From IMG/VR virus record IMGVR_UViG_3300029725_000197: a stretch of 64,000 nt of DNA. The stretch is one strand, 5' to 3'. This document shows, in pieces, positions 1 to 64,000 of the stretch. Numbering within the stretch: position 1 is the first letter of the stretch; every line of letters begins with the position of its first letter. Source of the stretch: a virus. Its lineage: Duplodnaviria > Heunggongvirae > Uroviricota > Caudoviricetes. The translations under genes and the position numbers were made by a program. The notes under the pieces were generated by a model. It had not been told where the DNA came from, did not search any database, and was given only the letters and a program-made list of their open reading frames with translations.

Positions 1-131
1 GGTCGGTCCTCTGTGACATCCGGGACGAGGTGGATGCTCTGGACACACTCCTGCAAGATACCCGGCTGAACCGCAGACGTATGCAGGGTGCTGTTCGGAT
101 CATCCAGCAGATGATCAACCGGGAATTATAA
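1..131 (+). CDS. 3' fragment of an upstream gene (…IQQMINREL*), hypothetical
   Basis: Open frame running in from the window edge, TAA at 129-131. Confidence 0.3.
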   Translation, partial: SVLCDIRDEVDALDTLLQDTRLNRRRMQGAVRIIQQMINREL

Positions 132-230
132 GCACTTGTAGTTATAAAAACACGGCGTTTTTGTCGGAAGGACACGGACGCATAAATGGACGTATAAATA
201 TGCGCCGCAGAGATAGAGAGGAAAATTGAT

Positions 231-1298
231 ATGAAAACAGGAAGAAATTTGCAGGAAGTCCTGGTCGAACTGAACCGTCAGAATCAGGCAAAGCAGGATT
301 TTATCAGTCCGGCGCAGGGAATGCGCCTCCGGGAAGATGGACACACCTTCGAGATCAATCATCTTACGACCAGCCAGCAGGAAGTGTTCGGTACGACCTC
401 GCTGTTCCATCGTCAGGTGGCATCAGCACTGGGTATCCCGGCCAAATACTATGATCTCATGCAGGCACAGAAGCCGGAACTGCTGGCAGAGAATGTGAAC
501 AGCTGGTTTTCGGACAAGCCCAGTTCTTACATGGTCCGCTCTATGGATTACGGTGCCGGACAGGTGGCTCGTGCGCTGCTGTCGGAACGCTATCGCCGTA
601 TCGACAACATGGAGATTGCCACGGCTGTCCTGCCGCTGTTTGCAGGCAACGACCAGTACGAGGTCATGTCCTGCGAGGTGACGGAGAACCGTCTGTACCT
701 CAAGGTGGTCAATCACCGTCTGGAGATGGAAGTCCGCAAGGGCGACATCGTCCAGGCTGGCGTGATGATCTCCAACTCCGAGGTCGGTCTGGGAGCTGTG
801 TCGATTCAGCCGCTGGTATACCGTCTGGTCTGCACCAACGGCATGGTGGTCAATGACATGGGCGAACGCCGTCATCATGTGGGCCGGCAGGCAAAAGCAG
901 TGGAGGACAGCTTTGCCCTGTATTCGGATGAGACGATGGAAGCAGAGGACAAGGCATTCCTGCTGAAACTCCGCGATACCACGATGGCTGCCATTGATGA
1001 GGCTCGCTTTTTCCAGGTGGTCGGCCGCCTGCAGGAATCTATGGCAGTGCCGATCACCGGCAGGGTACAGGATGTGGTGCAGCTGACTGCCCAGAGCTAT
1101 GGCATCAATGCCGAGGAACAGGAAGGTATCCTCAAGTACCTCATTGAAGGCGGAGACCTTTCTCTGTACGGTCTGTCTAATGCGGTGACCCGTGCATCGC
1201 AGGATGTTGTTTCCTATGACCGTGCTACCACACTGGAGGGCATCGGCTGGCAGGTTGCCACGATGGAGCCGCAGCAGTGGAAGCAGATCAATCAGTGA
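231..1298 (+). CDS. DUF932-family phage/plasmid protein
   Basis: 355 aa. RBS 'gagagagg' upstream. Size and sequence look like the DUF932/TIGR03299 proteins of phage replication regions (from memory). Confidence 0.55.
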   Translation: MKTGRNLQEVLVELNRQNQAKQDFISPAQGMRLREDGHTFEINHLTTSQQEVFGTTSLFHRQVASALGIPAKYYDLMQAQKPELLAENVNSWFSDKPSSYMVRSMDYGAGQVARALLSERYRRIDNMEIATAVLPLFAGNDQYEVMSCEVTENRLYLKVVNHRLEMEVRKGDIVQAGVMISNSEVGLGAVSIQPLVYRLVCTNGMVVNDMGERRHHVGRQAKAVEDSFALYSDETMEAEDKAFLLKLRDTTMAAIDEARFFQVVGRLQESMAVPITGRVQDVVQLTAQSYGINAEEQEGILKYLIEGGDLSLYGLSNAVTRASQDVVSYDRATTLEGIGWQVATMEPQQWKQINQ

Positions 1299-1307
1299 GG
1301 TGACGGT

Positions 1308-1544
1308 ATGGAAGATGTCATTCACTGGATCACCGAACACAAAGAGGAAGGATCTCTGAACAGGAAAGTCAGCCACAGCCACCCGGACCCGACCGCCAAT
1401 GAAGCCATCGGCAATGTGGTTCGGGAAGAGCGTAGGAAGAAGCACCAGAAAAGGAGACGCCCGAAAAGGGAATGCCAGGAAAAGAAACGTCCACGCATCG
1501 GTGTCTGGCGGGCAGAGGAGGCGAAGCCGGATGAGGGAGAATGA
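1308..1544 (+). CDS. small basic hypothetical protein (R/K-rich C-terminus)
   Basis: 78-aa ORF starting 10 nt after the DUF932 stop, RBS 'gaggtga'. Overlaps the VRR-NUC start by 14 nt. Confidence 0.3.
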   Translation: MEDVIHWITEHKEEGSLNRKVSHSHPDPTANEAIGNVVREERRKKHQKRRRPKRECQEKKRPRIGVWRAEEAKPDEGE

Positions 1545-1950
1545 AGTCGAAAAGCAGTTTGTGGAAGCAGTCAGGGCCGCCGGTGGGCAGGCCCTTAAAT
1601 TCACCAGTCAGAGTATGAACGGTGTGCCGGATCGACTGGTTTTGCTGCTTGGCGGCAAGTGTGCTTTTGTGGAACTGAAAGCTCCCGGCAAGCAGATGCG
1701 TATCCTTCAGAGAAAACGCAGACAGCAGCTGGAGGCACTGGGTTTCCCGGTATTCTGCGTAGACCGCCCGGAACAGATCCAGACTGCTATCCATGCGTTG
1801 CTTCGCTGGAAACCGGGTGAGCCTATCCCGCAGGGAATCGGTGCGAATATCCCGGAGATGCCGGAAGTTACGCTACCACAAGGAAATACACAAAGCAAGG
1901 AGCCGGAAACACGGGCACAGGATGCCGGGGAGGAGGTGATGCCCAAATGA
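1531..1950 (+). CDS. VRR-NUC domain nuclease
   Basis: 'GVPDRLVLLLGGKCAFVELKAPGK' matches the VRR-NUC core (hxxD…ExK). RBS GAGGAGG 9 nt before ATG 1531. Typically paired with phage SNF2 helicases. Confidence 0.75.
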   Translation: MRENEVEKQFVEAVRAAGGQALKFTSQSMNGVPDRLVLLLGGKCAFVELKAPGKQMRILQRKRRQQLEALGFPVFCVDRPEQIQTAIHALLRWKPGEPIPQGIGANIPEMPEVTLPQGNTQSKEPETRAQDAGEEVMPK

Positions 1951-3329
1951 AGTTCATTCCACATGATTATCAGAGTTACTGTACGGAGTATATCAAAACA
2001 CACCCGGTCGCAGCTCTTTTTCTGGATATGGGCTTGGGTTAAGGAAAGACCGTTATCACATTGACAGCCATCAAAGACCTTATGCTGGAGACCTTCGAGG
2101 TCAGCAAGGTCCTGATCATTGCGCCGCTGCGTGTGGCCCGTGATACATGGCCGGCAGAGATCGAAAAGTGGGATCATCTGCAAGGCCTGGATATTTCTGT
2201 CATCGTAGGTGATACAAAGACCCGCATTGCAGCACTCCACCATCCGGCGATGATCTATGTCATCAACCGTGAAAATATCAAATGGCTGGTGGAGTATTAT
2301 GAGAAAAACGGAATGCGCTGGGATTTTGGCATGGTCGTGATCGATGAGCTGTCATCGTTCAAGAACTACCAGTCCCAGCGTTTTAAATTCCTGCGGAAAG
2401 TCCGCCCGTATGTGAAACGATGGGTCGGATTGACCGGCACCCCTTCTTCCAATGGTCTCATGGATCTTTGGGCGGAGATCGGGATTCTGGATGGCGGGGA
2501 GCGGCTTGGCAAATTCATCGGCCGGTACCGGGAAGCTTATTTCAAGGCCTCTTCCATGAATCCTTCCACGGGTGTTGTGTTCCAATACAAGCCCAGAGAA
2601 GGAGCAGAGGAGCTGATCTACCAGAGGATCTCGGATATCACGATTTCCATGAAAGCACTGGATTACCTTCATATGCCAGACTGTATTCCAAGTCGGTACG
2701 AGGTGGAGATGAGCGCACCGGAGCGAGAACTCTACGATATGCTTCGGAAGGACCTGTTGATCCCGCTGAAAGATGGTGACATAGATGCTGCCAATGCCGC
2801 ATCACTGACAGGGAAGCTGTTGCAGATGAGCAATGGTGCTGTCTATGACGAGAACGGCAAAGCACGAGTCATCCATGACCACAAGCTGGAAGCTCTCGAA
2901 GACCTGATCGAAGCGGCCAATGGACAGCCAGTGCTAGTGGCCTACTGGTTCAAGCATGACCGCCAGCGCATCATGGAGCATCTGGCAAAGCAGAGGATTC
3001 CGGTACGGGATATCAAGAGCAGCACCGACATCAGGGACTGGAATGCCGGGAACATCCCGGTTGCCCTGATTCATCCGGCATCGGCCGGACACGGTTTGAA
3101 CATCCAGCAAGGCGGACACATCCTGATCTGGTTTGGATTGACATGGAGCCTGGAATTGTATCAGCAGACCAATGCCAGACTCTGGCGGCAGGGGCAGACG
3201 GATGTGGTCACCATCCACCATATCATCACCAAGGACACGGTGGACGAGGATGTCATGGCGGCTTTGGAGCAGAAGGACATGACACAGGAAAAACTGATCT
3301 CAGCGGTCAAGGCACAGCTGGGGAGATAG
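1947..3329 (+). pseudogene. SNF2-family helicase with an in-frame TAA at 2040-2042 inside the Walker A motif (DMGLG*GKT)
   Basis: ATG 1947 overlaps the VRR-NUC stop (ATGA). The frame reads MKFIPHDYQSY…LDMGLG-TAA-GKTVITL… then 422 aa of clean SNF2 helicase (Walker A, DEAH-like 'VVIDELS', HELICc). The N-terminal 31 aa and the rest share one frame, separated only by the stop. Confidence 0.6.
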
Positions 3330-3337
3330 GAGAGAAT

Positions 3338-4069
3338 ATGAAAAAGTATCTGTTTTTGAATGCAGAGGACCGCCGTCCGGCAGAGGAGAGCGATTATCGT
3401 TATAAAAAGTCCAAGCCGGTAACGGCAATGAAAGCCAAGAGAGACGAAGAGGGATTCTTCATCCCCTGGGCAATGTTTCGGCCGATTGGCGAAAAGGGAC
3501 TTCTTTGTGAGCTCTTTGGTGCGAATCCGATCCGCAGGGCAGCAGACCTGCGGATGAACCGGGATCTTCTCATGAAGGAAGCCTATGAGCATGAAGTGGA
3601 ACTTCTGATGTGCCATATCCGGGCAAGTGAGCTCTGGATGCAGCAGGAATTCTGTAAGGAAGAACAGGCTATGGAACTGTATCAGAAATCCAAGATCCAG
3701 AATATGCCCAAGCTCACCCCGGATGGGAAACGAAAGATCCTGTTGGATGCAGTCACATGGAAATATGACTGTGTCCAGCAGTACAAAAAGATCTGTTTTC
3801 AGTTTGCAGAGGCAGTCATTGCAAGGGAAAAGAGCCAGAATCTGGAGAATACGAACCGGGAGCACTTTATCGAGCAGTTTATCAAGAAAGCAAATGAACT
3901 GCCGGAAGCAAACCGCCGTTTGCTGGATCTTTTGTATGAAACGGCATGGCACACAATCTATGTTTTTAAATACGGTATTGCTCCAGAGAAGGTGCCGGCT
4001 CCCTGGTATGACAAGATGGGAGGCGTTGAAAATGAGCAGAGTAAGAAATGCTGCAATTGCTGTCAGTGA
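3338..4069 (+). CDS. hypothetical phage protein
   Basis: RBS 'ggagataggagag' before ATG 3338. 243 aa, no recognised domain. Confidence 0.5.
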   Translation: MKKYLFLNAEDRRPAEESDYRYKKSKPVTAMKAKRDEEGFFIPWAMFRPIGEKGLLCELFGANPIRRAADLRMNRDLLMKEAYEHEVELLMCHIRASELWMQQEFCKEEQAMELYQKSKIQNMPKLTPDGKRKILLDAVTWKYDCVQQYKKICFQFAEAVIAREKSQNLENTNREHFIEQFIKKANELPEANRRLLDLLYETAWHTIYVFKYGIAPEKVPAPWYDKMGGVENEQSKKCCNCCQ

Positions 4070-4340
4070 AAATATGGCCTGCTATGAGAACCTGGCAAAC
4101 GCCATCATCCTGCAGGCGGTCAAGGATTATAAGCGGGTACTTCACCGGCTGGATGTCAATCCAAAGAACCGGGATGCAATGCACGAGAAAGAAAGATTGG
4201 AACGATTCTTTCACTCTCCGTGGTATGAGACGCTTACGGATCTGGATGCAGACCGCCTGATCGAAGGGGTGCAGGAGCGGGTGCTTCAGGAAGCAGCCAA
4301 GCGGCGAAAGAAGAAAGCCACCGGGAAAGCGTCCGGATAA
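4032..4340 (+). CDS. hypothetical phage protein
   Basis: RBS GGGAGG before ATG 4032. 102 aa, overlaps the upstream gene by 38 nt. Confidence 0.45.
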   Translation: MSRVRNAAIAVSENMACYENLANAIILQAVKDYKRVLHRLDVNPKNRDAMHEKERLERFFHSPWYETLTDLDADRLIEGVQERVLQEAAKRRKKKATGKASG

Positions 4341-4375
4341 AAATCAATCGGATCGGTCAGAAAGGAGGACGAACT

Positions 4376-4924
4376 ATGGCTGAGGAAAAGAATGTGGCAA
4401 CTGTCACAAAGCCTGAACAGGTGGATTGTCTGGAGCTGGTCAAAAAACTGGCCGATTCCTATCGCTGTTTGATCCGCAGGCGGGAACTGCTCCGACAGCA
4501 GTATGAAGAATCGAAGTCATGGTTTTACACGAAAGAAGAGATCATCTATAAACTGTCACAGGGCGCACATGAGGAATCCGAACGGGTGCAGACAAGCGGA
4601 CTGTCGAACCCGGTGGAACGCACGGTCCTTAATTGCGATAAGGTGCTGGCATCCATGAACCGGGAAGTGCAGACACAGCGCACGGAGCAGTTTCTGGAGC
4701 CTTACTATGAGGTTTGTGAGCAGATCGAACTCTTTGAGATCGGGCTTCGCAGTCTGCGCGGCCAGACCCGGCTTGTGGCGGAGCAGTTGTTTGTGGATGG
4801 GAAGAAGCAGTCGGAGATTACGGGGGCGGAAGGAAAATTGCTGACCCGGAGAACGGTAGTCCGAGAGAAAGAAAATGCCCTTATTGGAATGGCCGACACA
4901 ATTGGCCGCTATCAGAGGAGGTGA
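4376..4924 (+). CDS. ArpU/RinA-like (sigma-70 region-4-like HTH) phage transcriptional regulator
   Basis: RBS AGGAGG before ATG 4376. C-terminal 'LRSLRGQTRLVAEQLFVDGKKQSEITGAEGKLLTRRTVVREKENAL' resembles the ArpU / sigma r4 HTH of phage late-gene activators. Confidence 0.45.
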   Translation: MAEEKNVATVTKPEQVDCLELVKKLADSYRCLIRRRELLRQQYEESKSWFYTKEEIIYKLSQGAHEESERVQTSGLSNPVERTVLNCDKVLASMNREVQTQRTEQFLEPYYEVCEQIELFEIGLRSLRGQTRLVAEQLFVDGKKQSEITGAEGKLLTRRTVVREKENALIGMADTIGRYQRR

Positions 4925-4932
4925 TACGGAAT

Positions 4933-5379
4933 ATGAAACAGGAAACAGCAGAGGACATGCTGGATTTTGCAAAAGAAGTCTGCCAGAAATACAGCAGGGT
5001 AAAAACGCTGGCGGAGGAAACACAAGTGCAGTGGAGGCGGGATCTTGAAATGGCTGCGGATTCTAAATATCCGGGTGAAAAGGAAATGTATGACCGGCAG
5101 GCAGAAGAAAGCCTTGCAAGGTATACAGCTCTAAGAGAGTGGCTTAAGCTGGCTGATGCAGCGGCGTTTCGGATCAGAGACAGTAAGGCACAGGTCGTTG
5201 TGAGACAGCACTGTCTGGACCGGATTCCTCTGAAAGCAGTCGAATTTGAGAATGGGAAGCACATGGGAAAAACAGCCGTCTTTTATCATAAAAAAATCGG
5301 GCTGCAGCAGTTTTCAGAAGAGCTTCTCTCCAGCAAGGAGCAGATGCGGCAGCTGGAAAAAAAGTTCTGCAAAAACTGA
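4933..5379 (+). CDS. hypothetical phage protein
   Basis: RBS AGAGGAGG 8 nt before ATG 4933. 148 aa. Confidence 0.45.
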   Translation: MKQETAEDMLDFAKEVCQKYSRVKTLAEETQVQWRRDLEMAADSKYPGEKEMYDRQAEESLARYTALREWLKLADAAAFRIRDSKAQVVVRQHCLDRIPLKAVEFENGKHMGKTAVFYHKKIGLQQFSEELLSSKEQMRQLEKKFCKN

Positions 5380-5415
5380 ACTTTACGAACGGAAACGAAC
5401 CGTTTTTGAACTTTT

Positions 5416-5452
5416 CCTTCTTAACTGTACATCGGTTTTTTGCTATACTTTA
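5416..5452 (+). promoter_or_regulatory. sigma70-type promoter with extended -10 (TGcTATACT)
   Basis: 'TTAACT…17 nt…TGCTATACT' upstream of the MazF-like gene. Confidence 0.35.
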
Positions 5453-5478
5453 AACTAGGAAAATAGGAAAACAAAGGC

Positions 5479-5525
5479 ATAAAGATACTGGAAAGCATCC
5501 GGTGTTTTTATGCCTTTTTACATTT
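5479..5525 (+). terminator. hairpin plus T-run (GGCATAAA…TTTATGCC TTTTTACATTT)
   Basis: 8-bp stem with a long loop followed by a T-rich tract. It closes the upstream operon before the MazF-like gene. Confidence 0.35.
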
Positions 5526-5589
5526 GCGGCCGCTATGAGGATTCCATCTTCAGCGGTCTTTTTGCTATCAAACTGGAGGTGAGATCCCA

Positions 5590-6153
5590 ATGGGGAGAAA
5601 GAAAAAGAATGCCCGGTCAGCAGCACATGGACGAAAGATCCACGTTAATAAATACATCAATCAGCGAGGAAAGACCAAGAAAAGGGCCGTAGCCTCCTGT
5701 CAGCCGGCACCTAATAGAGTGCTGCTTCAGGAGATGCCGCTTACCAGATGGCCGGTACCAAAGATACCGAAGCAGTATGAGATCTGGTTTGCAGAACTGG
5801 GGAATCATTATGGCACTTCGGTGCAGAGCGGAAACCGCCCGGTTCTGGTTATCAGCAACGATATGGCAAACCGCAATTCTCCGATCATCACGGTAATCCC
5901 GATGAGTTCCAAGCTGAAGAAGCTGGAGCTGCCGGTACACATTCTGGTCACCGGGAGAGACTGCGAAATGCTCCGGGATGAGGGACTGGAAGAATCCATT
6001 CTGCTGGTGGAGCAGATCACGACCATTGACAAGATGGTCCTGTGTAACCGGCTCTGCCGTGTGACCTCGGCCAAGAAAAAGCAGGAGATCGAAGCTGCTG
6101 TTAAAAAGCAGTTTGCGATGCAGGCTTGCATGGGAAGGGAGGCGCAGGCATGA
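5590..6153 (+). CDS. PemK/MazF-family endoribonuclease-like protein with ~50-aa basic N-terminal extension
   Basis: 'YEIWFAELGNHYGTSVQSGNRPVLVISNDMANRNSPIITVIPMSS' is the PemK/MazF core. RBS GGAGGTG 8 nt before ATG 5590. Its stop overlaps the primase start (ATGA). Confidence 0.65.
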   Translation: MGRKKKNARSAAHGRKIHVNKYINQRGKTKKRAVASCQPAPNRVLLQEMPLTRWPVPKIPKQYEIWFAELGNHYGTSVQSGNRPVLVISNDMANRNSPIITVIPMSSKLKKLELPVHILVTGRDCEMLRDEGLEESILLVEQITTIDKMVLCNRLCRVTSAKKKQEIEAAVKKQFAMQACMGREAQA

Positions 6154-8579
6154 TGGACATCAAGAACATTCCGGGCAAGCTGAAAACGACCTGTAGCTTC
6201 TGTGTCTGGAAGTTTGAAAAGCGCAATGGCCAGAAGACCAAGATGCCATTTAACCCGGCAACGGGGGAACGGGCGAGGATTAATGACCTGCGTACATTCT
6301 CAGATTTCAAGAATACCCTCGTCACTTATGCAATGGGCGGCTATGACGGTATCGGTATTGCTGTTGGCAACGGAATCGGAGCATTTGATATCGACCACTG
6401 TATCCGGGAGGATGGTACGCTGAACGATACGGCGGATACCGTCCTTTCCATCTTTCCTACGGCTTATGTGGAAAAATCTCCGTCCGGCAAAGGACTGCGA
6501 GGTTTCTTTTGTGTGCCGGAAGACTACGTCTATGACAAGACGGTCTACTACATCAACAACCGAAGCAAGGGTCTGGAAGTGTATATGCCCGGTGCGACAA
6601 ACCGCTTCGTCACCGTAACGGGAGATGTTTACCGCACAGGTGAGATCCCAAACGATGAAACGGCAATGACGACACTGCTGGATACGCTGATGAAGCGAAA
6701 CAAGCAGGTGCAGCAGACCCATTTTCAGCACCATTCGTACCTGGATGATGAGGCGGTCATTGCACACGCCAACGAAGCCAGCAACTCGGAAAAGTTCAAA
6801 AAACTCTTTGCCGGTGACTGGGAGGATCTCTACGGCAGCCAGTCGGATGCAGATATGGCACTGCTGTCGATTCTGGCATTCTGGTGCGGCTGTGATGAGG
6901 AGCAGATGGACCGTATCTTCCGTACTTCCGGTCTGATGCGTGACAAGTGGGACAGAAAACAGGCTGGTTCGACTTATGGTGCAATCTCTATCCGTAACAC
7001 GGTCAATACCTGTGCGGCCGTCTATATGCCGGTCAACGCACAGGATATCGTGGATGAGGAGTTTTCCAAGCTGGATGAGGATGACTATGTCGAATTCCAG
7101 CCGGATCTCACCAAGATCACGATCACGCTGGAGGAAATGGCACCGCACACAAATGCCCGGTATGGCAGAAATGAGATCGGCATGGGCAATATGTTTGCGG
7201 ATTATTTCAAGCAGATTGCCCGGTACAACAGTGAACGTAAAGGCTGGTATGTCTATGACGGATCTGTCTGGCGGCCGGACAAAGGCAATCTCAAGGTGTC
7301 GGAACTGGCAAAGCTGCTGGCGGACAAGCTGTATGTGTTTGCCCTGACGATCACCGAAGAGGATGCCAGGAAGCGGTTCATCGACCGTGTCCGAAAACTT
7401 CAGCTGCGTAAGAACCGGGAAACAATGTTAAGAGATGCCATGTCCGTGTACCCGATCTCCATGCAGGCATTCGACAGGAACAAGTATTTCTTCAACTGCA
7501 AAAATGGAACGTTGGATATGAGGACACTAGAATTCAGGGAACATCGGCCGGAGGATTATCTCACAATGGAATCCGGTATTACCTATGACCCGGATGCAGA
7601 CTGTCCACGCTGGCACTCGTTTATCAAGGAGGTCATGTGTGGAGATGCGGATCTGGCAGACTTTCTTCAGCGTTCTTTGGGATACGCCCTGACAGGAGAT
7701 ACCTCGCAGGAGTGTATGTTTATCCTTTACGGTGCCACTTCTCGAAACGGCAAAGGCACTGCAATGGAAACATTCCTGAAGATCATGGGCGACTATGGAA
7801 AGACATCGAATCCGGATATGCTGGCAGCTAAATTCCGTGGCGGGAACACAGGCGGACCTTCGGAAGAAGTGGCTCGTCTGGTCGGCTCCAGATTTGTAAA
7901 TATCTCTGAGCCGGAGAAGAAGATCACATTTAATGCAGCTCTCGTAAAAAGAATGACCGGCAACGATACCATCAACGCCCGATTCCTAAATGAGAACAGC
8001 TTTGATTTTGTGCCCGTGTTCAAGATTTTTATCAATACGAACTACCTGCCTAATGTCAATGATATGACTTTGTTCCAATCCGGCCGACTGAAGATCATCC
8101 CATTTAACCGTCACTTTGAAGAGGGAGAACAGGACCAGGGGCTGAAAGGACAGTTTGCGAAGCCGGAGAACCTGTCAGGTATTTTCAACTGGTGTCTGGA
8201 AGGGTACAAAAAGTTCTGCCAGCGGGGTTTGGAACTTCCGCAGGCTGTCACGAAAGCCACGGAAGATTACAAGGATGATTCTGATCGGATCGGGCAGTTC
8301 ATTGAGGCGTGGCTTGAAAAAGAGGATGGGTCGGAACTTCGGACGGCAGCAGCATACCAGCTGTACACAAAGTGGTGTGAGGAGAACGGGTATTCCTCAG
8401 AGAACCAGAAGAACTTTAAAAATGCTATCGGCGTGCATTTCAAAGTGGTCCGAAAGCGCCCCAAAGGCGGTGGCGGACAGACTACGCTGATCATGGACTG
8501 CAAGTTCAAGGAAGTAGAATCTGGAGCGGAAGACCTGACGGTACAGGACGCATATAAGCCAAAGGACAGTCTTTTGTAA
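6150..8579 (+). CDS. phage primase-helicase (prim-pol N-terminus + D5_N + P4-family SF3 helicase C-terminus)
   Basis: RBS GGGAGG before ATG 6150. Motifs 'GIGIAVGNGIGAFDIDHC' (prim-pol) and Walker A 'GATSRNGKGT' with the P4-primase C-terminal layout. Confidence 0.85.
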   Translation: MMDIKNIPGKLKTTCSFCVWKFEKRNGQKTKMPFNPATGERARINDLRTFSDFKNTLVTYAMGGYDGIGIAVGNGIGAFDIDHCIREDGTLNDTADTVLSIFPTAYVEKSPSGKGLRGFFCVPEDYVYDKTVYYINNRSKGLEVYMPGATNRFVTVTGDVYRTGEIPNDETAMTTLLDTLMKRNKQVQQTHFQHHSYLDDEAVIAHANEASNSEKFKKLFAGDWEDLYGSQSDADMALLSILAFWCGCDEEQMDRIFRTSGLMRDKWDRKQAGSTYGAISIRNTVNTCAAVYMPVNAQDIVDEEFSKLDEDDYVEFQPDLTKITITLEEMAPHTNARYGRNEIGMGNMFADYFKQIARYNSERKGWYVYDGSVWRPDKGNLKVSELAKLLADKLYVFALTITEEDARKRFIDRVRKLQLRKNRETMLRDAMSVYPISMQAFDRNKYFFNCKNGTLDMRTLEFREHRPEDYLTMESGITYDPDADCPRWHSFIKEVMCGDADLADFLQRSLGYALTGDTSQECMFILYGATSRNGKGTAMETFLKIMGDYGKTSNPDMLAAKFRGGNTGGPSEEVARLVGSRFVNISEPEKKITFNAALVKRMTGNDTINARFLNENSFDFVPVFKIFINTNYLPNVNDMTLFQSGRLKIIPFNRHFEEGEQDQGLKGQFAKPENLSGIFNWCLEGYKKFCQRGLELPQAVTKATEDYKDDSDRIGQFIEAWLEKEDGSELRTAAAYQLYTKWCEENGYSSENQKNFKNAIGVHFKVVRKRPKGGGGQTTLIMDCKFKEVESGAEDLTVQDAYKPKDSLL

Positions 8580-8602
8580 CTTTTTTTTCTGATTTTGGGT
8601 GC

Positions 8603-8717
8603 TTTGTAGCATGTAGCTGGTTTGTAGCCGAGATTTCATAACCTTTTTTATTATTACTTTCTTTTATAGCTTTCTTATATAAAATTCAGCTACATGGTTG
8701 CTACATGCTACATGAGT
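8603..8717. repeat. ori-like region: inverted and direct repeats of GTAGCATGTAGC / TTTGTAGC flanking a ~60-bp AT-rich core
   Basis: 8604-8629 TTTGTAGCATGTAGCTGGTTTGTAGCC and its reverse complement at 8688-8717 CAGCTACATGGTTGCTACATGCTACATGAG. Lies directly 3' of the primase gene. Confidence 0.5.
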
Positions 8718-8852
8718 TGAGAAGAAGAAAGGAAAATAAGAGAATGAACGGAAACCATGAACAGAGACAGGGCAGGCAGTCTTTGTGGGAGCCTATTTTT
8801 GGGCAAGGGCAAAGGCGGCCTGCTTTGTGATACATGAAAGAGAGGACAGAAC

Positions 8853-9920
8853 ATGAGTAAGATCATCACTTGTGAACAGGTCAGCAATGGCCATCCCGAT
8901 AAGATCTGTGACCAGATCGCAGATGCCATCGTGACCGACATTCTCCAGCATGACAAGACCGCCCGTGTGGCAATCGAGTGTCTGCTGAAGAAGAACCAGC
9001 TTTTTATTGCCGGCGAAGTCACCACCGACTACCGGCCAAACTACAACCAGATCGTCCACGATGTGTTCAATCGCATCGGTGCCGAAAAGCTGGGGTGGAA
9101 CCTGACCGAGCTTCTTCGCATCGGCATTCTGGTGGACAAACAGTCCCCGGACATTGCGCTGGGTGTGGATAAGGGCGGTGCCGGTGACCAGGGAATCATG
9201 TATGGCTACGCCACCAACGAGACGGCAGAGCAGATGCCGATTCCCTACATGGTCGCTACCAAGTTCCTGCAACTGTTAAAAAACCATCCGTCCAAGATGT
9301 TCCGTGCAGATGCCAAGGCACAGGTCAGCTACGATTACGACACCGGCCGCATCACCACCTTCCTCTGCTCTGTGCAGCACAGCCCGGATGTGGAGGTCAG
9401 CGACTTCCGGCACATCATCGAATCCATGATGGTGCTGGCCGCCTGCGAGTACGGTCTGGACGGCGACTTCACGAAGCTGGTCAATCCGACCGGCCGTTTC
9501 GTGCTGGGCGGCAGCTACGCCGACTGTGGTGTGACTGGCCGAAAGCTGGCGTGCGATACCTACGGCGGTATCGGTCGTATGGGTGGCGGCGCTCTGAGCG
9601 GTAAAGACCCCACCAAGGTAGACCGCTCTGCAGCATACATGGCGAGGAAGATTGCAAAGGACATCGTGCAGGCGGGCTACGCTGACAAGTGCGAAGTCCA
9701 GCTGGCTTACGCCATCGGCGTGTTACAGCCGGTGGGCGTGGCTGTAGAGTGCTTCGGCACGGAGCATCAGTCGCTGGACTTCATCGAAGCCTATGTCCAT
9801 GACAGCTACGACCTGACTCCGCAGGGTATCATCAAGCGGCTGGGACTGCTGGACGTGGACTACAACAAGGTCAGTGCTTACGGTCACTTCGGTAAGGCTG
9901 GTCTTCCGTGGGAGGACTGA
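8853..9920 (+). CDS. metK: S-adenosylmethionine synthetase (MetK homolog), phage-encoded
   Basis: 'GHPDKICDQIADAI' and 'GGAGDQGIMYGYA' are MetK hallmark motifs. 355 aa, shorter than bacterial MetK. Confidence 0.8.
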   Translation: MSKIITCEQVSNGHPDKICDQIADAIVTDILQHDKTARVAIECLLKKNQLFIAGEVTTDYRPNYNQIVHDVFNRIGAEKLGWNLTELLRIGILVDKQSPDIALGVDKGGAGDQGIMYGYATNETAEQMPIPYMVATKFLQLLKNHPSKMFRADAKAQVSYDYDTGRITTFLCSVQHSPDVEVSDFRHIIESMMVLAACEYGLDGDFTKLVNPTGRFVLGGSYADCGVTGRKLACDTYGGIGRMGGGALSGKDPTKVDRSAAYMARKIAKDIVQAGYADKCEVQLAYAIGVLQPVGVAVECFGTEHQSLDFIEAYVHDSYDLTPQGIIKRLGLLDVDYNKVSAYGHFGKAGLPWED

Positions 9921-9923
9921 CCC

Positions 9924-10283
9924 ATGCCATACAGACCAAAGACACCGTGCCATCATCCCGGCTGCCCAGAGCTGGTGGAAGCCGGCCGGCTCTACTGTGA
10001 GAAGCACCTGCCTCTCCATCCAGAGGTGACCCGCCCGGCAGCGAAGCGTGGATACAACAGGCGGTGGCAGAAAGTCAGAAAGTCGTATCTGGAAGCTCAT
10101 CCACTCTGTGTGCAGTGCGCCAAGCAGGGCAAGTACGTCCGGGCAACGGTTGTGGATCACATCATTCCACACCGTGGTGACCAGAAGCTTTTCTGGGATC
10201 AGAACAACTGGCAGCCGCTCTGCAAAAGCTGCCACGATAAGAAGACCCTGAACGAAGACATCAACCCGACCTACACCTACTGA
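9924..10283 (+). CDS. HNH endonuclease
   Basis: CxxC…'VDHIIPHRGD…NWQPLCKSCHDKKT' HNH motif. Confidence 0.85.
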   Translation: MPYRPKTPCHHPGCPELVEAGRLYCEKHLPLHPEVTRPAAKRGYNRRWQKVRKSYLEAHPLCVQCAKQGKYVRATVVDHIIPHRGDQKLFWDQNNWQPLCKSCHDKKTLNEDINPTYTY

Positions 10284-10287
10284 CAGC

Positions 10288-10352
10288 CCCACCGGGGCCG
10301 GGGCCACTTCTCTACGGTGAAGTCACACGGAGACCGGTGGCCCCTTTTCTGT
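10288..10352 (+). terminator. rho-independent terminator (GGGGCCAC…GTGGCCCC TTTTCT)
   Basis: GC-rich inverted repeat followed by a T-run just after the HNH stop. Confidence 0.5.
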
Positions 10353-10683
10353 GAAAAACCGCAAAATTGGTAGGCCGGGGGTCAGAGGAATAACGGCGCA
10401 AAATGAAACAGGAAAATGTACAGGCATCGGAGCTTTCGTTCCGGTGCCATTCTTATTCCCCGAAATGAACCAAAGTGTGTGAAACTTCTCGAAAACAGGG
10501 AGCTTTCGCACATTTTAGCTTGTTCCGGGAGGAGCGAGGGCGAGCGAGAATCGGCCGCCGCAACAACAATTCAACCGGGCGGGACGGGGCCGATTTCCAC
10601 TTCGCCGCTTTTCGTATGAATTATGAGATTTTTCTAAGAAACCGCCGAAGAAACGGCGAAAAATGAGAGTGAGGTGAGGGCAG

Positions 10684-10983
10684 ATGGATGATTACACGGC
10701 TGAGATGATAAGGGACATGGCTTTTTCGTTCTGCCCTCAGTGCGGTACAGCCATTGTGCCGAATCATAAAGGCAGACCGAAAAAGTTCTGCTCACCGGAA
10801 TGCCGGTCAAGGTGGAACAACACCCACCCAAAGCCGGAAAACTGGAGAACAGTGCGGTCAAAGATCTGTCCGGTGTGCGGCAGGGAGTTTTCCTACCGGC
10901 ATCAGTACGGATTGGAACGGAAATATTGCAGCCGTGGTTGTGCAAACCGGGGCAGAAAGAAGGAGGCGAACAGGAGTGAGTAA
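10684..10983 (+). CDS. zinc-ribbon (2x CxxC…CxxC) hypothetical protein
   Basis: RBS 'gaggtgaggg' upstream. 'CPQCG…CSPEC…CPVCG…CSRGC' cysteine pairs. Confidence 0.55.
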   Translation: MDDYTAEMIRDMAFSFCPQCGTAIVPNHKGRPKKFCSPECRSRWNNTHPKPENWRTVRSKICPVCGREFSYRHQYGLERKYCSRGCANRGRKKEANRSE

Positions 10984-11203
10984 GAAAATTATCGGTGTGT
11001 ATCCGATGTTCAACACCGGGGGTATCTGTGTACATGCGATTGACGATGCGGAAGATAAGGTCCTGGCATCTGTGAATGGGGAAAACCCGGAATGGTGCGA
11101 GATGGCTGAACAGCCGCAGGAAGATGGAGATGAAATGGAGTCGGGCTTTTTGTTCGACTCCTTTTTCGTGCCGTTTTCAGGGGTCATTCGCATGGGAATC
11201 TGA
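10976..11203 (+). CDS. hypothetical small acidic protein (GTG start)
   Basis: RBS AAGGAGG 10 nt before GTG 10976. 75 aa, fills the gap to the methyltransferase gene. Confidence 0.3.
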   Translation: MSKKIIGVYPMFNTGGICVHAIDDAEDKVLASVNGENPEWCEMAEQPQEDGDEMESGFLFDSFFVPFSGVIRMGI

Positions 11204-11219
11204 ATTAGGAGGAACCTAC

Positions 11220-12491
11220 ATGAAAGCGACTGCTGAACTGAAGATGCTGCCGGTGTCCGTACTCAAGCCGGCTGCATACAATCCCCGGAAAAAGCTGAAG
11301 CCGGGGGATAAAGAGTACGAGAAAATCAAGAACTCCATTACGGAGTTCGGCTTCGCAGATCCTTTGGTGGTCAATGCCGACATGACGATTATCGGTGGTC
11401 ACCAGAGACTGACAGTAGCGATGGAGCTGGGCTACACCGAAGTGCCTTGCGCGGTGGTGGACATCGACAAGACCAGGGAGAAGGCCCTGAACATCGCACT
11501 CAACAAGATCACGGGTGCATGGGATGATTCCCTGCTGGCTAATCTTTTGAAGGATATTGAGGATTCCAACTTCGATCTTGGAAAGACCGGTTTTGAACCG
11601 CCGGAGATCGAGACGCTGTTCAACAAGGTACACAGCAAAGAAGTCAAGGAAGATGACTTCGATGTGGAATCGGAACTAAAACAGCCGTGCTTTTCCAAAG
11701 AGGGCGACCTCTGGCATCTGGGAAAGCACATCGTTCTGTGTGGTGATTCCACCAAAGCGGAATGCTACGACACCCTGATGGACGGCACCAAGGCAAATCT
11801 GGTACTTTCCGATCCCCCTTATAACGTGGATGTGGAAGAAACGGCTGGCAAGATCCTGAACGACAACATGGGCGATTCGGAATTCTACCAGTTCCTGCTG
11901 GCAGCATTCCAGCTGATGCACGGGCATCTGGCGGATGACGGCTCCATCTATATCTTCCATGCAGATACGGAAGGGCTGAACTTTAGAAAGGCATTCAAGG
12001 ATGCAGGGTTCTACCTGTCCGGGTGCTGTATCTGGAAGAAGAATGCTCTGGTGCTGGGACGCAGTCCTTACCAGTGGCAGCACGAGCCGTGTCTTTACGG
12101 CTGGAAGCAGAAGGGGAAACACCAGTGGTATTCCGACCGGAAGCAGACGACCATCTGGGAGTATGACCGGCCGAAGTCCAACAAGGACCATCCGACCATG
12201 AAGCCCATCGGCCTGATGAGCTATCCGATCCGAAATTCCACCATGACCAACGGCATCGTCCTCGATCCGTTCCTTGGCAGCGGTTCTACCCTGATCGCCT
12301 GCGAAGAAACCGACCGTGTGTGCCGAGGCATCGAGCTGGACCCGAAGTTCGTGGATGTGATCGTGAAGCGTTATATCGAACACAGCGAGGGTCACTACGA
12401 TGATGTGTATGTCATCCGTGACAGTCAGAAGCTGAAGTTCGAGGAAGTGGCGACCTTCGAGCCGGAAAGGGAGGTCGCTGATGGAGAATAA
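11220..12491 (+). CDS. ParB-like nuclease domain fused to N6-adenine/N4-cytosine DNA methyltransferase
   Basis: RBS AGGAGGA before ATG 11220. N-terminal ParB/Srx fold ('ADPLVVNADMTIIGGHQR'), 'SDPPY' motif IV, and C-terminal 'DPFLGSGST' SAM-binding motif. Confidence 0.85.
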   Translation: MKATAELKMLPVSVLKPAAYNPRKKLKPGDKEYEKIKNSITEFGFADPLVVNADMTIIGGHQRLTVAMELGYTEVPCAVVDIDKTREKALNIALNKITGAWDDSLLANLLKDIEDSNFDLGKTGFEPPEIETLFNKVHSKEVKEDDFDVESELKQPCFSKEGDLWHLGKHIVLCGDSTKAECYDTLMDGTKANLVLSDPPYNVDVEETAGKILNDNMGDSEFYQFLLAAFQLMHGHLADDGSIYIFHADTEGLNFRKAFKDAGFYLSGCCIWKKNALVLGRSPYQWQHEPCLYGWKQKGKHQWYSDRKQTTIWEYDRPKSNKDHPTMKPIGLMSYPIRNSTMTNGIVLDPFLGSGSTLIACEETDRVCRGIELDPKFVDVIVKRYIEHSEGHYDDVYVIRDSQKLKFEEVATFEPEREVADGE

Positions 12492-14610
12492 ACAGCTGAC
12501 CCTCGGCAGCCTCTTTGATGGCTCCGGGGGTTTTCCATTGGGCGGGCTTTTGACCGGGCAGATCACTCCGGTGTGGAGCAGTGAGATCGAGCCGTTTGCC
12601 ATCCGAGTCACGACCAAGCGTCTGCCGCAGGTGAAGCATTATGGAGATGTGTCTGCTATCAGCGGTGCAGACCTACCTCCTGTAGACATCATCACTTTTG
12701 GCAGTCCCTGTCAGGATATGTCCATCGCGGGTAAGCGGGACGGTCTGGATGGTTCACGGTCCAGCCTGTTTTACGAAGCAATCCGAATCGTGAAGGAAAT
12801 GAGGTGTAAGACCAATGGAGAAAAACCAAGATTTATCGTGTGGGAGAATGTGCCAGGGGCCTTCTCCTCAAACAAAGGACAGGACTTCAAAGCAGTCCTC
12901 GAAGCCGTCATCGGTGTTAAAGAACCGGCCGCCTCGGTGCCTGCGCCTGAGAAGAAAGGATGGTCCGACGCTGATTACTACGTGGGAGACGGATGGAGCG
13001 TCGCGTATCGAGTTTTTGATGCACAATGGTGGGGCGTTCCCCAAAGAAGAAAACGTATCTATCTTGTCGCAGATTTTGCAGACCAGAGTGCCCCAAAGAT
13101 ATTATTTGAGTCCGAAGGCGTGTCTCGGTATTCTGCGGAGGGCTTCCGTGCGTGGCAAAGAGCTGCCGCCGGTGCTGAAAGCGGCGCTGGAGAGACAGGC
13201 TGCAGTGGAGCAGGAGGACGGCTCTGTCTGAACGATCAGGGCGGAGAGAGGATGGATGTGACGGAGGAGGTGACAGCCACCCTCCGTGCGGAGGCACATC
13301 ATCCGCCGTGTGTTATGGAAGCCGCTGGTTTCTGTACCGAGCATTCCGCAAATGCCAGAAGCATTGGATACGAAGAGGAACGGTCACCGACCCTCCGGGC
13401 TGGTGTCGTGCCGGCCGCCATCGCACTGGAAAATCATCCTGCGGACAGCCGGGTGAAGATTTCCGAGGACGGTAAGGTACAGACACTGACAAGCCGGTGT
13501 GGTACGGGTGGCGGTAATGTCCCGATGGTCATGGACGCTGTTGAAAATTCAGTGGAAAGCCCGGTGAAAGAAGTTGAAAACTCTCCGGCGGTCACATTGA
13601 AGATCCGTTCCGGGTGTGAAGGCGGTGGCAAGGGCGCTATCTGGCAGGAAGAAAAGTCAGCTACCCTCGGCTGCAACAACGACCAGACACTGTTCGTTCC
13701 GAAATGCTACGGTGTCTGCTCTAAAGCCAGCCACTCCATGATGTCCGATAATCCGCATAGCGGCTTCTATGAAGCGGAGACCTCCCGGACACTAGACCGC
13801 AGTGGTGGAGATCCGACCTGCAATCAGGGTGGTATCTGCGTGGTAGAGCCGGTCGCCTTTACCCAGAACCAGAGGGATGAAGTCCGAGATCTTGGAGAAA
13901 AGTCAGCGGCACTTGCAGCAGAGCCGGGGATGAAGCAGCAGACCTTCGTCCTGCAGGGCAACATGATCGGCCGCAAGGATGAGAACGGTCCGAAAGGGGA
14001 TGGCGTCAATGAGGATGTCTGCTTCACCTTGGACGCGACAGACCGCCATGCAGTCTGCGCACCGGAGGATGTGTATGCCATGACCACCGGCTCCTATATG
14101 CAGGTGGCAAAAGAGGTCGCACCGACTCTGATGGCACGGGACTACAAAGACCCGACCACCATCGCACCGGTGCCGCATCTGAACGAGGGTGTCATGGGAA
14201 CGGTGGCAACCGGGGCGCATCCAAGCGGCTTCAACGGGCAGGATGCTTTCAATGACCGTCTGGTCATCGATAACCCGGAAGCGCAGCCGATACCTGTGAC
14301 CTATACCGTCCGCCGCTTGACACCGACCGAGTGTGCTAGACTGCAGGGCTTCCCGGACTGGTGGTGCCGGAACCTTGGAACAGAAGATCCGACCGAAGAA
14401 GAGCTGGCGTTCTGGGCAGATGTGTTTGAAACGCACCGCAAGATCGTGACCCACGCCAAGAAGCCGAAAACGGAGAAACAGATCCGGAAATGGCTGGCTG
14501 ACCCGTATACGGATTCGGCAGAGTACCGTATCTGGGGCAACGGCATATGCCTGGCCAACGCATTTTTTGTTCTGGCAGGCATCGCATGGTGTGCAGGTCT
14601 GGAAGAATAA
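12481..14610 (+). CDS. DNA (cytosine-5)-methyltransferase, unusually large (709 aa; multi-TRD candidate)
   Basis: Motifs FDGSGG (I), GSPCQDMS (IV), ENVPG (VI), QWWGVPQRRKRIY (VIII) and a C-terminal 'RLTPTECARLQGFPDWW…GNG' (IX/X). About 400 aa of variable region lie between VIII and IX. Confidence 0.85.
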   Translation: MENKQLTLGSLFDGSGGFPLGGLLTGQITPVWSSEIEPFAIRVTTKRLPQVKHYGDVSAISGADLPPVDIITFGSPCQDMSIAGKRDGLDGSRSSLFYEAIRIVKEMRCKTNGEKPRFIVWENVPGAFSSNKGQDFKAVLEAVIGVKEPAASVPAPEKKGWSDADYYVGDGWSVAYRVFDAQWWGVPQRRKRIYLVADFADQSAPKILFESEGVSRYSAEGFRAWQRAAAGAESGAGETGCSGAGGRLCLNDQGGERMDVTEEVTATLRAEAHHPPCVMEAAGFCTEHSANARSIGYEEERSPTLRAGVVPAAIALENHPADSRVKISEDGKVQTLTSRCGTGGGNVPMVMDAVENSVESPVKEVENSPAVTLKIRSGCEGGGKGAIWQEEKSATLGCNNDQTLFVPKCYGVCSKASHSMMSDNPHSGFYEAETSRTLDRSGGDPTCNQGGICVVEPVAFTQNQRDEVRDLGEKSAALAAEPGMKQQTFVLQGNMIGRKDENGPKGDGVNEDVCFTLDATDRHAVCAPEDVYAMTTGSYMQVAKEVAPTLMARDYKDPTTIAPVPHLNEGVMGTVATGAHPSGFNGQDAFNDRLVIDNPEAQPIPVTYTVRRLTPTECARLQGFPDWWCRNLGTEDPTEEELAFWADVFETHRKIVTHAKKPKTEKQIRKWLADPYTDSAEYRIWGNGICLANAFFVLAGIAWCAGLEE

Positions 14611-14742
14611 AATGGCCCGCTATATTACTAGGTAGAAAGCGACCTGGTGATATGGTGGGCTTACATATTGGTCCTATTTACACAACAGATTTCGCAGTCC
14701 CTTGTGTAATTAGTCGAACATGAAGAATATCGGGAAATGGCC

Positions 14743-14800
14743 TTGCTATTTGACCGGTTCAGAGTGATATATGTGCTACCGAAAAGAACATCGGGATGCA
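14743..14800 (+). promoter_or_regulatory. promoter cassette copy P8 (TTGCTA-17-…ATAT…accgaaaag leader)
   Basis: Diverged copy of the repeated cassette, upstream of 14835. Confidence 0.4.
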
Positions 14801-14834
14801 CAAAAACAGAAGAAAACGAAAGGGGCAATGAATT

Positions 14835-15911
14835 ATGTTGAAATTTGAATTGAACATAGCCGACCGTAAGACACTTGCAAATCGCATGGAGGAGCTGACG
14901 GGCATCCATCCTTACTACACCAGAGCACCGCTGTATGCTTATGACATCGGCAACTACACCATCGACCGGGACGGTAATCTTCTGGTAGAGCCGGAAAATG
15001 CAGATGCCGAGCTGCTGACGACCCTGCTGAATGAGGGGTTGATCCGCGGCGGCGAGAGCATTGAGAGCACGGATGACCAGCCGGAGGACGCAGAGCCGAC
15101 CGAGAATTTGGCAGATGAGTCTGTGGCCGAAGAGGAGCCGGATGGTGCAACAGAGGATGAGCCAGATGCAGAGGAATCGGAAAGCGAAGAGCAGCCGGAA
15201 GCAGAAGAGCAGCCGGAGGAAGTTCCGCTGGATCTGGAACTTGCTTTTCCCACCAGCCAGCATAACGGCGTGAGCCTTCGCAATCTGGTCAACCTCATCT
15301 ACAGCCGGGGCCGACTCATCAGCAAGGCAACGGGCGGGCACTTTCATGTGGAAACTGACCTGGTCGAAACACTGCGGGATGACAGTTGCACCTACACGGT
15401 GGCAAACTTCATCGAGGCGCTTAAAAGTTACGAAGCACAGTGCGGAACTGCGATGGAAGGTCTGGTGATCACAGAAGAAAAGGTTTCCTCCACAGGATTC
15501 CCGACGGCTTCCGACTATGATCATCTGACGGCTTTCGGTCACCTTGCCATTCTGATGAACCAGCAGGCGATCAGCCAGAAGCGCATCCAGGCAAAGGATG
15601 TCAACGATGAGAATGAGAAGTATGCACTCCGCACATGGCTCCTGCGGCTTGGGATGAACGGTCCGGATTTCAAAGAGACCCGCAAGATCCTCATGGAGAA
15701 TCTTTCCGGCCATGCGGCTTTCCGGACGGATGAGGAAGCACAGAAGTTCCTTGCAAGGGAAAAGGCAAAACGGGATGCCCTGAAAGCCGCGAAACAGGCG
15801 GCACAGAACAGCAATCCTGCCACTGGGGAAACGGCCGCACAGGATGCAGCCCAGCCGACACAGCCCGACTGTGGGGCGAATACGGCGCAGATGCTGGAGG
15901 CGGGAGCGTAA
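14835..15911 (+). CDS. diverged amidoligase (Amidoligase_2/GS-like) paralog with ~70-aa poly-acidic insert
   Basis: Aligns by eye to 16144-17082: 'FELNIADRKTLANRMEELTG'~'VEIEMNNITREKAARKVAEYFG', 'NLVNLIY'~'NLVNIMA', 'GGHFHVE'~'GCGVHIHIG'. Shares the C-terminal motif KYA[LM]R.W[LM]LRLG…AA[FW]R. Large D/E-rich insert at aa 75-135. Confidence 0.55.
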   Translation: MLKFELNIADRKTLANRMEELTGIHPYYTRAPLYAYDIGNYTIDRDGNLLVEPENADAELLTTLLNEGLIRGGESIESTDDQPEDAEPTENLADESVAEEEPDGATEDEPDAEESESEEQPEAEEQPEEVPLDLELAFPTSQHNGVSLRNLVNLIYSRGRLISKATGGHFHVETDLVETLRDDSCTYTVANFIEALKSYEAQCGTAMEGLVITEEKVSSTGFPTASDYDHLTAFGHLAILMNQQAISQKRIQAKDVNDENEKYALRTWLLRLGMNGPDFKETRKILMENLSGHAAFRTDEEAQKFLAREKAKRDALKAAKQAAQNSNPATGETAAQDAAQPTQPDCGANTAQMLEAGA

Positions 15912-16067
15912 GCTCCCAAGCCCCCAATGGGGGCCGGAAAATAAGTGAGACCCTCTTCAATTGTACCGATATTAACTCTGAAAATGTACATTATCAAGCA
16001 GATAAACCGCAGAAATGTACACGATCATTCTGCCTCATATTTGTCGAATATATGTTCTTTTATATCC

Positions 16068-16130
16068 TTGCTATTATCCGCACCTGACGGTAATATGCAC
16101 ATACCGAAAGGGAAAACAAGGAAAAAACAA
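16068..16130 (+). promoter_or_regulatory. promoter cassette copy P7 (TTGCTA-17-TAATAT gcacataccgaaaggg)
   Basis: -35/-10 elements with 17-nt spacing and the conserved leader, upstream of the amidoligase gene. Confidence 0.5.
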
Positions 16131-16143
16131 AGGAGAACATACC

Positions 16144-17082
16144 ATGAACGATAAAACAAGAGAGCAGATTGAAGCCATGAAAAACCAGACCATCGGAGTT
16201 GAGATCGAGATGAACAACATCACCAGAGAAAAAGCGGCAAGAAAGGTTGCCGAGTACTTCGGAACCAGAGCATGGAACGCCGCCAGCGAGTACGGATATT
16301 ACAGCTGGGCTTGCAAGGATGGACAGGGCAGGGTTTGGAAATTCCAGAGGGATGTGAGCATCTACGGACCGGACGCAGAAAAATGCGAACTGGTCACCCC
16401 GATCCTCACCTACGACGACATCGAATCCCTGCAGGAAATCATCCGGCTGCTCCGCAAGGCAGGCGCAAAGAGCAGTCCAAGCCGCGGATGCGGGGTCCAC
16501 ATCCACATCGGCAAAGGCGACCACACCGCAAAGACCATCCGCAACCTTGTGAACATCATGGCGGCACACGAACAGCAGATCGGCAGAGCCATCCGGATCG
16601 ACGCAGGGCGTACCGGACAATATTGCCGGGTAGTCGAGCACCGCTTCCTCGACCGGCTGAACCGCGAGAAGCCGACCACCATGCGCAAGCTGGAAGACAT
16701 CTGGTACGAAGGCAACGGTTCCAGCTGGGAAAACCGGAATGCCCACTACAATTCAAGCCGGTACCATATGCTGAACCTCCATGCCACCTTTACAAAAGGA
16801 ACCATTGAATTCCGCCTTTTCCAATTCGCAGACCCAGCGGACGGAAAGCGTAACGGACTGCATGCCGGTGAGATGAAAGCCTACATCCAGCTTTGCCTCG
16901 CAATGAGCCAGCTTGCCAAGATGGTCAGAACGGCAAGCCCGAAGCCTCAGCAGACCGACAACGACAAATACGCAATGCGGTGCTGGATGCTCCGGCTGGG
17001 ATTCATTGGTGAGGAGTTCGCAACGGCAAGGGAAATCCTTCTGCGGAATATGGAGGGCAACGCAGCATGGCGCAACAAATAA
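16144..17082 (+). CDS. putative amidoligase (carboxylate-amine ligase, Pfam Amidoligase_2-like)
   Basis: 'IGVEIEMN', 'GCGVHIHIG' and 'GTIEFRLFQ' motifs typical of the phage amidoligase family. 312 aa. Confidence 0.65.
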   Translation: MNDKTREQIEAMKNQTIGVEIEMNNITREKAARKVAEYFGTRAWNAASEYGYYSWACKDGQGRVWKFQRDVSIYGPDAEKCELVTPILTYDDIESLQEIIRLLRKAGAKSSPSRGCGVHIHIGKGDHTAKTIRNLVNIMAAHEQQIGRAIRIDAGRTGQYCRVVEHRFLDRLNREKPTTMRKLEDIWYEGNGSSWENRNAHYNSSRYHMLNLHATFTKGTIEFRLFQFADPADGKRNGLHAGEMKAYIQLCLAMSQLAKMVRTASPKPQQTDNDKYAMRCWMLRLGFIGEEFATAREILLRNMEGNAAWRNK

Positions 17083-17150
17083 GCGCCAGCTGTACGGGCA
17101 CCTTTTGGGCGGGCAACCGCCCTTGAGGTGGTAGAAGGAGGTGCAGGTTT

Positions 17151-17387
17151 ATGAAAAGCACGTTAAAAAATGAAAGCACACCGGGCGGCAGGACCTTTAA
17201 GGTGACCATCACCGAGACCTACCAGAGAACGGTGACCATTTATGAATCCGAAATGAAAGAGCCGACCGTGCAGGAAGCCCAGCGAGTGGCAGAGGACTGG
17301 TGGCAGGACAGCCAGATTGAGCTTGGGACAGATGATTTCCAGGGCGTGGAATTCACTGGCAGGGAGGACGGTGAGGCGGATGTTTGA
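17151..17387 (+). CDS. small acidic hypothetical protein
   Basis: RBS GAAGGAGGTG before ATG 17151. 78 aa, between the amidoligase and GGCT genes. Confidence 0.5.
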   Translation: MKSTLKNESTPGGRTFKVTITETYQRTVTIYESEMKEPTVQEAQRVAEDWWQDSQIELGTDDFQGVEFTGREDGEADV

Positions 17388-17901
17388 ATTGATCAGCCGA
17401 AGCCCATCCAGATATTATCTTGCCTACGGAAGCAACCTCGACATGGAGCGGATGGGAAAGAGATGCCCCTATGCTGTGGTGGTCGGCACGACCGAGATCA
17501 AGGGCTACCGGCTTCTGTTCAAAAAGAGCAAGACCGGCTGCTATGCCACCATTGAGCAGGACGCCAATGAAAGCGTACCGGCAGTGGTCTGGAAGCTCTC
17601 GGAATATGATGAGCTCCTGCTGGACCGGTACGAGGGCTGCCCAAGATACTACTACAAGAAACAGTTTCAGCTTCCGGTCTGGAACCTGAACGGGAACCGC
17701 ATGAAAAAGGCAAAGCCCTGCATCGCTTATGTGATGCACGAGGACCGGCGGCTTGGCTGCCCGGATGCCGAGTATTTTGAACTGCTGCGCGGCGGATACA
17801 GCGACTGGGAATTTCCGCTGGACACACTGAAGCGTGGACTGGCAGCTAGTATCGGAAGGGCGGAAGCCATCCGGTATCTGAAGAAGCAGCAGATGATGTA
17901 A
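17380..17901 (+). CDS. gamma-glutamyl cyclotransferase-like (AIG2/GGCT fold) protein 1
   Basis: 'YYLAYGSNL' N-terminal motif and 'VVW…YEG.P..Y' pattern. ATG 17380 overlaps the upstream stop. Confidence 0.65.
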   Translation: MFELISRSPSRYYLAYGSNLDMERMGKRCPYAVVVGTTEIKGYRLLFKKSKTGCYATIEQDANESVPAVVWKLSEYDELLLDRYEGCPRYYYKKQFQLPVWNLNGNRMKKAKPCIAYVMHEDRRLGCPDAEYFELLRGGYSDWEFPLDTLKRGLAASIGRAEAIRYLKKQQMM

Positions 17902-18031
17902 GAGTACACGATCAAAAGCAAAAAACATTGTGCAGTATATGATGCTCATCGGCCTTGATAAATCAGGGCAGAAGAGTGATATATACCATACCGCCAGACA
18001 AGAGCGGAGAAAACCGAAGGGAGAGATTCAA

Positions 18032-18511
18032 ATGAAGAACAAGAAATATTACATCGCCTACGGCAGCAACCTGTCGGTGGAGCAGATGGCATACCGGTGT
18101 CCGGATGCAAAAATTGCAGGGCAGGCGGTGCTGGCAGGCTGGGAGCTTTTGTTCCGGGGCTGCGCCACCATCGCACCGAACCCGAAGAAGAACACGCCGG
18201 TTCTGGTGTGGGAGATTTCGGAAAGGGACGAAGGAAACCTCGACCTCTATGAGGGCTACCCGAATTACTACCGCAAGGAAGACCTGAACATCGAACTGCT
18301 CCGGGAAGGGGCAGAACCGGAGATGGTGACCGCAATGGTATATATCATGGAGAACGACTTCGGACGCCGCGCACCGAGCCGGTATTACTACAAAGTTCTG
18401 CATGACGGCTATAAGGCATTCCGCTTCCCGATGCACATCCTCGAAGGTGCGCTGAAGGAATGCATGGATAAGGATGCCGCCCAGCGGATGATCGAGGAGG
18501 TGCAGGCATGA
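18032..18511 (+). CDS. gamma-glutamyl cyclotransferase-like (AIG2/GGCT fold) protein 2
   Basis: 'YYIAYGSNL…LVWEISE…LDLYEGYPNYY' is paralogous to 17380-17901. Confidence 0.65.
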   Translation: MKNKKYYIAYGSNLSVEQMAYRCPDAKIAGQAVLAGWELLFRGCATIAPNPKKNTPVLVWEISERDEGNLDLYEGYPNYYRKEDLNIELLREGAEPEMVTAMVYIMENDFGRRAPSRYYYKVLHDGYKAFRFPMHILEGALKECMDKDAAQRMIEEVQA

Positions 18512-18975
18512 ATTTCGCAGATCAGAAAATGGTCAGGAAGTTGAGAAAAGAGTTCCCGGTCGGATGCCGGATCGTCCTCGATGAGATGGATGACAAGCAG
18601 GCACCGCCCATCGGAACGCAGGGAACCTGCAACGGGGTCGATGATGCCGGAAACATCTTGGTGAGCTGGGACACCGGAAGCCATCTGAACGTTGCCTACG
18701 GCGCGGACAGTTGCCACCGTGTGGCTTCGGAAGCCGAGGTCAAGGTGTCGCTCGACCGCCTTGGTAAAACGCGACAGACCGGCCCACGTTGCCCCAGGTG
18801 CGGAGCAAAGCCTGACTGTTACGACCATCAGCAGCAGGCACTCAGCCGAAGGGCGGACATCCAGATCTGCAACCGCTGCGGAACGGAGGAAGCATTAGAG
18901 GACATTGCATGGGGCGGACAGCAGAAGATGCATCTTGCAGACTGGGCAATCGTGAAAGGAGGCTGGGTCGAATGA
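18508..18975 (+). CDS. DUF4314-like domain + C-terminal zinc-ribbon protein
   Basis: 'VGCRIVLDEMDDKQAPPIGTQGTCNGVDDAGNILVSWDTGSHL' resembles DUF4314 (from memory). C-terminal CPRCG…CNRCG. Confidence 0.4.
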   Translation: MNFADQKMVRKLRKEFPVGCRIVLDEMDDKQAPPIGTQGTCNGVDDAGNILVSWDTGSHLNVAYGADSCHRVASEAEVKVSLDRLGKTRQTGPRCPRCGAKPDCYDHQQQALSRRADIQICNRCGTEEALEDIAWGGQQKMHLADWAIVKGGWVE

Positions 18976-19343
18976 AGGTTCTTCTGATCAAACCGATGGA
19001 GCATCCGCAGGTGGTGGACATTGAAAACTCCCTGAAAGAGTTCTACCGCATCCTCGACTGCGACTGCATCACAGCCACCTACCCGTGGGAAGAACGCGCC
19101 GTCCTGGTCACCGATGACAACGGGCTGTTCACCGAGAAGTCATTCAGCAGATACGTTCCGGAGCTGGAGCAGCCCATCAAGGGAAACTTCTTCATCTGCG
19201 GATTGGGCGAGGAAGATTTCGCAGAGCTGCCCCAGGACCTCATCCAGAAATTCAGGGAACGCTTCTGGGTGCCGGAGGCATTCGTCAGCATGTTCGGGCA
19301 GATGGCAGTCATCCAGATGGATGACGGAACGAAGCCGGAATAA
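18972..19343 (+). CDS. DUF3846-like protein
   Basis: 'MKVLLIKPMEHPQVVDIENSLKEFYRIL…NFFICGLGEEDFAEL' fits the DUF3846 pattern (from memory). Start overlaps the upstream stop. Confidence 0.45.
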   Translation: MKVLLIKPMEHPQVVDIENSLKEFYRILDCDCITATYPWEERAVLVTDDNGLFTEKSFSRYVPELEQPIKGNFFICGLGEEDFAELPQDLIQKFRERFWVPEAFVSMFGQMAVIQMDDGTKPE

Positions 19344-19414
19344 GATACCACAATCAGAAAAATACCCTCTCGGCCAGAAAAGACCGGGAGGGCTTGGTTT
19401 AACAGGAGGAGCCT

Positions 19415-19606
19415 ATGGGACACAGGAAGATGCCGGCTTATGGCGAGAGGGAACACGGCGGCAGATACATTCTGGATGAATACGAATGGTCGAGAAATCA
19501 CGGCAAGGCGGTGACCATCCGCAGATGGAAAAGAGACCTGAAAAAGAAAGCCAGGGCGCATAACCGCAGGGTGATGCATCAGGCAATGCAGGGCGAAGCC
19601 GATTAG
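19415..19606 (+). CDS. small basic hypothetical protein
   Basis: RBS AGGAGGAG before ATG 19415. 63 aa. Confidence 0.4.
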   Translation: MGHRKMPAYGEREHGGRYILDEYEWSRNHGKAVTIRRWKRDLKKKARAHNRRVMHQAMQGEAD

Positions 19607-19805
19607 ACGGAAAATGGGGGCCTCAAAAGAATGAGAACCCCCTTCCAGTTTACTGTATATTACCTCTGGAAAGCAACGATAGCAAGAAGAACCGCCGCCA
19701 TAATGTACACAAACATCTGGCAGCGGTTTTGTGTATCATACCAAATCAAAACGGGGGATACGAGGCAGAACCCCAGCTTCTGCTGGGGGAGCCTTTTGGG
19801 ATTCC

Positions 19806-20057
19806 TTAGAAGAAATCCCTCATGCTCATGCCGACCTCGTTCAGTCGTTCTTCCATGCTGTGGTAGTGCCAATCTTCTTCCTCTTCTTCGTCCTCTTCCT
19901 CAAGCTCTTCTGGGAAGGGGTCGTGCCGCCATCCGGCTTTCTGGTATTCTTCTTCCCGGATGTCGTTGCGGTCGTAAATGTCCAGCTCGTATTCTTCTTC
20001 AAGCTCTGCGATGCGGTTTTCGATTGCGGTTTCAACTTCTGTAATGGTCTTTTTCAT
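19806..20057 (-). CDS. small acidic protein (E-rich) on the minus strand
   Basis: On the reverse strand, RBS GGAGG before ATG (20057). 'EELEEEDEEEEEDWHYH'. Driven by the divergent cassette copy P9. Confidence 0.5.
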   Translation of the reverse strand: MKKTITEVETAIENRIAELEEEYELDIYDRNDIREEEYQKAGWRHDPFPEELEEEDEEEEEDWHYHSMEERLNEVGMSMRDFF

Positions 20058-20099
20058 GGTTTTTGTCCTCCGTTTTTGGTTTGGTTTTCTTTGCTTTCG

Positions 20100-20136
20100 T
20101 TGTGTGTATAATGCCGCAGAAACACATATATAGCAA
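20100..20136 (-). promoter_or_regulatory. promoter cassette copy P9 (minus strand; TTGCTA-17-CATTAT)
   Basis: Reverse-complement cassette, divergent from P1. Confidence 0.4.
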
Positions 20137-20206
20137 GTCAATCAGGGGTTATATATGTACCAAACATGAGGGGCAAAGAACGTTGATAATATGACGTTTT
20201 ATGGCC

Positions 20207-20255
20207 TTGCTATCACAGGGCGGTGACGGTAATATACAGCTACAAAAAGCAAAGG
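20207..20255 (+). promoter_or_regulatory. promoter cassette copy P1 (TTGCTA-17-TAATAT acagctac)
   Basis: 'ggccTTGCTAtcacagggcggtgacggTAATATacag'. Confidence 0.5.
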
Positions 20256-20266
20256 AGGACAGCAAA

Positions 20267-20443
20267 ATGGCTGATTGGAGAACATGGAAAAAAGGGAGAA
20301 AGACAACATGGCACTGGAACGAATTCGATGGAAGCGGAAGCCGGGAAGGAATCATCACCGAGGTTCATGAAGACCATGCGATTATGGAAGCAGACGGCAT
20401 GCACCTTTGGATCGACGATGACACGGCAGAGATGTTCAGCTAA
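20267..20443 (+). CDS. small acidic hypothetical protein (58 aa)
   Basis: RBS AAGGAGG before ATG 20267. Confidence 0.45.
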   Translation: MADWRTWKKGRKTTWHWNEFDGSGSREGIITEVHEDHAIMEADGMHLWIDDDTAEMFS

Positions 20444-20523
20444 GAAAACGGGGAGGGAAACCTCCCCGGATAAACACATAAATCCTCCAGATCAGGGGGC
20501 AGATGATCGTGTACTTTAGCCGC

Positions 20524-20575
20524 TTGATAGTATCCGGCAGTGACGGTAATATACAGCTACCAAAACGAAAGGGGC
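20524..20575 (+). promoter_or_regulatory. promoter cassette copy P2 (TTGATA-17-TAATAT)
   Basis: 'gccgcTTGATAgtatccggcagtgacggTAATATacagctaccaaaacgaaaggggcaaag'. Confidence 0.55.
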
Positions 20576-20582
20576 AAAGAAC

Positions 20583-20789
20583 ATGGAACGCTACACTTAT
20601 GAGATCACCTTTACACGGCTGGATGGACAGCAGGATGAAATCCAGCAGCACACCAGCGAGGAGCTGGCAAGAGAATGCTTCCGGCTTTTCGATGAGCCGG
20701 ACAGCGCAGAGATGTACAGCAAAATTGAACTTAGCCGCCATGACTGGGAGACAGGCATGGATGAGATTCTGGAAACGATGACATTTTGA
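20583..20789 (+). CDS. small acidic hypothetical protein (68 aa)
   Basis: ATG directly after the conserved leader. Confidence 0.45.
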   Translation: MERYTYEITFTRLDGQQDEIQQHTSEELARECFRLFDEPDSAEMYSKIELSRHDWETGMDEILETMTF

Positions 20790-20804
20790 GAGGAGAACAA
20801 AAAC

Positions 20805-21065
20805 ATGACCTACACAAAAATCAACCTTTATCTTGCAAACGGAATTCCAGAGGCACTCAGCAACCTCTGGTACGGAAGCGACAGTGCGGTGGTCGAGATC
20901 AGGGATGCCGTTGAGGATGCGAAGAACGGCAAGGACCTTCTGAACCGTATCCAGAAGATGAAGCTCCTTCGGAAATTCACCCTCGACAGGGAGAACGACA
21001 AGCGCATCCGCTTCAAGGGAACGGACTGCTGGGGCAACGTAAGCTACCTCGAAATCATCCGCTAA
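20805..21065 (+). CDS. hypothetical protein (86 aa)
   Basis: RBS GAGGAG before ATG 20805. Co-transcribed with 20583. Confidence 0.45.
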   Translation: MTYTKINLYLANGIPEALSNLWYGSDSAVVEIRDAVEDAKNGKDLLNRIQKMKLLRKFTLDRENDKRIRFKGTDCWGNVSYLEIIR

Positions 21066-21084
21066 AGGCAAGACCGACAGGCGC

Positions 21085-21116
21085 AAGGGGCTGGAAATGA
21101 CCAGCCTTTTGCTCGT
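21085..21116 (+). terminator. terminator (GGCTGG aaatga CCAGCC TTTTGCTCG)
   Basis: Perfect 6-bp stem plus T-run. Confidence 0.5.
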
Positions 21117-21193
21117 GTCTGTCTTCCGAAAGCTGGCATGAAAAGCACATAAATATGACAATTACAGGATTGAATGATCGTGTAGTTTAGCCG

Positions 21194-21245
21194 CTTGATA
21201 GTGTTTCGAGGTGACGGTAATATACAGTCACCGAAAGGGGAAAAC
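21194..21245 (+). promoter_or_regulatory. promoter cassette copy P3 (TTGATA-17-TAATAT inside GGTGAC…GTCACC palindrome)
   Basis: 'gccgcTTGATAgtgtttcgagGTGACggTAATATacaGTCACCgaaagggg'. Confidence 0.6.
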
Positions 21246-21267
21246 AACAAAAACGGAGGATACGACA

Positions 21268-21738
21268 ATGACGAAGAACGAAGACCGCATCAATAAACTT
21301 TTCAAGGAACTGGTACCGGATACGGGCAAGGCAGACAGCCTCGCAGGGGAGCTGGTAAGGGCAATGAGCCGCATCGGATACTGCTTTTACAACGACGGCG
21401 ACCAGCTGGGCATCGGCTACGGCAGGGAAACCTGCAACCCTGCAGGGCGGTTCCTTGGAGCCAAGGGCAACGACAAAATCGCAAAGCTGACTGCAGATGC
21501 CTGGGCAGTCTACAGTGAGGAAGCCTACGAAAAGGTTCTGGACATCCTTTGCGGAGCGGTTGCCGACTATGTTGAGCAGAACCCAGACCTTAGAAACCAG
21601 CCGACCGAAGATATGTGGGACTTCAAGGATGAGGAAGAAGACCAGGATGACAGCTGGGATGAAGAGGAAGATGACTGGGGCGAAGAGGAAGATGACTGGG
21701 GCGAAGAGGAAGATTACGAGGACGAAGAAGACTACTAA
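21268..21738 (+). CDS. hypothetical protein with poly-acidic D/E-W repeat tail (…DEEEDQDDSWDEEEDDWGEEEDDWGEEEDYEDEEDY)
   Basis: RBS 'aaacggagga' before ATG 21268. 157 aa. Confidence 0.55.
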   Translation: MTKNEDRINKLFKELVPDTGKADSLAGELVRAMSRIGYCFYNDGDQLGIGYGRETCNPAGRFLGAKGNDKIAKLTADAWAVYSEEAYEKVLDILCGAVADYVEQNPDLRNQPTEDMWDFKDEEEDQDDSWDEEEDDWGEEEDDWGEEEDYEDEEDY

Positions 21739-21751
21739 GCCAGAGAAACAC

Positions 21752-21786
21752 ATGGGGCTTGCCGGTAACGGCAGCCCTTTTCTTCT
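21752..21786 (+). terminator. terminator (GGGCTTGCCG gtaa CGGCAGCCC TTTTCTTCT)
   Basis: Stem-loop plus T-run. Confidence 0.45.
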
Positions 21787-21835
21787 GCTGTAATACGCAC
21801 AGTTCCGGGCGGCTATCTTTGTGTAGTATAGCCGC

Positions 21836-21890
21836 TTGATAGTGTGTGACATAGACGGTAATATGCACATACCGAAACGGAAAACCAAGA
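21836..21890 (+). promoter_or_regulatory. promoter cassette copy P4 (TTGATA-17-TAATAT gcacataccgaaacgg)
   Basis: Conserved -35, spacing, -10 and leader. Confidence 0.55.
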
Positions 21891-21908
21891 AAAACGGAGG
21901 AAACCACC

Positions 21909-22100
21909 ATGAAGAAGAACATCACCAAGGAAGAGGGAAAAGCCCTGCTGGAGATCGCCAAGCGCCTGATGGTAGCGGTAGACAGCCGGGGAGATCTCGA
22001 AGCCCGCGACAATGACAGCGAAGATTTCATTGAGGTTCCGGTCTGGGGCATCCAGAAAGCAATGGAGGAAGCCTACCTGCTGGGACGGATGAACAGATAA
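21909..22100 (+). CDS. small acidic hypothetical protein (63 aa)
   Basis: RBS 'aacggagga' before ATG 21909. Confidence 0.45.
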   Translation: MKKNITKEEGKALLEIAKRLMVAVDSRGDLEARDNDSEDFIEVPVWGIQKAMEEAYLLGRMNR

Positions 22101-22229
22101 ACCGACAGCCCCCCGACACAGCCCCACACAGGGGCTTGTGCCACGGGTGGCAAAACGATCCGAATGAAGCGACAACGCCCCACACAGGGGAAGATGTGGC
22201 GGCGTGGATGCCCCAGGAAGGAAAAGCAC

Positions 22230-22445
22230 ATGGAAGAACGGATGATGGATACCATCGTGGAAATCTACAACCATATGGATGACAGCGATAAGGATGCCTT
22301 CACACTGGAGGATGCCGAGGATATGGTGGAAGACCAGATCAGGATGGACAAGGAAGCTGGACGGGAACCGCTGGCATATGACCCGCAGTTCTTCTACGAT
22401 ACCATTGTAGACCTCATGGAGCAGGATGCCGAAGATGCAGAGTAA
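22230..22445 (+). CDS. small acidic hypothetical protein (71 aa)
   Basis: RBS 'aggaaggaaaag' before ATG 22230. No cassette of its own. Confidence 0.4.
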   Translation: MEERMMDTIVEIYNHMDDSDKDAFTLEDAEDMVEDQIRMDKEAGREPLAYDPQFFYDTIVDLMEQDAEDAE

Positions 22446-22494
22446 TGTACATTCTGCCCGGTATTCTGGGAAGATGATCGTGTAGTATAGCCGC

Positions 22495-22560
22495 TTGATA
22501 GTGTGCCGAAGTGACGGTAATATACAGTCACCGAAAGGGGCAAAGCCCAAGGAAAACAAA
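22495..22560 (+). promoter_or_regulatory. promoter cassette copy P5 (TTGATA-17-TAATAT, GTGAC…GTCAC palindrome)
   Basis: 'gccgcTTGATAgtgtgccgaaGTGACggTAATATacaGTCACcgaaaggggcaaag'. Confidence 0.6.
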
Positions 22561-22579
22561 ACACACGGAGGATACGAAC

Positions 22580-22864
22580 ATGAAAAAGAATTTGATCGAC
22601 TTTCCAGAAAACAACATCAGCATTGAGAGTTTCTACGACCGGCTCAGACCTTGCTACGACAGCATCATGCAGTTCGGTGACCGGGTTTTGGTTGCCCAGA
22701 TGAACTGGAACGGCATGCTGGAGGGAGCGGTATACGGATTTGTGGAAGACCCAGAGGAAGGCTGGTCACCGATTGAGTGCCGACTGGAGCTTCTGAAGAT
22801 TTCCGATGAGACCTACACGGATGCCGGTCACGCGATCGAGTGGTGCATCAAGAACGCACACTGA
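22580..22864 (+). CDS. hypothetical protein (94 aa)
   Basis: RBS 'cacggagga' before ATG 22580. Confidence 0.45.
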   Translation: MKKNLIDFPENNISIESFYDRLRPCYDSIMQFGDRVLVAQMNWNGMLEGAVYGFVEDPEEGWSPIECRLELLKISDETYTDAGHAIEWCIKNAH

Positions 22865-22869
22865 AAAAG

Positions 22870-22906
22870 GGCAGAGCTCCTTCGGGGGCTTTTGCTCGTA
22901 GTGGCG
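22870..22906 (+). terminator. terminator (AGCTCC ttcg GGGGCT TTTGCTCG), UUCG loop
   Basis: Stem-loop plus T-run. Same TTTTGCTCG tail as the hairpin at 21085. Confidence 0.5.
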
Positions 22907-22976
22907 GATTCTTCCAGTGTGGAAATACACATAAATCCGACAAAAAGAGGTGTGTATGATCGTGCAGCATAGCCGC

Positions 22977-23045
22977 TTGCTATGTCCGGGCAGTGACGGT
23001 AATATACAGTCACAACGAAGGGAAAAGCCCTACGGAAAACAAAAC
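22977..23045 (+). promoter_or_regulatory. promoter cassette copy P6 (TTGCTA-17-TAATAT, GTGAC…GTCAC)
   Basis: 'gccgcTTGCTAtgtccgggcaGTGACggTAATATacaGTCACaacgaagggaaaag'. Confidence 0.55.
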
Positions 23046-23063
23046 ACACGGAGGATACAGACC

Positions 23064-23441
23064 ATGACGAACAAAGCAAAAACCTACCTTAAGAACATTC
23101 AGGAAGCCGACACCGAGAAGAAGCTGATCGGCATCGAGATCGCCTTCAAGCAGGACATGGCCCTCAGCTGCAACGACCTCGGAAGCCTTTGCAGGGCGGC
23201 AGAGGACAGGCGGTACAGCCTGCGGAACAACGAGGAGACGCTGAAGCTGAAGCAGATCCTTTTCTTCCGGACGAAAGCGGAGATGGATGCCTACCACGAT
23301 ATGAGCCGCAAGCCGGAAGACTGGACGGCAGAGGAGATCGAGCAGCAGAGAAGCCGCTTCTGCAGCGTCTGGCAGGTCATCGAGGAAGCGGAGCTGGTCG
23401 ATGAATACGAGGCTTGGAAGGAAGCCAACCCCAACGCCTAA
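23064..23441 (+). CDS. hypothetical protein (125 aa)
   Basis: RBS 'cacggagga' before ATG 23064. Confidence 0.45.
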   Translation: MTNKAKTYLKNIQEADTEKKLIGIEIAFKQDMALSCNDLGSLCRAAEDRRYSLRNNEETLKLKQILFFRTKAEMDAYHDMSRKPEDWTAEEIEQQRSRFCSVWQVIEEAELVDEYEAWKEANPNA

Positions 23442-23632
23442 CAGCACCCGAAAGGTACACGCCCCGAAAAGGGGCTGTGCCTCGTATCCGATGTGTTTTA
23501 TATAAAGTTGCCGAAATGGGAAACTATTTGTTAGTTATACAGAAAAGTTTCCTGCTTAGGAAAATGCTATTACAAGGACTTCTTTGGAGGTCCTTTTTCT
23601 TTACCCATTTTTGCAGAAAGGAGGAGATGCCA

Positions 23633-24112
23633 ATGGCTACCAGAGGCAGAAAACCAAAGCCGACCGCCATGAAGGAACTGGAAGGTAATCCGGGCAAGCA
23701 TCCGCTGAACACCAGCGAACCGAAGCCCAATAAGAAAGCACCGGCCTGTCCGAAGTGGCTGGAGCCGGAAGCAAAGAAAGAGTGGCGTAGACTTGCCAAA
23801 CAGATGGAAGCCATCGGCATCCTGACCGAAGTGGACATGGCGGCCTTTGCCGGTTACTGTCAGGCGTATGCCCGATGGAAGGAGGCAGAGGAGTTCATCA
23901 CCCAGCATGGCACTATCGTCAAGACCCCGTCCGGGTACTGGCAGCAGGTGCCGCAGGTGTCCATCGCCCAGACCTATCTGAAGATCATGAACAAGTTTGC
24001 AGAGCAGTTCGGTCTGACCCCGTCCTCCCGAAGCCGGATCATTGCTTCGGACGGCGGTCCTGCGGATGCAGCTGATGAGATGGAGAATCTGCTGGGAGGA
24101 GGTGGAAGCTGA
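23633..24112 (+). CDS. terS: terminase small subunit (P27 family)
   Basis: 'GRKPKPTAMKELEGNPGKHPLN…EFGLTPSSRSRI' is the P27-family signature. RBS AAAGGAGGA upstream. Confidence 0.8.
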   Translation: MATRGRKPKPTAMKELEGNPGKHPLNTSEPKPNKKAPACPKWLEPEAKKEWRRLAKQMEAIGILTEVDMAAFAGYCQAYARWKEAEEFITQHGTIVKTPSGYWQQVPQVSIAQTYLKIMNKFAEQFGLTPSSRSRIIASDGGPADAADEMENLLGGGGS

Positions 24113-25737
24113 TGGCAGAGTGCAGACCCAAAAACTATCCGAAACTGAAGGACTACAAACCCAGCCGGTTCATGCTTCCGACCTGCCATTACGATGCCGC
24201 CAAAGCAGACCGGGCAGTGACTTTTATCGAAAACCTGCGTCATACCAAAGGCAAGTGGGCGGGCAAGCGGTTCTGGCTGCTTCCTTGGCAGGAGCAGATC
24301 ATCCGGGATGTGTTCGGCATCGTGGATGAAAAGGGAAACCGACAGTTTCGCACGGCTTATGTCGAAATAGGTAAGAAGAACGGCAAGTCCGAACTTGCCG
24401 CTGCGGTGGCCTTGTATCTGCTTTTTGCCGATAATGAGCCATCTGCCGAAGTCTATGGTGCGGCGGCTGACCGCCAGCAGGCGTCCATTGTTTTTGATGT
24501 TGCCCACCAGATGGTGCAGATGACCCCGGCACTTTTGAAACGGTGCAAGATCATGGCAGCCACCAAGCGCATCGTGAACTACGGGAACGCAGGATTTTAT
24601 CAGGTTCTGTCTGCCGAAGTTGGTACGAAGCACGGTCTGAACGTGTCAGGTCTGGTGCTGGATGAGGTTCATGCCCAGCCAAACCGAAAACTCTACGATG
24701 TCCTTACCAAAGGTTCCGGTGATGCCCGTGAACAGCCGTTGTTCTTCCTGATCACCACGGCCGGCACGGACAAGGAGAGCATCTGCTACGAGCTCCACAT
24801 GAAAGCCCTTGACCTGCTGGCTGGACGTAAGATCGACCACACCTTTTATCCTGTGGTCTATGGACTGACAGATGAGGATGACTGGCATGATGAAGCCAAC
24901 TGGTATAAGGCAAATCCCTCATTGGGGCAGACCATTCAGATCCAGCGTGTCCGGGATGCATATCAGGAAGCACTGGATAACCCGGCAGAGGAGAATGTGT
25001 TCAAGCAGCTTCGTCTGAACATGTGGGTGTCCTCGCTGACCCGGTTTATCCCGGAACACATCTATGACCTCGGCAATCAGCCAATCGATATGGAAGCACT
25101 TAAAGGCCGTGACTGTTATGGAGGACTGGACTTGTCCAGCACTGGAGACATCACGGCTTTTGTGCTGATGTTCCCGCCCAGAGTTCCAGAGGAGAAGTAC
25201 ATCATGCTTCCGTTTTTCTGGATACCGGAGGATACGATCCCCCAGCGGGTGCGCAGGGCATCTGTTCCGTATGATGTCTGGTATCAGCAGGGCTACCTGA
25301 TGGCGACAGAAGGCAATGTCATCCACTACGGTTTTATTGAGAAGGTCATCGAGGAACTGGGCAAGACCTATCACATTCTGGAGATTGCCTTTGACCGATG
25401 GGGAGCGGTGCAGATGACCCAGAACCTTGAGGGGATGGGATTTACGGTCGTTCCTTTCGGTCAGGGATTCAAAGATATGAGCCCGCCCACCAAAGAGTTC
25501 TACAAGCTCCTGATGGAAGGACGAATCATCCACGGCGGCAACCCGGTCATGGCATGGATGGCGGGGAATGTAGTCGTGGATACTGATCCGGCTGGCAACA
25601 TCAAGCCGACAAAGGCAAAATCGCCGGAGAAGATCGATGGTATCGTCGCTGCGATCATGGCACTGGATCGCTGCATCCGAAACGAAGGACAGCAGCAGGG
25701 AAGCGTCTATGACGAACGTGACATGATCGTTTTTTGA
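24112..25737 (+). CDS. terL: terminase large subunit
   Basis: 541 aa. ATG overlaps the TerS stop. Terminase_1-like Walker A region ('EIGKKNGKSELAAA') and C-terminal nuclease half. Confidence 0.85.
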   Translation: MAECRPKNYPKLKDYKPSRFMLPTCHYDAAKADRAVTFIENLRHTKGKWAGKRFWLLPWQEQIIRDVFGIVDEKGNRQFRTAYVEIGKKNGKSELAAAVALYLLFADNEPSAEVYGAAADRQQASIVFDVAHQMVQMTPALLKRCKIMAATKRIVNYGNAGFYQVLSAEVGTKHGLNVSGLVLDEVHAQPNRKLYDVLTKGSGDAREQPLFFLITTAGTDKESICYELHMKALDLLAGRKIDHTFYPVVYGLTDEDDWHDEANWYKANPSLGQTIQIQRVRDAYQEALDNPAEENVFKQLRLNMWVSSLTRFIPEHIYDLGNQPIDMEALKGRDCYGGLDLSSTGDITAFVLMFPPRVPEEKYIMLPFFWIPEDTIPQRVRRASVPYDVWYQQGYLMATEGNVIHYGFIEKVIEELGKTYHILEIAFDRWGAVQMTQNLEGMGFTVVPFGQGFKDMSPPTKEFYKLLMEGRIIHGGNPVMAWMAGNVVVDTDPAGNIKPTKAKSPEKIDGIVAAIMALDRCIRNEGQQQGSVYDERDMIVF

Positions 25738-25761
25738 TATGAAGATTTGGAGGAAAATACA

Positions 25762-25977
25762 ATGAAGTATCTGATGAGTGCAGAATGGTGGAAGGCAGCC
25801 GGCATCCGTGCTGCAAAGACAATGTTCCAGACCGGCGCGGCCCTGGTCGTGACACAGATGCCCGGCGGCACGGTGGACTGGATGGCGGTCGGCAGTGCAG
25901 TGATCGTGGCAGGTGTTGCGTCCCTCGGTACCAGCCTTGCCGGTCTGCCGGAACTGGAAAAGGGGGATAAGGCTTAA
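25762..25977 (+). CDS. small membrane protein (one TM)
   Basis: RBS GGAGGA before ATG 25762. Hydrophobic segment 'AVGSAVIVAGVASLGTSLAGL'. Confidence 0.45.
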   Translation: MKYLMSAEWWKAAGIRAAKTMFQTGAALVVTQMPGGTVDWMAVGSAVIVAGVASLGTSLAGLPELEKGDKA

Positions 25978-27386
25978 TGGGATTCTGGGAATGGATGGGG
26001 TTTGAGAATCCAAGGGATTCTCCCAAAACAGAACAGCCAAAAGAAGGTCTGCCGAAGGTCACGGATAACGTCCGCGATTCCGGGCAGACCTTTGTGTTTG
26101 GCCGCTCCAATGCCGGGGAGCAGGTGGATGAGAAAGCAGCCATGCAGATCCCGACTGTGTATGCCTGTGTCCGTCTGCTGGCAGAGTCCATTGCGGCACT
26201 GCCGCTGCATCTGTACCGGATGACAGACGATAACGGCAACAAGGAAAAGGCGAGGGATCATCCGCTGTATAAGATTCTGTATCGCCAGCCCAACCCGGAG
26301 ATGACATCCTTTGTCTTCTGGGAAACACTGATGACCCACCTGCTCCTCTGGGGCAACGCTTACGCACAGATCGTCCGGGATGGCAAGAACACGGTGCTGG
26401 GGCTGTATCCGCTTTTGCCGGAAAATGTCGAAGTCGATCGAGATGAGAGTGGCGAGCTCTACTATATCTACCACGCCTACACGGATGAAGTTCCGGGAGA
26501 GCAGAATAAAGACCTCTACTTTCGCCGGGACGAGATCTTCCATGTGCCGGGGCTTGGGTTTAATGGTCTGATCGGTTTCTCACCGATCGCCATGATGAAG
26601 AACAGCCTCGGTACTTCCATTGCGGTGGATAAGTACGGTTCCTCCTTCTTCAAGAACGGCGCACAGCCCAGTGGTGTGCTGGAGCATCCCGGCGTTGTGA
26701 AAGACCCGAACCGTATCCGGGATAGCTGGGAAGCGGCTTATGGTGGCGCAGCGAACGCCCATCGTGTGGCAGTGCTGGAAGAGGGCATGGCCTACAAACC
26801 GATCTCCCTGCCGCCGGAAGACAGCCAGTTTTTGGAAACGAAGCAGTTTTCCGTGACGGAGATCTGCCGCATCTTCCGTGTGCCTCCGCATCTGGTAGCC
26901 GATCTGTCCAGAGCCACATTCTCCAACATTGAATACCAGTCGCTGAACTTCGTGATGCACTCCCTGACCCCGTGGCTCGTCCGCATCGAGCAGGGCATCA
27001 TCAAGGATCTGCTGCTGGAGGAGGAGCAGGATACCTACTTTCCAAAATTCAATGTGGACGGTCTGCTTCGTGGCGACTACCAGAGCCGGATGAACGGTTA
27101 TGCGACCGGCATCAGCAACGGCTTCCTCTCTCCGAATGATGTGCATCGTCTGGAGAACATGGATCTCATCCCGGCAGAGGAGGGTGGTGACGACTACTAC
27201 CTAAACGGCGGCTATGTGAAGCTGAAAGATGCAGGAGTGGCACAGCAGAATAAAGCTGCCGCAGTCCAGCAGAATCAGCCCAAACAGACACAGCCAGAGG
27301 AACAAGATCCGGAAGAAGAACCTGACAGCGAAAATCGGCTGAGTGAGAGTAAGCCACGAAAGAATGAAAGAAGGAGAACCCGATGA
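25977..27386 (+). CDS. portal protein (HK97 family)
   Basis: 469 aa, typical HK97-portal sequence (…LLLWGNAY…), immediately after the terminase. Confidence 0.85.
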   Translation: MGFWEWMGFENPRDSPKTEQPKEGLPKVTDNVRDSGQTFVFGRSNAGEQVDEKAAMQIPTVYACVRLLAESIAALPLHLYRMTDDNGNKEKARDHPLYKILYRQPNPEMTSFVFWETLMTHLLLWGNAYAQIVRDGKNTVLGLYPLLPENVEVDRDESGELYYIYHAYTDEVPGEQNKDLYFRRDEIFHVPGLGFNGLIGFSPIAMMKNSLGTSIAVDKYGSSFFKNGAQPSGVLEHPGVVKDPNRIRDSWEAAYGGAANAHRVAVLEEGMAYKPISLPPEDSQFLETKQFSVTEICRIFRVPPHLVADLSRATFSNIEYQSLNFVMHSLTPWLVRIEQGIIKDLLLEEEQDTYFPKFNVDGLLRGDYQSRMNGYATGISNGFLSPNDVHRLENMDLIPAEEGGDDYYLNGGYVKLKDAGVAQQNKAAAVQQNQPKQTQPEEQDPEEEPDSENRLSESKPRKNERRRTR

Positions 27387-28282
27387 AGAAATTCTGGAAC
27401 TGGATCAAAAACAGTGACGACACCAGAATCCTCCGGCTGGAAGGTCCCATCGATGAGGAATCATTCTGGGGTGATGAGATCACGCCGCAGATGTTTCGGG
27501 ATGAGCTGGAATCCGGCGAGGGGGATGTGACCGTCTGGATCAACAGTCCGGGCGGAAATGTGTTCGCCGCTGCCGAGATCTATACCATGCTTAGGGACTA
27601 CAAGGGCAGCATCACGGTCAAGATCGATGCAATTGCGGCATCTGCTGCATCTGTTGTGGCAATGGCCGGTGATACTGTTCAGATGAGTCCTGTTGCCATG
27701 CTGATGATCCATGACCCCAGCACGGTTGCGATGGGCAACACCAAGGACATGGAGAAAGCCATTGAGGTGCTGACCGAAGTCAAGGAGAGCATCATCAATG
27801 CCTATGCTGCAAAGAGCGGACTCAGCCACGCTCGTATTGCCAACCTCATGAGCAATGAGACCTGGATGAATGCGAAGAAGGCTGTGGAGCTGGGCTTCGC
27901 AGACGAGATCCTCTTTGCAAAGAAAGAGGAGGAGCCGGACAGTGACCCGGCAGACCCGGAGAATCCGGAAGAAGACCCTGACAGTGAACCGGGCGAGGGC
28001 GAAGAAAAGAAGCCGTTCCAGAAGGATACGGCAGGGCACCTTTTCTCCAGCCGTCAGATGGATCTAATCGTCCTGAACCGTCTGGGTGTGAAGCCGGAAG
28101 ATGTGGGCCAGAAACACACTGAGCCGAAGGAGCCTACTGCTGACCCGAAACAGTCCGCAGAGCCGACCCCTCCGGCAGAACCGTCTGCTAATTCCGGCCC
28201 TGTCCTTGATATGGACGGCAAGACCGAGGATGGCAGTATCCCCTACAATATCCTGATGAAACAGCTTGAGTGCATGAAGTGA
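27383..28282 (+). CDS. ClpP-like prohead (head maturation) protease
   Basis: 'VWINSPGGNVFAAAEIY…SAASVVAMAGD' is the ClpP/S14 serine protease core. Confidence 0.85.
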   Translation: MKKFWNWIKNSDDTRILRLEGPIDEESFWGDEITPQMFRDELESGEGDVTVWINSPGGNVFAAAEIYTMLRDYKGSITVKIDAIAASAASVVAMAGDTVQMSPVAMLMIHDPSTVAMGNTKDMEKAIEVLTEVKESIINAYAAKSGLSHARIANLMSNETWMNAKKAVELGFADEILFAKKEEEPDSDPADPENPEEDPDSEPGEGEEKKPFQKDTAGHLFSSRQMDLIVLNRLGVKPEDVGQKHTEPKEPTADPKQSAEPTPPAEPSANSGPVLDMDGKTEDGSIPYNILMKQLECMK

Positions 28283-28343
28283 CGTGCATTCAGGCTGTTT
28301 TTATATCCAATCAACCATCACAAATTTATGGAGGACAAACACT

Positions 28344-29549
28344 ATGAGTAAGATTCTGGAACTGCGCACCAAGCGCAACACTCTCTGGGAGCAGACCAAG
28401 GACTTTCTGGAGAAGAACCGCGGCGAGAACGGTCTGGTAAAGGCTGAGGCCGTGGAGCAGTACAACAAGATGGCACAGGAGGTCAAGGACCTGGGTGCAG
28501 AGATCGAGCGTCTGGAGCAGCAGGCACAGATCGAGGCACAGCTGTCCGCACCGACTTCCAGTCCTGTCCATGCTGACCCGAAGAACGGTGCCAAGAAGGA
28601 TGTCAAGCCGACCGCCACTGCCGAATATGCTGAGAACTTCTGGAACATGATCCGCAACCGCGGCCATTATGGCGAGGTCCGCAATGCCCTGTCTGTGGGT
28701 GAGGACACCGAGGGCGGCTTTACCGTTCCCGATGAGTTCGAGAAGAAGCTGGTGGAGGCACTGGAGGAGAACAACATCTTCCGTGGTCTGGCAACGGTCA
28801 TCCGCACCAGCTCCGGCACCCGTAAGATCCCTATCGCGGAGGATACCGGTGAGGCAAGCTGGATCGATGAGGGTGAGGAGATCCCGGAGAGCGATACTAC
28901 CTTCGGCCAGACCATGCTGTCTGCATACAAGCTGGGCACTATGATCAAGATCTCCAATGAGTTGCTGAATGATTCTGCTTTCGACCTCGCCACCTATATT
29001 GCCCGCCGTTTCGGTGTGCGTATGGGCAACGCAGAGGAGCGCGCCTTTATCACCGGTGACGGTGTGGGCAAGCCTCTGGGTCTGCTGGCTGAGACCGGCG
29101 GTGCCAAGGTCGGTGTGACCGCTGCCCAGAAGGATGCCGTTATCTTCGATGAGATCTTCAAGCTCTACTATGCACTGAAGGCTCCGTACCGCAAGAAGGC
29201 ACAGTTCCTCTGCAACGAAGCCCTGGTGCTGCAGCTGATGACCATCAAGGACAACAACGGCAACTATATCTGGAAGCCGGGTCTGGAGATCGGCAAGCCG
29301 GATACCCTGCTGAACCGTCCGCTGAAGACTTCCGCCTTCATGCCGGAGATCAAGGGTGGCAGCAAGGTCATGGCCTTTGGCGATTACAGCTACTACTGGG
29401 TGGCTGACCGCCAGAACCGCACCTTCCGCCGTCTGAACGAGCTGTATGCCCGTACTGATCAGGTCGGCTTCCTGACCACCCAGCGTGTGGATGGCAAGCT
29501 GATCCTGCCGGAAGCCGTACAGCTTCTGCAGATGGCACCGCAGGGCTAA
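28344..29549 (+). CDS. major capsid protein (HK97 family)
   Basis: 401 aa. RBS GGAGGA before ATG 28344. N-terminal coiled-coil delta domain then 'GEDTEGGFTVPDEF…' HK97 MCP core. Confidence 0.85.
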   Translation: MSKILELRTKRNTLWEQTKDFLEKNRGENGLVKAEAVEQYNKMAQEVKDLGAEIERLEQQAQIEAQLSAPTSSPVHADPKNGAKKDVKPTATAEYAENFWNMIRNRGHYGEVRNALSVGEDTEGGFTVPDEFEKKLVEALEENNIFRGLATVIRTSSGTRKIPIAEDTGEASWIDEGEEIPESDTTFGQTMLSAYKLGTMIKISNELLNDSAFDLATYIARRFGVRMGNAEERAFITGDGVGKPLGLLAETGGAKVGVTAAQKDAVIFDEIFKLYYALKAPYRKKAQFLCNEALVLQLMTIKDNNGNYIWKPGLEIGKPDTLLNRPLKTSAFMPEIKGGSKVMAFGDYSYYWVADRQNRTFRRLNELYARTDQVGFLTTQRVDGKLILPEAVQLLQMAPQG

Positions 29550-29575
29550 GAAAGCCCGGAAAGGAGGAGCCGGTT

Positions 29576-29914
29576 ATGGCACTGATCCCGCTTTACGAAG
29601 CGAAGACCTATCTCCGCGTGGACAGCAGTGATGAGGATGCTCTGATCGGTATCCTTTTATCTTCTGCGGAGCAGATGTGCAAGGATGTGGGCCGTTTATC
29701 GGAAGACCAGTGGGAGGCAGTCAATGCCGCTGACCGGGATGCGGAGAACGGAGTACAGCCCACAAGGGAACTGGAAGCCCTGCGAAGCACCTGCCGTGTG
29801 GCGATTTTGTATGCACTGGGGTATCTCTATGAGCACAGGGACGAAGCTGACCATCACCAGCTGATGCTGACGCTTCGTTCCATTCTGTTTGCTGTGAGGG
29901 AGGGGGTGTTCTGA
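29576..29914 (+). CDS. head-tail connector (gp6-like) protein
   Basis: 'YEAKTYLRVDSSDEDALIGILLSSAE' matches the Phage_connect_1 N-terminus. Confidence 0.6.
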   Translation: MALIPLYEAKTYLRVDSSDEDALIGILLSSAEQMCKDVGRLSEDQWEAVNAADRDAENGVQPTRELEALRSTCRVAILYALGYLYEHRDEADHHQLMLTLRSILFAVREGVF

Positions 29915-30267
29915 TGATCGAGAAACTGAATGAGCGGATCACAATCGAGAAAAGCACAGTCGTGACCGATAAGGTCGGAAACCATCGGAACACATGGGAG
30001 GATTATTTCACCTGCTTTGCCTACGCTTCGACCTATCAGGCGCAGGAAGAAGAGGGTGAGGTCACAGCCGAACAGAAGAGCGTGGTGTTTATGGTTCGCT
30101 GGTGCAGTGAGACGAGAGGTCTGACTTCCACTGGTTACCGTATCCGCTTCCGGGAGCAGCTCTACAATATCGAATCCGTTGACCCGATGAACTATCAGAA
30201 GAAGATCCTGAAGATTCATTGCAGACTGGAAAGGAGGCAGCCGGATGAGCAGAACCGTCAGCATTGA
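29914..30267 (+). CDS. head-tail joining / head closure protein
   Basis: Position and size (117 aa) fit, with an 'YRIRF…YNIESV' pattern. Confidence 0.55.
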   Translation: MIEKLNERITIEKSTVVTDKVGNHRNTWEDYFTCFAYASTYQAQEEEGEVTAEQKSVVFMVRWCSETRGLTSTGYRIRFREQLYNIESVDPMNYQKKILKIHCRLERRQPDEQNRQH

Positions 30268-30622
30268 TGAGATGGCAGATGCCATCAACGAAGGCTTAAA
30301 AGAATATGCAACGCTTGCTTCCACGCAGGTGAAGAGTGCTGTCCGTAAGTCTGCCAAAACGGTCAAAGACCAGATCTCGGCCAATGCACCGTCCAGAACG
30401 GGCGCATACAAAGGAAGCTGGGTGGCGACCAAACAGTCCGAATCCAGCCAGAGCCTTCAGATGGTGGTGCATTCCAAGAACCGCTACCAGCTGGCACATC
30501 TGCTGGAAAAAGGTCATGCCAAGCGCGGCGGCGGACGGGTGGCAGGAAGACCCCATATCGCTCCGGCAGAGCAGGCCGGCATCGAGCAGCTCCAGTCTCT
30601 CATCGAAAAGGCACTAAAGTAA
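30245..30622 (+). CDS. HK97 gp10-family tail component
   Basis: 'AHLLEKGHAKRGGGRVAGRPHIAPA' gp10 signature. Confidence 0.6.
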   Translation: MSRTVSIDEMADAINEGLKEYATLASTQVKSAVRKSAKTVKDQISANAPSRTGAYKGSWVATKQSESSQSLQMVVHSKNRYQLAHLLEKGHAKRGGGRVAGRPHIAPAEQAGIEQLQSLIEKALK

Positions 30623-30632
30623 GGAGGAACCA

Positions 30633-30950
30633 ATGACCCACGAAGAAGTAAAAGTTCTGGTGGAGGAGATGGGGCTTCCTTATGCGTATGACCATTTCGC
30701 AGAAGGGGAGAGCCCTGATCCACCGTTTATCTGCTTCCTGTATCCGAAAGCCGAGAATTTCGGTGCGGACAACCTTGTGTACCACCATTTCAACCGGCTG
30801 GACATTGAGGTGTACACCGACTACAAAGACCCGGATATGGAAGCAAATATTGAAGAAGTCCTGACCGCACACGAACTCTACTATGAGAAAAGTGAGGTCT
30901 GGATTGAAACCGAGAAGATGTATGAAGTCCTGTATGAGCTGACTGTGTGA
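30633..30950 (+). CDS. tail completion/terminator-like protein
   Basis: Position between the gp10-like protein and the major tail protein. 105 aa. Confidence 0.4.
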   Translation: MTHEEVKVLVEEMGLPYAYDHFAEGESPDPPFICFLYPKAENFGADNLVYHHFNRLDIEVYTDYKDPDMEANIEEVLTAHELYYEKSEVWIETEKMYEVLYELTV

Positions 30951-30984
30951 TGCTTGTGCAGGATATTTTTATGGGAGGAACACT

Positions 30985-31599
30985 ATGTCGAAGCAAAGCA
31001 ATAAGGTCAAATTTGGCCTGAAAAACTGCCATTATGCAAAGGCAACCTTTGACGAAGATGGCAGTGTCACTTACGCAAAGCCGGTCCGCATCCCCGGTGC
31101 AGTCAGTCTTTCTATGGATGCTAATGGCGAGATCGAGCCGTTCTATGCGGACAATATCGCCTACTATGTCGTGAATAACAACTCCGGCTACGAGGGTGAT
31201 CTGGAGATCGCGCTGATCCCGGAGAGCTTCCTCACGGACATCATGCACGAGGAACTGGATGGCAACGGTGTGCTTGCGGAGAACGCCAATGTGGAACTGG
31301 AGCATTTCGCCTTCCTGTTCGAGTTCGATGGCGATCAGCGTCACATCCGTCATGTGCTGTACAACTGTGTGGCAAGCCGTCCGTCCATTGAGGGTGAGAC
31401 CAATGAGGACAGCAAGGAAGTCAAGACGGACACCCTGAACCTGCAGGCAACCCCTCTGGCAAACGGTTATGTCAAGGCAAAGACCGGTACTAACACCACC
31501 GATGATGTCTATAACAAGTGGTACGATGCGGTCTACGAGCCGCAGGCAGAAGCTGTGGACACCGAAGACACCAGCCACACCGAGGAGCCGCAGGGCTAA
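30985..31599 (+). CDS. major tail protein (phi13 family)
   Basis: 'KVKFGLKNCHYAKATFDEDGSVTYAKPVRIPGAVSLS' phi13-MTP N-terminus. Confidence 0.75.
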   Translation: MSKQSNKVKFGLKNCHYAKATFDEDGSVTYAKPVRIPGAVSLSMDANGEIEPFYADNIAYYVVNNNSGYEGDLEIALIPESFLTDIMHEELDGNGVLAENANVELEHFAFLFEFDGDQRHIRHVLYNCVASRPSIEGETNEDSKEVKTDTLNLQATPLANGYVKAKTGTNTTDDVYNKWYDAVYEPQAEAVDTEDTSHTEEPQG

Positions 31600-31614
31600 G
31601 TGACCGACACACAC

Positions 31615-31633
31615 CGCAGGGCTTCGGCTCTGC
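31615..31633 (+). terminator. UUCG-loop hairpin GCAGGGC-TTCG-GCTCTGC (copy 1)
   Basis: Identical 18-nt hairpin repeated at 32504. Followed by T-rich 'ttacattattat'. Confidence 0.45.
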
Positions 31634-31661
31634 TTACATTATTATAAAGAGGTATATGACT

Positions 31662-32489
31662 ATGAAGAAGATTTTTCCTTTGTTCGCAGTGATCATCGTT
31701 CTGGTACTGGCTGTCTGCTCGTTCCACATCATCCCCACCGGTTACACGGGCGTGAAGACCAGCTTCGGCCAGATCCAGGAGACCACCATCCAGAGCGGCA
31801 AGCTCAACTTCTGCATCCCCTTTGTGCAGAGCATTCACAAGGTCAACAACAAGCAGCAGGATAAGCACATCGAAGCACAGGTCTGGGGCGAAGCCTCTGA
31901 CAAGACCCCTGTGTATGCTGCTGATGTCATCGTGACCTATCAGGTGCTTCCTGAGAAGAGTGCATGGCTGTATGCGAATGTGTCCGACATCAAGAATCTG
32001 GTCGGTGACGAGCTGGTGGCATCGGCAATCAAGTCTGCAATGGCTGAACTTGGCCCCAATGAGGTAACCAACCGCACCAAGATCGAGCCTCTGGCACAGC
32101 AGAAGCTGGCAGAGTCCCTTGTGCAGAAAGATGGTGAGGACGTTGTGTTCGTAAACAAGGTCGTCATCAACGACATGAATTTCGAGGATGCCTATAACGA
32201 AGCCATCCAGCAGAAGTCCATTGCACAGCAGAATGCAGATAAGCAGAAGATCGAGAATGAAGCCGCCATTGCCAAAGCAGAAGCGGATAAGCAGGTGGCG
32301 ATCACCAATGCAGAGGCGGAAGCCCAGAAGACCTCCATTGCCGCAGATGCACAGGCAGAGGCAAACCGTAAACTGGCAGAAAGCCTGTCCGATACGCTGA
32401 TCGATTACCAGAAGGTTCAGAAGTGGGATGGAAAGCTGCCCACTGTGAGTGGCGGTAATGCACTGGTCAGCATTGACCCGGCAGAGTAA
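31662..32489 (+). CDS. SPFH/band-7 (prohibitin/HflK-like) membrane protein, moron
   Basis: N-terminal TM 'IFPLFAVIIVLVLAV', then 'IIPTGYTGVKTSFGQIQ…' SPFH core and a C-terminal Ala/Glu-rich coiled coil. RBS AAAGAGG upstream. Confidence 0.75.
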   Translation: MKKIFPLFAVIIVLVLAVCSFHIIPTGYTGVKTSFGQIQETTIQSGKLNFCIPFVQSIHKVNNKQQDKHIEAQVWGEASDKTPVYAADVIVTYQVLPEKSAWLYANVSDIKNLVGDELVASAIKSAMAELGPNEVTNRTKIEPLAQQKLAESLVQKDGEDVVFVNKVVINDMNFEDAYNEAIQQKSIAQQNADKQKIENEAAIAKAEADKQVAITNAEAEAQKTSIAADAQAEANRKLAESLSDTLIDYQKVQKWDGKLPTVSGGNALVSIDPAE

Positions 32490-32503
32490 GAAACACGATA
32501 TAC

Positions 32504-32523
32504 GGCAGGGCTTCGGCTCTGCC
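32504..32523 (+). terminator. UUCG-loop hairpin GGCAGGGC-TTCG-GCTCTGCC (copy 2) + AATTTTACAT
   Basis: Exact repeat of the 31615 hairpin, bracketing the SPFH gene. Confidence 0.45.
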
Positions 32524-32555
32524 AATTTTACATGAAATTTTGGAGGATTACGATT

Positions 32556-32936
32556 ATGGCAGTTACAAAGAAAATCGAGATCGATGGCAAGGAAGTCACC
32601 TTTAAGGCAAGTGCCGCTGTGCCTCGCCTGTACCGTATCAAGTTCGGCCGTGACATCTACAAAGACCTGCGTCAGCTGGAAAAGAGCGTGGGAGAGAATG
32701 ATGAGGACAATTCCAACCTCGACCTGTTCAGTCTGGAAATGTTCGAGGACCTGGCATGGCTGATGGCCCGTCATGCAGACCCGGCAAAGGTGCCGGACAG
32801 CCCGGAGGAGTTCCTGGACCAGTTCAACACCTTCTCCATTTATCAGATCCTGCCCCAGCTGATCGAACTGTGGGGTCTGAATGTGCAGACCGAGGTGGAA
32901 TCCAGAAAAAACCTCGCAAAAGTGAGCGGGAAATGA
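32556..32936 (+). CDS. tail assembly chaperone (gpG-like)
   Basis: RBS GGAGGA before ATG 32556. Standard position before the tape measure gene. Slippery site near the 3' end. Confidence 0.7.
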   Translation: MAVTKKIEIDGKEVTFKASAAVPRLYRIKFGRDIYKDLRQLEKSVGENDEDNSNLDLFSLEMFEDLAWLMARHADPAKVPDSPEEFLDQFNTFSIYQILPQLIELWGLNVQTEVESRKNLAKVSGK

Positions 32937-33097
32937 CCACCCCGCTCTTTCTGCTGCGCTGTGTACAGCTCGGTATCAGCATCGCCGACCTCGATCTGCT
33001 GACCATCGGGTTGGTCAATGATATGTTCACGGAACGGCAGAACGACGACTATCCGTACAAAGAGCTAGCTTCGCAAAGTGATTTTGACAAATTTTGA
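32556..33097 (+). CDS. tail assembly chaperone -1 frameshift product (gpGT-like), shift at A_AAA_AAC 32906-32912
   Basis: Heptamer A AAA AAC in the 0 frame. The -1 frame stays open to 33097 (…KPRKSEREMTTPLFLLRCVQ…SDFDKF*). Confidence 0.6.
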
Positions 33098-33111
33098 CAG
33101 AATAAAACTCG

Positions 33112-33159
33112 ACGAGCGTGCATATATTAAACATGAAATAAGCACGCTCGTTTGATTTT
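33112..33159 (+). terminator. terminator (ACGAGCGTGC…GCACGCTCGT TTGATTTT)
   Basis: Perfect 10-bp inverted repeat with a 20-nt loop plus T-run. It also carries the ATAAGCACG half-sites. Confidence 0.45.
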
Positions 33160-33161
33160 AC

Positions 33162-33205
33162 TTGACTATCGTGCTTATTTCGATTACAATATAAGCACGG
33201 AAGGA
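33162..33205 (+). promoter_or_regulatory. abiE promoter (TTGACT-16-TACAAT) with ATAAGCACG / CGTGCTTAT operator half-sites
   Basis: Near-consensus -35/-10. Half-sites at 33139, 33170 and 33197 overlap the promoter, as expected for AbiEi autoregulation. Confidence 0.55.
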
Positions 33206-33215
33206 TGGTGATTCT

Positions 33216-33800
33216 ATGAATGAGATGACAAGATTAGTTCAAAATCATGATTACCTTACGCCGAGAATTGCGGAAAAATCTGGAATTTCAAAATTTAAGT
33301 TTTACAAATATGTTCGAGAAAACGGATTGGAGCCGGTCAGCCGTGGTGTTTATTCTACGGGAGCGGATTGGGTCGATGAGTTGTATGTGCTTCATAAGAG
33401 ATGTCCGAATGCTGTTTTTTCACATGACGAGGCTTTTTATTATCATGGTCTGACAGACAGAGAACCATTTGTCCACACACTTACCATATACAGCGGTTAC
33501 AATGCGCATCGGCTTACAGCGGATGGAAGTTGTAAAGTATATACGGTAAAACGGGAATTACTGGATGTCGGAAAGATCATTGTGAAAGACAATGATGGGA
33601 ATATGATTCCGATGTATGACCTGGAACGAACGATTTGTGATCTGATGAGAAGTCGGAGCAGTATTGAAGCACAGGATTTCAATTCCGTTCTGAAGACATA
33701 TGTTTCCAGAAGAGACAAGGATCTGAATCGACTTATGGAATATGCAAAGTTGTTTCGGGTTGATAATGTAATCCGAAGATATATGGGGGTATTATTGTAA
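33216..33800 (+). CDS. abiEi: AbiEi antitoxin / transcriptional regulator (type IV TA, abortive infection)
   Basis: 194 aa, AbiEi_4-like N-terminal wHTH. Adjacent to a DUF1814 nucleotidyltransferase. AT-rich (~40 % GC). Confidence 0.7.
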   Translation: MNEMTRLVQNHDYLTPRIAEKSGISKFKFYKYVRENGLEPVSRGVYSTGADWVDELYVLHKRCPNAVFSHDEAFYYHGLTDREPFVHTLTIYSGYNAHRLTADGSCKVYTVKRELLDVGKIIVKDNDGNMIPMYDLERTICDLMRSRSSIEAQDFNSVLKTYVSRRDKDLNRLMEYAKLFRVDNVIRRYMGVLL

Positions 33801-33801
33801 A

Positions 33802-34641
33802 ATGCAGCTGACACCTGAACAGGTTAAGGGAAGAATTAAGAATGTGGCAAAGGAAAACAAGGCAGATGCCAGAACGCTCATGCGAATTTATATGATGGAG
33901 CGTTTCCTTGAGAGAGTTGCCAATTCGCAGTATAAAGATAATTTTATCATCAAAGGCGGAATGCTGGTGACAGCAATGGTTGGCGTAGCATTGCGGTCCA
34001 CGATGGATATCGATACGAGTATTAAAAATCAGAATCTGTCGGCAGAAGATGCCAGACGGATTGTGGATGAAATCAAGGACATCGACCTTGGCGATGGAGT
34101 GAACTTTGAGGTTAAGGAAGTTTCCAATATCATGGATGAAATGGAATATCCGGGTATTCGGTTTACCATGAATGCCGTGATGGGAAAACTCGTTACACCG
34201 ATGAAAATTGATATTTCTACAGGAGATGTTATCACGCCAAGAGCAATCGAGTACAACTATAAATTGCTCTTGGATGACCGTTCCATCAGCCTTTGGTCGT
34301 ATAATTTGGAAACCATTCTGGCAGAAAAACTTCAGACGGTCCTTGCAAGAGGTCTTTTGAATACCCGAATGAGAGACTTCTATGACATCAAGACACTGCT
34401 TTCTATTTACGAGCAGGACATCGATGCTGATGTGCTGAAAAAGGCATTTGAGGCAACCTGTAAGAAAAGAAGCACCGAAAATCTGAAAGAGGAAGCACCC
34501 AAAATTATGGCTGCCGTCAGTGATGACGCACAGTTACATACACTTTGGAAGTCCTACCAGAAGAAATATCCGTATGCTGCTGATATCAGCTATGAGGATA
34601 TTATGGAGAGCACAATGCTCTTATGGAGTAAAATTCAATAA
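33802..34641 (+). CDS. abiEii: AbiEii toxin (nucleotidyltransferase, DUF1814)
   Basis: 279 aa. 'FIIKGGMLVTAM…STMDIDTS' NTase fold motifs. Start is 1 nt after the abiEi stop. Confidence 0.7.
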   Translation: MQLTPEQVKGRIKNVAKENKADARTLMRIYMMERFLERVANSQYKDNFIIKGGMLVTAMVGVALRSTMDIDTSIKNQNLSAEDARRIVDEIKDIDLGDGVNFEVKEVSNIMDEMEYPGIRFTMNAVMGKLVTPMKIDISTGDVITPRAIEYNYKLLLDDRSISLWSYNLETILAEKLQTVLARGLLNTRMRDFYDIKTLLSIYEQDIDADVLKKAFEATCKKRSTENLKEEAPKIMAAVSDDAQLHTLWKSYQKKYPYAADISYEDIMESTMLLWSKIQ

Positions 34642-34753
34642 TCGGTAGCAACCCCGTTGGAGAAATCTGACGGGGTATTTTTATACCCATTTTTAGCCTG
34701 TCTGCCCCGTGCAGATGGGCTTTTTTCATGCCTGCAAGGAGGTGGTTACGCAA

Positions 34754-37700
34754 ATGGCATCCAGAATCCAGGGCATCACCGTTGAGATTGGCGGCGATAC
34801 CACAAAGCTCTCCAAAGCACTGGAAAGTGTAAACAAGTCAATCAAGGGGACGCAGTCCGGACTGAAGGATGTCAACAAACTCCTGAAACTGGACCCCTCC
34901 AATACAGAACTGGCTGTCCAGAAGCAGAAGATGCTTAAGGATGCCATTGAAGCTACCAAGGAAAAGCTGGCAACTCTGAAGACTGCGGCACAGCAGGCGA
35001 ATGAGCAGCTTGCCAATGGTGAGATCACCCAGCAGCAATATGATGCCCTCCAGCGTGAGATCGTGGAGACCGAACAGAATCTGCGATCCTTACAGGACCA
35101 GGCGGCTACTACCAATGCAACTCTTGCCAAAATCGATGAAGCCGGAGAAAAGCTCCAAAACATCGGATCTTCTGTGGAGAATGTCGGTAAGAAGTTCCTG
35201 CCGGTGACTGCCGCTGTAACGGGTCTTGGTACGGCAGCAGTAAAAACCGCAGCCGATTTCGATTCCGAGATGAGTAAGGTATCTGCCATTTCCGGTGCGA
35301 CCGGGGATGACTTTGACCAGCTCCGTGCGAAAGCCCGTGAAATGGGTGCGAAGACCAAGTTCTCTGCATCCGAGGCAGCTTCGGCGATGGAATACATGGC
35401 CATGGCCGGATGGAAGACTTCTGACATGCTGAACGGCATCGAGGGCGTCATGAACCTCGCGGCCGCTTCGGGTGAAGACCTCGCTACGACTTCAGATATT
35501 GTTACCGATGCCCTTACCGCGTTCGGCTTATCCGCTGCGGATTCTGGGCATTTTGCCGATATCCTCGCAGCCGCTTCCTCCAATGCGAACACCAACGTCT
35601 CCATGATGGGCGAGACGTTCAAGTACTGTGCGCCTATTGCCGGTGCGCTGGGGTTCTCGGCAGAGGATACCGCAGAAGCCATCGGACTTATGGCAAACAG
35701 TGGTATCAAGGCTTCACAGGCTGGTACTTCCCTTCGTACCATCATGAATAACCTTTCCGGTGAAGTGACCTTTGTGGGTAAAAACATCGGTGAGGTCACG
35801 ATTGCAACCAGCAATGCAGATGGCAGCATGAGAAGCCTGAACGACATCCTTGCAGACTGCCGTGTGGCATTCTCCGGGCTGTCGGAATCTGAGAAGGCCG
35901 CCAACGCAGAGGCATTGGTCGGCAAGAATGCGATGTCCGGCTTTCTTGCCCTGATGAATTCCAGCCAGTCGGATATCGATAAATTAAGCAGTGCCATTGA
36001 AAACTGCGATGGCGCATCTGAGAGCATGGCAGAGACCATGCAGGACAATTTAAATGGTCAGCTCACCATCCTGAAATCTCAGCTGGAGGAGCTGGCTATT
36101 TCTTTTGGCGATATCCTGATGCCGACCATCCGTAAGATCGTATCTGCCGTGCAGCAGTTCGTGGACAAGCTCAACAGCATGGATGAAAGTACCAGGGAAA
36201 CGATCATCAAGATCGGACTTCTGGCAGCATCCATCGGTCCGCTGCTCATTGTGCTGGGTAAGACCATATCGACCGTCGGCACAGCGATGCGGGGATTCAG
36301 TTCTCTTGCAAAGGGTGTCCGGCTTCTTATCACCCATGTGGGCAGTGCCAGCGGTGTGTTCAGCAAGCTGGGTGTGGTTCTGGGTGGTCTGTCCGGGCCG
36401 GTCGTAGCAGTGGTGGCGGTCATCGGCACACTGGTGGCGGCGTTCATGAACCTCTGGAATACGAACGAGGAGTTCCGTACTGCCATTACCGGTATCTGGA
36501 ACGACATCGTTTCAAAGGTGAAAGGCTTCTGCGATCAGCTGACACAGCGGATCAACGGGCTGGGCTTTGACTTCAAGGATGTCACCGAGGTACTGAAAGC
36601 TGTCTGGGATGGCTTCTGTCAGGTGCTTGCACCGCTGTTTGAGGGAGCTTTCCAGAATATTGCCACCATCCTCGGCGTTGTTCTGGATACGCTACTTGGT
36701 CTGTTCGATGTCTTTTCCAATGTGTTCTCCGGCAACTGGAGCGGCGCATGGGAAGCGGTAAAGGGTATCTTTTCCAGCATCTGGGATGGCGTGAAGTCCA
36801 TTTTCTCCACGACCCTTACTGCTCTGAAGAGTGCGCTGGATGTGTTCCTTGGGCTGTTCGGTACGGACTGGCAGACGGTCTGGGGCAGTATCAAGAGCTT
36901 CTTCGAGACTGTGTGGAGTGGAATCAGCAGCTTCTTTTCAAACACAGTTTCCGCTATCCAAAGTGTAGCAACGACTGTATTTACAGCAGTGTCTGGATTT
37001 TTCACCACCGTCCTTACGAGTATCCAGACGACCTTCAGCACCATCTGGACTGCCATTTCCACAGCAGTTTCTTCTGTGCTGAATACGATCCATACCACGG
37101 TGACAACTGTGTGGACGGCAATCTCGACCGCAATCTCTACGGTCATGAACTCCATCAGTACGACGATTACTTCGGTGTGGAACGGCATCTACAACACCAT
37201 GAAACCTCTGCTGGATGCGTTCAAATATCTGTTTGAGACCATCTGGCAGGCAATCCAGATCCTGATCGGCGCAGCACTGACCGCGATCCAGACGAAGATC
37301 ACTTCCATCTGGAACGCCATCGTCGCTTTTGTGACTCCGATGTTGACCAGATTGCAGACGACTTTCTCTACAGTTTGGTCAGCGATTCAGACAGCCATCT
37401 CCACGGTGCTGACAGCAATCCAGACCGCAGTGACGACGGTATGGAATGCCATTGTATCGTTCTTGACTCCGCTGCTGACTGGCATTCAGACCCGGATGAG
37501 TACGGCATGGAATGCGATCAAGACGGTCATTTCGACTGTCCTTTCTGCGATTCGGTCCACGGTTTCTTCTATCTGGACTGCCATCAGCAGCAAGATCTCC
37601 GGTGTGGTAAATGGCATCAAATCGGTGGTTTCTTCCGGCTGGAATGCCATGAAGTCCACGGTATCGTCCCTCAGTAACAGCATCAAAAGTGCGGCGACCA

Positions 37701-40663
37701 CAGCTTTTAATTCCATGAAATCCGGGATTTCCTCTACGATCTCCGGTATCAAGACCACCATCACGAACGGCTTTAACAGTGCAGTTTCCTTTATCAAGGG
37801 GTTGGCTGGACAGGCATTCTCGTGGGGCTCTGACATGATCGGCAACATTGTGTCCGGTATCCAGTCGAGGATTCAGGATGTGGCAAGTGCTGTATCGGGA
37901 GTGGCAGACCGTATCCGTTCCTTCCTGCACTTCTCTGTGCCGGATGAAGGACCTCTGGCAGATATGGAAAGCTGGATGCCGGACTTCATGCAGGGTCTGG
38001 CAAACGGTATCACGACCAACACCAGCCTTGTGACTGCGGCGGCGGAGAACCTGTCCACCACGCTGTCTACCTCCATCACCAACTCCATGAGGGGTGTGGA
38101 GCAGGCATACAGTAAGAGCTGGGCCGCCATCAGCCAGACGGTGAAAACCGGAACGGCAGGTGTAAGTGCTGCGATGAGATCCGCATGGAGTTCCATTACG
38201 ACCAGTACCACCAGCACATGGAATACCATCAAGTCCAGTATCCAGAACAGCTTCTCGGCGGTGAAATCCAATGTGACCTCTGCGACAGCAGCAGTGAAAA
38301 CGTCCATGACCAGTGCATGGAATGCGGTGAAGTCGCTGACAACGACCAGCTGGAACGGAATTAAAATGGTCATTACCACAGCGTGGAACGGGATTAAATC
38401 CCTTACCACCTCTGCGACCGCTTCTGTAAAAACGTCCATGACCAGCGCATGGAATGCGGTGAAAAACCTGACAAATACCAGCTGGAATGGTATCAAAACA
38501 GTCATCACGACTGCATGGAACAGCATCAAGAGTCTTACAACTTCCTCTGTATCCGCAGTTCGCAGTACGGTCACAAGCGGCTGGAACACACTGAAATCTA
38601 CCACGACCTCTGCCTTCAACAGCATCAAGTCCACGGTGTCTTCGGCAATGTCCAGCCTGCGCAGCACGGCTTCTTCCGGTGTTGCAAGTATCAGGAGCAG
38701 TTTTAACTCGCTCGGTTCGATTGCTTCTTCGGCATACCGCTGGGGTGCAGATATCTGTTCCCAGATGGCGTCAGGTGTCCGGGCAGCAGCCGGTTCCGTG
38801 ATCGCAGCGGCAGAAAATGTCGCAAGCAGGGTCAGAAGTCTGCTGCATTTCTCTGTACCAGATGAAGGACCTCTGTCCGATGCAGATACCTATATGCCGG
38901 ACTTCATGAAGCTGCTGGCGACCGGCATTAAGAAAAATGTCAAGTCGGTGGTGAAAGCCGTGCAGGGACTTGCCGGGTCTATGAGCAACAACCTCACGAC
39001 CCCGGTAGATTCTCTGGGCGACTGGATGGATTCCGTGGTCGGCAGTTTTGCTACCACGATCAAGAAAAGTCAGAGCGGTATCGGTAGTGCTGCAAGGGAT
39101 GTGGGCAGCGGTATCCAGTCCCAGTTGATGTCCGGGCTTTCCGGTCTGAAAACACAGTTCCAGCAGATCTGGACTGACCTGCAGGGTATCACCAAAACCG
39201 CAGTCGGCGGCATGAGCGATGAAGTGAAGCAGGGCTTTGCGGATATGAAGGATTCCGTTGGAGAGCTGAGTTCTCAGACCAGTTCTCTTGGAAATGCGAT
39301 CCGCAGTCTTGGCGATACCTTCAACTCGGATTTCCTAAAGAGCCTGGGCAACGGCATCAGCAAGGTCGGTGACACGGTCAATACGGTCACGGGGCTTGTG
39401 GACAAGCTCGGCTCCATGAAGAACACCATCGGAAATCTCGGAAATACGATGCAGAACCTTGGCAATGTCCTCGGTACAGAGAACGGCGGTGGTCTGTTGT
39501 CCAACATCGGAGATTTCTTGTCGAAGATCGGCAGTGCAGATGGAGGTCAGATCGTGTCGAAGTTTGGCAATCTGATCTCTGGGCTGACCTCTAAAATGGG
39601 CGGTCTGGGAGAGGGAATCTCCGGCATCATCTCGAAGCTGGGAAGCCTTGGCTCCAGCGGTGGGGGAATCCTGTCGAATCTGGGCGGGCTGCTTTCTGGT
39701 GTAGTGTCGAAGATCGGCGGCTTAGGTGGCAGTCTTTCTGGGCTTCTGTCTGGTGTGGGTTCCACATTGGGCGGAATTGCTGGTTTTGCCGGTTCCGCAA
39801 TGGCAGGACTGTTCGGCTCGGTTGGCACGACCGTATCCGGTCTGGCTGCTGGTGCGGGATCGGCTCTGGCTGGTATCGCTTCCTCGGCCGGAGGAGTGCT
39901 TGCTTCGGCAGGTACAGCACTTGCCGGTCTTGCCGGTCCTGCAGGTATCGCAGTGGCAGCAGTTGGTGGCATCGGTCTTGGACTGACGAGCCTCTGGAAA
40001 AACTGCGATGGCTTCCGGGAAGGTGTCACAAATATCTGGAACAAGGTTACGTCGGTATTCTCGAATGGAGTAAACGCCATCAAGAACGGTATTTCTAATG
40101 CGGCTTCTGCTATTGGCAATGTGGCATCGTCCATCTGGGGCGGTATCAAGAACGTGGCTTCTTCGGCAGTCAGCTGGGGCAAGGACATCGTTGGCGGTAT
40201 CGCGGGCGGCATCAAGAAAGGCGTGAGCTGGGTCGGCAATGCGGTCAAGAGTGTGGCAAATGGCATCCGCTCGTTCCTGCACTTCTCTGTGCCGGATGAA
40301 GGGCCGCTGGCAGATGCCGACACCTATATGCCCGACTTCATGAAGCTGCTTTCCGGCGGCATCAAGAAAGGCGAAGGCGGACTGATCAGCCAGATCAGGT
40401 CGATGGCAGCAAAGGTACAGCAGGGTATGGAGGGCATCAGCTCCTTCAGTCTGCCGGAACTGACCTTGCCACATTTCGATGGCTCCGGCTGGAACTTCCC
40501 GCAGGCGGCTCTGGCCGGAGGTGGCACCACCCGGACGACCAACCTTGGCGGTGTGTATATCACAGTCAACGGTTATAATGCCCGGAACGACGATGAACTC
40601 GCACAGACCGTTGCCGATAAGATCAACGGCATGATCCATGAGGATGATTCGGTCTTCAAGTAA
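34754..40663 (+). CDS. tail tape measure protein (1969 aa)
   Basis: RBS AAGGAGGTGG before ATG 34754. TP901-like TMP core ('SKVSAISGATGDDFDQLR…MEYMAMAGW'), long internal tandem repeats (TS.WN.IKS…), and three 'FLHFSVPDEGPL(A/S)D…MPDFM' modules. Confidence 0.85.
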   Translation: MASRIQGITVEIGGDTTKLSKALESVNKSIKGTQSGLKDVNKLLKLDPSNTELAVQKQKMLKDAIEATKEKLATLKTAAQQANEQLANGEITQQQYDALQREIVETEQNLRSLQDQAATTNATLAKIDEAGEKLQNIGSSVENVGKKFLPVTAAVTGLGTAAVKTAADFDSEMSKVSAISGATGDDFDQLRAKAREMGAKTKFSASEAASAMEYMAMAGWKTSDMLNGIEGVMNLAAASGEDLATTSDIVTDALTAFGLSAADSGHFADILAAASSNANTNVSMMGETFKYCAPIAGALGFSAEDTAEAIGLMANSGIKASQAGTSLRTIMNNLSGEVTFVGKNIGEVTIATSNADGSMRSLNDILADCRVAFSGLSESEKAANAEALVGKNAMSGFLALMNSSQSDIDKLSSAIENCDGASESMAETMQDNLNGQLTILKSQLEELAISFGDILMPTIRKIVSAVQQFVDKLNSMDESTRETIIKIGLLAASIGPLLIVLGKTISTVGTAMRGFSSLAKGVRLLITHVGSASGVFSKLGVVLGGLSGPVVAVVAVIGTLVAAFMNLWNTNEEFRTAITGIWNDIVSKVKGFCDQLTQRINGLGFDFKDVTEVLKAVWDGFCQVLAPLFEGAFQNIATILGVVLDTLLGLFDVFSNVFSGNWSGAWEAVKGIFSSIWDGVKSIFSTTLTALKSALDVFLGLFGTDWQTVWGSIKSFFETVWSGISSFFSNTVSAIQSVATTVFTAVSGFFTTVLTSIQTTFSTIWTAISTAVSSVLNTIHTTVTTVWTAISTAISTVMNSISTTITSVWNGIYNTMKPLLDAFKYLFETIWQAIQILIGAALTAIQTKITSIWNAIVAFVTPMLTRLQTTFSTVWSAIQTAISTVLTAIQTAVTTVWNAIVSFLTPLLTGIQTRMSTAWNAIKTVISTVLSAIRSTVSSIWTAISSKISGVVNGIKSVVSSGWNAMKSTVSSLSNSIKSAATTAFNSMKSGISSTISGIKTTITNGFNSAVSFIKGLAGQAFSWGSDMIGNIVSGIQSRIQDVASAVSGVADRIRSFLHFSVPDEGPLADMESWMPDFMQGLANGITTNTSLVTAAAENLSTTLSTSITNSMRGVEQAYSKSWAAISQTVKTGTAGVSAAMRSAWSSITTSTTSTWNTIKSSIQNSFSAVKSNVTSATAAVKTSMTSAWNAVKSLTTTSWNGIKMVITTAWNGIKSLTTSATASVKTSMTSAWNAVKNLTNTSWNGIKTVITTAWNSIKSLTTSSVSAVRSTVTSGWNTLKSTTTSAFNSIKSTVSSAMSSLRSTASSGVASIRSSFNSLGSIASSAYRWGADICSQMASGVRAAAGSVIAAAENVASRVRSLLHFSVPDEGPLSDADTYMPDFMKLLATGIKKNVKSVVKAVQGLAGSMSNNLTTPVDSLGDWMDSVVGSFATTIKKSQSGIGSAARDVGSGIQSQLMSGLSGLKTQFQQIWTDLQGITKTAVGGMSDEVKQGFADMKDSVGELSSQTSSLGNAIRSLGDTFNSDFLKSLGNGISKVGDTVNTVTGLVDKLGSMKNTIGNLGNTMQNLGNVLGTENGGGLLSNIGDFLSKIGSADGGQIVSKFGNLISGLTSKMGGLGEGISGIISKLGSLGSSGGGILSNLGGLLSGVVSKIGGLGGSLSGLLSGVGSTLGGIAGFAGSAMAGLFGSVGTTVSGLAAGAGSALAGIASSAGGVLASAGTALAGLAGPAGIAVAAVGGIGLGLTSLWKNCDGFREGVTNIWNKVTSVFSNGVNAIKNGISNAASAIGNVASSIWGGIKNVASSAVSWGKDIVGGIAGGIKKGVSWVGNAVKSVANGIRSFLHFSVPDEGPLADADTYMPDFMKLLSGGIKKGEGGLISQIRSMAAKVQQGMEGISSFSLPELTLPHFDGSGWNFPQAALAGGGTTRTTNLGGVYITVNGYNARNDDELAQTVADKINGMIHEDDSVFK

Positions 40664-40677
40664 AGGAGGAGATGCGT

Positions 40678-41454
40678 ATGGGCTATAACACCCCAAAGCA
40701 AACAGTATCACAGTTTCAGTTAAAAGACAGATATGCCAGACAGTATCTGTCGTTTGCCGGGAAGTCCAGCAAAGACTTCCTATTATATTTGTCTGGTCCC
40801 GGTGTGTATGATTCCCCGGCTGCGGATGTGGAGAGCACCTCCGTACCCGGCAGGAACGGAGACATCCTCACCGAGAATGCAAAGGCAGGCCGCCGCAGGT
40901 ATCAGAACGTGGATATCAAGTATAAGGCATTTTTCTTCAACGGACTGCCAGCTAAGACAGCAGCAGTCAAGGCATGGCTTCTGTCGCCGGTGGGGTATCA
41001 GAAATTGCAGGATACCTACGACCCGGATTTCTTTCGGATGGCGGTCTGCAAGGATGCCCTTGCTTTTGATGTGACAGCCCAGAAAGCCGCTGAGATGGAG
41101 CTGGCATTTAACTGTAAGCCTCAGCGGTGGAGCGTGGATGGACAGAGGGCGATCCGGCTGGATAGCAGGTCGACCCTAAAGAATCCCTTTGCATTTCCGG
41201 CACAGCCCATCTTCAAGGTTTACGGAGACAGTGGCGGCGAGCTGTATGTGGGGGAAGAGAAGATCACCATCCACAGCATCAAAGATTATGTGCTGCTCAA
41301 CTGTGAGACGCACAACGCTTACAACGCTTCCGGCTTCTGCAATGAGACCATCCTTTCGGATGACTTCCCGGAACTGCCGGAAGGAAAGACACAGATCACA
41401 TGGACAGGCGGTATCACGGCGGTGGAAGTCATTCCCCGTTGGTGGACGCTCTGA
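40678..41454 (+). CDS. distal tail protein (Dit)
   Basis: Position right after the TMP, ~258 aa, siphovirus tail-family pattern. Confidence 0.65.
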   Translation: MGYNTPKQTVSQFQLKDRYARQYLSFAGKSSKDFLLYLSGPGVYDSPAADVESTSVPGRNGDILTENAKAGRRRYQNVDIKYKAFFFNGLPAKTAAVKAWLLSPVGYQKLQDTYDPDFFRMAVCKDALAFDVTAQKAAEMELAFNCKPQRWSVDGQRAIRLDSRSTLKNPFAFPAQPIFKVYGDSGGELYVGEEKITIHSIKDYVLLNCETHNAYNASGFCNETILSDDFPELPEGKTQITWTGGITAVEVIPRWWTL

Positions 41455-41460
41455 GGGGAG

Positions 41461-43383
41461 GTGCAGCCAGTGATCCCATGTTTATATGATTCCAGAGAAA
41501 TGAAATTTGATAATAACGGCATTGGAAAGCTGGCAGATGCACAGTCTTGTACCGTGACTGAAAAACGAAACGGCAGCTATGAGCTGAAGCTCATCTGTCC
41601 GGCAGATGGCATCCACGCTGAGATGCTAGAGGAGGGAAACGTCATCCTTGCCAAACCATCTGATACGATGCAGCCGCAGCCGTTCCGAATCTACAAGATC
41701 ACGACTCCGATCGATGGAAAGCTGGAAGTGCAGGCACGGCATATTTCCTATCAGCTCAACTTTATCACGGTATCGCCTTTTTCAGTGACCGGCTGCGTCG
41801 GGGCAATGCAGGGGCTGAAAAGCCATGCGGCTTCCGACTGTCCGTTCTCAGTTTGGACAGATGTGGCATCCAGTGCGATGTTTACTGTGTCCGTTCCGGC
41901 ATCTTTCCGTAACTGTCTTGGCGGTATGGATGGCTCGGTATTGGATACTTTTGGAGGAGAGTTCGAGTGGGACCGCTACACAGTCAAGTTTCACAGAGCC
42001 AGAGGTGCGGACCACAACGTTCATATCGTCTACGGCAAAAATCTGACGGATTTCAAGATGGAGAAATCCATCGAGAATACCATTACAGGAGTGCATCCGT
42101 ACTGGGTAGACAACGAAACGCAGGCGGTTATGGAACTGCCAGAAAAAGTGGTCATGGTCAGCCGAAAATCTGTGCCGTATCAGAAGATTACGGTGCTGGA
42201 CTGCACCAGTGCCTTTCAGGAAAAGCCATCGGAAGCGGCTTTGCGAGAGTATGCACAGGACTATATTGATACGACCAGCCTGACAGAGCCGGAGGTCGAC
42301 ATTAAAATCGACTTCATTCAGCTTTGGAATACACCCGGATATGAGGATGTTGTACAGGCAGAACAGGTCTCGCTCTGTGATATGGTTCATGTGTATATCT
42401 CGAAGCTGGGTATTGAAGCCAGTTCCAAGGTTACAGAAACCGAATATGACTCGCTTTTGGAACGGTATAACAGCATCACGCTGTCGAATTCTACGGTCAG
42501 CAGCCGAAATTCCTCCCTGACAAGCTCCCTTAACAGTATCCGAAATACAGCAACCGCCGCATACGATACCGCAGTCCGTGTGGAAACAGCAGTGGGAGAG
42601 CAGATGGGCGGCATTTCGGCCTCCATTATCTATGATGGTGCGTTGTTTGCTGCGCTGTTCGGCCTTCATTATAAAAATGAGACGGACAGTAAGGGGAATA
42701 CGACTCGGTACGCATTCAACGCAGCAACTCTGAAACAGTCAACGGTTGCGTGGAAGAATAGCCCGGCCGGATTTTTTGTTTCCACAGATGGCGGGAAGAC
42801 ATGGGGATATGGCTGGGAGTCAGATGATTCCGCAGTCAAAACAGCAATCCTGCTGGAGCAGACACTCAAGGAACTGGACGACCGTTACAAGAAAGCAGCC
42901 GAGCTTTCCGAGGAGTTGCTGGAGGAACTGGATGAGCGGTACAAAACAGCGACCGCTATTTCTGTAGAACTTCAGAAAACGCTCGATCAGCGGTATGAAA
43001 CGGCAAAGAAGCTGTCCAAAGAACTGTATGAGGAACTGGATAGGCGGTACAGCACCCTCACGGAAATCTCAGATGATTTGCAGAAGGAACTGGACGCGAA
43101 GTATCAGCCGTATATCCCTGTGTCCGAAAGTGCGCCGGAAGATCCGGCAGAGGATTCCTTCTGGGTCGATAAGAAGAACCTTCGGTTAAAACTGTGGGAC
43201 GGAGAACAGTGGCAGACGATTGGATATGAACCGGAAGAACCTGATCCAGAGCCAACGGAACCGACCACACCGACCGAGCCTGAAACCCCGGATACCGAAA
43301 AGCCGGGTAGTGAAGATAAGGATACGGAAAACAAAGAGGAAACAGATAATAAGGAGACGAATCAGGAAGGAGGGAGTTCGTAA
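41461..43383 (+). CDS. tail-associated lysin / tail endopeptidase (Tal) with C-terminal coiled-coil repeats and Pro/Thr/Glu-rich tail
   Basis: Prophage_tail-like N-terminus, 640 aa. ~20-aa repeats 'EELDxRYxxAxxLSxEL' (x4-5). The start may be GTG 41461 or 41470. Confidence 0.65.
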   Translation: MQPVIPCLYDSREMKFDNNGIGKLADAQSCTVTEKRNGSYELKLICPADGIHAEMLEEGNVILAKPSDTMQPQPFRIYKITTPIDGKLEVQARHISYQLNFITVSPFSVTGCVGAMQGLKSHAASDCPFSVWTDVASSAMFTVSVPASFRNCLGGMDGSVLDTFGGEFEWDRYTVKFHRARGADHNVHIVYGKNLTDFKMEKSIENTITGVHPYWVDNETQAVMELPEKVVMVSRKSVPYQKITVLDCTSAFQEKPSEAALREYAQDYIDTTSLTEPEVDIKIDFIQLWNTPGYEDVVQAEQVSLCDMVHVYISKLGIEASSKVTETEYDSLLERYNSITLSNSTVSSRNSSLTSSLNSIRNTATAAYDTAVRVETAVGEQMGGISASIIYDGALFAALFGLHYKNETDSKGNTTRYAFNAATLKQSTVAWKNSPAGFFVSTDGGKTWGYGWESDDSAVKTAILLEQTLKELDDRYKKAAELSEELLEELDERYKTATAISVELQKTLDQRYETAKKLSKELYEELDRRYSTLTEISDDLQKELDAKYQPYIPVSESAPEDPAEDSFWVDKKNLRLKLWDGEQWQTIGYEPEEPDPEPTEPTTPTEPETPDTEKPGSEDKDTENKEETDNKETNQEGGSS

Positions 43384-44063
43384 TGGTCACAGGCATTTAT
43401 CAGGAAGTGGAATTGTCGCTGACGGAGAATCTGATCCCGGTGACGGTTCCGGTCAAGCAGTATGACAACAAGGCGAGAAAAGTTCGCTGTGTTTTGTATA
43501 ACAACTCTGTGGAATATACTGTGCCGCAGAATTGTATTGTAGCCTGTTCCGGTACCCGTCCGGACGGTACGATCTTCCACTACACGAGTGAAACTGCGCC
43601 AGACCTTGTATTCGTTGAGAAGGGGGCAGTCCTCTTTACGATCACGACCTTCATGACGGCGCAGGCCGGACGTTTTCCGCTGGATGTTGTTATGCTCAGC
43701 ACAGAAGGTGATGTCCTTGGCTCATTCTCTCTTACGTTAAAGGTGGAGAGGGCGGCCATCAATAACGGCAAGATCGCCACTTACACATTTGCAGCATTCC
43801 TGAAAGCTGTTCGGGATGGCATCCGAAATCTGTTTATAGACAAGGCAGGCTGTTTTGGCTTTGAGTCGGATGACGGTCTGGGACTGAGTGATAGATCGGA
43901 GTCCAGTTCCGTAGAAAAGCTGTGCCGTGAGATCGTGGAAGGATCGATTACGGAGGATGGCTATTTTGCATTTGAAACAAAATGCGACCTTGGGCTGATA
44001 TTCACAACCGATGAAGAAGGACATCTGGTCGTGGAATATGGCGAGGATGATGTGTCAGTGTAA
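43383..44063 (+). CDS. baseplate/upper-baseplate-like structural protein
   Basis: 226 aa between Tal and the fibres. Start is coupled to the Tal stop. Confidence 0.4.
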   Translation: MVTGIYQEVELSLTENLIPVTVPVKQYDNKARKVRCVLYNNSVEYTVPQNCIVACSGTRPDGTIFHYTSETAPDLVFVEKGAVLFTITTFMTAQAGRFPLDVVMLSTEGDVLGSFSLTLKVERAAINNGKIATYTFAAFLKAVRDGIRNLFIDKAGCFGFESDDGLGLSDRSESSSVEKLCREIVEGSITEDGYFAFETKCDLGLIFTTDEEGHLVVEYGEDDVSV

Positions 44064-44083
44064 GGCTGACAGAAAGGGGTAAT

Positions 44084-47000
44084 ATGGCAAAATACACAGG
44101 CCGCCGGATCGTTCCCAAACATGCAGGCGAATGGGACATCCGGAAAGAATATGAAGAGCTGCAGATCGTACTGGATGCAGACAGCGGCAACAGTTTTATC
44201 TCCAATTTTCCAGTGCCGAAAGGAACGGCTCTGAGTGATGAGAAGTATTGGAGCCTGTTCAGCCTGCATAGTGAGCAGATCGCAGAGGCAGAGGAGCATC
44301 TGACCCAGACGGCCGAAGATATCCGCTCAGAGCTTTCGGAAACAGAAAACCGGATCAACAAAAATGTATCCGACACGGAAGGCCGTATCAATGAAAGTCT
44401 CTCCAGCACAGAAAGTAAGGTAAACACCAGCCTGTCCGAGACAGAAAACCGTGTGACTGCGCGTGTGGAGAATGCAAAATCGGATCTGACTGAAAAAGTC
44501 GCTGCGGCAGAGCAGCAGATGAACCAGAACGCCCAGAATGTCGCACAGACAAACAAGGCTCTGAATGCCCGGATGGACCAGATTGCAAAAGGGAGAACCT
44601 CTGACACAGAAGTCCTTGATGCAAGAGTGGATTCGGAGGGGAATACCTTTGACAACCTTGGAGCAGCGATCCGTTCCATCTATCCGAAAGCAAAAGAAGG
44701 GCTGGATGCACTGCAGGAATCCAAGGTGGATGCAAACTATGATGCGACCGGCGAACTGACAGAAGGCATTACAGTCAACACGATCAACGGAGAAACGCAG
44801 AAGTTTGAGCATGTCCAGACGACAGCACTGATCCCGGTAGATACCGCCTGCCAGAAGGTCTACTATACCGGGCAGGTGTTCAACTGGATCGGAGTTGCAG
44901 GCTATGATGCCAATGGTACGTTTGTGGCATCCATTCTGGATTCCAGGGACACAGAACAGCCGCAGGAGTACAAAGAAAAGGAATTGGAGATCCCGGAAGG
45001 GGTATTCCAGATCCGGGCAAGCTCCTATACGAAGGACCTGAGCCTGAAGGTGTGCGGAGAGTCTGTAAAGCTGTGGAATCAGGTTCAGAGGGAGCGACAG
45101 AATCAGAAAAAGATGGCAATCGAGATCGAAGCACTGCGAAGTGCGGATGATGCACTGGCAAAGGAAACGATGACCAGTCTGGATCTGCCCTTTTTATATC
45201 CCGGTGTCAGCAATATCTGGGAAGGCAGCAGCCCGGTACTCCAGACCTACTATGTGCCGCTGACTGTTCTGCAAAGCTCGTTTGTACAGGAAATCCAGTT
45301 CACACTCCGAACCATTGGGGAGACGATCCTGACTGCCATGCTTGAATCGGAAGAAGGCGAGGTGTTCCGCCAGACGGTAGAACTGGTGAAGGGAGACAAC
45401 AAGATTGTCCTGCTCCTGCACCGATTTATAGATGAAGGAGCATACAGACTGCGTGTGCGCAGCACAGACAAGGTGCTCTATTATCCGGTGCGCCCGAATA
45501 CTGGAAAAGAAATCCGCAACGATTTTTTCAGCAATGAACCGTCCGGGAATGTGGAGTATGATTACAAAAACCGCCTGATCGTCTTTATGGGCAAGATCCT
45601 GATTGGTACAGGTAAGGTGGATACGACACTATCCTATTCCGGCATGGCTGCGGATGCCGCCGTTGTAGGACAGGCTTTCAAGGATGAGCGGGAATACACG
45701 GATACCCTGGCATCCGGCAAGCTGGATGCAGTCCATAGCCGGAACCTGCTCGACCCTTCCAGGTATCGTCCGGGATGGTTTGCTTTTGTACACTCGTCCA
45801 TCATTCAGTATCATGCAGACAATCTCCGATATGGTTCCACGGATTATATCCCGGTCAGCGAGAAAGGTCTTGTGACCAAAGGCTCCGGCACGAACGGTGT
45901 AACCAGCCAGGTCGTGTTTGACAAGGCGAAGAAGGTACTCCGTTATGTGGATGCCAATGACCAGTACACCTATCAGGAGGGCGATGCCTATGTGATGTTC
46001 TTCTATATGGCCTCTTCCGGACAGAAGCTCTGCGTTGTTGAGGGAACGGAGTATGTATACGAAGCATACACGGATTATAAGCCGCTGGATGATCTGAAAC
46101 AGGAATTGAACTCCCTGCAGACGGAGACAGATAACCAGAAAAAGCAGCTGACAAATCTGACTGCCCGGCTGGATCAGCTGGTGGCCGTGCCGGAAAAGAA
46201 AGACCTCCGCCTTGTCCCGGCGGCTCCGGTGTATACGGTCTGCAATAACCTTATGACCGCCAGAAATTATCATGTTTCAGTCTGGGTGGACCATCTGATC
46301 GCAGAGACCGGCTGGAAGGATAGAGCGGCTGGTTTTGGTACGGAGATGGAGGAGCGCTTTGACCTGTATTCACCGTTTACCAACACGGCAGTCAACAGCG
46401 GGGAGGATGTTCTGGAACAGACGGTAGAAAAATCGTTTGTGTCAGATGTCTATAAGACGCAGAAACTCAAATTCAAGCACCGCAGCACCTTGGCCAGTAT
46501 GGGAAAGAACCAGTTCCCGAAGATCCTTGTCATCGGTGACAGTGTGACGGATGGGTATCTGGCTGGTGTTGGGAAAACAGATGCGGATCTTCCAATCCAT
46601 TATTGGTCGTGGGTGCGCTACCTGTTTGATCTGGACCGCAAGGACGCGAAAGCGGCAGAAACCGAATACCGCTGTCTGATGGTCGGCATGCCGGGAACAG
46701 TGAATGGCAAGCATTACGGCTCCTCGTCCTCGTTCAAGCTGGATGGAAAGACGGTTGTGAACTATGCGATGGGTAAGGGCGGCTGGAGTGCAGAGGATCT
46801 GAACCTTGCAACTTTTGAGAGCGCATCTAATATTAACCCGTTCTACGATGAAAAGACGAAGGGCTTCTCGCTGAAGGCTTGTCTGGATAAGTACAGGACG
46901 TTGGCGGATAACGGCATGACCCGGCTTATCCCCGGCGAAACCGCAGGCACGGAAGTAAAAGATGCCAACGCTTATGACCTGTGCACGCCGACCCATGTGG

Positions 47001-47482
47001 TGATCAACTTAAACCACAACAGTTCCCTTGCAGAGTACAAAGCCAATATCCCGGATATCGTGAAAACAATCAAGCGTGAGTATCCGGATATTATAGTGAT
47101 CCTCATGTCCATTGATGAGACCGGCACTTACTTCCCGGCAAAATACCCGGAGTACCGGGCTTCTGAGATCACGCTGGGCGGACTTCACAGCAAGAATGTG
47201 AGCATCTACCAGTATTTCTGCGATGAACTGCAGGATGAGGCAAACGGTGTCTATGTATGCAGTGGGCATCTGATCCAGCCTGCCGTGGAGAGTTACCCTA
47301 CACTGGATTATGTGTCTGCGGATTCGGTCGGCAGACAGAGTGGCAGGGTACTGCACATGGCATACGGCCGGGGTCAGTACGGAGGCCCCAACTGGCATCC
47401 GAACAACTACGCACACTGCGCATGGGGCTATCAGCTGTATGCGTTGGTCAAGTATACACTGGCACTACAGGATATGAAGTGA
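44084..47482 (+). CDS. tail fibre / receptor-binding protein 1 with C-terminal SGNH/GDSL hydrolase domain
   Basis: 1132 aa. The N-terminal ~190 aa are paralogous to 47617. C-terminal 'ILVIGDSVTDG' GDSL block. Confidence 0.7.
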   Translation: MAKYTGRRIVPKHAGEWDIRKEYEELQIVLDADSGNSFISNFPVPKGTALSDEKYWSLFSLHSEQIAEAEEHLTQTAEDIRSELSETENRINKNVSDTEGRINESLSSTESKVNTSLSETENRVTARVENAKSDLTEKVAAAEQQMNQNAQNVAQTNKALNARMDQIAKGRTSDTEVLDARVDSEGNTFDNLGAAIRSIYPKAKEGLDALQESKVDANYDATGELTEGITVNTINGETQKFEHVQTTALIPVDTACQKVYYTGQVFNWIGVAGYDANGTFVASILDSRDTEQPQEYKEKELEIPEGVFQIRASSYTKDLSLKVCGESVKLWNQVQRERQNQKKMAIEIEALRSADDALAKETMTSLDLPFLYPGVSNIWEGSSPVLQTYYVPLTVLQSSFVQEIQFTLRTIGETILTAMLESEEGEVFRQTVELVKGDNKIVLLLHRFIDEGAYRLRVRSTDKVLYYPVRPNTGKEIRNDFFSNEPSGNVEYDYKNRLIVFMGKILIGTGKVDTTLSYSGMAADAAVVGQAFKDEREYTDTLASGKLDAVHSRNLLDPSRYRPGWFAFVHSSIIQYHADNLRYGSTDYIPVSEKGLVTKGSGTNGVTSQVVFDKAKKVLRYVDANDQYTYQEGDAYVMFFYMASSGQKLCVVEGTEYVYEAYTDYKPLDDLKQELNSLQTETDNQKKQLTNLTARLDQLVAVPEKKDLRLVPAAPVYTVCNNLMTARNYHVSVWVDHLIAETGWKDRAAGFGTEMEERFDLYSPFTNTAVNSGEDVLEQTVEKSFVSDVYKTQKLKFKHRSTLASMGKNQFPKILVIGDSVTDGYLAGVGKTDADLPIHYWSWVRYLFDLDRKDAKAAETEYRCLMVGMPGTVNGKHYGSSSSFKLDGKTVVNYAMGKGGWSAEDLNLATFESASNINPFYDEKTKGFSLKACLDKYRTLADNGMTRLIPGETAGTEVKDANAYDLCTPTHVVINLNHNSSLAEYKANIPDIVKTIKREYPDIIVILMSIDETGTYFPAKYPEYRASEITLGGLHSKNVSIYQYFCDELQDEANGVYVCSGHLIQPAVESYPTLDYVSADSVGRQSGRVLHMAYGRGQYGGPNWHPNNYAHCAWGYQLYALVKYTLALQDMK

Positions 47483-47544
47483 GGCCGGGAATATCCCGGA
47501 GAAAGGAAAAGCTATGATGAACCGTAATAATTGTCTGAAAATTC

Positions 47545-47554
47545 GGGGGGGGGG
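47545..47554. repeat. homopolymeric G10 tract in the fibre1-fibre2 intergenic region
   Basis: 'attcGGGGGGGGGGtatcgg', 63 nt upstream of ATG 47617. Confidence 0.6.
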
Positions 47555-47616
47555 TATCGGATTATCTGACCTGTGCAGTAATCTGATCTCTTCTGTGCTG
47601 AGGGGAGGTGTGTTCT

Positions 47617-49980
47617 ATGCCTAAGTATGTTGGCAGACGCATCGTCCCGAAGCATGGCGGCATCTGGGACAAGACAAAAGAGTATGAGGAACTGATCATC
47701 GTGCTGTGTCAGGAAACTGGTGTCAGCTATATCTCCAAGCTGCCGGTCCCGGCTGGAACGGAAATCTTTAATGAACACTACTGGGCTGTATGCAGTCAGT
47801 TCAGTGAGCAGATAAGGCTGGCAGAGGATCATCTGACTCAGACAGCAGAGGACGTCCATACGGAACTGACAGAAACAGAAAGCCGCATCAGCAAGAATGT
47901 GTCCGAAACGGAAGAAAGGGTCACCCAGAAACTCACAGATACGGTGCAGAACGTGAATGACAGCCTGAGTGATACGACCACAACGCTGGCGAAGAAGGTG
48001 ACAGATGCACAGAAGCAGCTGGAGGATGGACGGACGGCCATGCAGCAGAGTGCAGCATCGCTGAATTCCAGGATGAACAGCATTGCATCTGGTAAGACTA
48101 CGGACAAAGAGACCCTGGATGCGCGGGTCGATTCGGCAGGAAAGACCTATGACTCGTTTGGTGCGCACCTACGGTCCAGAGCCGACAAGTTCTATGCCAA
48201 CGGTATGCCTTTTTCTTATACAGGAGCAGTCAATCTGAATACCACAGAGCATCAGCTGGAGTTTTCTGGGAACTTTATCTATCTGGGTGCGAAGGGGAAT
48301 AAGCTGCTTACGAAACCAGAGCCGGTTCCGTATAATCCGGATGCTCTTTTGACCTATATCTCCTACGATACAGTGGAAGGGACGTTGGTGACAGCGGACT
48401 GGTCGGATTCTCCAAAAGAGAATGATATCATCGTTTTTGTAGTGGACTGTAAATATCCGGAACGGTCTTATGGCTACTTTCCGTTCAAGGTGGATGGCAG
48501 GATGCCGTTTGGCGACCATACGCTGTCTGGCACGATGCTTCTGGATAAATCGGTGGACGGACAGAAACTCCTGGATGCTACCGTTACAAAGGATAAACTC
48601 GCAGATGCCTGTGTAAGCGTGGCAAAACTTGCACGGGATGCGCTGATGTCACAGAGCCTTGAAGTTCCGTTCCAGCCCTGTGTCTTTTCCAAAGGAAAAT
48701 GGGAGATCGTGGATGAAGGAGCCACCATCCATCATTTTTTGACGGAGTATGAGAGCGGGTATTATGGCGGCGGCATTAAAGTTCCCCGTGCGGAGCGGTT
48801 TGATAAGCTCTATGTCGAGATGGATTACTGCAACGACCAGCTGATGCACTACTATGTGGTTGGTTCAAAGCTGGTAAACCTTGGGTCGATTGCTTCTACA
48901 GATGGAAAACCAAAGAGGATCACGCTTGAAATCCCATCCAAAAAGCTGGAAGATGCCGGGTATAAGGATGACTATATCCAGATCGTGTTCACGAAGAACA
49001 GCACCTACGATATGACCATGTCCAACGTAAAGGCACATTACTTCAATGTGAAGGGCAGCTACTTTGGGGAAGATTACAGCCTCCTTCATGAGCAGGCTGA
49101 CACCAATACAAAGGAGCTTGCTGCCTTGTCGGAAAAGGTCAGTGTAAATGCGGATGCGATCAAAACAGCAGATGCGAATATGCAGAACCTTTCCAAAACG
49201 ATCAGTTCCGTGTCTACGGATATGCAGGTGGTCCTGAAGCAGAAATCGGCATTCACCGGAAAGAAGATCCTGTTTTTGGGAGACAGCATCACGGCACTGA
49301 ACACATCGGAGCGTGGCTGGGTAAGGTACTTCAATGAGATCATCCAGCCGGAGCAGTTTGTGAATCTGTCGGTCTCCAGTGCCAGATGGTGCGATTATGA
49401 GGACAGCGTTTACGATGGAAACCCGGTCTTTTCCGGACCGGACCAGAACCATAACAATGTCATGGGCAATCAGGTAGAAAAACTCATCCGGGGCAAGGAC
49501 AAGACCAATACTCATTATAAGGAAGTGACTGCCTACGCCGACTTTGATATGATCCTGATCGCCTGTGGTACGAATGATGGTGTTCCTTCCGGCGATATGG
49601 AAGGCTCTTTCACTTCGGAGAATGAAATGGTCGCCATCGAAGAGCTGGACCGCAGGGTGTTTGCATCAGCATTCCGGTACAGCATCGAAAAACTGCAGCA
49701 GCTGTACCCGGCGGCGAAGATTTATATCTGTACGCCGATCCAGGGCTATATCACGACCCGGAGTTATGCACAGTCAAAGGAGAAAGGCGATTATCTGAAA
49801 CTTCTTGCCGGCAGGATGTCTCTGGAAATCATTGATACTTTCTGCTGTGGTATCTGTGACATCTACGAGAAAAAGAATGCCAATGGCCGCTACCTGATTG
49901 ACGGTCTGCATCCGAATGCGGCAGGCGCAAAGAAGATCGGAGTGTTCAATGCCAGCGCGGTGATTGCCAGCTATCGATAA
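47617..49980 (+). CDS. tail fibre / receptor-binding protein 2 with C-terminal SGNH/GDSL hydrolase domain
   Basis: RBS GAGGGGAGG before ATG 47617. The N-terminus 'MPKYVGRRIVPKHGGIWDKTKEYEEL' is paralogous to 'MAKYTGRRIVPKHAGEWDIRKEYEEL' of fibre 1. C-terminal 'KKILFLGDSITALN…DGLHPN' SGNH motifs. Confidence 0.7.
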   Translation: MPKYVGRRIVPKHGGIWDKTKEYEELIIVLCQETGVSYISKLPVPAGTEIFNEHYWAVCSQFSEQIRLAEDHLTQTAEDVHTELTETESRISKNVSETEERVTQKLTDTVQNVNDSLSDTTTTLAKKVTDAQKQLEDGRTAMQQSAASLNSRMNSIASGKTTDKETLDARVDSAGKTYDSFGAHLRSRADKFYANGMPFSYTGAVNLNTTEHQLEFSGNFIYLGAKGNKLLTKPEPVPYNPDALLTYISYDTVEGTLVTADWSDSPKENDIIVFVVDCKYPERSYGYFPFKVDGRMPFGDHTLSGTMLLDKSVDGQKLLDATVTKDKLADACVSVAKLARDALMSQSLEVPFQPCVFSKGKWEIVDEGATIHHFLTEYESGYYGGGIKVPRAERFDKLYVEMDYCNDQLMHYYVVGSKLVNLGSIASTDGKPKRITLEIPSKKLEDAGYKDDYIQIVFTKNSTYDMTMSNVKAHYFNVKGSYFGEDYSLLHEQADTNTKELAALSEKVSVNADAIKTADANMQNLSKTISSVSTDMQVVLKQKSAFTGKKILFLGDSITALNTSERGWVRYFNEIIQPEQFVNLSVSSARWCDYEDSVYDGNPVFSGPDQNHNNVMGNQVEKLIRGKDKTNTHYKEVTAYADFDMILIACGTNDGVPSGDMEGSFTSENEMVAIEELDRRVFASAFRYSIEKLQQLYPAAKIYICTPIQGYITTRSYAQSKEKGDYLKLLAGRMSLEIIDTFCCGICDIYEKKNANGRYLIDGLHPNAAGAKKIGVFNASAVIASYR

Positions 49981-50083
49981 TCAAATCCCACGGCTTGTCC
50001 GTGTTTTTATATATAATCCATATCAAAGGGCAGCTTCGGCTGTCTATTTTTATTGCCCGGATACGGGCGGAAAGGACGGAATT

Positions 50084-50506
50084 ATGCAGAATGTGATCGA
50101 CAAGATTGAATGGATGTTCGCAGGCCTGGGTGGTTTCCTGGGCTGGTTCTTCGGCGGTTTTGACGGCTTCCTGTATGCACTTGTAGTGTTTGTGGTCTGT
50201 GATTACTTCACCGGGGTGCTGGCGGCAGCAATCAAGCATGAGCTTTCTTCTGAAGTAGGCTTTAAGGGTATCGCCAAGAAGGTATGTATCTTTGTGCTGG
50301 TTGGTATTGCCAATATCATTGACACACAGATCCTCCAGAATGGAGCTGCCATCCGCACCGCTGTGGTGTTCTTCTATCTGGCAAACGAGGGCCTGAGCTG
50401 TCTTGAGAATGCAGCGGTGATCGGTCTTCCGGTGCCGGAGAAGCTCAAGGAGATGCTGGCACAGCTGAAAGACGAGCGCGATCAGGACAAAATCGACAAG
50501 CAGTAA
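50084..50506 (+). CDS. holin (phage_holin_4_1 / phiLC3 family)
   Basis: 'FDGFLYALVVFVVCDYFTGVLAAAIKHELSS.VGFKGIAKK' holin_4_1 signature, 140 aa. Confidence 0.7.
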   Translation: MQNVIDKIEWMFAGLGGFLGWFFGGFDGFLYALVVFVVCDYFTGVLAAAIKHELSSEVGFKGIAKKVCIFVLVGIANIIDTQILQNGAAIRTAVVFFYLANEGLSCLENAAVIGLPVPEKLKEMLAQLKDERDQDKIDKQ

Positions 50507-50560
50507 TCAACCGGGAGGGGCGATAAGCCTCTCCCACATTTTATTTAGGAGGAACGGACC

Positions 50561-51268
50561 ATGAGTATGAAAGAATATCCCGCAAAGCTGACGACCGGCT
50601 ACTACCGTGTGCGTGAGGACTGGGAGGATGAAGCATCCCAGCTTGGCGCATACCGTCTGCTGGCGAATGCAAAAGCCAAGTGCGATGAGAATCCCGGCAG
50701 CCGTGTATTTGATAATGACGGCAATGTGATCTACCCGGAGGAGGCTGTGCCGGTGACAGGTGCAGAAGAAGCGGAGGAAAAGCCGGTTATGGACGAGCCG
50801 GAAGGGAAAGCACCGGAAGAGGAACCTTCGGAAGAGAAGGACACCCCTGTGACGGATGAGCAGAAAGCGGAACCCGGAAAGGAAGAGTATCCGACTGCAG
50901 AGGAACTCCCGGCAGCGATCGCCTATGGCAAGCTCAAGACTCTTATGAATATCCGGGAAATGCCGGATACCAGTGCAGAGGTTGTGGCTATCTATAAGAA
51001 GAATACGCTGATCGAGATCGTGGAGTTCTGCGCCGGCTGGCTGAAGATCAAATGCCAGGAAGCGGCGAGCGGTCTGGCCTATGTTCTCAACAGTGCGGAT
51101 ACCTATGCCTTTACCGCCAGCAAGATCTACACCGTTGTTCCGGGTGACAACCTCTGGAAGATTGCAGAGAAGGAACTTGGGGATGGAAGCCGTTGTGCCG
51201 ATATCCGCGCACTGAACGGTCTGACTTCCAATGCCATCCGGGTCGGTATGAAGCTGCTGATCCCGTAA
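50561..51268 (+). CDS. cell-wall-binding protein (N-terminal domain shared with the endolysin C-terminus, SH3b-like, C-terminal LysM)
   Basis: 'YTVVPGDNLWKIAEKELGDGSRCADIRALNGL…VGMKLLIP' is LysM. 'GYYRVREDWEDEASQLGAY' is paralogous to 'GWYRVRKSWQNAASQKGAF' at the endolysin C-terminus. Confidence 0.55.
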   Translation: MSMKEYPAKLTTGYYRVREDWEDEASQLGAYRLLANAKAKCDENPGSRVFDNDGNVIYPEEAVPVTGAEEAEEKPVMDEPEGKAPEEEPSEEKDTPVTDEQKAEPGKEEYPTAEELPAAIAYGKLKTLMNIREMPDTSAEVVAIYKKNTLIEIVEFCAGWLKIKCQEAASGLAYVLNSADTYAFTASKIYTVVPGDNLWKIAEKELGDGSRCADIRALNGLTSNAIRVGMKLLIP

Positions 51269-51343
51269 ACGGTGCATTTCGACGCTTTTTTAGGACTTCA
51301 ATTCCCAACAGCATAACTGTATACTAGGGCTGAGGTGATGAAA

Positions 51344-51646
51344 ATGAACGAAGTGCTCATGGCAGAAGATGTGTTAAGACCGTATGGCATCACATTGTAC
51401 TACAAGGGCTGCGAATATCTGAGGGATGCAATCATCCTGCACTGGCATCAGCCGGACCTGATACCAGGTCAGCTCATACAGCTTGTTGCAAATCAAAAAG
51501 GGGCTAAGAAGAGTAGTGTCCTCGGCACCATTTCTACGATCGCAAACGTAGCGTGGAAAGTCAATGGGACAGGCGGCGAAAAACCGATGTCTGCCATGAA
51601 GTTCGTCTGTAGGATGCTAGAAGAAGCGGATGGGATTATAAAATAA
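51344..51646 (+). CDS. Spo0A C-terminal-domain-like DNA-binding protein
   Basis: 'TISTIANVAWKVNGTGGEKPMSAMKFVCRMLEEA' resembles the Spo0A_C recognition region (from memory). Promoter-like TTCAAT-18-TATACT upstream. Confidence 0.35.
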   Translation: MNEVLMAEDVLRPYGITLYYKGCEYLRDAIILHWHQPDLIPGQLIQLVANQKGAKKSSVLGTISTIANVAWKVNGTGGEKPMSAMKFVCRMLEEADGIIK

Positions 51647-51662
51647 CAAAATAACCACAGCA

Positions 51663-51698
51663 CGAGACTCGGAGTGATCCGGGTCTCGATTTTTTTAG
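51663..51698 (+). terminator. terminator (CGAGACTCGG agtgat CCGGGTCTCG ATTTTTTT)
   Basis: 10-bp stem with one G·U plus T7. Confidence 0.6.
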
Positions 51699-51709
51699 GA
51701 GGAATCGAT

Positions 51710-53182
51710 ATGGGATACACCAATAGTCCACTCGTTGTTTACACCAAACTCTCCCCGAACCATTCCGGGCAGAGAACACACAGCATTGACCGCATCACGC
51801 CGCATTGCGTGGTAGGCCAGCTTTCTGCAGAGAGCATTTGCGGATGTTTTACCAGTCCGACCCGTCAGGCCAGCTGCAACTATGGCATTGGCACGGACGG
51901 CCGTGTTTCTCTGTGCGTGGAGGAGAAGAACCGCAGTTGGTGCTCGTCCAGCAATTCCAATGACCAGAGAGCAGTCACCATCGAATGTGCCAGCGACATG
52001 AATGAGCCGTATGCGATGAACAGCGCCGTATATAACTCGCTCGTTAAGCTCTGCATCGATATCTGCAAACGTAACGGCAAGAAGAAGCTCCTGTGGCTGG
52101 GCGACAAGAATAAAACCCTCAACTACGCTCCGGCAGCAGATGAGATGATCCTGACTGTTCATCGCTGGTTTGCCAACAAAAGCTGTCCCGGAAACTGGCT
52201 GTATGCCCGTCTGGGTGATCTGGCCGCAAGGGTGACGGCGGCACTGGGCGGTTCAGCTCCATCCTGCCTGCAGGCATCTTTCCTTAAGAACCTGTCAGAA
52301 GCAGAGGCAGTGGCAAAGATCGGCCCGCTGTTTACAGAAAACCAGAAGCAGTCCGGCATCCTCGCCTGCGTGTCGATGGCGCAGTTTATTCTGGAGTCCG
52401 GCTATGGTAAGTCTGAGCTGGCACAGAATGCAAATAACTGCTTTGGCATGAAGACCTCTCTTTCCGGGAACAGCTGGAGTGGCAGCAGTTGGGATGGCAA
52501 GTCGGTCTATACCAAGAAAACGCAGGAGCAGAATGCCGATGGCAGCTATGTCACGATCACCGTTGATTTCCGAAAGTACGCCTGTGTGGAGGACTCCATT
52601 GCCGACCACGCGGCATATCTGCTTGGTGCGATGAATGGCAGCAGGAAACGTTATGAAGGTCTGGCTGGATGCATGGACTACAAGAAGGCTGTGCAGATCA
52701 TCAAGGACGGCGGATATGCCACCAGCCACACCTATGTGCAGAATCTCTGCAATATCATCGAACGCTGGAACCTGACACAGTATAATGCCGTAGCCCAGAA
52801 CCAGGGAGGTAACATCTCTGGCTGGTATCGTGTGCGTAAGAGCTGGCAGAATGCAGCTTCCCAGAAAGGGGCGTTCCATGATCTGTCCTATGCGAAGCAG
52901 TGCGCGGATGCGAATCCGGGGTATACGGTCTTTGATCCGGTCGGCAAGGCGGTCTATCCTGTGAACCAGACTGCATCTGTGCCGTATGCGGTTCGAGTGT
53001 CCATCAATGACCTCAACATCCGTAAAGGACCAGGCACAAACTACGGCAAGACCGGTTATTACACCGGAAGGGGCGTGTTCACCATCGTGGCAGAATCTGC
53101 TGGTGCTGGTTCTGTGAAAGGCTGGGGCAAGCTGAAATCCGGTGCAGGTTGGATCGCACTTGACTTCGCAGCACGTATCTGA
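51710..53182 (+). CDS. endolysin: N-acetylmuramoyl-L-alanine amidase (Amidase_2) + glucosaminidase domain + SH3-like wall-binding domains
   Basis: RBS AGGAGGA before ATG 51710. 'ITPHCVVGQ…TIECASDMNE' is Amidase_2/PGRP. 'ILACVSMAQFILESGYGKSELAQNANNCFGMK' is the glucosaminidase (FlgJ-like) domain. C-terminal SH3-like repeats. Confidence 0.8.
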   Translation: MGYTNSPLVVYTKLSPNHSGQRTHSIDRITPHCVVGQLSAESICGCFTSPTRQASCNYGIGTDGRVSLCVEEKNRSWCSSSNSNDQRAVTIECASDMNEPYAMNSAVYNSLVKLCIDICKRNGKKKLLWLGDKNKTLNYAPAADEMILTVHRWFANKSCPGNWLYARLGDLAARVTAALGGSAPSCLQASFLKNLSEAEAVAKIGPLFTENQKQSGILACVSMAQFILESGYGKSELAQNANNCFGMKTSLSGNSWSGSSWDGKSVYTKKTQEQNADGSYVTITVDFRKYACVEDSIADHAAYLLGAMNGSRKRYEGLAGCMDYKKAVQIIKDGGYATSHTYVQNLCNIIERWNLTQYNAVAQNQGGNISGWYRVRKSWQNAASQKGAFHDLSYAKQCADANPGYTVFDPVGKAVYPVNQTASVPYAVRVSINDLNIRKGPGTNYGKTGYYTGRGVFTIVAESAGAGSVKGWGKLKSGAGWIALDFAARI

Positions 53183-53190
53183 CCTTCATG

Positions 53191-53217
53191 GGCTTTCCTG
53201 AAAAGGAGAGCCTTTTA
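53191..53217 (+). terminator. terminator (GGCTTTCC tgaaaa GGAGAGCC TTTTAC)
   Basis: Hairpin plus T-run after the endolysin. Confidence 0.45.
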
Positions 53218-53288
53218 CATACAACGCAATCGTCAGTTCTGCCCGATTATATGGGCAGATATTCTACGATTTATAGTTCGGATATCAC

Positions 53289-53335
53289 TTGCTATAAGTG
53301 CCGGATAGAGCAAATATGTCACTACCCGAAGATAG
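53289..53335 (+). promoter_or_regulatory. promoter cassette copy P10 (TTGCTA-17-AAATAT gtcactacccgaag) upstream of recombinase genes
   Basis: Diverged copy. Followed by the perfect 8-bp hairpin TTTTCCTT-tcgg-AAGGAAAA at 53361-53380. Confidence 0.4.
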
Positions 53336-53402
53336 GAAAAGGCGGTGGCATTACCACACGTTTTCCTTTCGGAAGGAAAATCTGACGAAAGGAGAGGACG
53401 AT

Positions 53403-55505
53403 ATGGATTCAAATGCTTTTCTGAATGATCTTATGTCAAAGATGAAGCTGCCGGAAGCAAAAGGAAAGAAAAAGGCAGAACAGAATGAATCGGTGGCGCA
53501 GATTCTTGCCGCCATGCAAAAAGTCAGGGCTGAGAAAAAGAAGCCGCCCGTAACCAGCTATGCACCAGTAAAAGAAATGCTGGTGAATGAGCCAGAGAGT
53601 ATGGAAGAATTCTCCCAGCTCGCATCCGATGTGATGCAGGAATGCCGGCCAGCAATGCCGACGGTGAAAACATCAATTTCAGAGAAGGCTGTTCGGGTTG
53701 CCGCATATATCCGTGTTTCCTCCACCAATCCGGCACAGGAAGATTCGTATGAAATGCAGGAACGCTACTTTATGTCACTCCTGGCAGGAAATGCGGGATG
53801 GACATCTGCCGGCATTTATTCCGATCATGGCATTTCCGCAACAAGCAGGGATGGACGGACAGGATTTAACCGGTTGCTCCGGCACTGCAAGCAGGGGAAG
53901 ATTGACCGTGTGATCTGCAAGTCCATCAGCCGTTTTGCCCGAAACACGCAGGACTTTCTTGTGGCATTGCGGACTTTAAAGGAAAACAATGTCACGATCC
54001 TGTTTGAGCGGGAAGCGATGGATACAGCGGATGCTTACAGCGAGTTCATTCTTACTACGCTGGCCGCCATTGCCCAGGAAGAGAGCCGTTCGATTTCAGC
54101 AAACATTGCATGGAGCAATCAGAAACGGTTTCCGGCCGGAAATGTCTGCAACAAGGATATCTACGGATACGAATTCCGCAAAGGGGAGTATACAGTGAAC
54201 GAGAACGGATACCGATACCGGGCAGTGTTCATCATCCCGGAAGAAGCAGAGATTGTTCGGATGGTGTTCCGGCTTTTTACAAAAGAAGAATTAGGCTTCA
54301 CACAGATCGCCCAGAAGCTGGATGCCCTGCATATCCCGCCGCCGAACAGCGGATGCAGACAGCGGCAAAAGCGGAAACCGACTGTGCTGCCAGCTGGCAC
54401 ACTAAAGGAAGAAGATAAGCGGGGGTGGACGGCAACGGATGTTCGGTACATGATCGCAAACGTTCGTTACTGCGGTTCTGTACTTTGTCAGAAGACCTAC
54501 ACCGATCACAGGAATGGGCATAAACAGAAGGTCAATAAGGGGGAAAAGCCGAAATACCTGATACGAAATCATCATCCGGCTATCATTTCGGAAGAATTGT
54601 GGCAGGAAGCACAGGAAGTCTGGAAGGCATACACGGCAAAGTACAGGGGTATTGAAAAAGGAAGAAACGAAAGAAACTATTCCAAGCTCCTGCTGTGTGG
54701 AAAATGCGGACGGTATTTTCAAGGCCATTCCACAACAAGGACAACCATCTGGCGGTGTGCGACGAAGCTCGCCCAGCAGGGACTGAAGCGCTGCCGAATG
54801 GAACCGATTTATGAAGAGCAGATCCAGACGCTGCTTTGCAAAGCATTTGCCGAAAAATTCAAGCTGGGTGAGGAGATGGATGCAGAAGTTCATGAGGTCA
54901 TGCAGATGATCTCCAAAGCACCCATTGATAATGCGAGAAATCAGGCATTAAAGAACCTGACTGAGAAGCTGAGAGAGATCCATGATTTCGACCATATGGA
55001 GCAGGAAGGGGATTTTCTGAAACGCCAGCTGTCTGCAGTGAACTATAGCATTCGGGATGTCCACCAGCACATTCGGGATATTCAGGCGGAAAAAGAAGCA
55101 TTGAAAGTGCGATGTGAGGTGCTGGGAGAACCGAGAGATAAAGAAGCAGTCACAGAGTTAGAAAACCGACTTCTCAATGAAGAAGAACAGCTGGAGAAGC
55201 TGGAACATGAAGCCCAGCAACAGGCCGAACAGGTTCGGTACATGGAAGATTACTGGAAGAAGCTGGAGCAGACCCATGAAATCCGGGAGAAAACGCTGCA
55301 GTGGTTGGATTCGCTGGCGGGAGGGACGCAGATGTTTCTGGATGAAGCAGTTGGAACGTATGTGAAAGCCTTTGTGCTTTCCGTTACCATTTTTTCACCG
55401 AAACATTTTAGAATCCACTGGTTTGATGACACCTGTACGGAAGTGGAGTGTGACAGCGTATTTGAGGGCTATCAGCAGCCTGGCATGATAAGGAGGAAGT
55501 ATTGA
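53403..55505 (+). CDS. large serine recombinase 1 (integrase candidate)
   Basis: 'VAAYIRVSSTNPAQEDSYEMQ' catalytic Ser region, resolvase N-domain, recombinase domain, and a Zn ribbon (CGKCGRYF…CATK). RBS GGAGAGGA upstream. Confidence 0.85.
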   Translation: MDSNAFLNDLMSKMKLPEAKGKKKAEQNESVAQILAAMQKVRAEKKKPPVTSYAPVKEMLVNEPESMEEFSQLASDVMQECRPAMPTVKTSISEKAVRVAAYIRVSSTNPAQEDSYEMQERYFMSLLAGNAGWTSAGIYSDHGISATSRDGRTGFNRLLRHCKQGKIDRVICKSISRFARNTQDFLVALRTLKENNVTILFEREAMDTADAYSEFILTTLAAIAQEESRSISANIAWSNQKRFPAGNVCNKDIYGYEFRKGEYTVNENGYRYRAVFIIPEEAEIVRMVFRLFTKEELGFTQIAQKLDALHIPPPNSGCRQRQKRKPTVLPAGTLKEEDKRGWTATDVRYMIANVRYCGSVLCQKTYTDHRNGHKQKVNKGEKPKYLIRNHHPAIISEELWQEAQEVWKAYTAKYRGIEKGRNERNYSKLLLCGKCGRYFQGHSTTRTTIWRCATKLAQQGLKRCRMEPIYEEQIQTLLCKAFAEKFKLGEEMDAEVHEVMQMISKAPIDNARNQALKNLTEKLREIHDFDHMEQEGDFLKRQLSAVNYSIRDVHQHIRDIQAEKEALKVRCEVLGEPRDKEAVTELENRLLNEEEQLEKLEHEAQQQAEQVRYMEDYWKKLEQTHEIREKTLQWLDSLAGGTQMFLDEAVGTYVKAFVLSVTIFSPKHFRIHWFDDTCTEVECDSVFEGYQQPGMIRRKY

Positions 55506-57709
55506 TGAACAGACAAATGACACAAGGGACGGTTGCAAACAATGTGCAGGTGATTCCGGCAACGAAGCGGAGAGTGTCTGCCGGCGGTCAGCTGAAAATG
55601 GCAAAGGACATTCGGGTTGCCGCTTACGGCCGTGTTTCAACCGATGAGCTTGCCCAGCAGACTTCGTATGAGGGGCAGAAAAGCTATTACACGAAGCTGA
55701 TCAATGAAAAAGAAGGCTGGACTTTTGCCGGAATGTATGCAGATGAAGCAATCTCTGGCACCAACCGTAACCACCGCACCGAGTTTAATCAGATGATGCA
55801 GGATGCGCTGGACGGGAAGATCGATTACATCATTACAAAGTCCATTTCCCGATTTGCACGAAATACGGTCGATACGCTGAACTGCGTGAGACAGCTTCGG
55901 CAGTGTGACCCGCCAATCGGTGTATACTTCGAAAAGGAGAACATCGACACGCTGGATGCGTCTGGCGAATTGCTCCTGACCATCCTTTCTGCGTTGGCAC
56001 AGGAAGAAAGCAATTCAATTTCCAAGAATATCAGCTGGAGTATTCAAAAGCGGTTTCAGGAAGGGATTGCATTTGGAAATCCACGGTCGGTCTACGGTTA
56101 TACGGACGGTGAGACGAATAAGGACTGGGTCATTGTAGAAGAACAGGCCAAGGTGGTGCGGTTCATCTTCGATGAGTTCCTTCTGGGAAAATCTTCTTAC
56201 AAAATTAGCAATGAACTGAATGAAAAGGGAATCCCTTCATCCAAAGGGACAAAATGGCAGAGCGAAAGTGTGGATTTTATCCTCCGGAATGAAAAATATG
56301 TAGGTGACTGCGAAATGCAGAAAACGGTTACCGTTGATTTTCTGAGCCACAAGACGATTCCGAATAATGGAGAAGCTCCGAAATTCTATGTGACGGACCA
56401 CCATGTCCCGATTATCAATCGCGCGGTATGGATGCGGGCACAGGAAATCTTGGCACACAGAAAGAAAAACCGAACGAAAAAGAAGGATGAAAAGCGGGAA
56501 AAACGAGTGGGCAAGGATGTCTTTGATAACCTGGTATGCGGAAAGTGCGGAGCCCCCTTTTACCGCAGAACCCTGCAGGCAAGAGCAACGCACTTCGAGG
56601 ATGACAGGTGTCTGGATGCCTGCCGCAGTGAGCTGTTGGCACAGGGCAGTTCGCCGGATGATTACTATGAACGATATTATTACACCTACCCCGTTTGGCG
56701 GTGCTCAAGTCTAAAAGATACCTCACCGACCAACGATGGGCCATTTATGGGAAAAGCAGACCCGGATGTTGCCTGGCATCCGATTTATATTGGCGAAGGA
56801 GATGCAAAGTGCCCTTCCCATTTTGTATACGAGACGGCGGTCAAGCAGAGCTTCATGGAAATGTTGTACGCCATCAAGCGCGACCATGAAGAAAACGGGG
56901 AGAACGCATGGATCGATTCGGAATTCCGGATGGTCTACCAGAAGGTACAGGAGCATGTCGCAGAACGGGATTCTTCCAGAAAAACAGAACTGGATGAGCA
57001 GATTCTGCAGTTGGAGGAAAAAATGGCTCAGATGCAGGGCCGGCTGAAAGAAGCAGTAGAACGTGGCCGCCAGAAAGCCAGCCCGGAGATCGATACCTAC
57101 GAAAGACTGGTGGATGACCTGCGGGAGCGTTTGAATGAGAAAATGGACGAACGGCAGCAACTCAGCCAGGAAGAACAGCTTCTTTCGGAGATGAAGCACA
57201 ACTACGACTTTTTCATCCGCTGCCTGGAAGCCCTGCCCGAAATCAACAAGGCTGGCATGAAGCTGAATGTCAATGGTCTGGATACGGATGGAAGCTGCCT
57301 GCGTGACTTTGACGGCAAGGCAAGGAGCAAAATCCTGAGTGACATCCGGCGCGGAAAAAGAAAAATGGGTGCGGACCGGGTGGATCAGGCCCCGGATTTT
57401 CTGGAATTTGAAAAGGGCGTTTACTTCGCATTCATCAAGGAAGGAATCGTTGACGGTGATGTGATCACCTACACGACGAATTTTGGAGTCAAGCTGACCA
57501 GCACCGGCAACAGCCGGACGCTGATGGCTTTCATCGGATTCCGCAGATGCAATCCGAATAAAACGGTCGAGGTGCTGATGGACGGCTGGCAGGTCAACGG
57601 ACTCTGCATTCGGTACCATAGAGAAAAGAGAAAGGAAAAAACGGCATACACGCTGATGATCCGGAAACGGAAAGCACAAGAGCGAGCATTGCTGGAGCAG
57701 GAAGCGTGA
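55505..57709 (+). CDS. large serine recombinase 2
   Basis: 'VAAYGRVSTDELAQQTSYEGQ' catalytic region, Zn ribbon (CGKCGAPF). ATG overlaps the upstream stop (TGATG), RBS AGGAGG. Confidence 0.85.
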   Translation: MNRQMTQGTVANNVQVIPATKRRVSAGGQLKMAKDIRVAAYGRVSTDELAQQTSYEGQKSYYTKLINEKEGWTFAGMYADEAISGTNRNHRTEFNQMMQDALDGKIDYIITKSISRFARNTVDTLNCVRQLRQCDPPIGVYFEKENIDTLDASGELLLTILSALAQEESNSISKNISWSIQKRFQEGIAFGNPRSVYGYTDGETNKDWVIVEEQAKVVRFIFDEFLLGKSSYKISNELNEKGIPSSKGTKWQSESVDFILRNEKYVGDCEMQKTVTVDFLSHKTIPNNGEAPKFYVTDHHVPIINRAVWMRAQEILAHRKKNRTKKKDEKREKRVGKDVFDNLVCGKCGAPFYRRTLQARATHFEDDRCLDACRSELLAQGSSPDDYYERYYYTYPVWRCSSLKDTSPTNDGPFMGKADPDVAWHPIYIGEGDAKCPSHFVYETAVKQSFMEMLYAIKRDHEENGENAWIDSEFRMVYQKVQEHVAERDSSRKTELDEQILQLEEKMAQMQGRLKEAVERGRQKASPEIDTYERLVDDLRERLNEKMDERQQLSQEEQLLSEMKHNYDFFIRCLEALPEINKAGMKLNVNGLDTDGSCLRDFDGKARSKILSDIRRGKRKMGADRVDQAPDFLEFEKGVYFAFIKEGIVDGDVITYTTNFGVKLTSTGNSRTLMAFIGFRRCNPNKTVEVLMDGWQVNGLCIRYHREKRKEKTAYTLMIRKRKAQERALLEQEA

Positions 57710-57857
57710 TTTTGGGAACCCCACTGGATGAGACATTTCGTCTTGTCTGGTGGGGATTTTTTTGTTTTTGGAGGATTTTTCTTCCGAACCCATTGCTATG
57801 TGCAAAATTCTGCTATATGTTGAGAGTATAGAAATACACATAGCAGGAGAGAACGAC

Positions 57858-58256
57858 ATGAAGAGATTAGCATGGCTTTCAGTAGAAGATTATGCAGCGA
57901 CCCAGATGGAGCTGGTGGTCGTGAGTGCAATGAAAGGGTATCTGCGGCGGATGCCGGAGAAAGACGCATTTAAAAAAGTAGAGGCTATCCTTGACCCGAA
58001 GGTAATCCGGTTAGCCGGTGATGATGGCGCACCGATACCGGTACAAAGCAATGTTGACGGAGCAAAGTTCGCGGCGTTCATTGATGCAGCCGTGGCAGAC
58101 AGCATCAGGGAGCTGGAGAAGAGAGAAGATGACCTGTCAAAAGCTGGTGTGACCATGCTAGGAAACGTGGATGGCAAGAGCATGGTGGAACAGATGAGTC
58201 CAGAGTTTTTGGAATTCGTGCTGGATGCATATCGGGGTTTGAAATACACGCAGTGA
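57858..58256 (+). CDS. hypothetical protein (recombinase-associated; RDF candidate)
   Basis: RBS AGCAGGAGAG before ATG 57858. 132 aa. Confidence 0.4.
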   Translation: MKRLAWLSVEDYAATQMELVVVSAMKGYLRRMPEKDAFKKVEAILDPKVIRLAGDDGAPIPVQSNVDGAKFAAFIDAAVADSIRELEKREDDLSKAGVTMLGNVDGKSMVEQMSPEFLEFVLDAYRGLKYTQ

Positions 58257-58291
58257 GGTTGTACATTTTGGGGAGAAAAGGCGGAATTCAA

Positions 58292-58320
58292 GTTGATATT
58301 TTGGCCTGAGTTGAGTATAA
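58292..58320 (+). promoter_or_regulatory. strong sigma70 promoter TTGATA-17-TATAAT
   Basis: Consensus-like hexamers with exact 17-nt spacing. Confidence 0.5.
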
Positions 58321-58326
58321 TATAAA

Positions 58327-58582
58327 TGGATAAGTTCCGTGTGGCGACATGTTAAAGCTGTACTCCGGCTGGTGAGGTTGATTACCTACGCTTTGTGATG
58401 CTCGGCAGGGTATCGAGGCCGACGGCCAGCATAATACACACGATTTTCGGAAAATTATCAGAACGACCTATTGACTTTTAGCATTAAATAGGCTACTGCT
58501 AAGTATAGCAAGTGGTGAGCTTGCAAATAATATTGCTGATCTTACTCCGGTGTCCTACGGGCCCCGGGTTTTTTTATAGGAG
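58327..58582 (+). ncRNA. candidate ~250-nt small RNA (promoter to T7 terminator), unidentified
   Basis: No ORF with an RBS between the promoter and the T-run at 58576-58582. GC-rich structured segments. Confidence 0.3.
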
Positions 58583-58589
58583 AAATACT

Positions 58590-58646
58590 ATGTCAAATGT
58601 TCCAAGAGTGTTTAAGGAAGCACAAGACCAGATTATAATAAAATAA
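58590..58646 (+). CDS. 18-aa small ORF MSNVPRVFKEAQDQIIIK
   Basis: RBS 'taggagaaa' 6 nt before ATG. Followed by a strong terminator. Confidence 0.2.
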   Translation: MSNVPRVFKEAQDQIIIK

Positions 58647-58654
58647 TGTATTTT

Positions 58655-58716
58655 GCCCACTGGCGTACCGTGTAAATCCTACATGGTACGCTGGTGGGCT
58701 TCTTTTTTTGCCTCAT
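58655..58716 (+). terminator. strong terminator (GCCCACTGGCGTACC…GGTACGCTGGTGGGC TTCTTTTTTTG)
   Basis: 15-bp stem (2 G·U) plus T-run. Confidence 0.6.
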
Positions 58717-58809
58717 CCCGCATGAACCACAGACAGCACCCCGGCATGCTCCGAAGTGCAGTTGTGGCTTATGCGGGTTTTTGTGTTATGTGGTCAACGG
58801 GTTACAAAA

Positions 58810-59151
58810 TCATACTCCCAATCCGTATAAAATCGCTTTCAGTTCCTTTACCATTCGGGTAAGAATCTCCTGCTCAAGTGTGTTGCAGTCCAAAAGCAGA
58901 CGGTGAATCTCGGAATCGGCAGTGGAAGCCGAGTGTGTCAGACTGTCTACGAGAAGGTCGTCTGCTGATATGCCGAGAAGGTTGGCGATATCAACCAGTG
59001 CTTCCAGACTGGGACGGCTAGTGGCAGCCTCTATCTGACTAATGTGTTTGCGGGACATATTCAGTTTTTCACAAAACTGTTCCTGTGTAAATCCAGATGC
59101 ATTGCGAAAATTACTGATACGTTTTCCTAATGCAGAATAATCTAATGCCAT
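58810..59151 (-). CDS. XRE-family HTH repressor (cI-like)
   Basis: 'LGKRISNFRNASGFTQEQFCEKLNMSRKHISQIE' HTH_3 on the minus strand. Divergent from the ATPase gene. Confidence 0.8.
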   Translation of the reverse strand: MALDYSALGKRISNFRNASGFTQEQFCEKLNMSRKHISQIEAATSRPSLEALVDIANLLGISADDLLVDSLTHSASTADSEIHRLLLDCNTLEQEILTRMVKELKAILYGLGV

Positions 59152-59287
59152 GTGTGGTCCTCCTTATGTTTACCCGCATAAGGCTGTCACAATTATCCCG
59201 TAGAGAAAAATACATAGCAACTGGTTATAGAAGAGTTTAAGACCGCAAAATCTCACACCCCTATCTGCTGTGTGGTCTTAGGCTATT

Positions 59288-59338
59288 TTGCCACCTATCA
59301 GGTGGCAAAAATGATAATGTGCCACCCAACAGGTGGCA
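59288..59338. promoter_or_regulatory. two operator palindromes TTGCCACCT-atc-AGGTGGCAA and TGCCACC-caac-AGGTGGCA
   Basis: In the divergent intergenic region between the XRE repressor and the AAA ATPase. Confidence 0.55.
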
Positions 59339-59400
59339 GTCAAATCGTCATGCAATCCTTATAATATAAATGTAGAAAAGACTGCACATGGAAAGGAACG

Positions 59401-60381
59401 ATGATGACGAGCAAAGGAGAAAAAGGGATTCTTACATTATATAGTGATGTACAGGCGACTTCTGTTCGTTGGCTGTGGTATCCGTTCATAGCAGTTGGGA
59501 AGATCACATTGCTGCAAGGCGACCCCGGCGATGGTAAGTCCACAATGATGATGAATCTGATAGCAGAGTTATCTAAAGGCGGAAAGCTTCCGGATGGCAA
59601 AGCAGTTGGATTATCGCAGAGGGTCATTTACCAGTGTTCAGAAGATGGTGTGTCAGATACCATCAAGCCCCGGCTGGAAAAGTGTGGGGCAGATTGTGGG
59701 AATGTGGCTTTTATAAATGAAGAAACATACAGTGGCCTGACACTGGATGATGAACGCATCCGGCAGGCTATTATAGAATTTCGGCCGAAATTGGTAGTCA
59801 TCGACCCGATACAGGCTTATCTCGGAAGTGATTCTGACCTTCAGATTGCAGGCAGAGCCAGAAAGCTGATGCAGCGTCTTGGTATGTGGGCATCTGTATA
59901 TGATTGCGCCATTGTGCTGATCGGTCACCTCAATAAAAAAGAGGGAACAAAAGGCCTGTATCGGAGCCTTGGCAGTATTGATGTGGTGGCGGCTGCCCGG
60001 AGTGTCCTGCAGGTGGAGCGAGATCCAAAGAACACAGATGTCCGTATCGTCCGGCAGATAAAAAACAGTCTGGCTCCGTCAGATGGAGAAATCAAATTTT
60101 CGATAACAGCGGAGCAGGGCTTCCAATGGCTGGAATGTGAAATAGCACAGGACCCGGCAGCAGAGCCGGAAACCCCAGTATTTGAATCAAAGTCTGAAAA
60201 AGCAGCCTACCTGATTAAGAAGCTGCTTTCAGAAGATGATATGAGATCCAGAGAAATCTATATGCGGTTGAGCGATGAAGGTATTAGCCGTAGAACAGCA
60301 GAAAACACAAAGAAAGAACTCGGCATCCGAAGTTATCGGAAGTTGCGCCAGTGGTATTGGAGCATAAAACCGGGGGAATGA
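59401..60381 (+). CDS. AAA_25 / RecA-like (RepA/DnaB-C-like) ATPase of a mobile element
   Basis: Walker A 'GDPGDGKST', 'IVLIGHLNK' Walker B region. RBS GAAAGGA upstream. Confidence 0.65.
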   Translation: MMTSKGEKGILTLYSDVQATSVRWLWYPFIAVGKITLLQGDPGDGKSTMMMNLIAELSKGGKLPDGKAVGLSQRVIYQCSEDGVSDTIKPRLEKCGADCGNVAFINEETYSGLTLDDERIRQAIIEFRPKLVVIDPIQAYLGSDSDLQIAGRARKLMQRLGMWASVYDCAIVLIGHLNKKEGTKGLYRSLGSIDVVAAARSVLQVERDPKNTDVRIVRQIKNSLAPSDGEIKFSITAEQGFQWLECEIAQDPAAEPETPVFESKSEKAAYLIKKLLSEDDMRSREIYMRLSDEGISRRTAENTKKELGIRSYRKLRQWYWSIKPGE

Positions 60382-60394
60382 GAGGAACTATAGA

Positions 60395-62269
60395 ATGAGC
60401 AGTGGAACAGAAGCGATAGATCGTAAGCAGAGGATTAGAGACCGATATAGAGGCGTGGATACTTCCGAACTGGAGGTTATCCCGGCCAAAATTGTGGAGG
60501 GGCTTGGAGAAAGCACCTCTATTCGTCGTGTCGCTGCCTATGTACGTGTTTCCACTGACAATGATGAACAGACCTCCTCGTATGAGCTTCAGAAAAATTA
60601 TTATACGGACTACATTAAGGCACAACCCGGCTGGGAGTTTGTTGGCATTTATGATGATGAAGGAATCAGCGGCACTTCGCTGGCACATCGCAAAGGAATG
60701 CAGCAGCTGATCGAGGATTGTAAGGCGGGAAAGATTGACCTGATTCTTACAAAGTCCATCGCCCGTTTTGCCAGAAATATCGTTGATTGCCTTTCTGTTA
60801 TCGAAACGCTGAAGAATCTTGACCCACCCGTAGGGGTGAAATTTGAAGCGGATAATATCTACACCCTGGACAGTAACGGACGCATGATCCTGACGATTCT
60901 TGCATCCGTGGCAGAGGAAGAATCCCATTCCAAATCAATTATCATGAACTGGTCCATTGATCGCCGGTTCAGCCGTGGACTTTTCCTTACGCCGGCGTTG
61001 CTTGGATATGACCAGGATGAGGATGGCAACCTTGTGGTGAATCAGGATGAGGCTCAGACAGTAAAGGTCATTTATTACCTGTACCTGAATGGATTTTCGC
61101 TAAAGGATATTGCGGAACTTCTGACAGATTATGAGCGGAAGACGAAGCTGGGAAACACGGAATGGAATCCGGGCACGATTGCCGGCATCATTGCAAATGA
61201 ACGCCATTGTGGGGATGTGCTGGCGAGAAAGACTTTCACACCAAACTTCCTTACGCACAAGGCAAAGAAGAACAACAATGATCGAACGCAGTACCGTCAG
61301 CGGGACCATCACGAGGCGATTGTTTCCAGAGATGTTTTCAATGCGGCCAATCATCTGCGCGCATCCCGGACGTATAAAAAGAAAAATCATCCGTTGCCAG
61401 TTTTGAGTGTGGTAGATGATGGCATCCTTCGCGGATATGTGCCTTTTGATAAGGATTGGACAGGTTTCTCGGCAGATGAATACCGGGAAGCATCCGAAAG
61501 CGTCATGCGGGAAAAACAGTCCAACACGGTAGAAGTAAGGAATCGTCTGGATCTTACTGGCTATGAAGTAGTCCGGGCACAGTATTTTGCAACCTTGCAG
61601 AATCCGGCGATGACAATTTCAAACGGAAGGCTGCGTTTTAATGCTGCCTGTCTGAAAAAGTTTGATGATGTGGAGTATGTAGAATTGCTTCTGAATTCAG
61701 TTGACAGATGTATTGCCATTCGGCCGTGCGAAAAGAGCAATCCGAATGCAATCCGCTGGGGCAGATTGAAAGAAGGACGCTGGTGTGCAAATACCCTTGG
61801 GTGCCGAGGACTGGCAAAGGCTCTTTTTGACATTATGGAGTGGGACGAAGATTTGAAATACCGCTTCCGTGGGCAGCTTGTGGAGCAGGGAGGCGATAAG
61901 CTGATGCTCTTTGAACTCGATGAGCCGGAGATGATCAAGGTGGAGGAAATCGTCCTGCCACCTAAGGAGGAAGAATCGGAAGGCGAAACAGTTAAAAAGA
62001 CGATTTATATTTTCCCACCAGAATGGGCGGGGACTTTTGGCCAGCCAATTACGAGCGTCGCACAGATTGGTATTTTGCAGCAGGAGCATTATGCCGGCAA
62101 TTGGGATGTACTTCGGCCGGCATCAGAAATTAAGGAAATGAACATTTTTACCGCAGATGGTCTAAATACACTGCTCCATGAAGCGGAAGAAATAATGGAA
62201 GGATGGATTGACATAGATGGAGGAAAACAAAACGTTAATGCCGCCGAAGGAGCAGGCATTGGAGACTGA
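60395..62269 (+). CDS. large serine recombinase 3 (second element)
   Basis: 'VAAYVRVSTDNDEQTSSYELQ' catalytic region. The C-terminal ~130-aa domain is paralogous to ORFs 62217 and 62958. Confidence 0.85.
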   Translation: MSSGTEAIDRKQRIRDRYRGVDTSELEVIPAKIVEGLGESTSIRRVAAYVRVSTDNDEQTSSYELQKNYYTDYIKAQPGWEFVGIYDDEGISGTSLAHRKGMQQLIEDCKAGKIDLILTKSIARFARNIVDCLSVIETLKNLDPPVGVKFEADNIYTLDSNGRMILTILASVAEEESHSKSIIMNWSIDRRFSRGLFLTPALLGYDQDEDGNLVVNQDEAQTVKVIYYLYLNGFSLKDIAELLTDYERKTKLGNTEWNPGTIAGIIANERHCGDVLARKTFTPNFLTHKAKKNNNDRTQYRQRDHHEAIVSRDVFNAANHLRASRTYKKKNHPLPVLSVVDDGILRGYVPFDKDWTGFSADEYREASESVMREKQSNTVEVRNRLDLTGYEVVRAQYFATLQNPAMTISNGRLRFNAACLKKFDDVEYVELLLNSVDRCIAIRPCEKSNPNAIRWGRLKEGRWCANTLGCRGLAKALFDIMEWDEDLKYRFRGQLVEQGGDKLMLFELDEPEMIKVEEIVLPPKEEESEGETVKKTIYIFPPEWAGTFGQPITSVAQIGILQQEHYAGNWDVLRPASEIKEMNIFTADGLNTLLHEAEEIMEGWIDIDGGKQNVNAAEGAGIGD

Positions 62270-62909
62270 AAGAGATGCAAAGGCTGAAGAACTGGAGAGC
62301 ACTTTTTCATATGATGGATATCAAGTGGTGCGAAAAGAACTGTTCGCTCACCTCCGGGACCCGGCAATTGTGATTCGAAAAGACAGCATCACATTTAACA
62401 CAGCCTGCATCAGTGGGCTGGAAGATGTGGTTTATGTACACGTCATGTTCAACAGTGATTTGAAGCGCATCGTTGTACGCGGCTGTGATGAAAATGATAA
62501 GGACGCTTTGCGCTGGTGTATTGCGAAGCCGGACAAGCGGAAGAGCAGAAAAATGTCCTGTAAGCCTTTTTCAGAATTGGTTTATAACGAGATGGGCTGG
62601 GATAGTGACTGCCGCTATAAGATACTGGGGTATCGAATCAACTTTGAAGGAGAGACCTTGTATGTTTTTGACCTTCTCGTGCCAGAAATTTTCCACGAAA
62701 ATCAGAAACGGAAGAAAGGGGAAAGTGCGCCACAATCAGAGGAAACAAAGCCCGTGAATACCAGGAAGGGATTTTACCCAGATGATATTGCGGGTACTTT
62801 TGGCGTGCCTGTAGAAGAACACCTGAAAGAATCAGAAGTGAAGCAAATGGATGGATATGTGTCAATGGGCATCCTGACGGGGACGGCCCCCGGTGCCAGT
62901 GCGGATTAG
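62217..62909 (+). CDS. stand-alone paralog of the recombinase C-terminal domain
   Basis: 'GYQVVRKELFAHLRDPAIVIRKDSITFNTACI…DALRW' ~ 'GYEVVRAQYFATLQNPAMTISNGRLRFNAACL…NAIRW'. Overlaps the recombinase 3' end by 53 nt. Start uncertain. Confidence 0.45.
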   Translation: MEENKTLMPPKEQALETERDAKAEELESTFSYDGYQVVRKELFAHLRDPAIVIRKDSITFNTACISGLEDVVYVHVMFNSDLKRIVVRGCDENDKDALRWCIAKPDKRKSRKMSCKPFSELVYNEMGWDSDCRYKILGYRINFEGETLYVFDLLVPEIFHENQKRKKGESAPQSEETKPVNTRKGFYPDDIAGTFGVPVEEHLKESEVKQMDGYVSMGILTGTAPGASAD

Positions 62910-62957
62910 AAGGATAAAAAGAAACCAAGGGGGAAGTGCGCCCATTTTTAGGAGGAG

Positions 62958-63446
62958 GTGAGTAGATTGCAGGAACAGAAAATATGGCACGCCGGTGTTC
63001 TCGGTATGACATTAAACGTGGATGAAGGACGGATCACCATTTTTCGCAGCACACTTGAAACGCTCGGCTGGCCGTCACACTATCGGTTTTTATACAATCC
63101 CCAGATGAATCAGATCGCCGTGCAGGTATGCAGTGCGGCAGATGCAGGAGCTCATCGAGTGGGAAAACTGAATGAGTTCAGCAGCTGTGAGATCAAGTGC
63201 GTGGCCTTCGTGCGAATGGTTTATAAAAATGCCAAATGGAATAAACGCAGATCTTATCGTATGATTGGAAATCTGTTCCCGGAGCAGAGGTTGGTCAGCT
63301 TTCAAATTCAAGAAGCACTGCCGATTGAAAATGGGAGAGTGCTGGACGGAACAGTAAGCCCCACGTTTGCCCTGTGTCGGGCAGAAGGCTCTCCATCGCA
63401 AAACAATCCCACCCCGGAAGAAAAAGCCGACAGTGGGGAAATGTGA
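62958..63446 (+). CDS. second stand-alone paralog of the same domain
   Basis: 'ITIFRSTLETLGW…QIAVQVCSAAD' shows the same pattern. RBS AGGAGGAGG. Start GTG 62958 or TTG 62967. Confidence 0.4.
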   Translation: MSRLQEQKIWHAGVLGMTLNVDEGRITIFRSTLETLGWPSHYRFLYNPQMNQIAVQVCSAADAGAHRVGKLNEFSSCEIKCVAFVRMVYKNAKWNKRRSYRMIGNLFPEQRLVSFQIQEALPIENGRVLDGTVSPTFALCRAEGSPSQNNPTPEEKADSGEM

Positions 63447-63490
63447 GGGGCGTGTGGCGAAGCAAAGGAAAAGGCTGGATCAGAAAAATA

Positions 63491-63580
63491 GAATATCCGA
63501 AATAAAAGAAGCCCACTTGGTTACCATCCGGCTTGCTTAAAGCGTAGCAGGCAGGAACGGAAACCAGGTGGGCTTTTTTC
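63491..63580 (+). terminator. terminator (AAGCCCACTTGGTT…AACCAGGTGGGCTTTTTT)
   Basis: Long-loop hairpin plus T6. Confidence 0.45.
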
Positions 63581-63766
63581 AACAATCAAATAAGTGAGCT
63601 TTTTGCACCGATATTTAGGTCATCAATTTTCGAGTTGATGGCCTGTTTTTTGCGCCTGAAAACATAGAAACACTATATGCAGTAGTCAATGATTATTTTA
63701 TACCGATATATTGTGTTTTGCCGAAGAGATGCGTAGTAAAGGAAATTTCTATATCCAAACGGTGGA

Positions 63767-64000
63767 TCAGAAACCTACATGAGCGACCTCGTCATACAGC
63801 TTCGGGGGCTTCTTCTCCACTCGCTTGCGCTCGATGCTGCCGACCACCGCACACTGACCATCACAAGCGGCCTGCATGGTATCGGCATCCTGCTCCTGCG
63901 CCATCTGTTCCGATACTGCAACCATGCCCCCACCTGACAGTTCCACTTTATAATAGGGTTCCTTTACAAAGTTCTGGATTTTAGCCTGCCGCTCAGTCAA
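63767..64000 (-). CDS. 3' end of a minus-strand gene continuing past the window (hypothetical)
   Basis: Open frame to the window edge. Convergent with the upstream element. Confidence 0.3.
   Translation of the reverse strand: MTERQAKIQNFVKEPYYKVELSGGGMVAVSEQMAQEQDADTMQAACDGQCAVVGSIERKRVEKKPPKLYDEVAHVGF

Follow-up and report, generated by a model that had tools for sequence, protein, structure and literature searches.

Closest described systems

The promoter-early stem-loop (PeSL) cassettes of T4-type phages (Arbiol et al. 2010, PMC2839356; Comeau et al. 2014, PMC4122927) are repeated composite terminator/promoter motifs of ~100 nt that lie directly 5' of small genes of uncharacterised function, with the gene's own Shine-Dalgarno sequence and start codon as their 3' end, and are concentrated within one plastic region, where neighbouring cassettes recombine into a single chimeric cassette. 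The host-takeover module of the Firmicutes phage SPO1 (PMC6873191) groups small genes into several short operons that each have a promoter of their own and a good ribosome-binding site, and many of its products are acidic. The folded N-terminal domain of the SPO1 protein Gp44 leads into a repeat region that is disordered and strongly acidic, a flexible acidic DNA mimic (PMC8208478). The morons of lambdoid and other temperate phages are independent promoter-gene-terminator units that lie between conserved phage genes and spread by horizontal transfer (PMC3594210). Ocr and ArdA are small, strongly acidic DNA-mimic anti-restriction proteins of phages and plasmids, encoded near methylation and anti-restriction functions.

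The array of nine small genes (o1 to o9) described here resembles all of these in the features listed, and the PeSL cassettes and the SPO1 module appear to be its closest known analogues. However, PeSL cassettes occur in lytic T4-like myoviruses of Gram-negatives, whereas the array belongs to a temperate siphophage of Gram-positive anaerobes. The array cassette lacks an AT-rich upstream region and has instead a GC-containing box, GACGG before the -10 element and a conserved transcript start; its sigma-70 match is only moderate, and its stem-loop, absent from some copies, lies 60–100 nt 5' of the promoter and does not interleave with it. SPO1 is lytic and carries its module in the terminal redundancy, and no array protein is related to any SPO1 protein by sequence or fold. 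Our preferred reading, to which we assign a probability of roughly 0.55, is that the array consists of cassette-headed units in which the cassette serves as both start signal and recombination seam, and that the products are binders or inhibitors of host proteins.

Location and gene content

The block is carried by a prophage of human-gut Lachnospiraceae and directly precedes the DNA-packaging genes in the window (the whole stretch of 64,000 nucleotides that was analysed). The initial annotation correctly placed it between the methyltransferase module and the terminase: a SAM synthetase, a ParB-N6 methylase and a C5 methylase lie upstream, and TerS, TerL and portal genes downstream. A holin, an endolysin and two large serine recombinases downstream of the block indicate a prophage, and near-identical integrated copies of the element are present in Clostridium fessum and Blautia genomes. 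The G+C content of the block is about that of the neighbouring DNA. We read the block as the enlarged accessory region of a temperate Lachnospiraceae siphophage that resembles Ca. Heliusvirales.

All nine open reading frames (ORFs) first annotated are present, each preceded by a Shine-Dalgarno sequence. They are real genes, because all are under purifying selection (pN/pS 0.09–0.25 from 22–68 distinct alleles in related phages, compared with 0.07 for TerS and 0.32 for DUF3846). Every ORF tested has hundreds of homologues, isolate genomes show the same layout, and no sequence similarity was found among the nine. Their description as mostly acidic holds for eight: the pI is below 5 in seven, against only 19% of the background ORFs of the window (binomial P about 2e-4), and 5.07 in o6, whereas o4 is basic (pI 9.13). 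The nine ORFs form seven transcription units, o3-o4 and o6-o7 each being under one promoter.

At the left end, an orphan minus-strand cassette with no ORF (19657–19685) faces a terminator hairpin ~40 nt downstream and is found in 41 of 41 related intervals. The only minus-strand gene of the block, o1 (19806–20057; 83 aa, pI 4.16, net charge -22, pN/pS 0.14), contains the acidic run EELEEEDEEEEEDW and has 364 homologues, none of them annotated; even L201, a distant relative, has kept it (59% identity). A minus-strand hairpin after it (19771–19788, z -2.1), then UUCUGCC, forms a partial terminator. The putative o1 promoter is a degenerate cassette (TTGCTA-N17-CATTAT; 20108–20136, minus strand) that diverges from the o2 promoter and is followed by the same A-rich leader and ACGGAGGA Shine-Dalgarno sequence.

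All other features of the block are on the plus strand. The o2 cassette (20207–20235; TTGCTA-N17-TAATAT), which has no ATGATCGTGTA box, precedes o2 (20267–20443; 58 aa, pI 4.75, pN/pS 0.09) and a GC-rich hairpin without a plus-strand T-run (20449–20468, z -4.4). The next cassette (20503–20552), with its ATGATCGTGTA box at 20503–20513, a TTGATA -35 element and GACGG-TAATAT, heads the two-gene unit of o3 (20583–20789; 68 aa, pI 4.23, net charge -12, pN/pS 0.21) and o4 (20805–21065; 86 aa, pN/pS 0.21). In the window o4 starts 15 nt past o3 and has no promoter of its own; where a relative has no o3, or has a 182-aa insert (L161 type), a separate cassette heads o4. A terminator with a 12-bp stem, then UUUUGCU, follows (21083–21112, z -5.5). 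The o5 cassette (21174–21223; box 21174–21184, -35 and -10 elements), with a CACATAAAT motif upstream at 21146, precedes o5 (21268–21738; 156 aa, pI 4.05, net charge -33, and a pN/pS of 0.21 from a single comparison for which one ungapped allele qualified), which ends in a hairpin terminator followed by UUUUCUUCU (21754–21787).

The o6 cassette (21815–21864) combines the variant box ATCTTTGTGTA with TTGATA-N17-TAATAT. Two of the ORFs do have recognisable domains, contrary to the first annotation: o6 (21909–22100; 63 aa, pN/pS 0.25) is a DUF6900 protein (E 4.8e-18; phrog_2555) and o8 (22580–22864; 94 aa, pI 4.45) an Nmad4 protein (E 3e-20; phrog_6231). Between them, o7 (22230–22445; 71 aa, pI 4.05, net charge -20, pN/pS 0.18) has no cassette of its own and is probably co-transcribed with o6, from which a structured 129-nt spacer separates it. 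The o8 cassette (22474–22523) has box, -35 and -10 elements, and o8 is followed by a terminator-like hairpin with a UUCG loop (22869–22897), then UUUUGCUCG, a tail identical to that after o4. The last cassette (22956–23005; box ATGATCGTGCA, TTGCTA-N17-TAATAT; CACATAAAT motif at 22928) precedes o9 (23064–23441; 125 aa, pI 4.94) and a hairpin with no adjacent T-run (23453–23482, z -3.4). A strong canonical terminator directly 5' of the TerS ribosome-binding site (23574–23603) closes the block and insulates it from TerS.

The genes had been described as separated by terminators, but a canonical hairpin plus T-run ends only three or four units (those of o4, o5 and o8, and partially o1); the hairpins after o2, o6 and o9 have no T-run, and o7 has almost no hairpin.

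The repeated cassette

The motif TTG[AC]TA-N15-GGTAATAT occurs nine times in the 64-kb window, against 0.04 copies expected (at most one mismatch), and all nine copies lie between 15.97 and 23.0 kb; the more degenerate copy before o1 is a tenth. The repeat claimed earlier is thus real, and supplies seven putative promoters for the nine ORFs; o4 and o7 have no cassette of their own. Outside the coordinates first annotated, a divergent pair (15969–16096, both strands) consists of an orphan minus copy (15969–15997) and a plus copy (16068–16096) that heads the amidoligase-GGACT-DUF4314-DUF3846 operon. Because this operon is under the same promoter class, the class is not specific to 'inhibitor' genes. 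Across 195 loci the cassette heads 32 different ORF families.

That the promoters are 'strong' is not borne out by the hexamers, which match the sigma-70 consensus at just 9 of 12 positions, no more than shuffled sequence can give (9 kb contain 11 such sites, against 5.8 expected); conservation outside them is nevertheless exceptional. The best-conserved parts are non-consensus, namely the upstream ATGATCGTGTA box, which is found only at cassettes, GACGG before the -10 element and the ACCGAAAGG leader, and among 191 distinct copies from relatives the information content is highest at the box, the -35 element, GACGGTAATAT and ACCGAAAGG. Heliusvirales phages of Coprococcus, Agathobacter and Dorea have a diverged homologue of the cassette ahead of the amidoligase gene and of the final small ORFs preceding TerS; in Heliusvirales phages other than that of the window its form is TGGATA-N17-GAATAT, a weaker sigma-70 match still. 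Given this modest match, the cassette might be silent unless a dedicated factor acts on it, or might be of a non-early class.

We propose that each of the seven short transcription units is headed by one lineage-specific composite cassette. From its 5' end this would comprise, often, the terminator hairpin of the preceding unit, a ATGATCGTGTA-type box, TTGATA as the -35 element, a spacer of 17 nt with GACGG at its end, TAATAT as the -10 element, the conserved ACCGAAAGG transcript start, an A-rich leader and ACGGAGGA as the ribosome-binding site. The cassette would thereby supply the start of transcription and translation to every unit. The polymerase is most likely the host sigma-A RNA polymerase, and a putative additional factor that reads the conserved non-consensus positions would probably help or gate transcription.

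It is possible, if doubtful, that the box and extended -10 element are mainly operators for the prophage repressor or another phage regulator, so that the repetition reflects regulation and not recombination; the 'stoperators' of mycobacteriophage L5 offer an analogy. The box is asymmetric and 11 nt long, and its spacing to the -35 element is constant (10 nt, or 20 nt, one helical turn more, in minus-type copies); three copies have GTGAC...GTCAC arms on either side of the -10 element, and conservation exceeds what sigma-70 recognition needs. However, the box is limited to one 7.5-kb region, it lies upstream of the -35 element, where activators bind more often than repressors, and no DNA-binding regulator was identified in the window. 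Operators would also still allow recombination between copies, for which there is direct evidence; this explanation is compatible with the cassette as start signal and recombination seam, and its likelihood is not exclusive of the others.

Rearrangement of units among relatives

Gene maps were compared for 41 distinct IMG/VR intervals and seven bacterial genomes. Whole units are absent from some relatives (o2 from many; o3 from L024, L116 and L123; o6), others are gained (a 182-aa and a 165-aa ORF), and an Nmad4 paralogue, 37–38% identical, occupies the o8 slot in L050 and L165. The Pullilachnospira prophage L201 reads o1 (minus strand), cassette-o5, cassette-new 59-aa ORF, cassette-o2, cassette-new 79-aa ORF, and cassette-DUF7678 with a new 67-aa ORF, then TerS; o2 thus follows o5, and unrelated ORFs replace o3, o4 and o6 to o9, while the amidoligase-GGACT genes are retained. 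In L156 the junction of the o2 deletion falls inside 21 nt (GTGACGGTAATATACAGCTAC) common to the o2 and o3 cassettes. No other junction maps cleanly within the cassette core common to the copies: for o3 and o6 the deletion endpoints are at the ribosome-binding site or immediately past a terminator. Among diverged genomes, non-orthologous cassette slots are at least as similar as orthologous ones, the o6 cassette of the window being 0.53 identical to its L161 orthologue and 0.80 to the L161 o5 cassette.

Close relatives (TerS at least 94% identical) largely keep the gene order and nearly always have o4 to o9. All six of these genes are carried by 37 of the 40 other IMG/VR intervals and five of the seven genome loci; exceptions, besides L201 and the two o8 replacements, are L036 (without o6), L050 (without o6 and o7) and L197 (o5, o8 and o9 only). 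The o4-to-o9 core is less variable than typical anti-defence cargo, and the region is less plastic than the hyperplastic regions of T4, far less so among close relatives than PeSL regions.

In our preferred reading the second job of the cassette would be that of a homologous recombination substrate, since ~75–150 nt are repeated in direct orientation, so that units may be deleted, inserted, swapped and reordered by the same logic as with PeSL cassettes.

We think it unlikely that the units are instead classical morons, cargo of the resident prophage that serves the lysogen (superinfection exclusion, fitness factors) and not lytic weapons. The prophage state, the shielding of TerS, the possession of a promoter and terminator, which define moron architecture (PMC3594210), and the Phd/PIN toxin-antitoxin pair or AAA_14-DUF4143 ATPase in a neighbouring slot of some relatives, typical lysogen-expressed cargo, would all suit morons. 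Classical morons, however, are inserted singly and sporadically, their promoters are unrelated and their base composition is often atypical, whereas the array has seven units, one conserved cassette, a fixed location throughout the phage lineage and the G+C content of its surroundings. The amidoligase-GGACT operon, with the same cassette, is an unlikely lysogeny function, PADLOC found no defence match, and the ORFs show no membrane or exclusion-type features.

Rather improbable, in our estimate, is that the ORFs encode accessory subunits or regulators of the adjoining nucleic-acid or protein modification pathway (SAM synthetase, two methylases, amidoligase and two GGACT enzymes), forming one regulon with it and not inhibiting host proteins. 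Nmad4 ('nucleotide modification associated domain 4') is named for its association with nucleotide-modification genes. The membership of o8 in this family and the promoter class shared with the amidoligase operon are as consistent with a modification pathway as with inhibitors. In other Heliusvirales phages the cassette is confined to the front of that operon and of the final ORFs ahead of TerS, and close relatives conserve o4 to o9, which are under purifying selection. Against this, the gene contents of L197 and L201 indicate that most array members are dispensable for the pathway, and the ORFs have no catalytic-looking conserved motifs, except possibly o5. Finally, the ORFs are short and many metagenome contigs break close to cassettes, but that the ORFs are chance reading frames, which their pN/pS values across dozens of alleles refute, or the repeats an assembly artefact, has a negligible probability given the homologues and the isolate genomes.

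Predicted proteins

The initial annotation suggested DNA-mimic or other inhibitor proteins. None of the ORFs matches a known anti-defence, DNA-mimic or defence family in Pfam, PHROGs, NCBIfam, PADLOC or PDB sequences. Structure prediction for o5 and o9 gave ordinary helical bundles (confident and all-helical for o9) without significant matches among solved structures, and neither model is a rigid DNA-shaped mimic; the array ORFs also have no sequence match to Ocr or ArdA, and in contrast to the rigid B-DNA-like surface of those proteins, disorder is predicted for the acidic stretches of o5. The o5 model comprises a confident four-helix bundle (residues 1 to ~120) and a disordered acidic-aromatic tail (residues 130–156), encoded by a 21-nt tandem repeat whose length differs between relatives. 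The conserved motifs NDGD and YGxETCN of o5 are possibly catalytic-looking. The family of the N-terminal domain comprises 1124 clusters (50% identity) and is without a Pfam model. A folded domain with a flexible acidic tail recalls the layout of Gp44, but the N-terminal domain of o5 is acidic as well and is no DNA-binding motif.

A role in anti-defence or host takeover thus stays plausible but unsupported: the architecture, the real acidic genes and the recombining accessory region speak for it, and the lack of a match to known inhibitors and the conservation of o4 to o9 against it. With the cassette as start signal and recombination seam, the array proteins would most likely be small binders or inhibitors of host proteins that act in host takeover or counter-defence, and o5 may be the best candidate among them for a flexible acidic nucleic-acid mimic.

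Prophage setting and relatives

The window consists for the most part of a prophage from a clostridial gut bacterium, in which the nine small ORFs o1–o9 (19806–23441, with o1 on the minus strand) lie between a methyltransferase module and TerS. Upstream of this array are a replication module (SNF2 helicase, D5-type primase and a PemK-like toxin), an HNH endonuclease, a SAM synthetase, a ParB-N6 methylase and a C5 methylase. The methylase genes are followed by an operon with the promoter class of the array, composed of Amidoligase_2 (16144–17082), a 78-aa ORF, two GGACT cyclotransferase-like genes, DUF4314, DUF3846 and a basic 63-aa ORF (19415–19606). Downstream of the array are a P27-family TerS, TerL, portal, head and tail genes, holin, endolysin and two large serine recombinases. 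The closest copy in cultured genomes is that of Clostridium fessum SNUG30386 (96.8% identity over 11.7 kb), and further copies exist in Blautia, Acetatifactor, Wujia, Pullilachnospira and one Faecalibacterium assembly. Among deposited phages, the nearest are human-faecal genomes of Ca. Heliusvirales. A paper that does not mention promoters or anti-defence regions has reported SAM synthetase and C5 methylase as common in this order (PMC11283538); DUF3846, DUF4314 and Nmad are not mentioned in a paper on polyvalent proteins (PMC5512222).

The PemK/MazF-like toxin domain of the replication module (E 1.7e-20) is encoded by a 187-aa ORF at 5590–6153. The HNH endonuclease and a second small HNH-related zinc-ribbon ORF (9924–10283 and 10684–10983) are ~13 kb upstream of the P27-family TerS and do not adjoin it, and an amidoligase-related ORF (14835–15911; phrog_2443) is located just upstream of the amidoligase operon. 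In the stretches 53298–57709 and 60395–62269, the two serine recombinases follow the lysis genes in tandem, and a third, ~3 kb beyond the pair, adjoins an AAA_25 ATPase; this arrangement could represent the end of the prophage together with another integrated element. Prophage segments in Faecalibacterium intestinale CLA-AA-H281 (L198) and Blautia faecis DFI.3.66 (L199) are 96.6–99.3% identical over 12 kb, and the host genomes are assigned to different families (Oscillospiraceae/Ruminococcaceae versus Lachnospiraceae). Such near-identity could reflect an unusually broad host range, a recent transfer or one contaminated assembly.

The nine ORFs

All nine ORFs are present where the initial annotation placed them, each with a Shine–Dalgarno sequence 5–10 nt before its ATG. 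Their pN/pS values are 0.09–0.25, based on 22–68 distinct ungapped alleles from related contigs (for o5, one allele only), and lie between those of the neighboring TerS (0.07) and DUF3846 (0.32), which identifies them as real protein-coding genes. The description of the products as mostly acidic holds for seven of the nine, with a pI below 5, and nearly for o6 (pI 5.07), but o4 is basic (pI 9.13); among background ORFs in the window, only 19% have a pI below 5. No paralogy was found among the nine, which are mutually unrelated.

The initial annotation also stated that none has a recognizable domain, which is incorrect for two ORFs. The o8 product belongs to Nmad4 (PF18756; 72.8 bits against a cut-off of 27, profile positions 7–86 of 87), and that of o6 to DUF6900 (PF21841; 65.3 bits against 24.1, positions 3–51 of 52). 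The other seven have no match in Pfam, NCBIfam, PADLOC or PDB sequences, and in PHROGs match only families of unknown function. None of the nine matched an NCBIfam model or a PADLOC model of any known anti-phage defence system, and PDB sequence searches with o1, o4, o6, o7 and o8 gave nothing below E 0.06.

A structure model of o5, built with 30 homologues, has a confident four-helix bundle in residues 1–120 (pLDDT >90) and a disordered tail in residues 130–156. Three copies of a 21-nt tandem repeat at 21644–21727 (WGEEEDD units) encode this tail, DDSWDEEEDDWGEEEDDWGEEEDYEDEEDY, and homologues differ in tail length and repeat number. The N-terminal domain defines a family of 1124 clusters at 50% identity that has no Pfam model. 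Among ten long proteins with this domain that were scanned for fusions, nine had no Pfam domain and none was informative, the MutS_I domain in one of them being probably a gene-calling fusion. The model of o9 is confidently all-helical (pLDDT 90.8). The suggestion that the small acidic products are DNA mimics gains nothing from these models, neither of which has a significant or specific structural neighbor beyond generic helical bundles. In particular, both models are unlike Ocr and ArdA, and sequence searches of Pfam and PDB gave no match to such inhibitors. The acidic region of SPO1 Gp44 behaves as a single-stranded-DNA mimic (PMC8208478), and o5, as modeled, recalls Gp44 in combining a folded domain with a flexible acidic repeat; this is an analogy and not membership of a family.

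The promoter-like cassette

Nine copies of TTG[AC]TA-N15-GGTAATAT are present in the window at up to one mismatch, against 0.04 expected, and all are within 15969–23005. Six plus-strand copies head o2, o3, o5, o6, o8 and o9 (hereafter P_o2 and so on), and one heads the amidoligase operon; a tenth, degenerate copy precedes o1. As o4 and o7 have no cassette, the nine genes form seven units. The layout is TTG[AC]TA-N17-TAATAT, a 30–58-nt leader, ACGGAGGA and ATG, so that the repeated motif reaches the Shine–Dalgarno sequence and start codon, as in the promoter-early stem-loop (PeSL) cassettes of T4-type phages.

The match to sigma-70 hexamers is only 9/12, which shuffled sequence also attains. 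The unusual feature of the cassette is the conservation around the hexamers. The consensus of 191 distinct copies from relatives is gATgATcGTgta-N10-CTTGcTA...GACGGTAATATaCAg.tACcgAAAgG, and the conserved elements of P_o5 and P_o8 include an 11-nt box upstream of the -35, the -35 itself, GACGG before the -10, and ACCGAAAGG.

Two minus-strand copies (19657–19685 and 15969–15997) have neither an ORF nor a ribosome-binding site, and each faces a terminator hairpin ~40 nt downstream (spans 19598–19685 and 15900–15997), so that each is predicted to make an RNA of ~45–55 nt. Each such transcript would lie antisense to the plus-strand operon upstream of it, at the 3′ end of that operon. The orphan copy at 19657 is kept in all 41 related intervals. 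Rfam searches of the whole window at the gathering threshold, and of 19400–23800 at an E-value threshold, gave nothing credible; the leaders and spacers therefore contain no known RNA element.

Terminators and spacers

The units were initially described as separated by terminators. A clear hairpin with a T-run does follow o4, o5 and o8, but a T-run is lacking from the hairpins that follow o2, o6 and o9, and o7 is followed by essentially no hairpin. Both a promoter-like cassette and a terminator in canonical form are found in three or four of the seven units. In PeSL cassettes a stable stem-loop forms part of the motif; in the array, hairpins precede P_o3, P_o5, P_o6 and P_o9 but stand 60–100 nt upstream, and almost none precedes P_o8.

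The spacer between o6 and o7 (22101–22229) contains two copies of the hairpin motif CCCCACACAGGGG and a third GC hairpin, none with a T-run, and has no Rfam match. It is retained in L036, a related locus in which o6 and its promoter are deleted and o7 is thus left behind the o5 terminator. In the spacer between o9 and TerS (23442–23632), a canonical terminator (23574–23603) follows an AT-rich stretch and directly precedes the TerS ribosome-binding site. Relatives have a Phd/PIN toxin–antitoxin pair or an AAA_14-DUF4143 ATPase in place of this spacer (L034 4127–4886, L053 and L165 4248–5767), which therefore constitutes a second cargo slot.

Gain, loss and shuffling of units

A search with TerS yielded 80 IMG/VR loci; the exact long cassette pattern had no match in viral contigs, and a 19-nt cassette core matched >120 contigs. 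Among 41 distinct DUF3846-to-TerS intervals, the order o1 to o9 is largely kept, yet whole units come and go: o2 is missing in about one-third, o3 in several, o6 in L036, and both o6 and o7 in L050. One sub-lineage carries, between o3 (or o2) and o4, an additional 182-aa ORF headed by a cassette of its own, and in L050 and L165 o8 is replaced by an Nmad4 protein 37–38% identical to it. Some contigs break near TerS, and these look like repeat-induced assembly breaks.

Rearrangement is greater in more distant prophages. L197 has only P-o5, P-o8 and P-o9 after GGACT, and L200 has one extra unit (165 aa). In L201 the order is o1, P-o5, P-new 59-aa ORF, P-o2, P-new 79-aa ORF, P-DUF7678 with a 67-aa ORF, and TerS; here o2 is downstream of o5, and the cassette is retained while most of the window's cargo is replaced. 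Counted over 195 loci (the window and 194 retrieved loci), the ORFs preceded by the 883 cassette hits fall into 32 families, of which eight dominate.

As in PeSL cassettes, breakpoints of indels and replacements fall in the cassettes, as seen in the o2 junction, in unit indels and reordering, and in similarity across slots. In the o2 deletion of L156, the P_o2 flank switches to the P_o3 flank inside the common GTGACGGTAATATACAGCTAC (21-nt core), a junction that is the signature of direct-repeat recombination. For the o3 and o6 deletions, the end points are the ribosome-binding site and a position just past the o5 terminator, at the cassette edge and not in the core. When diverged genomes are compared, cassettes from non-orthologous slots prove at least as similar as those from orthologous slots, which argues for exchange among copies.

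Distribution in Ca. Heliusvirales

A diverged homologue of the cassette, composed of the box ATCTTTGTGTA, ~44 nt, CAGAGCGAATATGTACCTACCGAAAGG, an A-rich leader and ACGGAGGA, is located before the amidoligase gene and before one or two small ORFs preceding TerS in other Heliusvirales phages. There are three copies in Coprococcus NatCom_22372, three in Agathobacter NatCom_6238, one in Dorea NatCom_31361 and none in Blautia NatCom_27009. The hexamers (TGGATA-N17-GAATAT) are further from consensus, and the box and transcript start are kept. These homologues are closest to the orphan minus-type copies of the window, with which they have GTGTACATTATGG in common. The lineage of the window therefore carries an expanded version of a lineage-wide promoter/leader class.

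Interpretation of the array

A PeSL-like architecture (PMC2839356, PMC4122927) is the best-supported reading of the array. Through the repeated composite cassette, every small accessory unit would have expression signals of its own, and the same repeats would also supply the homology through which units are shuffled. The array differs from PeSL cassettes in several respects: the phage is of another type, a specific box and an extended -10 take the place of the AT-rich upstream region, the stem-loop is less tightly linked, and plasticity among close relatives is lower.

For the products, host-takeover or counter-defence roles are the most likely candidates by analogy, because the proteins are small, acidic and unrelated to one another, would be expressed independently, can be dispensed with across the lineage and are encoded beside self-methylation genes. 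SPO1's module for host takeover (PMC6873191) is comparable in architecture only. The observation made in the initial annotation is real, with the corrections given here, and its anti-defence or takeover interpretation is plausible but unproven. The biology of the cassette stands on firmer ground and is also of greater interest.

The box, which in the window is nearly absent outside the cassettes, is separated from the -35 by 10 nt in plus-type copies and by 20 nt, one helical turn more, in minus-type copies. Its action as a regulatory operator is a tentative possibility, compatible with the PeSL-like architecture and with the two alternatives that follow. The units also have the form of morons, independent units with their own promoter and terminator between conserved phage genes, and expression in the lysogen, as for morons (PMC3594210), is conceivable but unlikely. 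That the ORFs encode accessory factors of the adjacent modification module, as the presence of Nmad4 and the promoter class common to the amidoligase operon would suggest, is also unlikely.

A bolder and rather doubtful proposal is that the cassette, instead of being an ordinary sigma-A promoter, serves as the recognition module for a regulon found only in Ca. Heliusvirales. A putative phage or host factor would read the box, the extension (GACGG or CAGAG) and the conserved start of the transcript. The same module would be a platform for gene capture and shuffling, expanded in this lineage from one to three units to ten, and accumulating first-expressed counter-defence proteins, among them flexible acidic nucleic-acid mimics of a new family, that of o5 (>1100 sequence clusters). 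A comparison of the unannotated left-arm ORFs with PHROGs revealed no sigma factor and no late activator, the only matches being HNH endonucleases and an amidoligase-like protein.

Prophages of the Ca. Heliusvirales type are among the most widespread phages in human-gut Lachnospiraceae, and almost nothing is known of their regulation or of how they handle defence. The cassette is a simple sequence handle for finding independently expressed accessory genes in metagenomes, with 32 cargo families so far, and can also be used for choosing candidates for anti-defence or host-takeover screens. Should the proteins prove to be ordinary accessory factors that serve the modification module, what remains is a well-described regulon. 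To our knowledge, mobile regulatory cassettes have been documented so far only for T4-type myoviruses; if the PeSL-like reading of the array is true, their role as drivers of modular phage evolution would extend to temperate phages of Gram-positive anaerobes.

Follow-up and report, generated by a model that had tools for sequence, protein, structure and literature searches.

An AbiE operon inside the tail gene cluster

The locus lies in a 64-kb window (the whole stretch of DNA that was analysed), and a full temperate phage is encoded there, its genes including those for terminase, portal, tail proteins, a lysin and large serine recombinases. The phage is a temperate siphophage of gut Clostridia, and relatives of it are found integrated in isolate chromosomes. 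Two genes reside between its tail assembly chaperone and tape measure genes, accompanied by several predicted regulatory elements. The features are as follows, with strand in parentheses where one applies.

32532–32936 (+), tail assembly chaperone, short product (G-like), 134 aa; open reading frame directly after the tail tube gene (Pfam PF06488)
32906–33097 (+), −1 frameshift extension of the chaperone (T-like part); slippery sequence A_AAA_AAC at 32906–32912, stop codon TGA at 33095–33097
33098–34679 (+), entire moron cassette, 1582 bp; delimited by homology breaks versus relatives, GC about 0.41
33112–33151, distal inverted repeat IR-A; half-sites CGTGCATAT (33117–33125) and ATAAGCACG (33138–33146), perfect 10-bp outer arms
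33162–33190 (+), predicted cassette promoter; −35 TTGACT, 17-nt spacer, −10 TACAAT, best match in a 5-kb scan
33170–33199, proximal inverted repeat IR-B, CGTGCTTAT-N12-ATAAGCACG; exact palindrome, presumed AbiEi autorepression site
33216–33800 (+), abiEi, antitoxin and putative transcriptional repressor, 194 aa; PADLOC and PDB matches
33802–34641 (+), abiEii, DUF1814 nucleotidyltransferase toxin by homology, 279 aa; Pfam, PADLOC and PDB matches
34651–34686 (+), predicted cassette terminator; 11-pair stem (hairpin 34651–34676, −18.3 kcal/mol), then ATTTTTATAC
34695–34727 (+), backbone hairpin (34695–34721, −17.1 kcal/mol) and T-run, directly upstream of the tape measure ribosome-binding site
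34754–40663 (+), tape measure gene; likely start ATG 34754 after AAGGAGG

The flanking genes are strongly conserved. The chaperone is 98–100% identical in about 80 IMG/VR loci (the best 80 of 228 matches) and in Blautia, Clostridium fessum and Faecalibacterium isolates. The −1 open reading frame that overlaps it spans 32756–33097, and the extension is kept in relatives, as indicated by TAC_T matches. The tape measure N-terminus is 95–100% identical among relatives, with alignments beginning at residue 1. A first-pass annotation of this DNA had placed the cassette between the frameshifted chaperone gene and the tape measure gene, and this position holds, with the chaperone extension ending at 33097 and the likely tape measure ATG at 34754.

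The same annotation had proposed an AbiEi-like regulator paired with a DUF1814 toxin, which is borne out by profile and structure matches. The abiEi product matches the PADLOC AbiEi model over its full length (1e-63) and the Streptococcus agalactiae structure 6Y8Q/9HLO_A over residues 9–190 (1.8e-18). By sequence it corresponds to an AbiEi/COG5340 antitoxin, a protein type that joins a winged helix at the N-terminus to an antitoxicity domain at the C-terminus. The abiEii product matches Pfam PF08843 (AbiEii; 1.3e-41, 143.6 bits against a cutoff of 22.5), the PADLOC AbiEii model (1.8e-99) and the S. agalactiae chain 9HLO_B (2e-48). Of the profile searches that had been suggested, the only one to fall short was that with Pfam AbiEi_4, which hit the abiEi product at E = 0.012, below the threshold of the model.

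Alignment to the S. agalactiae toxin shows that AbiEii keeps residues G52 G53, R65, T67, D69, D71, K176, R183 and D192-x-x-D195, so that motifs I–IV are all present (G52 G53-x15-R65, D69-I-D71, K176...R183 and R191-D192-F-Y-D195). All six sites at which mutations abolish toxicity in S. agalactiae (R63, D67, D69, K173, R180 and D192) are identical in the aligned protein, as is the phospho-acceptor threonine (T65 there, T67 here). The antitoxin loop is conserved in part, wherein D85-E86-I87 of S. agalactiae reads D81-R82-E83 here (TDEIP versus TDREP). In this bicistronic operon the antitoxin gene precedes the toxin gene, and 1 nt separates the abiEi stop codon (33798–33800) from the abiEii ATG at 33802. 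Both genes are confirmed, at the level of homology, as clear AbiE members. The original 'type IV' label agrees with the 2014 classification, whereas a 2026 preprint moves AbiE to type VII, defined by antitoxin-induced auto-phosphorylation of the toxin.

Homologues of AbiEii occur in 16 of 50,697 deposited phage genomes, none with more than 42% identity. Searches with the cassette DNA against GenBank phages and PLSDB plasmids gave no match, so the donor of the cassette goes unnamed.

Foreign composition and long residence

The cassette stands out in base composition, as the first-pass annotation had claimed. A 1560-bp bin starting at 33051 has the lowest GC content in the window, for which the mean is 0.516. 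The abiEi and abiEii genes have GC contents of 0.398 and 0.423 and GC3 values of 0.37 and 0.48, compared with GC contents of 0.516 and 0.539 and GC3 values of 0.68 and 0.64 for the chaperone and tape measure genes, respectively. The cassette is thus about 12 points below its flanks; these actually range from 51 to 57%, and the earlier value of roughly 56% was slightly high for the DNA near the cassette.

Despite this foreign composition, the cassette is not a recent arrival, because AbiE is found at the same junction in lineages that are 20–25% diverged, where its divergence is in step with that of the flanks. Judged from these alignments, AbiE is an old tenant of the junction that has co-diverged with the phage backbone. 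The dN/dS ratios are 0.02–0.08 for abiEi and 0.03–0.16 for abiEii, and both genes are under purifying selection.

A cargo hotspot between chaperone and tape measure genes

We compared the junction among relatives with 92–97% DNA identity in the flanks, using a chaperone-based sample comprising the best 80 of 228 IMG/VR matches. AbiE is present in about 9 of the roughly 71 close relatives that this sample contains. One close relative (L032) has an empty junction of 79 bp, in which the cassette replaces about 5–17 bp, and a further 27 distinct empty junctions are present in more distant relatives. Homology with empty relatives or with those carrying other cargo ends at 33066–33151 and restarts at 34649–34692.

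At least 12 cargo clusters occupy the site within the best 80 of 228 matches. Cargos of close relatives include Phd/ParE, RelB/YoeB, HicAB, AbiD, PDC-M13 (DUF3990), PDC-S27 (ATPase-DUF234) and DUF3800, as well as an AbiEi paired with a different partner, a DUF6036 nucleotidyltransferase. The commonest sister cargos are the type II toxin–antitoxin pairs Phd/ParE, RelB/YoeB, HicAB and Phd/Doc, and more distant relatives also hold the non-defence cargos ANT(6), nitroreductase and FMN reductase. The cargos of the close relatives all have GC contents of 0.38–0.45, and some sister-phage cassettes lie on the opposite strand.

Because close relatives are empty at this junction or hold unrelated cassettes there, the junction represents a moron and defence hotspot. 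The AbiE cassette combines the hallmarks of a moron at the sequence level: absence from close relatives, deviant GC content and its own predicted promoter and terminator. The classification as a moron in the first-pass annotation is therefore upheld by the comparison with relatives that it had itself suggested. Neither target-site duplications nor a recombinase was found in the cassette, which is not a transposon, and cassettes are probably exchanged by homologous recombination in the conserved flanks. We found no description of this particular hotspot in the literature, although our coverage was incomplete and this absence is no proof.

Predicted promoter, operator and terminators

The predicted promoter (−35 at 33162–33167, −10 at 33185–33190) matches the consensus at 10 of 12 positions and ranks top in the 5-kb scan, with a transcription start that would lie near 33197. 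Both boxes are as first described, but the spacer is 17 nt rather than 16. A pair of TTGACA sequences (33084–33099) over the chaperone stop codon lacks a −10 partner and was not counted as a promoter.

Three half-sites had originally been reported to overlap this promoter. Three exact copies of ATAAGCACG/CGTGCTTAT do exist, against a chance expectation of 0.32 in the window, and a fourth half-site with one mismatch (CGTGCATAT) lies at 33117–33125. The four form two pairs with the arrangement CGTGCWTAT-N12-ATAAGCACG (33117–33146 and 33170–33199), located 53 bp apart, for which chance predicts no occurrence. Only the second of these, IR-B, overlaps the promoter, where it covers the spacer, the −10 box and the presumptive start site.

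Also consistent with an AbiEi operator, the IR-B palindrome is found immediately 5′ of abiEi genes with 66–71% identity in unrelated contigs, where these genes adjoin serine recombinase or ribonucleotide reductase genes. These diverged abiE operons have a second, degenerate copy of the palindrome about 52 bp upstream. We rejected a general phage regulatory role for the palindrome, as no other copy is present in the window. About a dozen further IMG/VR matches to the pattern without an adjacent abiEi are unrelated longer palindromes or chance occurrences.

The hairpin at 34651–34676 is common to other plus-strand cargos (L054 and L001). The hairpin at 34695–34721 was considered as a second cassette terminator and rejected, since the empty site of L032 carries it too; in other junction variants a different hairpin with a T-run takes its place. 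Together with IR-A, these two hairpins probably insulate the cassette from tail operon transcription and lower the amount that continues into the tape measure gene.

A probable dual role for the distal repeat

The outer arms of IR-A, ACGAGCGTGC (33112–33121) and GCACGCTCGT (33142–33151), are followed by TTGATTTT, and an A-run is present on the other flank. The corresponding RNA hairpin has a predicted stability of −21.6 kcal/mol (z = −5.8). This element had been taken for the terminator of the cassette itself, on the basis of a 10-bp perfect inverted repeat and a T-run. The repeat is real, but it lies upstream of the promoter and constitutes the outer part of the distal half-site pair, and the cassette terminator is instead predicted at 34651–34676. 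An Rfam scan of 32400–34900 gave chance hairpin matches only, so IR-A does not belong to any described RNA family.

Palindromes homologous to IR-A occur in relatives, including those without abiEi. Changes in their outer arms are compensatory, a single position having as many as four Watson–Crick pair types, and the covariation score was reached by none of 500 shuffles and was far lower in slid controls. The half-sites are invariant whereas the 12-nt spacer between them varies. IR-A is probably both a hairpin or terminator that follows the chaperone gene and a distal AbiEi operator.

It is possible, though in our estimation rather less likely, that IR-A is merely an RNA hairpin or terminator of the chaperone transcript with no AbiEi site, and that the shared 9-mers stem from duplication of a 53-bp unit. 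The stable hairpin between an A-run and a U-run, its covarying arms and its retention in abiEi-less relatives would all accord with this explanation, as would the fact that relatives with AbiEi and another toxin keep the proximal repeat unit alone. However, it accounts poorly for the invariance of the half-sites and for the degenerate second copy in diverged abiE operons; two-pair operators are also known in this family (Rv2827c), and the hairpin lacks a following U-run in abiEi-less relatives.

Returning to the dual role, the palindrome that resembles an AbiEi operator in sister phages lacking abiEi might itself be a functional element of the hotspot, either an orphan operator or a boundary hairpin, although we regard this idea as speculative and on balance improbable. 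As an orphan operator, it would allow the AbiEi of a co-resident relative to sense incoming sister phages or be titrated by them, which would link to the proposal that the toxin could be triggered when phage DNA sequesters AbiEi. As a structured boundary hairpin, it would make cassettes of both orientations exchangeable while leaving the expression of the tail genes undisturbed.

Proposed function of the cassette

We consider it likely that this AbiE toxin–antitoxin and abortive-infection operon is an autonomous moron in a chaperone/tape-measure cargo hotspot of a temperate siphophage of gut Clostridia. By analogy, the operon would be expected to be expressed in the lysogen, to encode a toxic product and to protect against other phages, and the steps of the model are drawn from homologues in S. 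agalactiae, Lactococcus lactis and Mycobacterium tuberculosis. In the lysogen, the operon would be transcribed from its own promoter, independent of the late operon, although some read-through from the latter is possible because the cassette is co-oriented with it. AbiEi would bind both inverted-repeat pairs and repress its own promoter, and would also bind AbiEii and induce its auto-phosphorylation (at T67), leaving the toxin inactive. Infection by another phage would release the toxin, which may add nucleotides to tRNA 3′ ends and stop translation, such that the infected cell yields no phage. The pair may also stabilize the prophage.

Stabilization could even be the main role, with the pair acting as an addiction module that penalizes prophage loss, a possibility that is compatible with defence but that we judge less probable as the principal function. 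AbiE stabilizes plasmids, according to Dy 2014, and an integrative conjugative element in Streptococcus suis. Classical type II pairs are the sister cargos found most often at this junction, so prophage stabilization fits as well as defence. Moreover, not every AbiE can be assumed to act in defence, since the S. agalactiae system provided no protection against 32 coliphages in Escherichia coli. Against a primary addiction role, AbiEi is reportedly a stable protein and not a labile one, which weakens a model of post-segregational killing; other cargos at the junction (AbiD, PDC-M13 and PDC-S27) are genes for abortive infection or candidates for defence, and the L. lactis AbiE has been shown to abort phage infection.

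Far less plausible is a role in the lytic cycle of the phage itself, such as host translation shut-off, with the genes transcribed as part of the late operon. The shared orientation would permit this, the upstream and downstream hairpins being the sole barriers, but the cassette is dispensable and interchangeable with opposite-strand cassettes in sister phages, has its own consensus-like promoter with a predicted autorepressor operator, and belongs to a family with no known member of such a role. Finally, the presence of AbiE in diverged lineages could be read as a sign that the pair is a conserved component integral to the tail module, but we give this almost no credence because the junction is empty or differently filled in close relatives, with more than 10 other cargos at the same site, and because the pair is neither universal among relatives nor of normal GC content.

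With AbiE as a moron in a cargo hotspot, the locus provides a well-defined natural example of this system on a temperate phage of abundant human-gut Clostridia, and it reveals that the classic HK97 moron position is a busy cargo site in this phage group. Near-isogenic phages that differ in the cassette alone offer a ready panel for candidate defence genes, such as PDC-M13, PDC-S27 and the DUF6036 nucleotidyltransferase with its AbiEi-like partner, and also for the question of how a prophage tolerates its own abortive-infection system. Current concepts are left unchanged by the cassette and the hotspot.

Comparison with known systems

One of the closest known systems is the S. agalactiae AbiE, to which both proteins align over nearly their full length, with the toxin motifs and the phosphorylated threonine retained. 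Both operons are bicistronic with the antitoxin gene first, and the mapped S. agalactiae promoter likewise has a 17-nt spacer, a short leader and inverted repeats over the promoter. The operators differ: two pairs of 9-bp half-sites, each with a 12-bp gap, are present here 53 bp apart, whereas S. agalactiae has one pair with 23-bp arms and a 3-bp gap. Other differences are the antitoxin loop (DEI there, DRE here), the gene junction (a 4-nt overlap there, a 1-nt gap here) and the location of the present cassette inside a phage tail operon.

The AbiE of L. lactis plasmid pNP40, the founding Abi system, belongs to the same two-gene family; it is plasmid-borne, unlike the prophage-borne pair described here. 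The M. tuberculosis Rv2827c–Rv2826c and MenA–MenT systems also combine a COG5340-type antitoxin with a DUF1814 nucleotidyltransferase. The four repeats bound by Rv2827c form two pairs, each with an internal gap of about 13 bp, and MenT toxins, which act by tRNA modification, are subject to control through phosphorylation. However, these systems are chromosomal and much more distant in sequence, and a PDB search with AbiEii (E ≤ 0.01) retrieved no MenT or Rv2826c chains.

In location, a close counterpart is HK97 gene 15, the first moron described, which sits exactly between the chaperone and tape measure genes of a tail operon. It deviates in GC content and comes with a promoter and a terminator of its own; the prophage expresses it, and it confers protection against other phages. 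In contrast, that gene belongs to a coliphage and encodes one small inner-membrane protein that blocks DNA entry, rather than a two-gene toxin–antitoxin pair, and the site here is seen to be a multi-cargo hotspot. The hotspots of P2-like phages and P4-like satellites (Rousset et al. 2022) are similar in being core-flanked sites whose content varies among close relatives and is rich in known and candidate defence systems; the present site differs in belonging to a Clostridia siphophage, in lying inside the tail operon and in its set of candidate cargos. The locus is a clean, if ordinary, instance of a phenomenon already known, in which an AbiE system occupies the HK97 moron position within a hotspot of the P2/P4 type.

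An AbiE cassette in a siphophage tail operon

Judged from its sequence, the siphophage in the window is temperate and complete. Early genes encode a D5-type primase/helicase, an SNF2 protein, a SAM synthetase, two DNA methylases and an amidoligase; the large terminase lies at 24112 and the portal at 25977, followed by the capsid. Tail tip proteins and a lysin come after the tape-measure gene. Isolates of Blautia, Clostridium fessum and Faecalibacterium carry close relatives within chromosomal scaffolds, and the phage therefore exists as a prophage. The AbiE cassette (33098–34679) precedes the tape-measure gene:

30985–31599, tail tube
31656–32489, SPFH/Band-7 protein
32532–32936, tail assembly chaperone, with a −1 frameshift extension to 33097 (slippery A_AAA_AAC at 32906–32912)
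33216–33800, plus strand, abiEi, antitoxin/repressor (GC 0.40, GC3 0.37)
33802–34641, plus strand, abiEii, DUF1814 nucleotidyltransferase toxin (GC 0.42, GC3 0.48)
34754–40663, tape measure protein of 1,970 aa (ATG at 34754)

The abutting abiEi and abiEii genes occupy the GC minimum of the whole 64 kb; adjacent tail genes have a GC of 0.52–0.54 and a GC3 of 0.64–0.68. AbiEii matches the Pfam AbiEii/DUF1814 model (1.3e-41), the PADLOC AbiEii model (1.8e-99) and, over residues 16–272, the solved Streptococcus agalactiae protein (9HLO_B, 2e-48). Toxicity of the latter is lost on mutation of R63, D67, D69, K173, R180 or D192, which align with R65, D69, D71, K176, R183 and D195 here; T67 likewise corresponds to the auto-phosphorylated T65, and the GG-x15-DxD spacing is retained. 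AbiEi matches the PADLOC AbiEi model (1e-63) and solved AbiEi structures (6Y8Q, 9HLO_A; 1.8e-18, residues 9–190), and the short Pfam AbiEi_4 model only at E = 0.012. The antitoxin loop required for AbiEi–AbiEii complex formation, D85-E86-I87, is represented by D81-R82-E83 inside a conserved T-D-x-x-P. By every sequence-level measure the pair is a clear member of the AbiE family.

The chaperone/tape-measure junction is a cargo hotspot

We fetched 160 loci with the chaperone protein (the IMG/VR part being the best 80 of 228 matches) and measured the interval that separates the chaperone gene from the tape-measure gene. In close relatives, whose chaperone is 94–100% identical and whose flanking DNA is 92–97% identical to the window, the junction takes discrete forms among the loci sampled.

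Forms of the junction in close relatives
Empty, 79 bp: 1 locus (L032)
AbiEi and AbiEii: 9 loci, plus the window
Phd/YefM and ParE, minus strand: 20 loci
DUF3791 and DUF3990 sets (PADLOC candidate defence system PDC-M13), minus strand: about 18 loci
Abi_2/AbiD, minus strand: 9 loci
ATPase_2-DUF234 protein (PADLOC candidate PDC-S27), plus strand: 7 loci
AbiEi (94% identical), HTH protein and DUF6036 nucleotidyltransferase: 3 loci
AbiEi and Phd/ParE: 2 loci, one with a group II intron
RelB/YoeB: 1 locus
HicA/HicB: 1 locus

All cargos have a GC of 0.38–0.45. Because close relatives have a junction that is either empty or filled with such diverse cargos, this junction is a cargo hotspot. The first-pass annotation had weighed its reading of an inserted cassette against an integral part of the tail module, with the same two genes at normal GC in all relatives; the empty junctions and other cargos clearly contradict the latter.

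In most distant relatives (chaperone 60–80% identical) the junction is empty and 53–250 bp long, with 27 distinct sequences. Other cargo found there comprises Abi_2, DUF3800, Phd/Doc, Fic, a NERD protein, MazG and SUKH, together with genes of non-defence type: a streptomycin adenylyltransferase, a nitroreductase and an FMN reductase. The adenylyltransferase (Pfam PF04439, 3e-112) lies with two other genes at about 6543–9600 of the junction locus L106, from a Lachnospiraceae MAG, so that a phage tail operon here contains a gene for antibiotic resistance.

Cargos of distant relatives often open with a consensus promoter just behind the stop codon of the chaperone gene. Within the first roughly 40 nt past this codon in L122–L145 and others, plus-strand cargos open with a near-consensus extended −10 promoter, TGATTGACT-N17-TGCTATAAT, which overlaps the stop codon, suggesting that add-ons at this junction repeatedly follow a ‘plug-in’ layout.

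Edges and age of the cassette

Homology to the empty site stops on the left at 33066, within the final codons of the chaperone's frameshift extension; at the right-hand edge every variant is homologous again from a hairpin (34695–34721) onward. Neither a target-site duplication nor a recombinase was found in the cassette or at its edges. The simplest explanation of cargo exchange would be homologous recombination between conserved flanking sequences.

AbiE also occupies the same junction in phages with flanks only 69–80% identical, where the cassette is 77–78% identical; in close relatives the cassette is 93–99.6% identical, compared with 88–97% for the flanks. At synonymous sites abiEi and abiEii have diverged about as much as the chaperone gene, and their dN/dS of 0.02–0.16 is as low as that of structural genes. 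By these measures the cassette is no recent arrival, and the AbiE pair is a probably functional, long-term resident of the lineage that has retained its low GC.

Putative operator palindromes and hairpins

The signals surrounding the two genes are as follows:

33117–33146, IR-A, distal inverted repeat, upstream of the −35 box
33162–33190, predicted promoter TTGACT-17-TACAAT, the top match of a 5-kb scan
33170–33199, IR-B, promoter-proximal inverted repeat, spanning the spacer, −10 box and probable start site
34651–34686, hairpin and T-run after abiEii, predicted cassette terminator (−18.3 kcal/mol)
34695–34727, hairpin and T-run directly before the tape-measure ribosome-binding site

Three copies of the 9-mer ATAAGCACG or its complement lie in the window (0.32 expected). 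With one single-mismatch copy, these sites form two palindromes, CGTGCWTAT-N12-ATAAGCACG, spaced 53 bp, where none is expected by chance. The first-pass annotation had recognized both promoter boxes, with a spacer of 16 nt that is in fact 17, and three half-sites overlapping the promoter; the three exact copies are present, but a fourth makes them two pairs, and IR-A lies upstream of the −35 box. The 10-bp perfect repeat with T-run that the annotation read as a terminator is also real, but forms the outer part of IR-A, upstream of the cassette promoter: the outer arms (33112–33121 and 33142–33151), followed by TTGATTTT, fold at −21.6 kcal/mol (z = −5.8).

The same type of palindrome lies directly upstream of abiEi genes 66–71% identical, on contigs without tail genes nearby, one adjoining three serine recombinases and another ribonucleotide reductase genes; in three of four such contexts a second, degenerate copy lies about 52 bp further upstream. 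This recurrence beside diverged abiEi genes supports both palindromes as a putative AbiEi operator. S. agalactiae AbiE has a single repeat pair, whereas the two pairs here are closer to the four-repeat promoter of the homologue Rv2827c.

Five loci keep abiEi (93–94% identical) with abiEii replaced, by an HTH protein and a DUF6036 nucleotidyltransferase without a PADLOC hit (L041, L065 and L071; cargo about 2.3 kb) or by Phd/ParE (L001, L011); all have the proximal operator unit only, and the L011 cargo includes a group II intron reverse transcriptase.

The predicted cassette terminator is common to other plus-strand cargos (L054, L001). The hairpin and T-run at 34695–34727 also occur in the empty site (L032, about 6131–6165) and so belong to the backbone; some variants have a different hairpin and T-run at the same spot. 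This element may be a built-in attenuator or terminator lowering transcription into the tape-measure gene; few copies of the tape-measure protein are needed.

A conserved palindrome in relatives without abiEi

Variants carrying ParE, PDC-M13, AbiD, YoeB, HicAB or DUF3800 cargo, without abiEi, have a homologue of IR-A directly after the chaperone stop codon, with a shared upstream flank and a spacer resembling that of IR-A. No half-site position changes, while the spacer differs at about half of its positions. Its outer arms covary, with six pairs changed on both sides and one position showing four Watson–Crick pair types; the covariation score was reached in 0 of 500 shuffles and slid controls were far lower, in a sample of related sequences whose core was, for part of them, fixed by the search pattern. 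The simplest account of this conserved palindrome, a point of interest in itself, is that it remains from an ancestral abiE cargo and has retained or acquired a function as a post-chaperone hairpin; it may also, though less probably, act as an orphan AbiEi site.

Other features of the phage

The SPFH/Band-7 membrane protein gene, between the tail tube and chaperone genes, has normal GC (0.53), its own terminator (32504–32523) and then a promoter-like site (32527–32554). Neither L015 nor L031, both close relatives, nor any distant relative has it, so this tail operon contains a second site for add-ons.

The early SAM synthetase, ParB-N6 methylase, C5 methylase and amidoligase genes (8853–9920, 11076–14610 and 16015–17082) are likely a counter-defence or DNA modification set in the same phage as AbiE. 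Two large serine recombinases lie in tandem at the phage end (53298–57709). Genes for an AAA_25 ATPase and one more serine recombinase follow at 59401–62269; this region may be another integrated element or an integration module with several recombinases. Locus L208 has three tandem serine recombinases adjoining its abiE operon.

The tail loci L083 and L084, from Faecalibacterium intestinale and Blautia faecis isolates, are 99.44% identical over their whole 12.4 kb. Faecalibacterium and Blautia belong to different orders, and this near-identity reflects either a very broad host range, recent transfer, or a contaminated or mislabelled assembly.

Proposed function and relation to known systems

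By analogy with studied homologues, the lysogen would transcribe the operon from the cassette's own promoter, and AbiEi would repress it through IR-B and probably also IR-A. AbiEi would bind AbiEii and induce its auto-phosphorylation, blocking the nucleotidyltransferase; toxin once released would add nucleotides to tRNA 3′ ends and halt translation. The 2014 work describes AbiE as type IV and GTP-binding, and a 2026 preprint reclasses it as type VII with UTP preferred. Lactococcus lactis AbiE aborts phage infection, S. agalactiae AbiE gave no defence in E. coli, and AbiE stabilizes plasmids and an integrative conjugative element. The cassette may confer abortive infection, prophage stabilization or both.

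AbiEii homologues occur in 16 of 50,697 deposited phage genome records, none above 42% identity, and the cassette has no DNA match among GenBank phages or PLSDB plasmids; this rarity, and the richness of the cargo set across a very widespread group of gut phages, are of interest. We found no paper describing this hotspot within an incomplete coverage of the literature. AbiE itself is a well-studied family. HK97 gene 15, the textbook moron (an autonomous add-on cassette), occupies exactly the same gene junction, and its protein also excludes other phages; P2 and P4 likewise carry defence-cargo hotspots between conserved phage genes. With the family, the moron at this junction and defence hotspots all known, the finding therefore belongs to known kinds.
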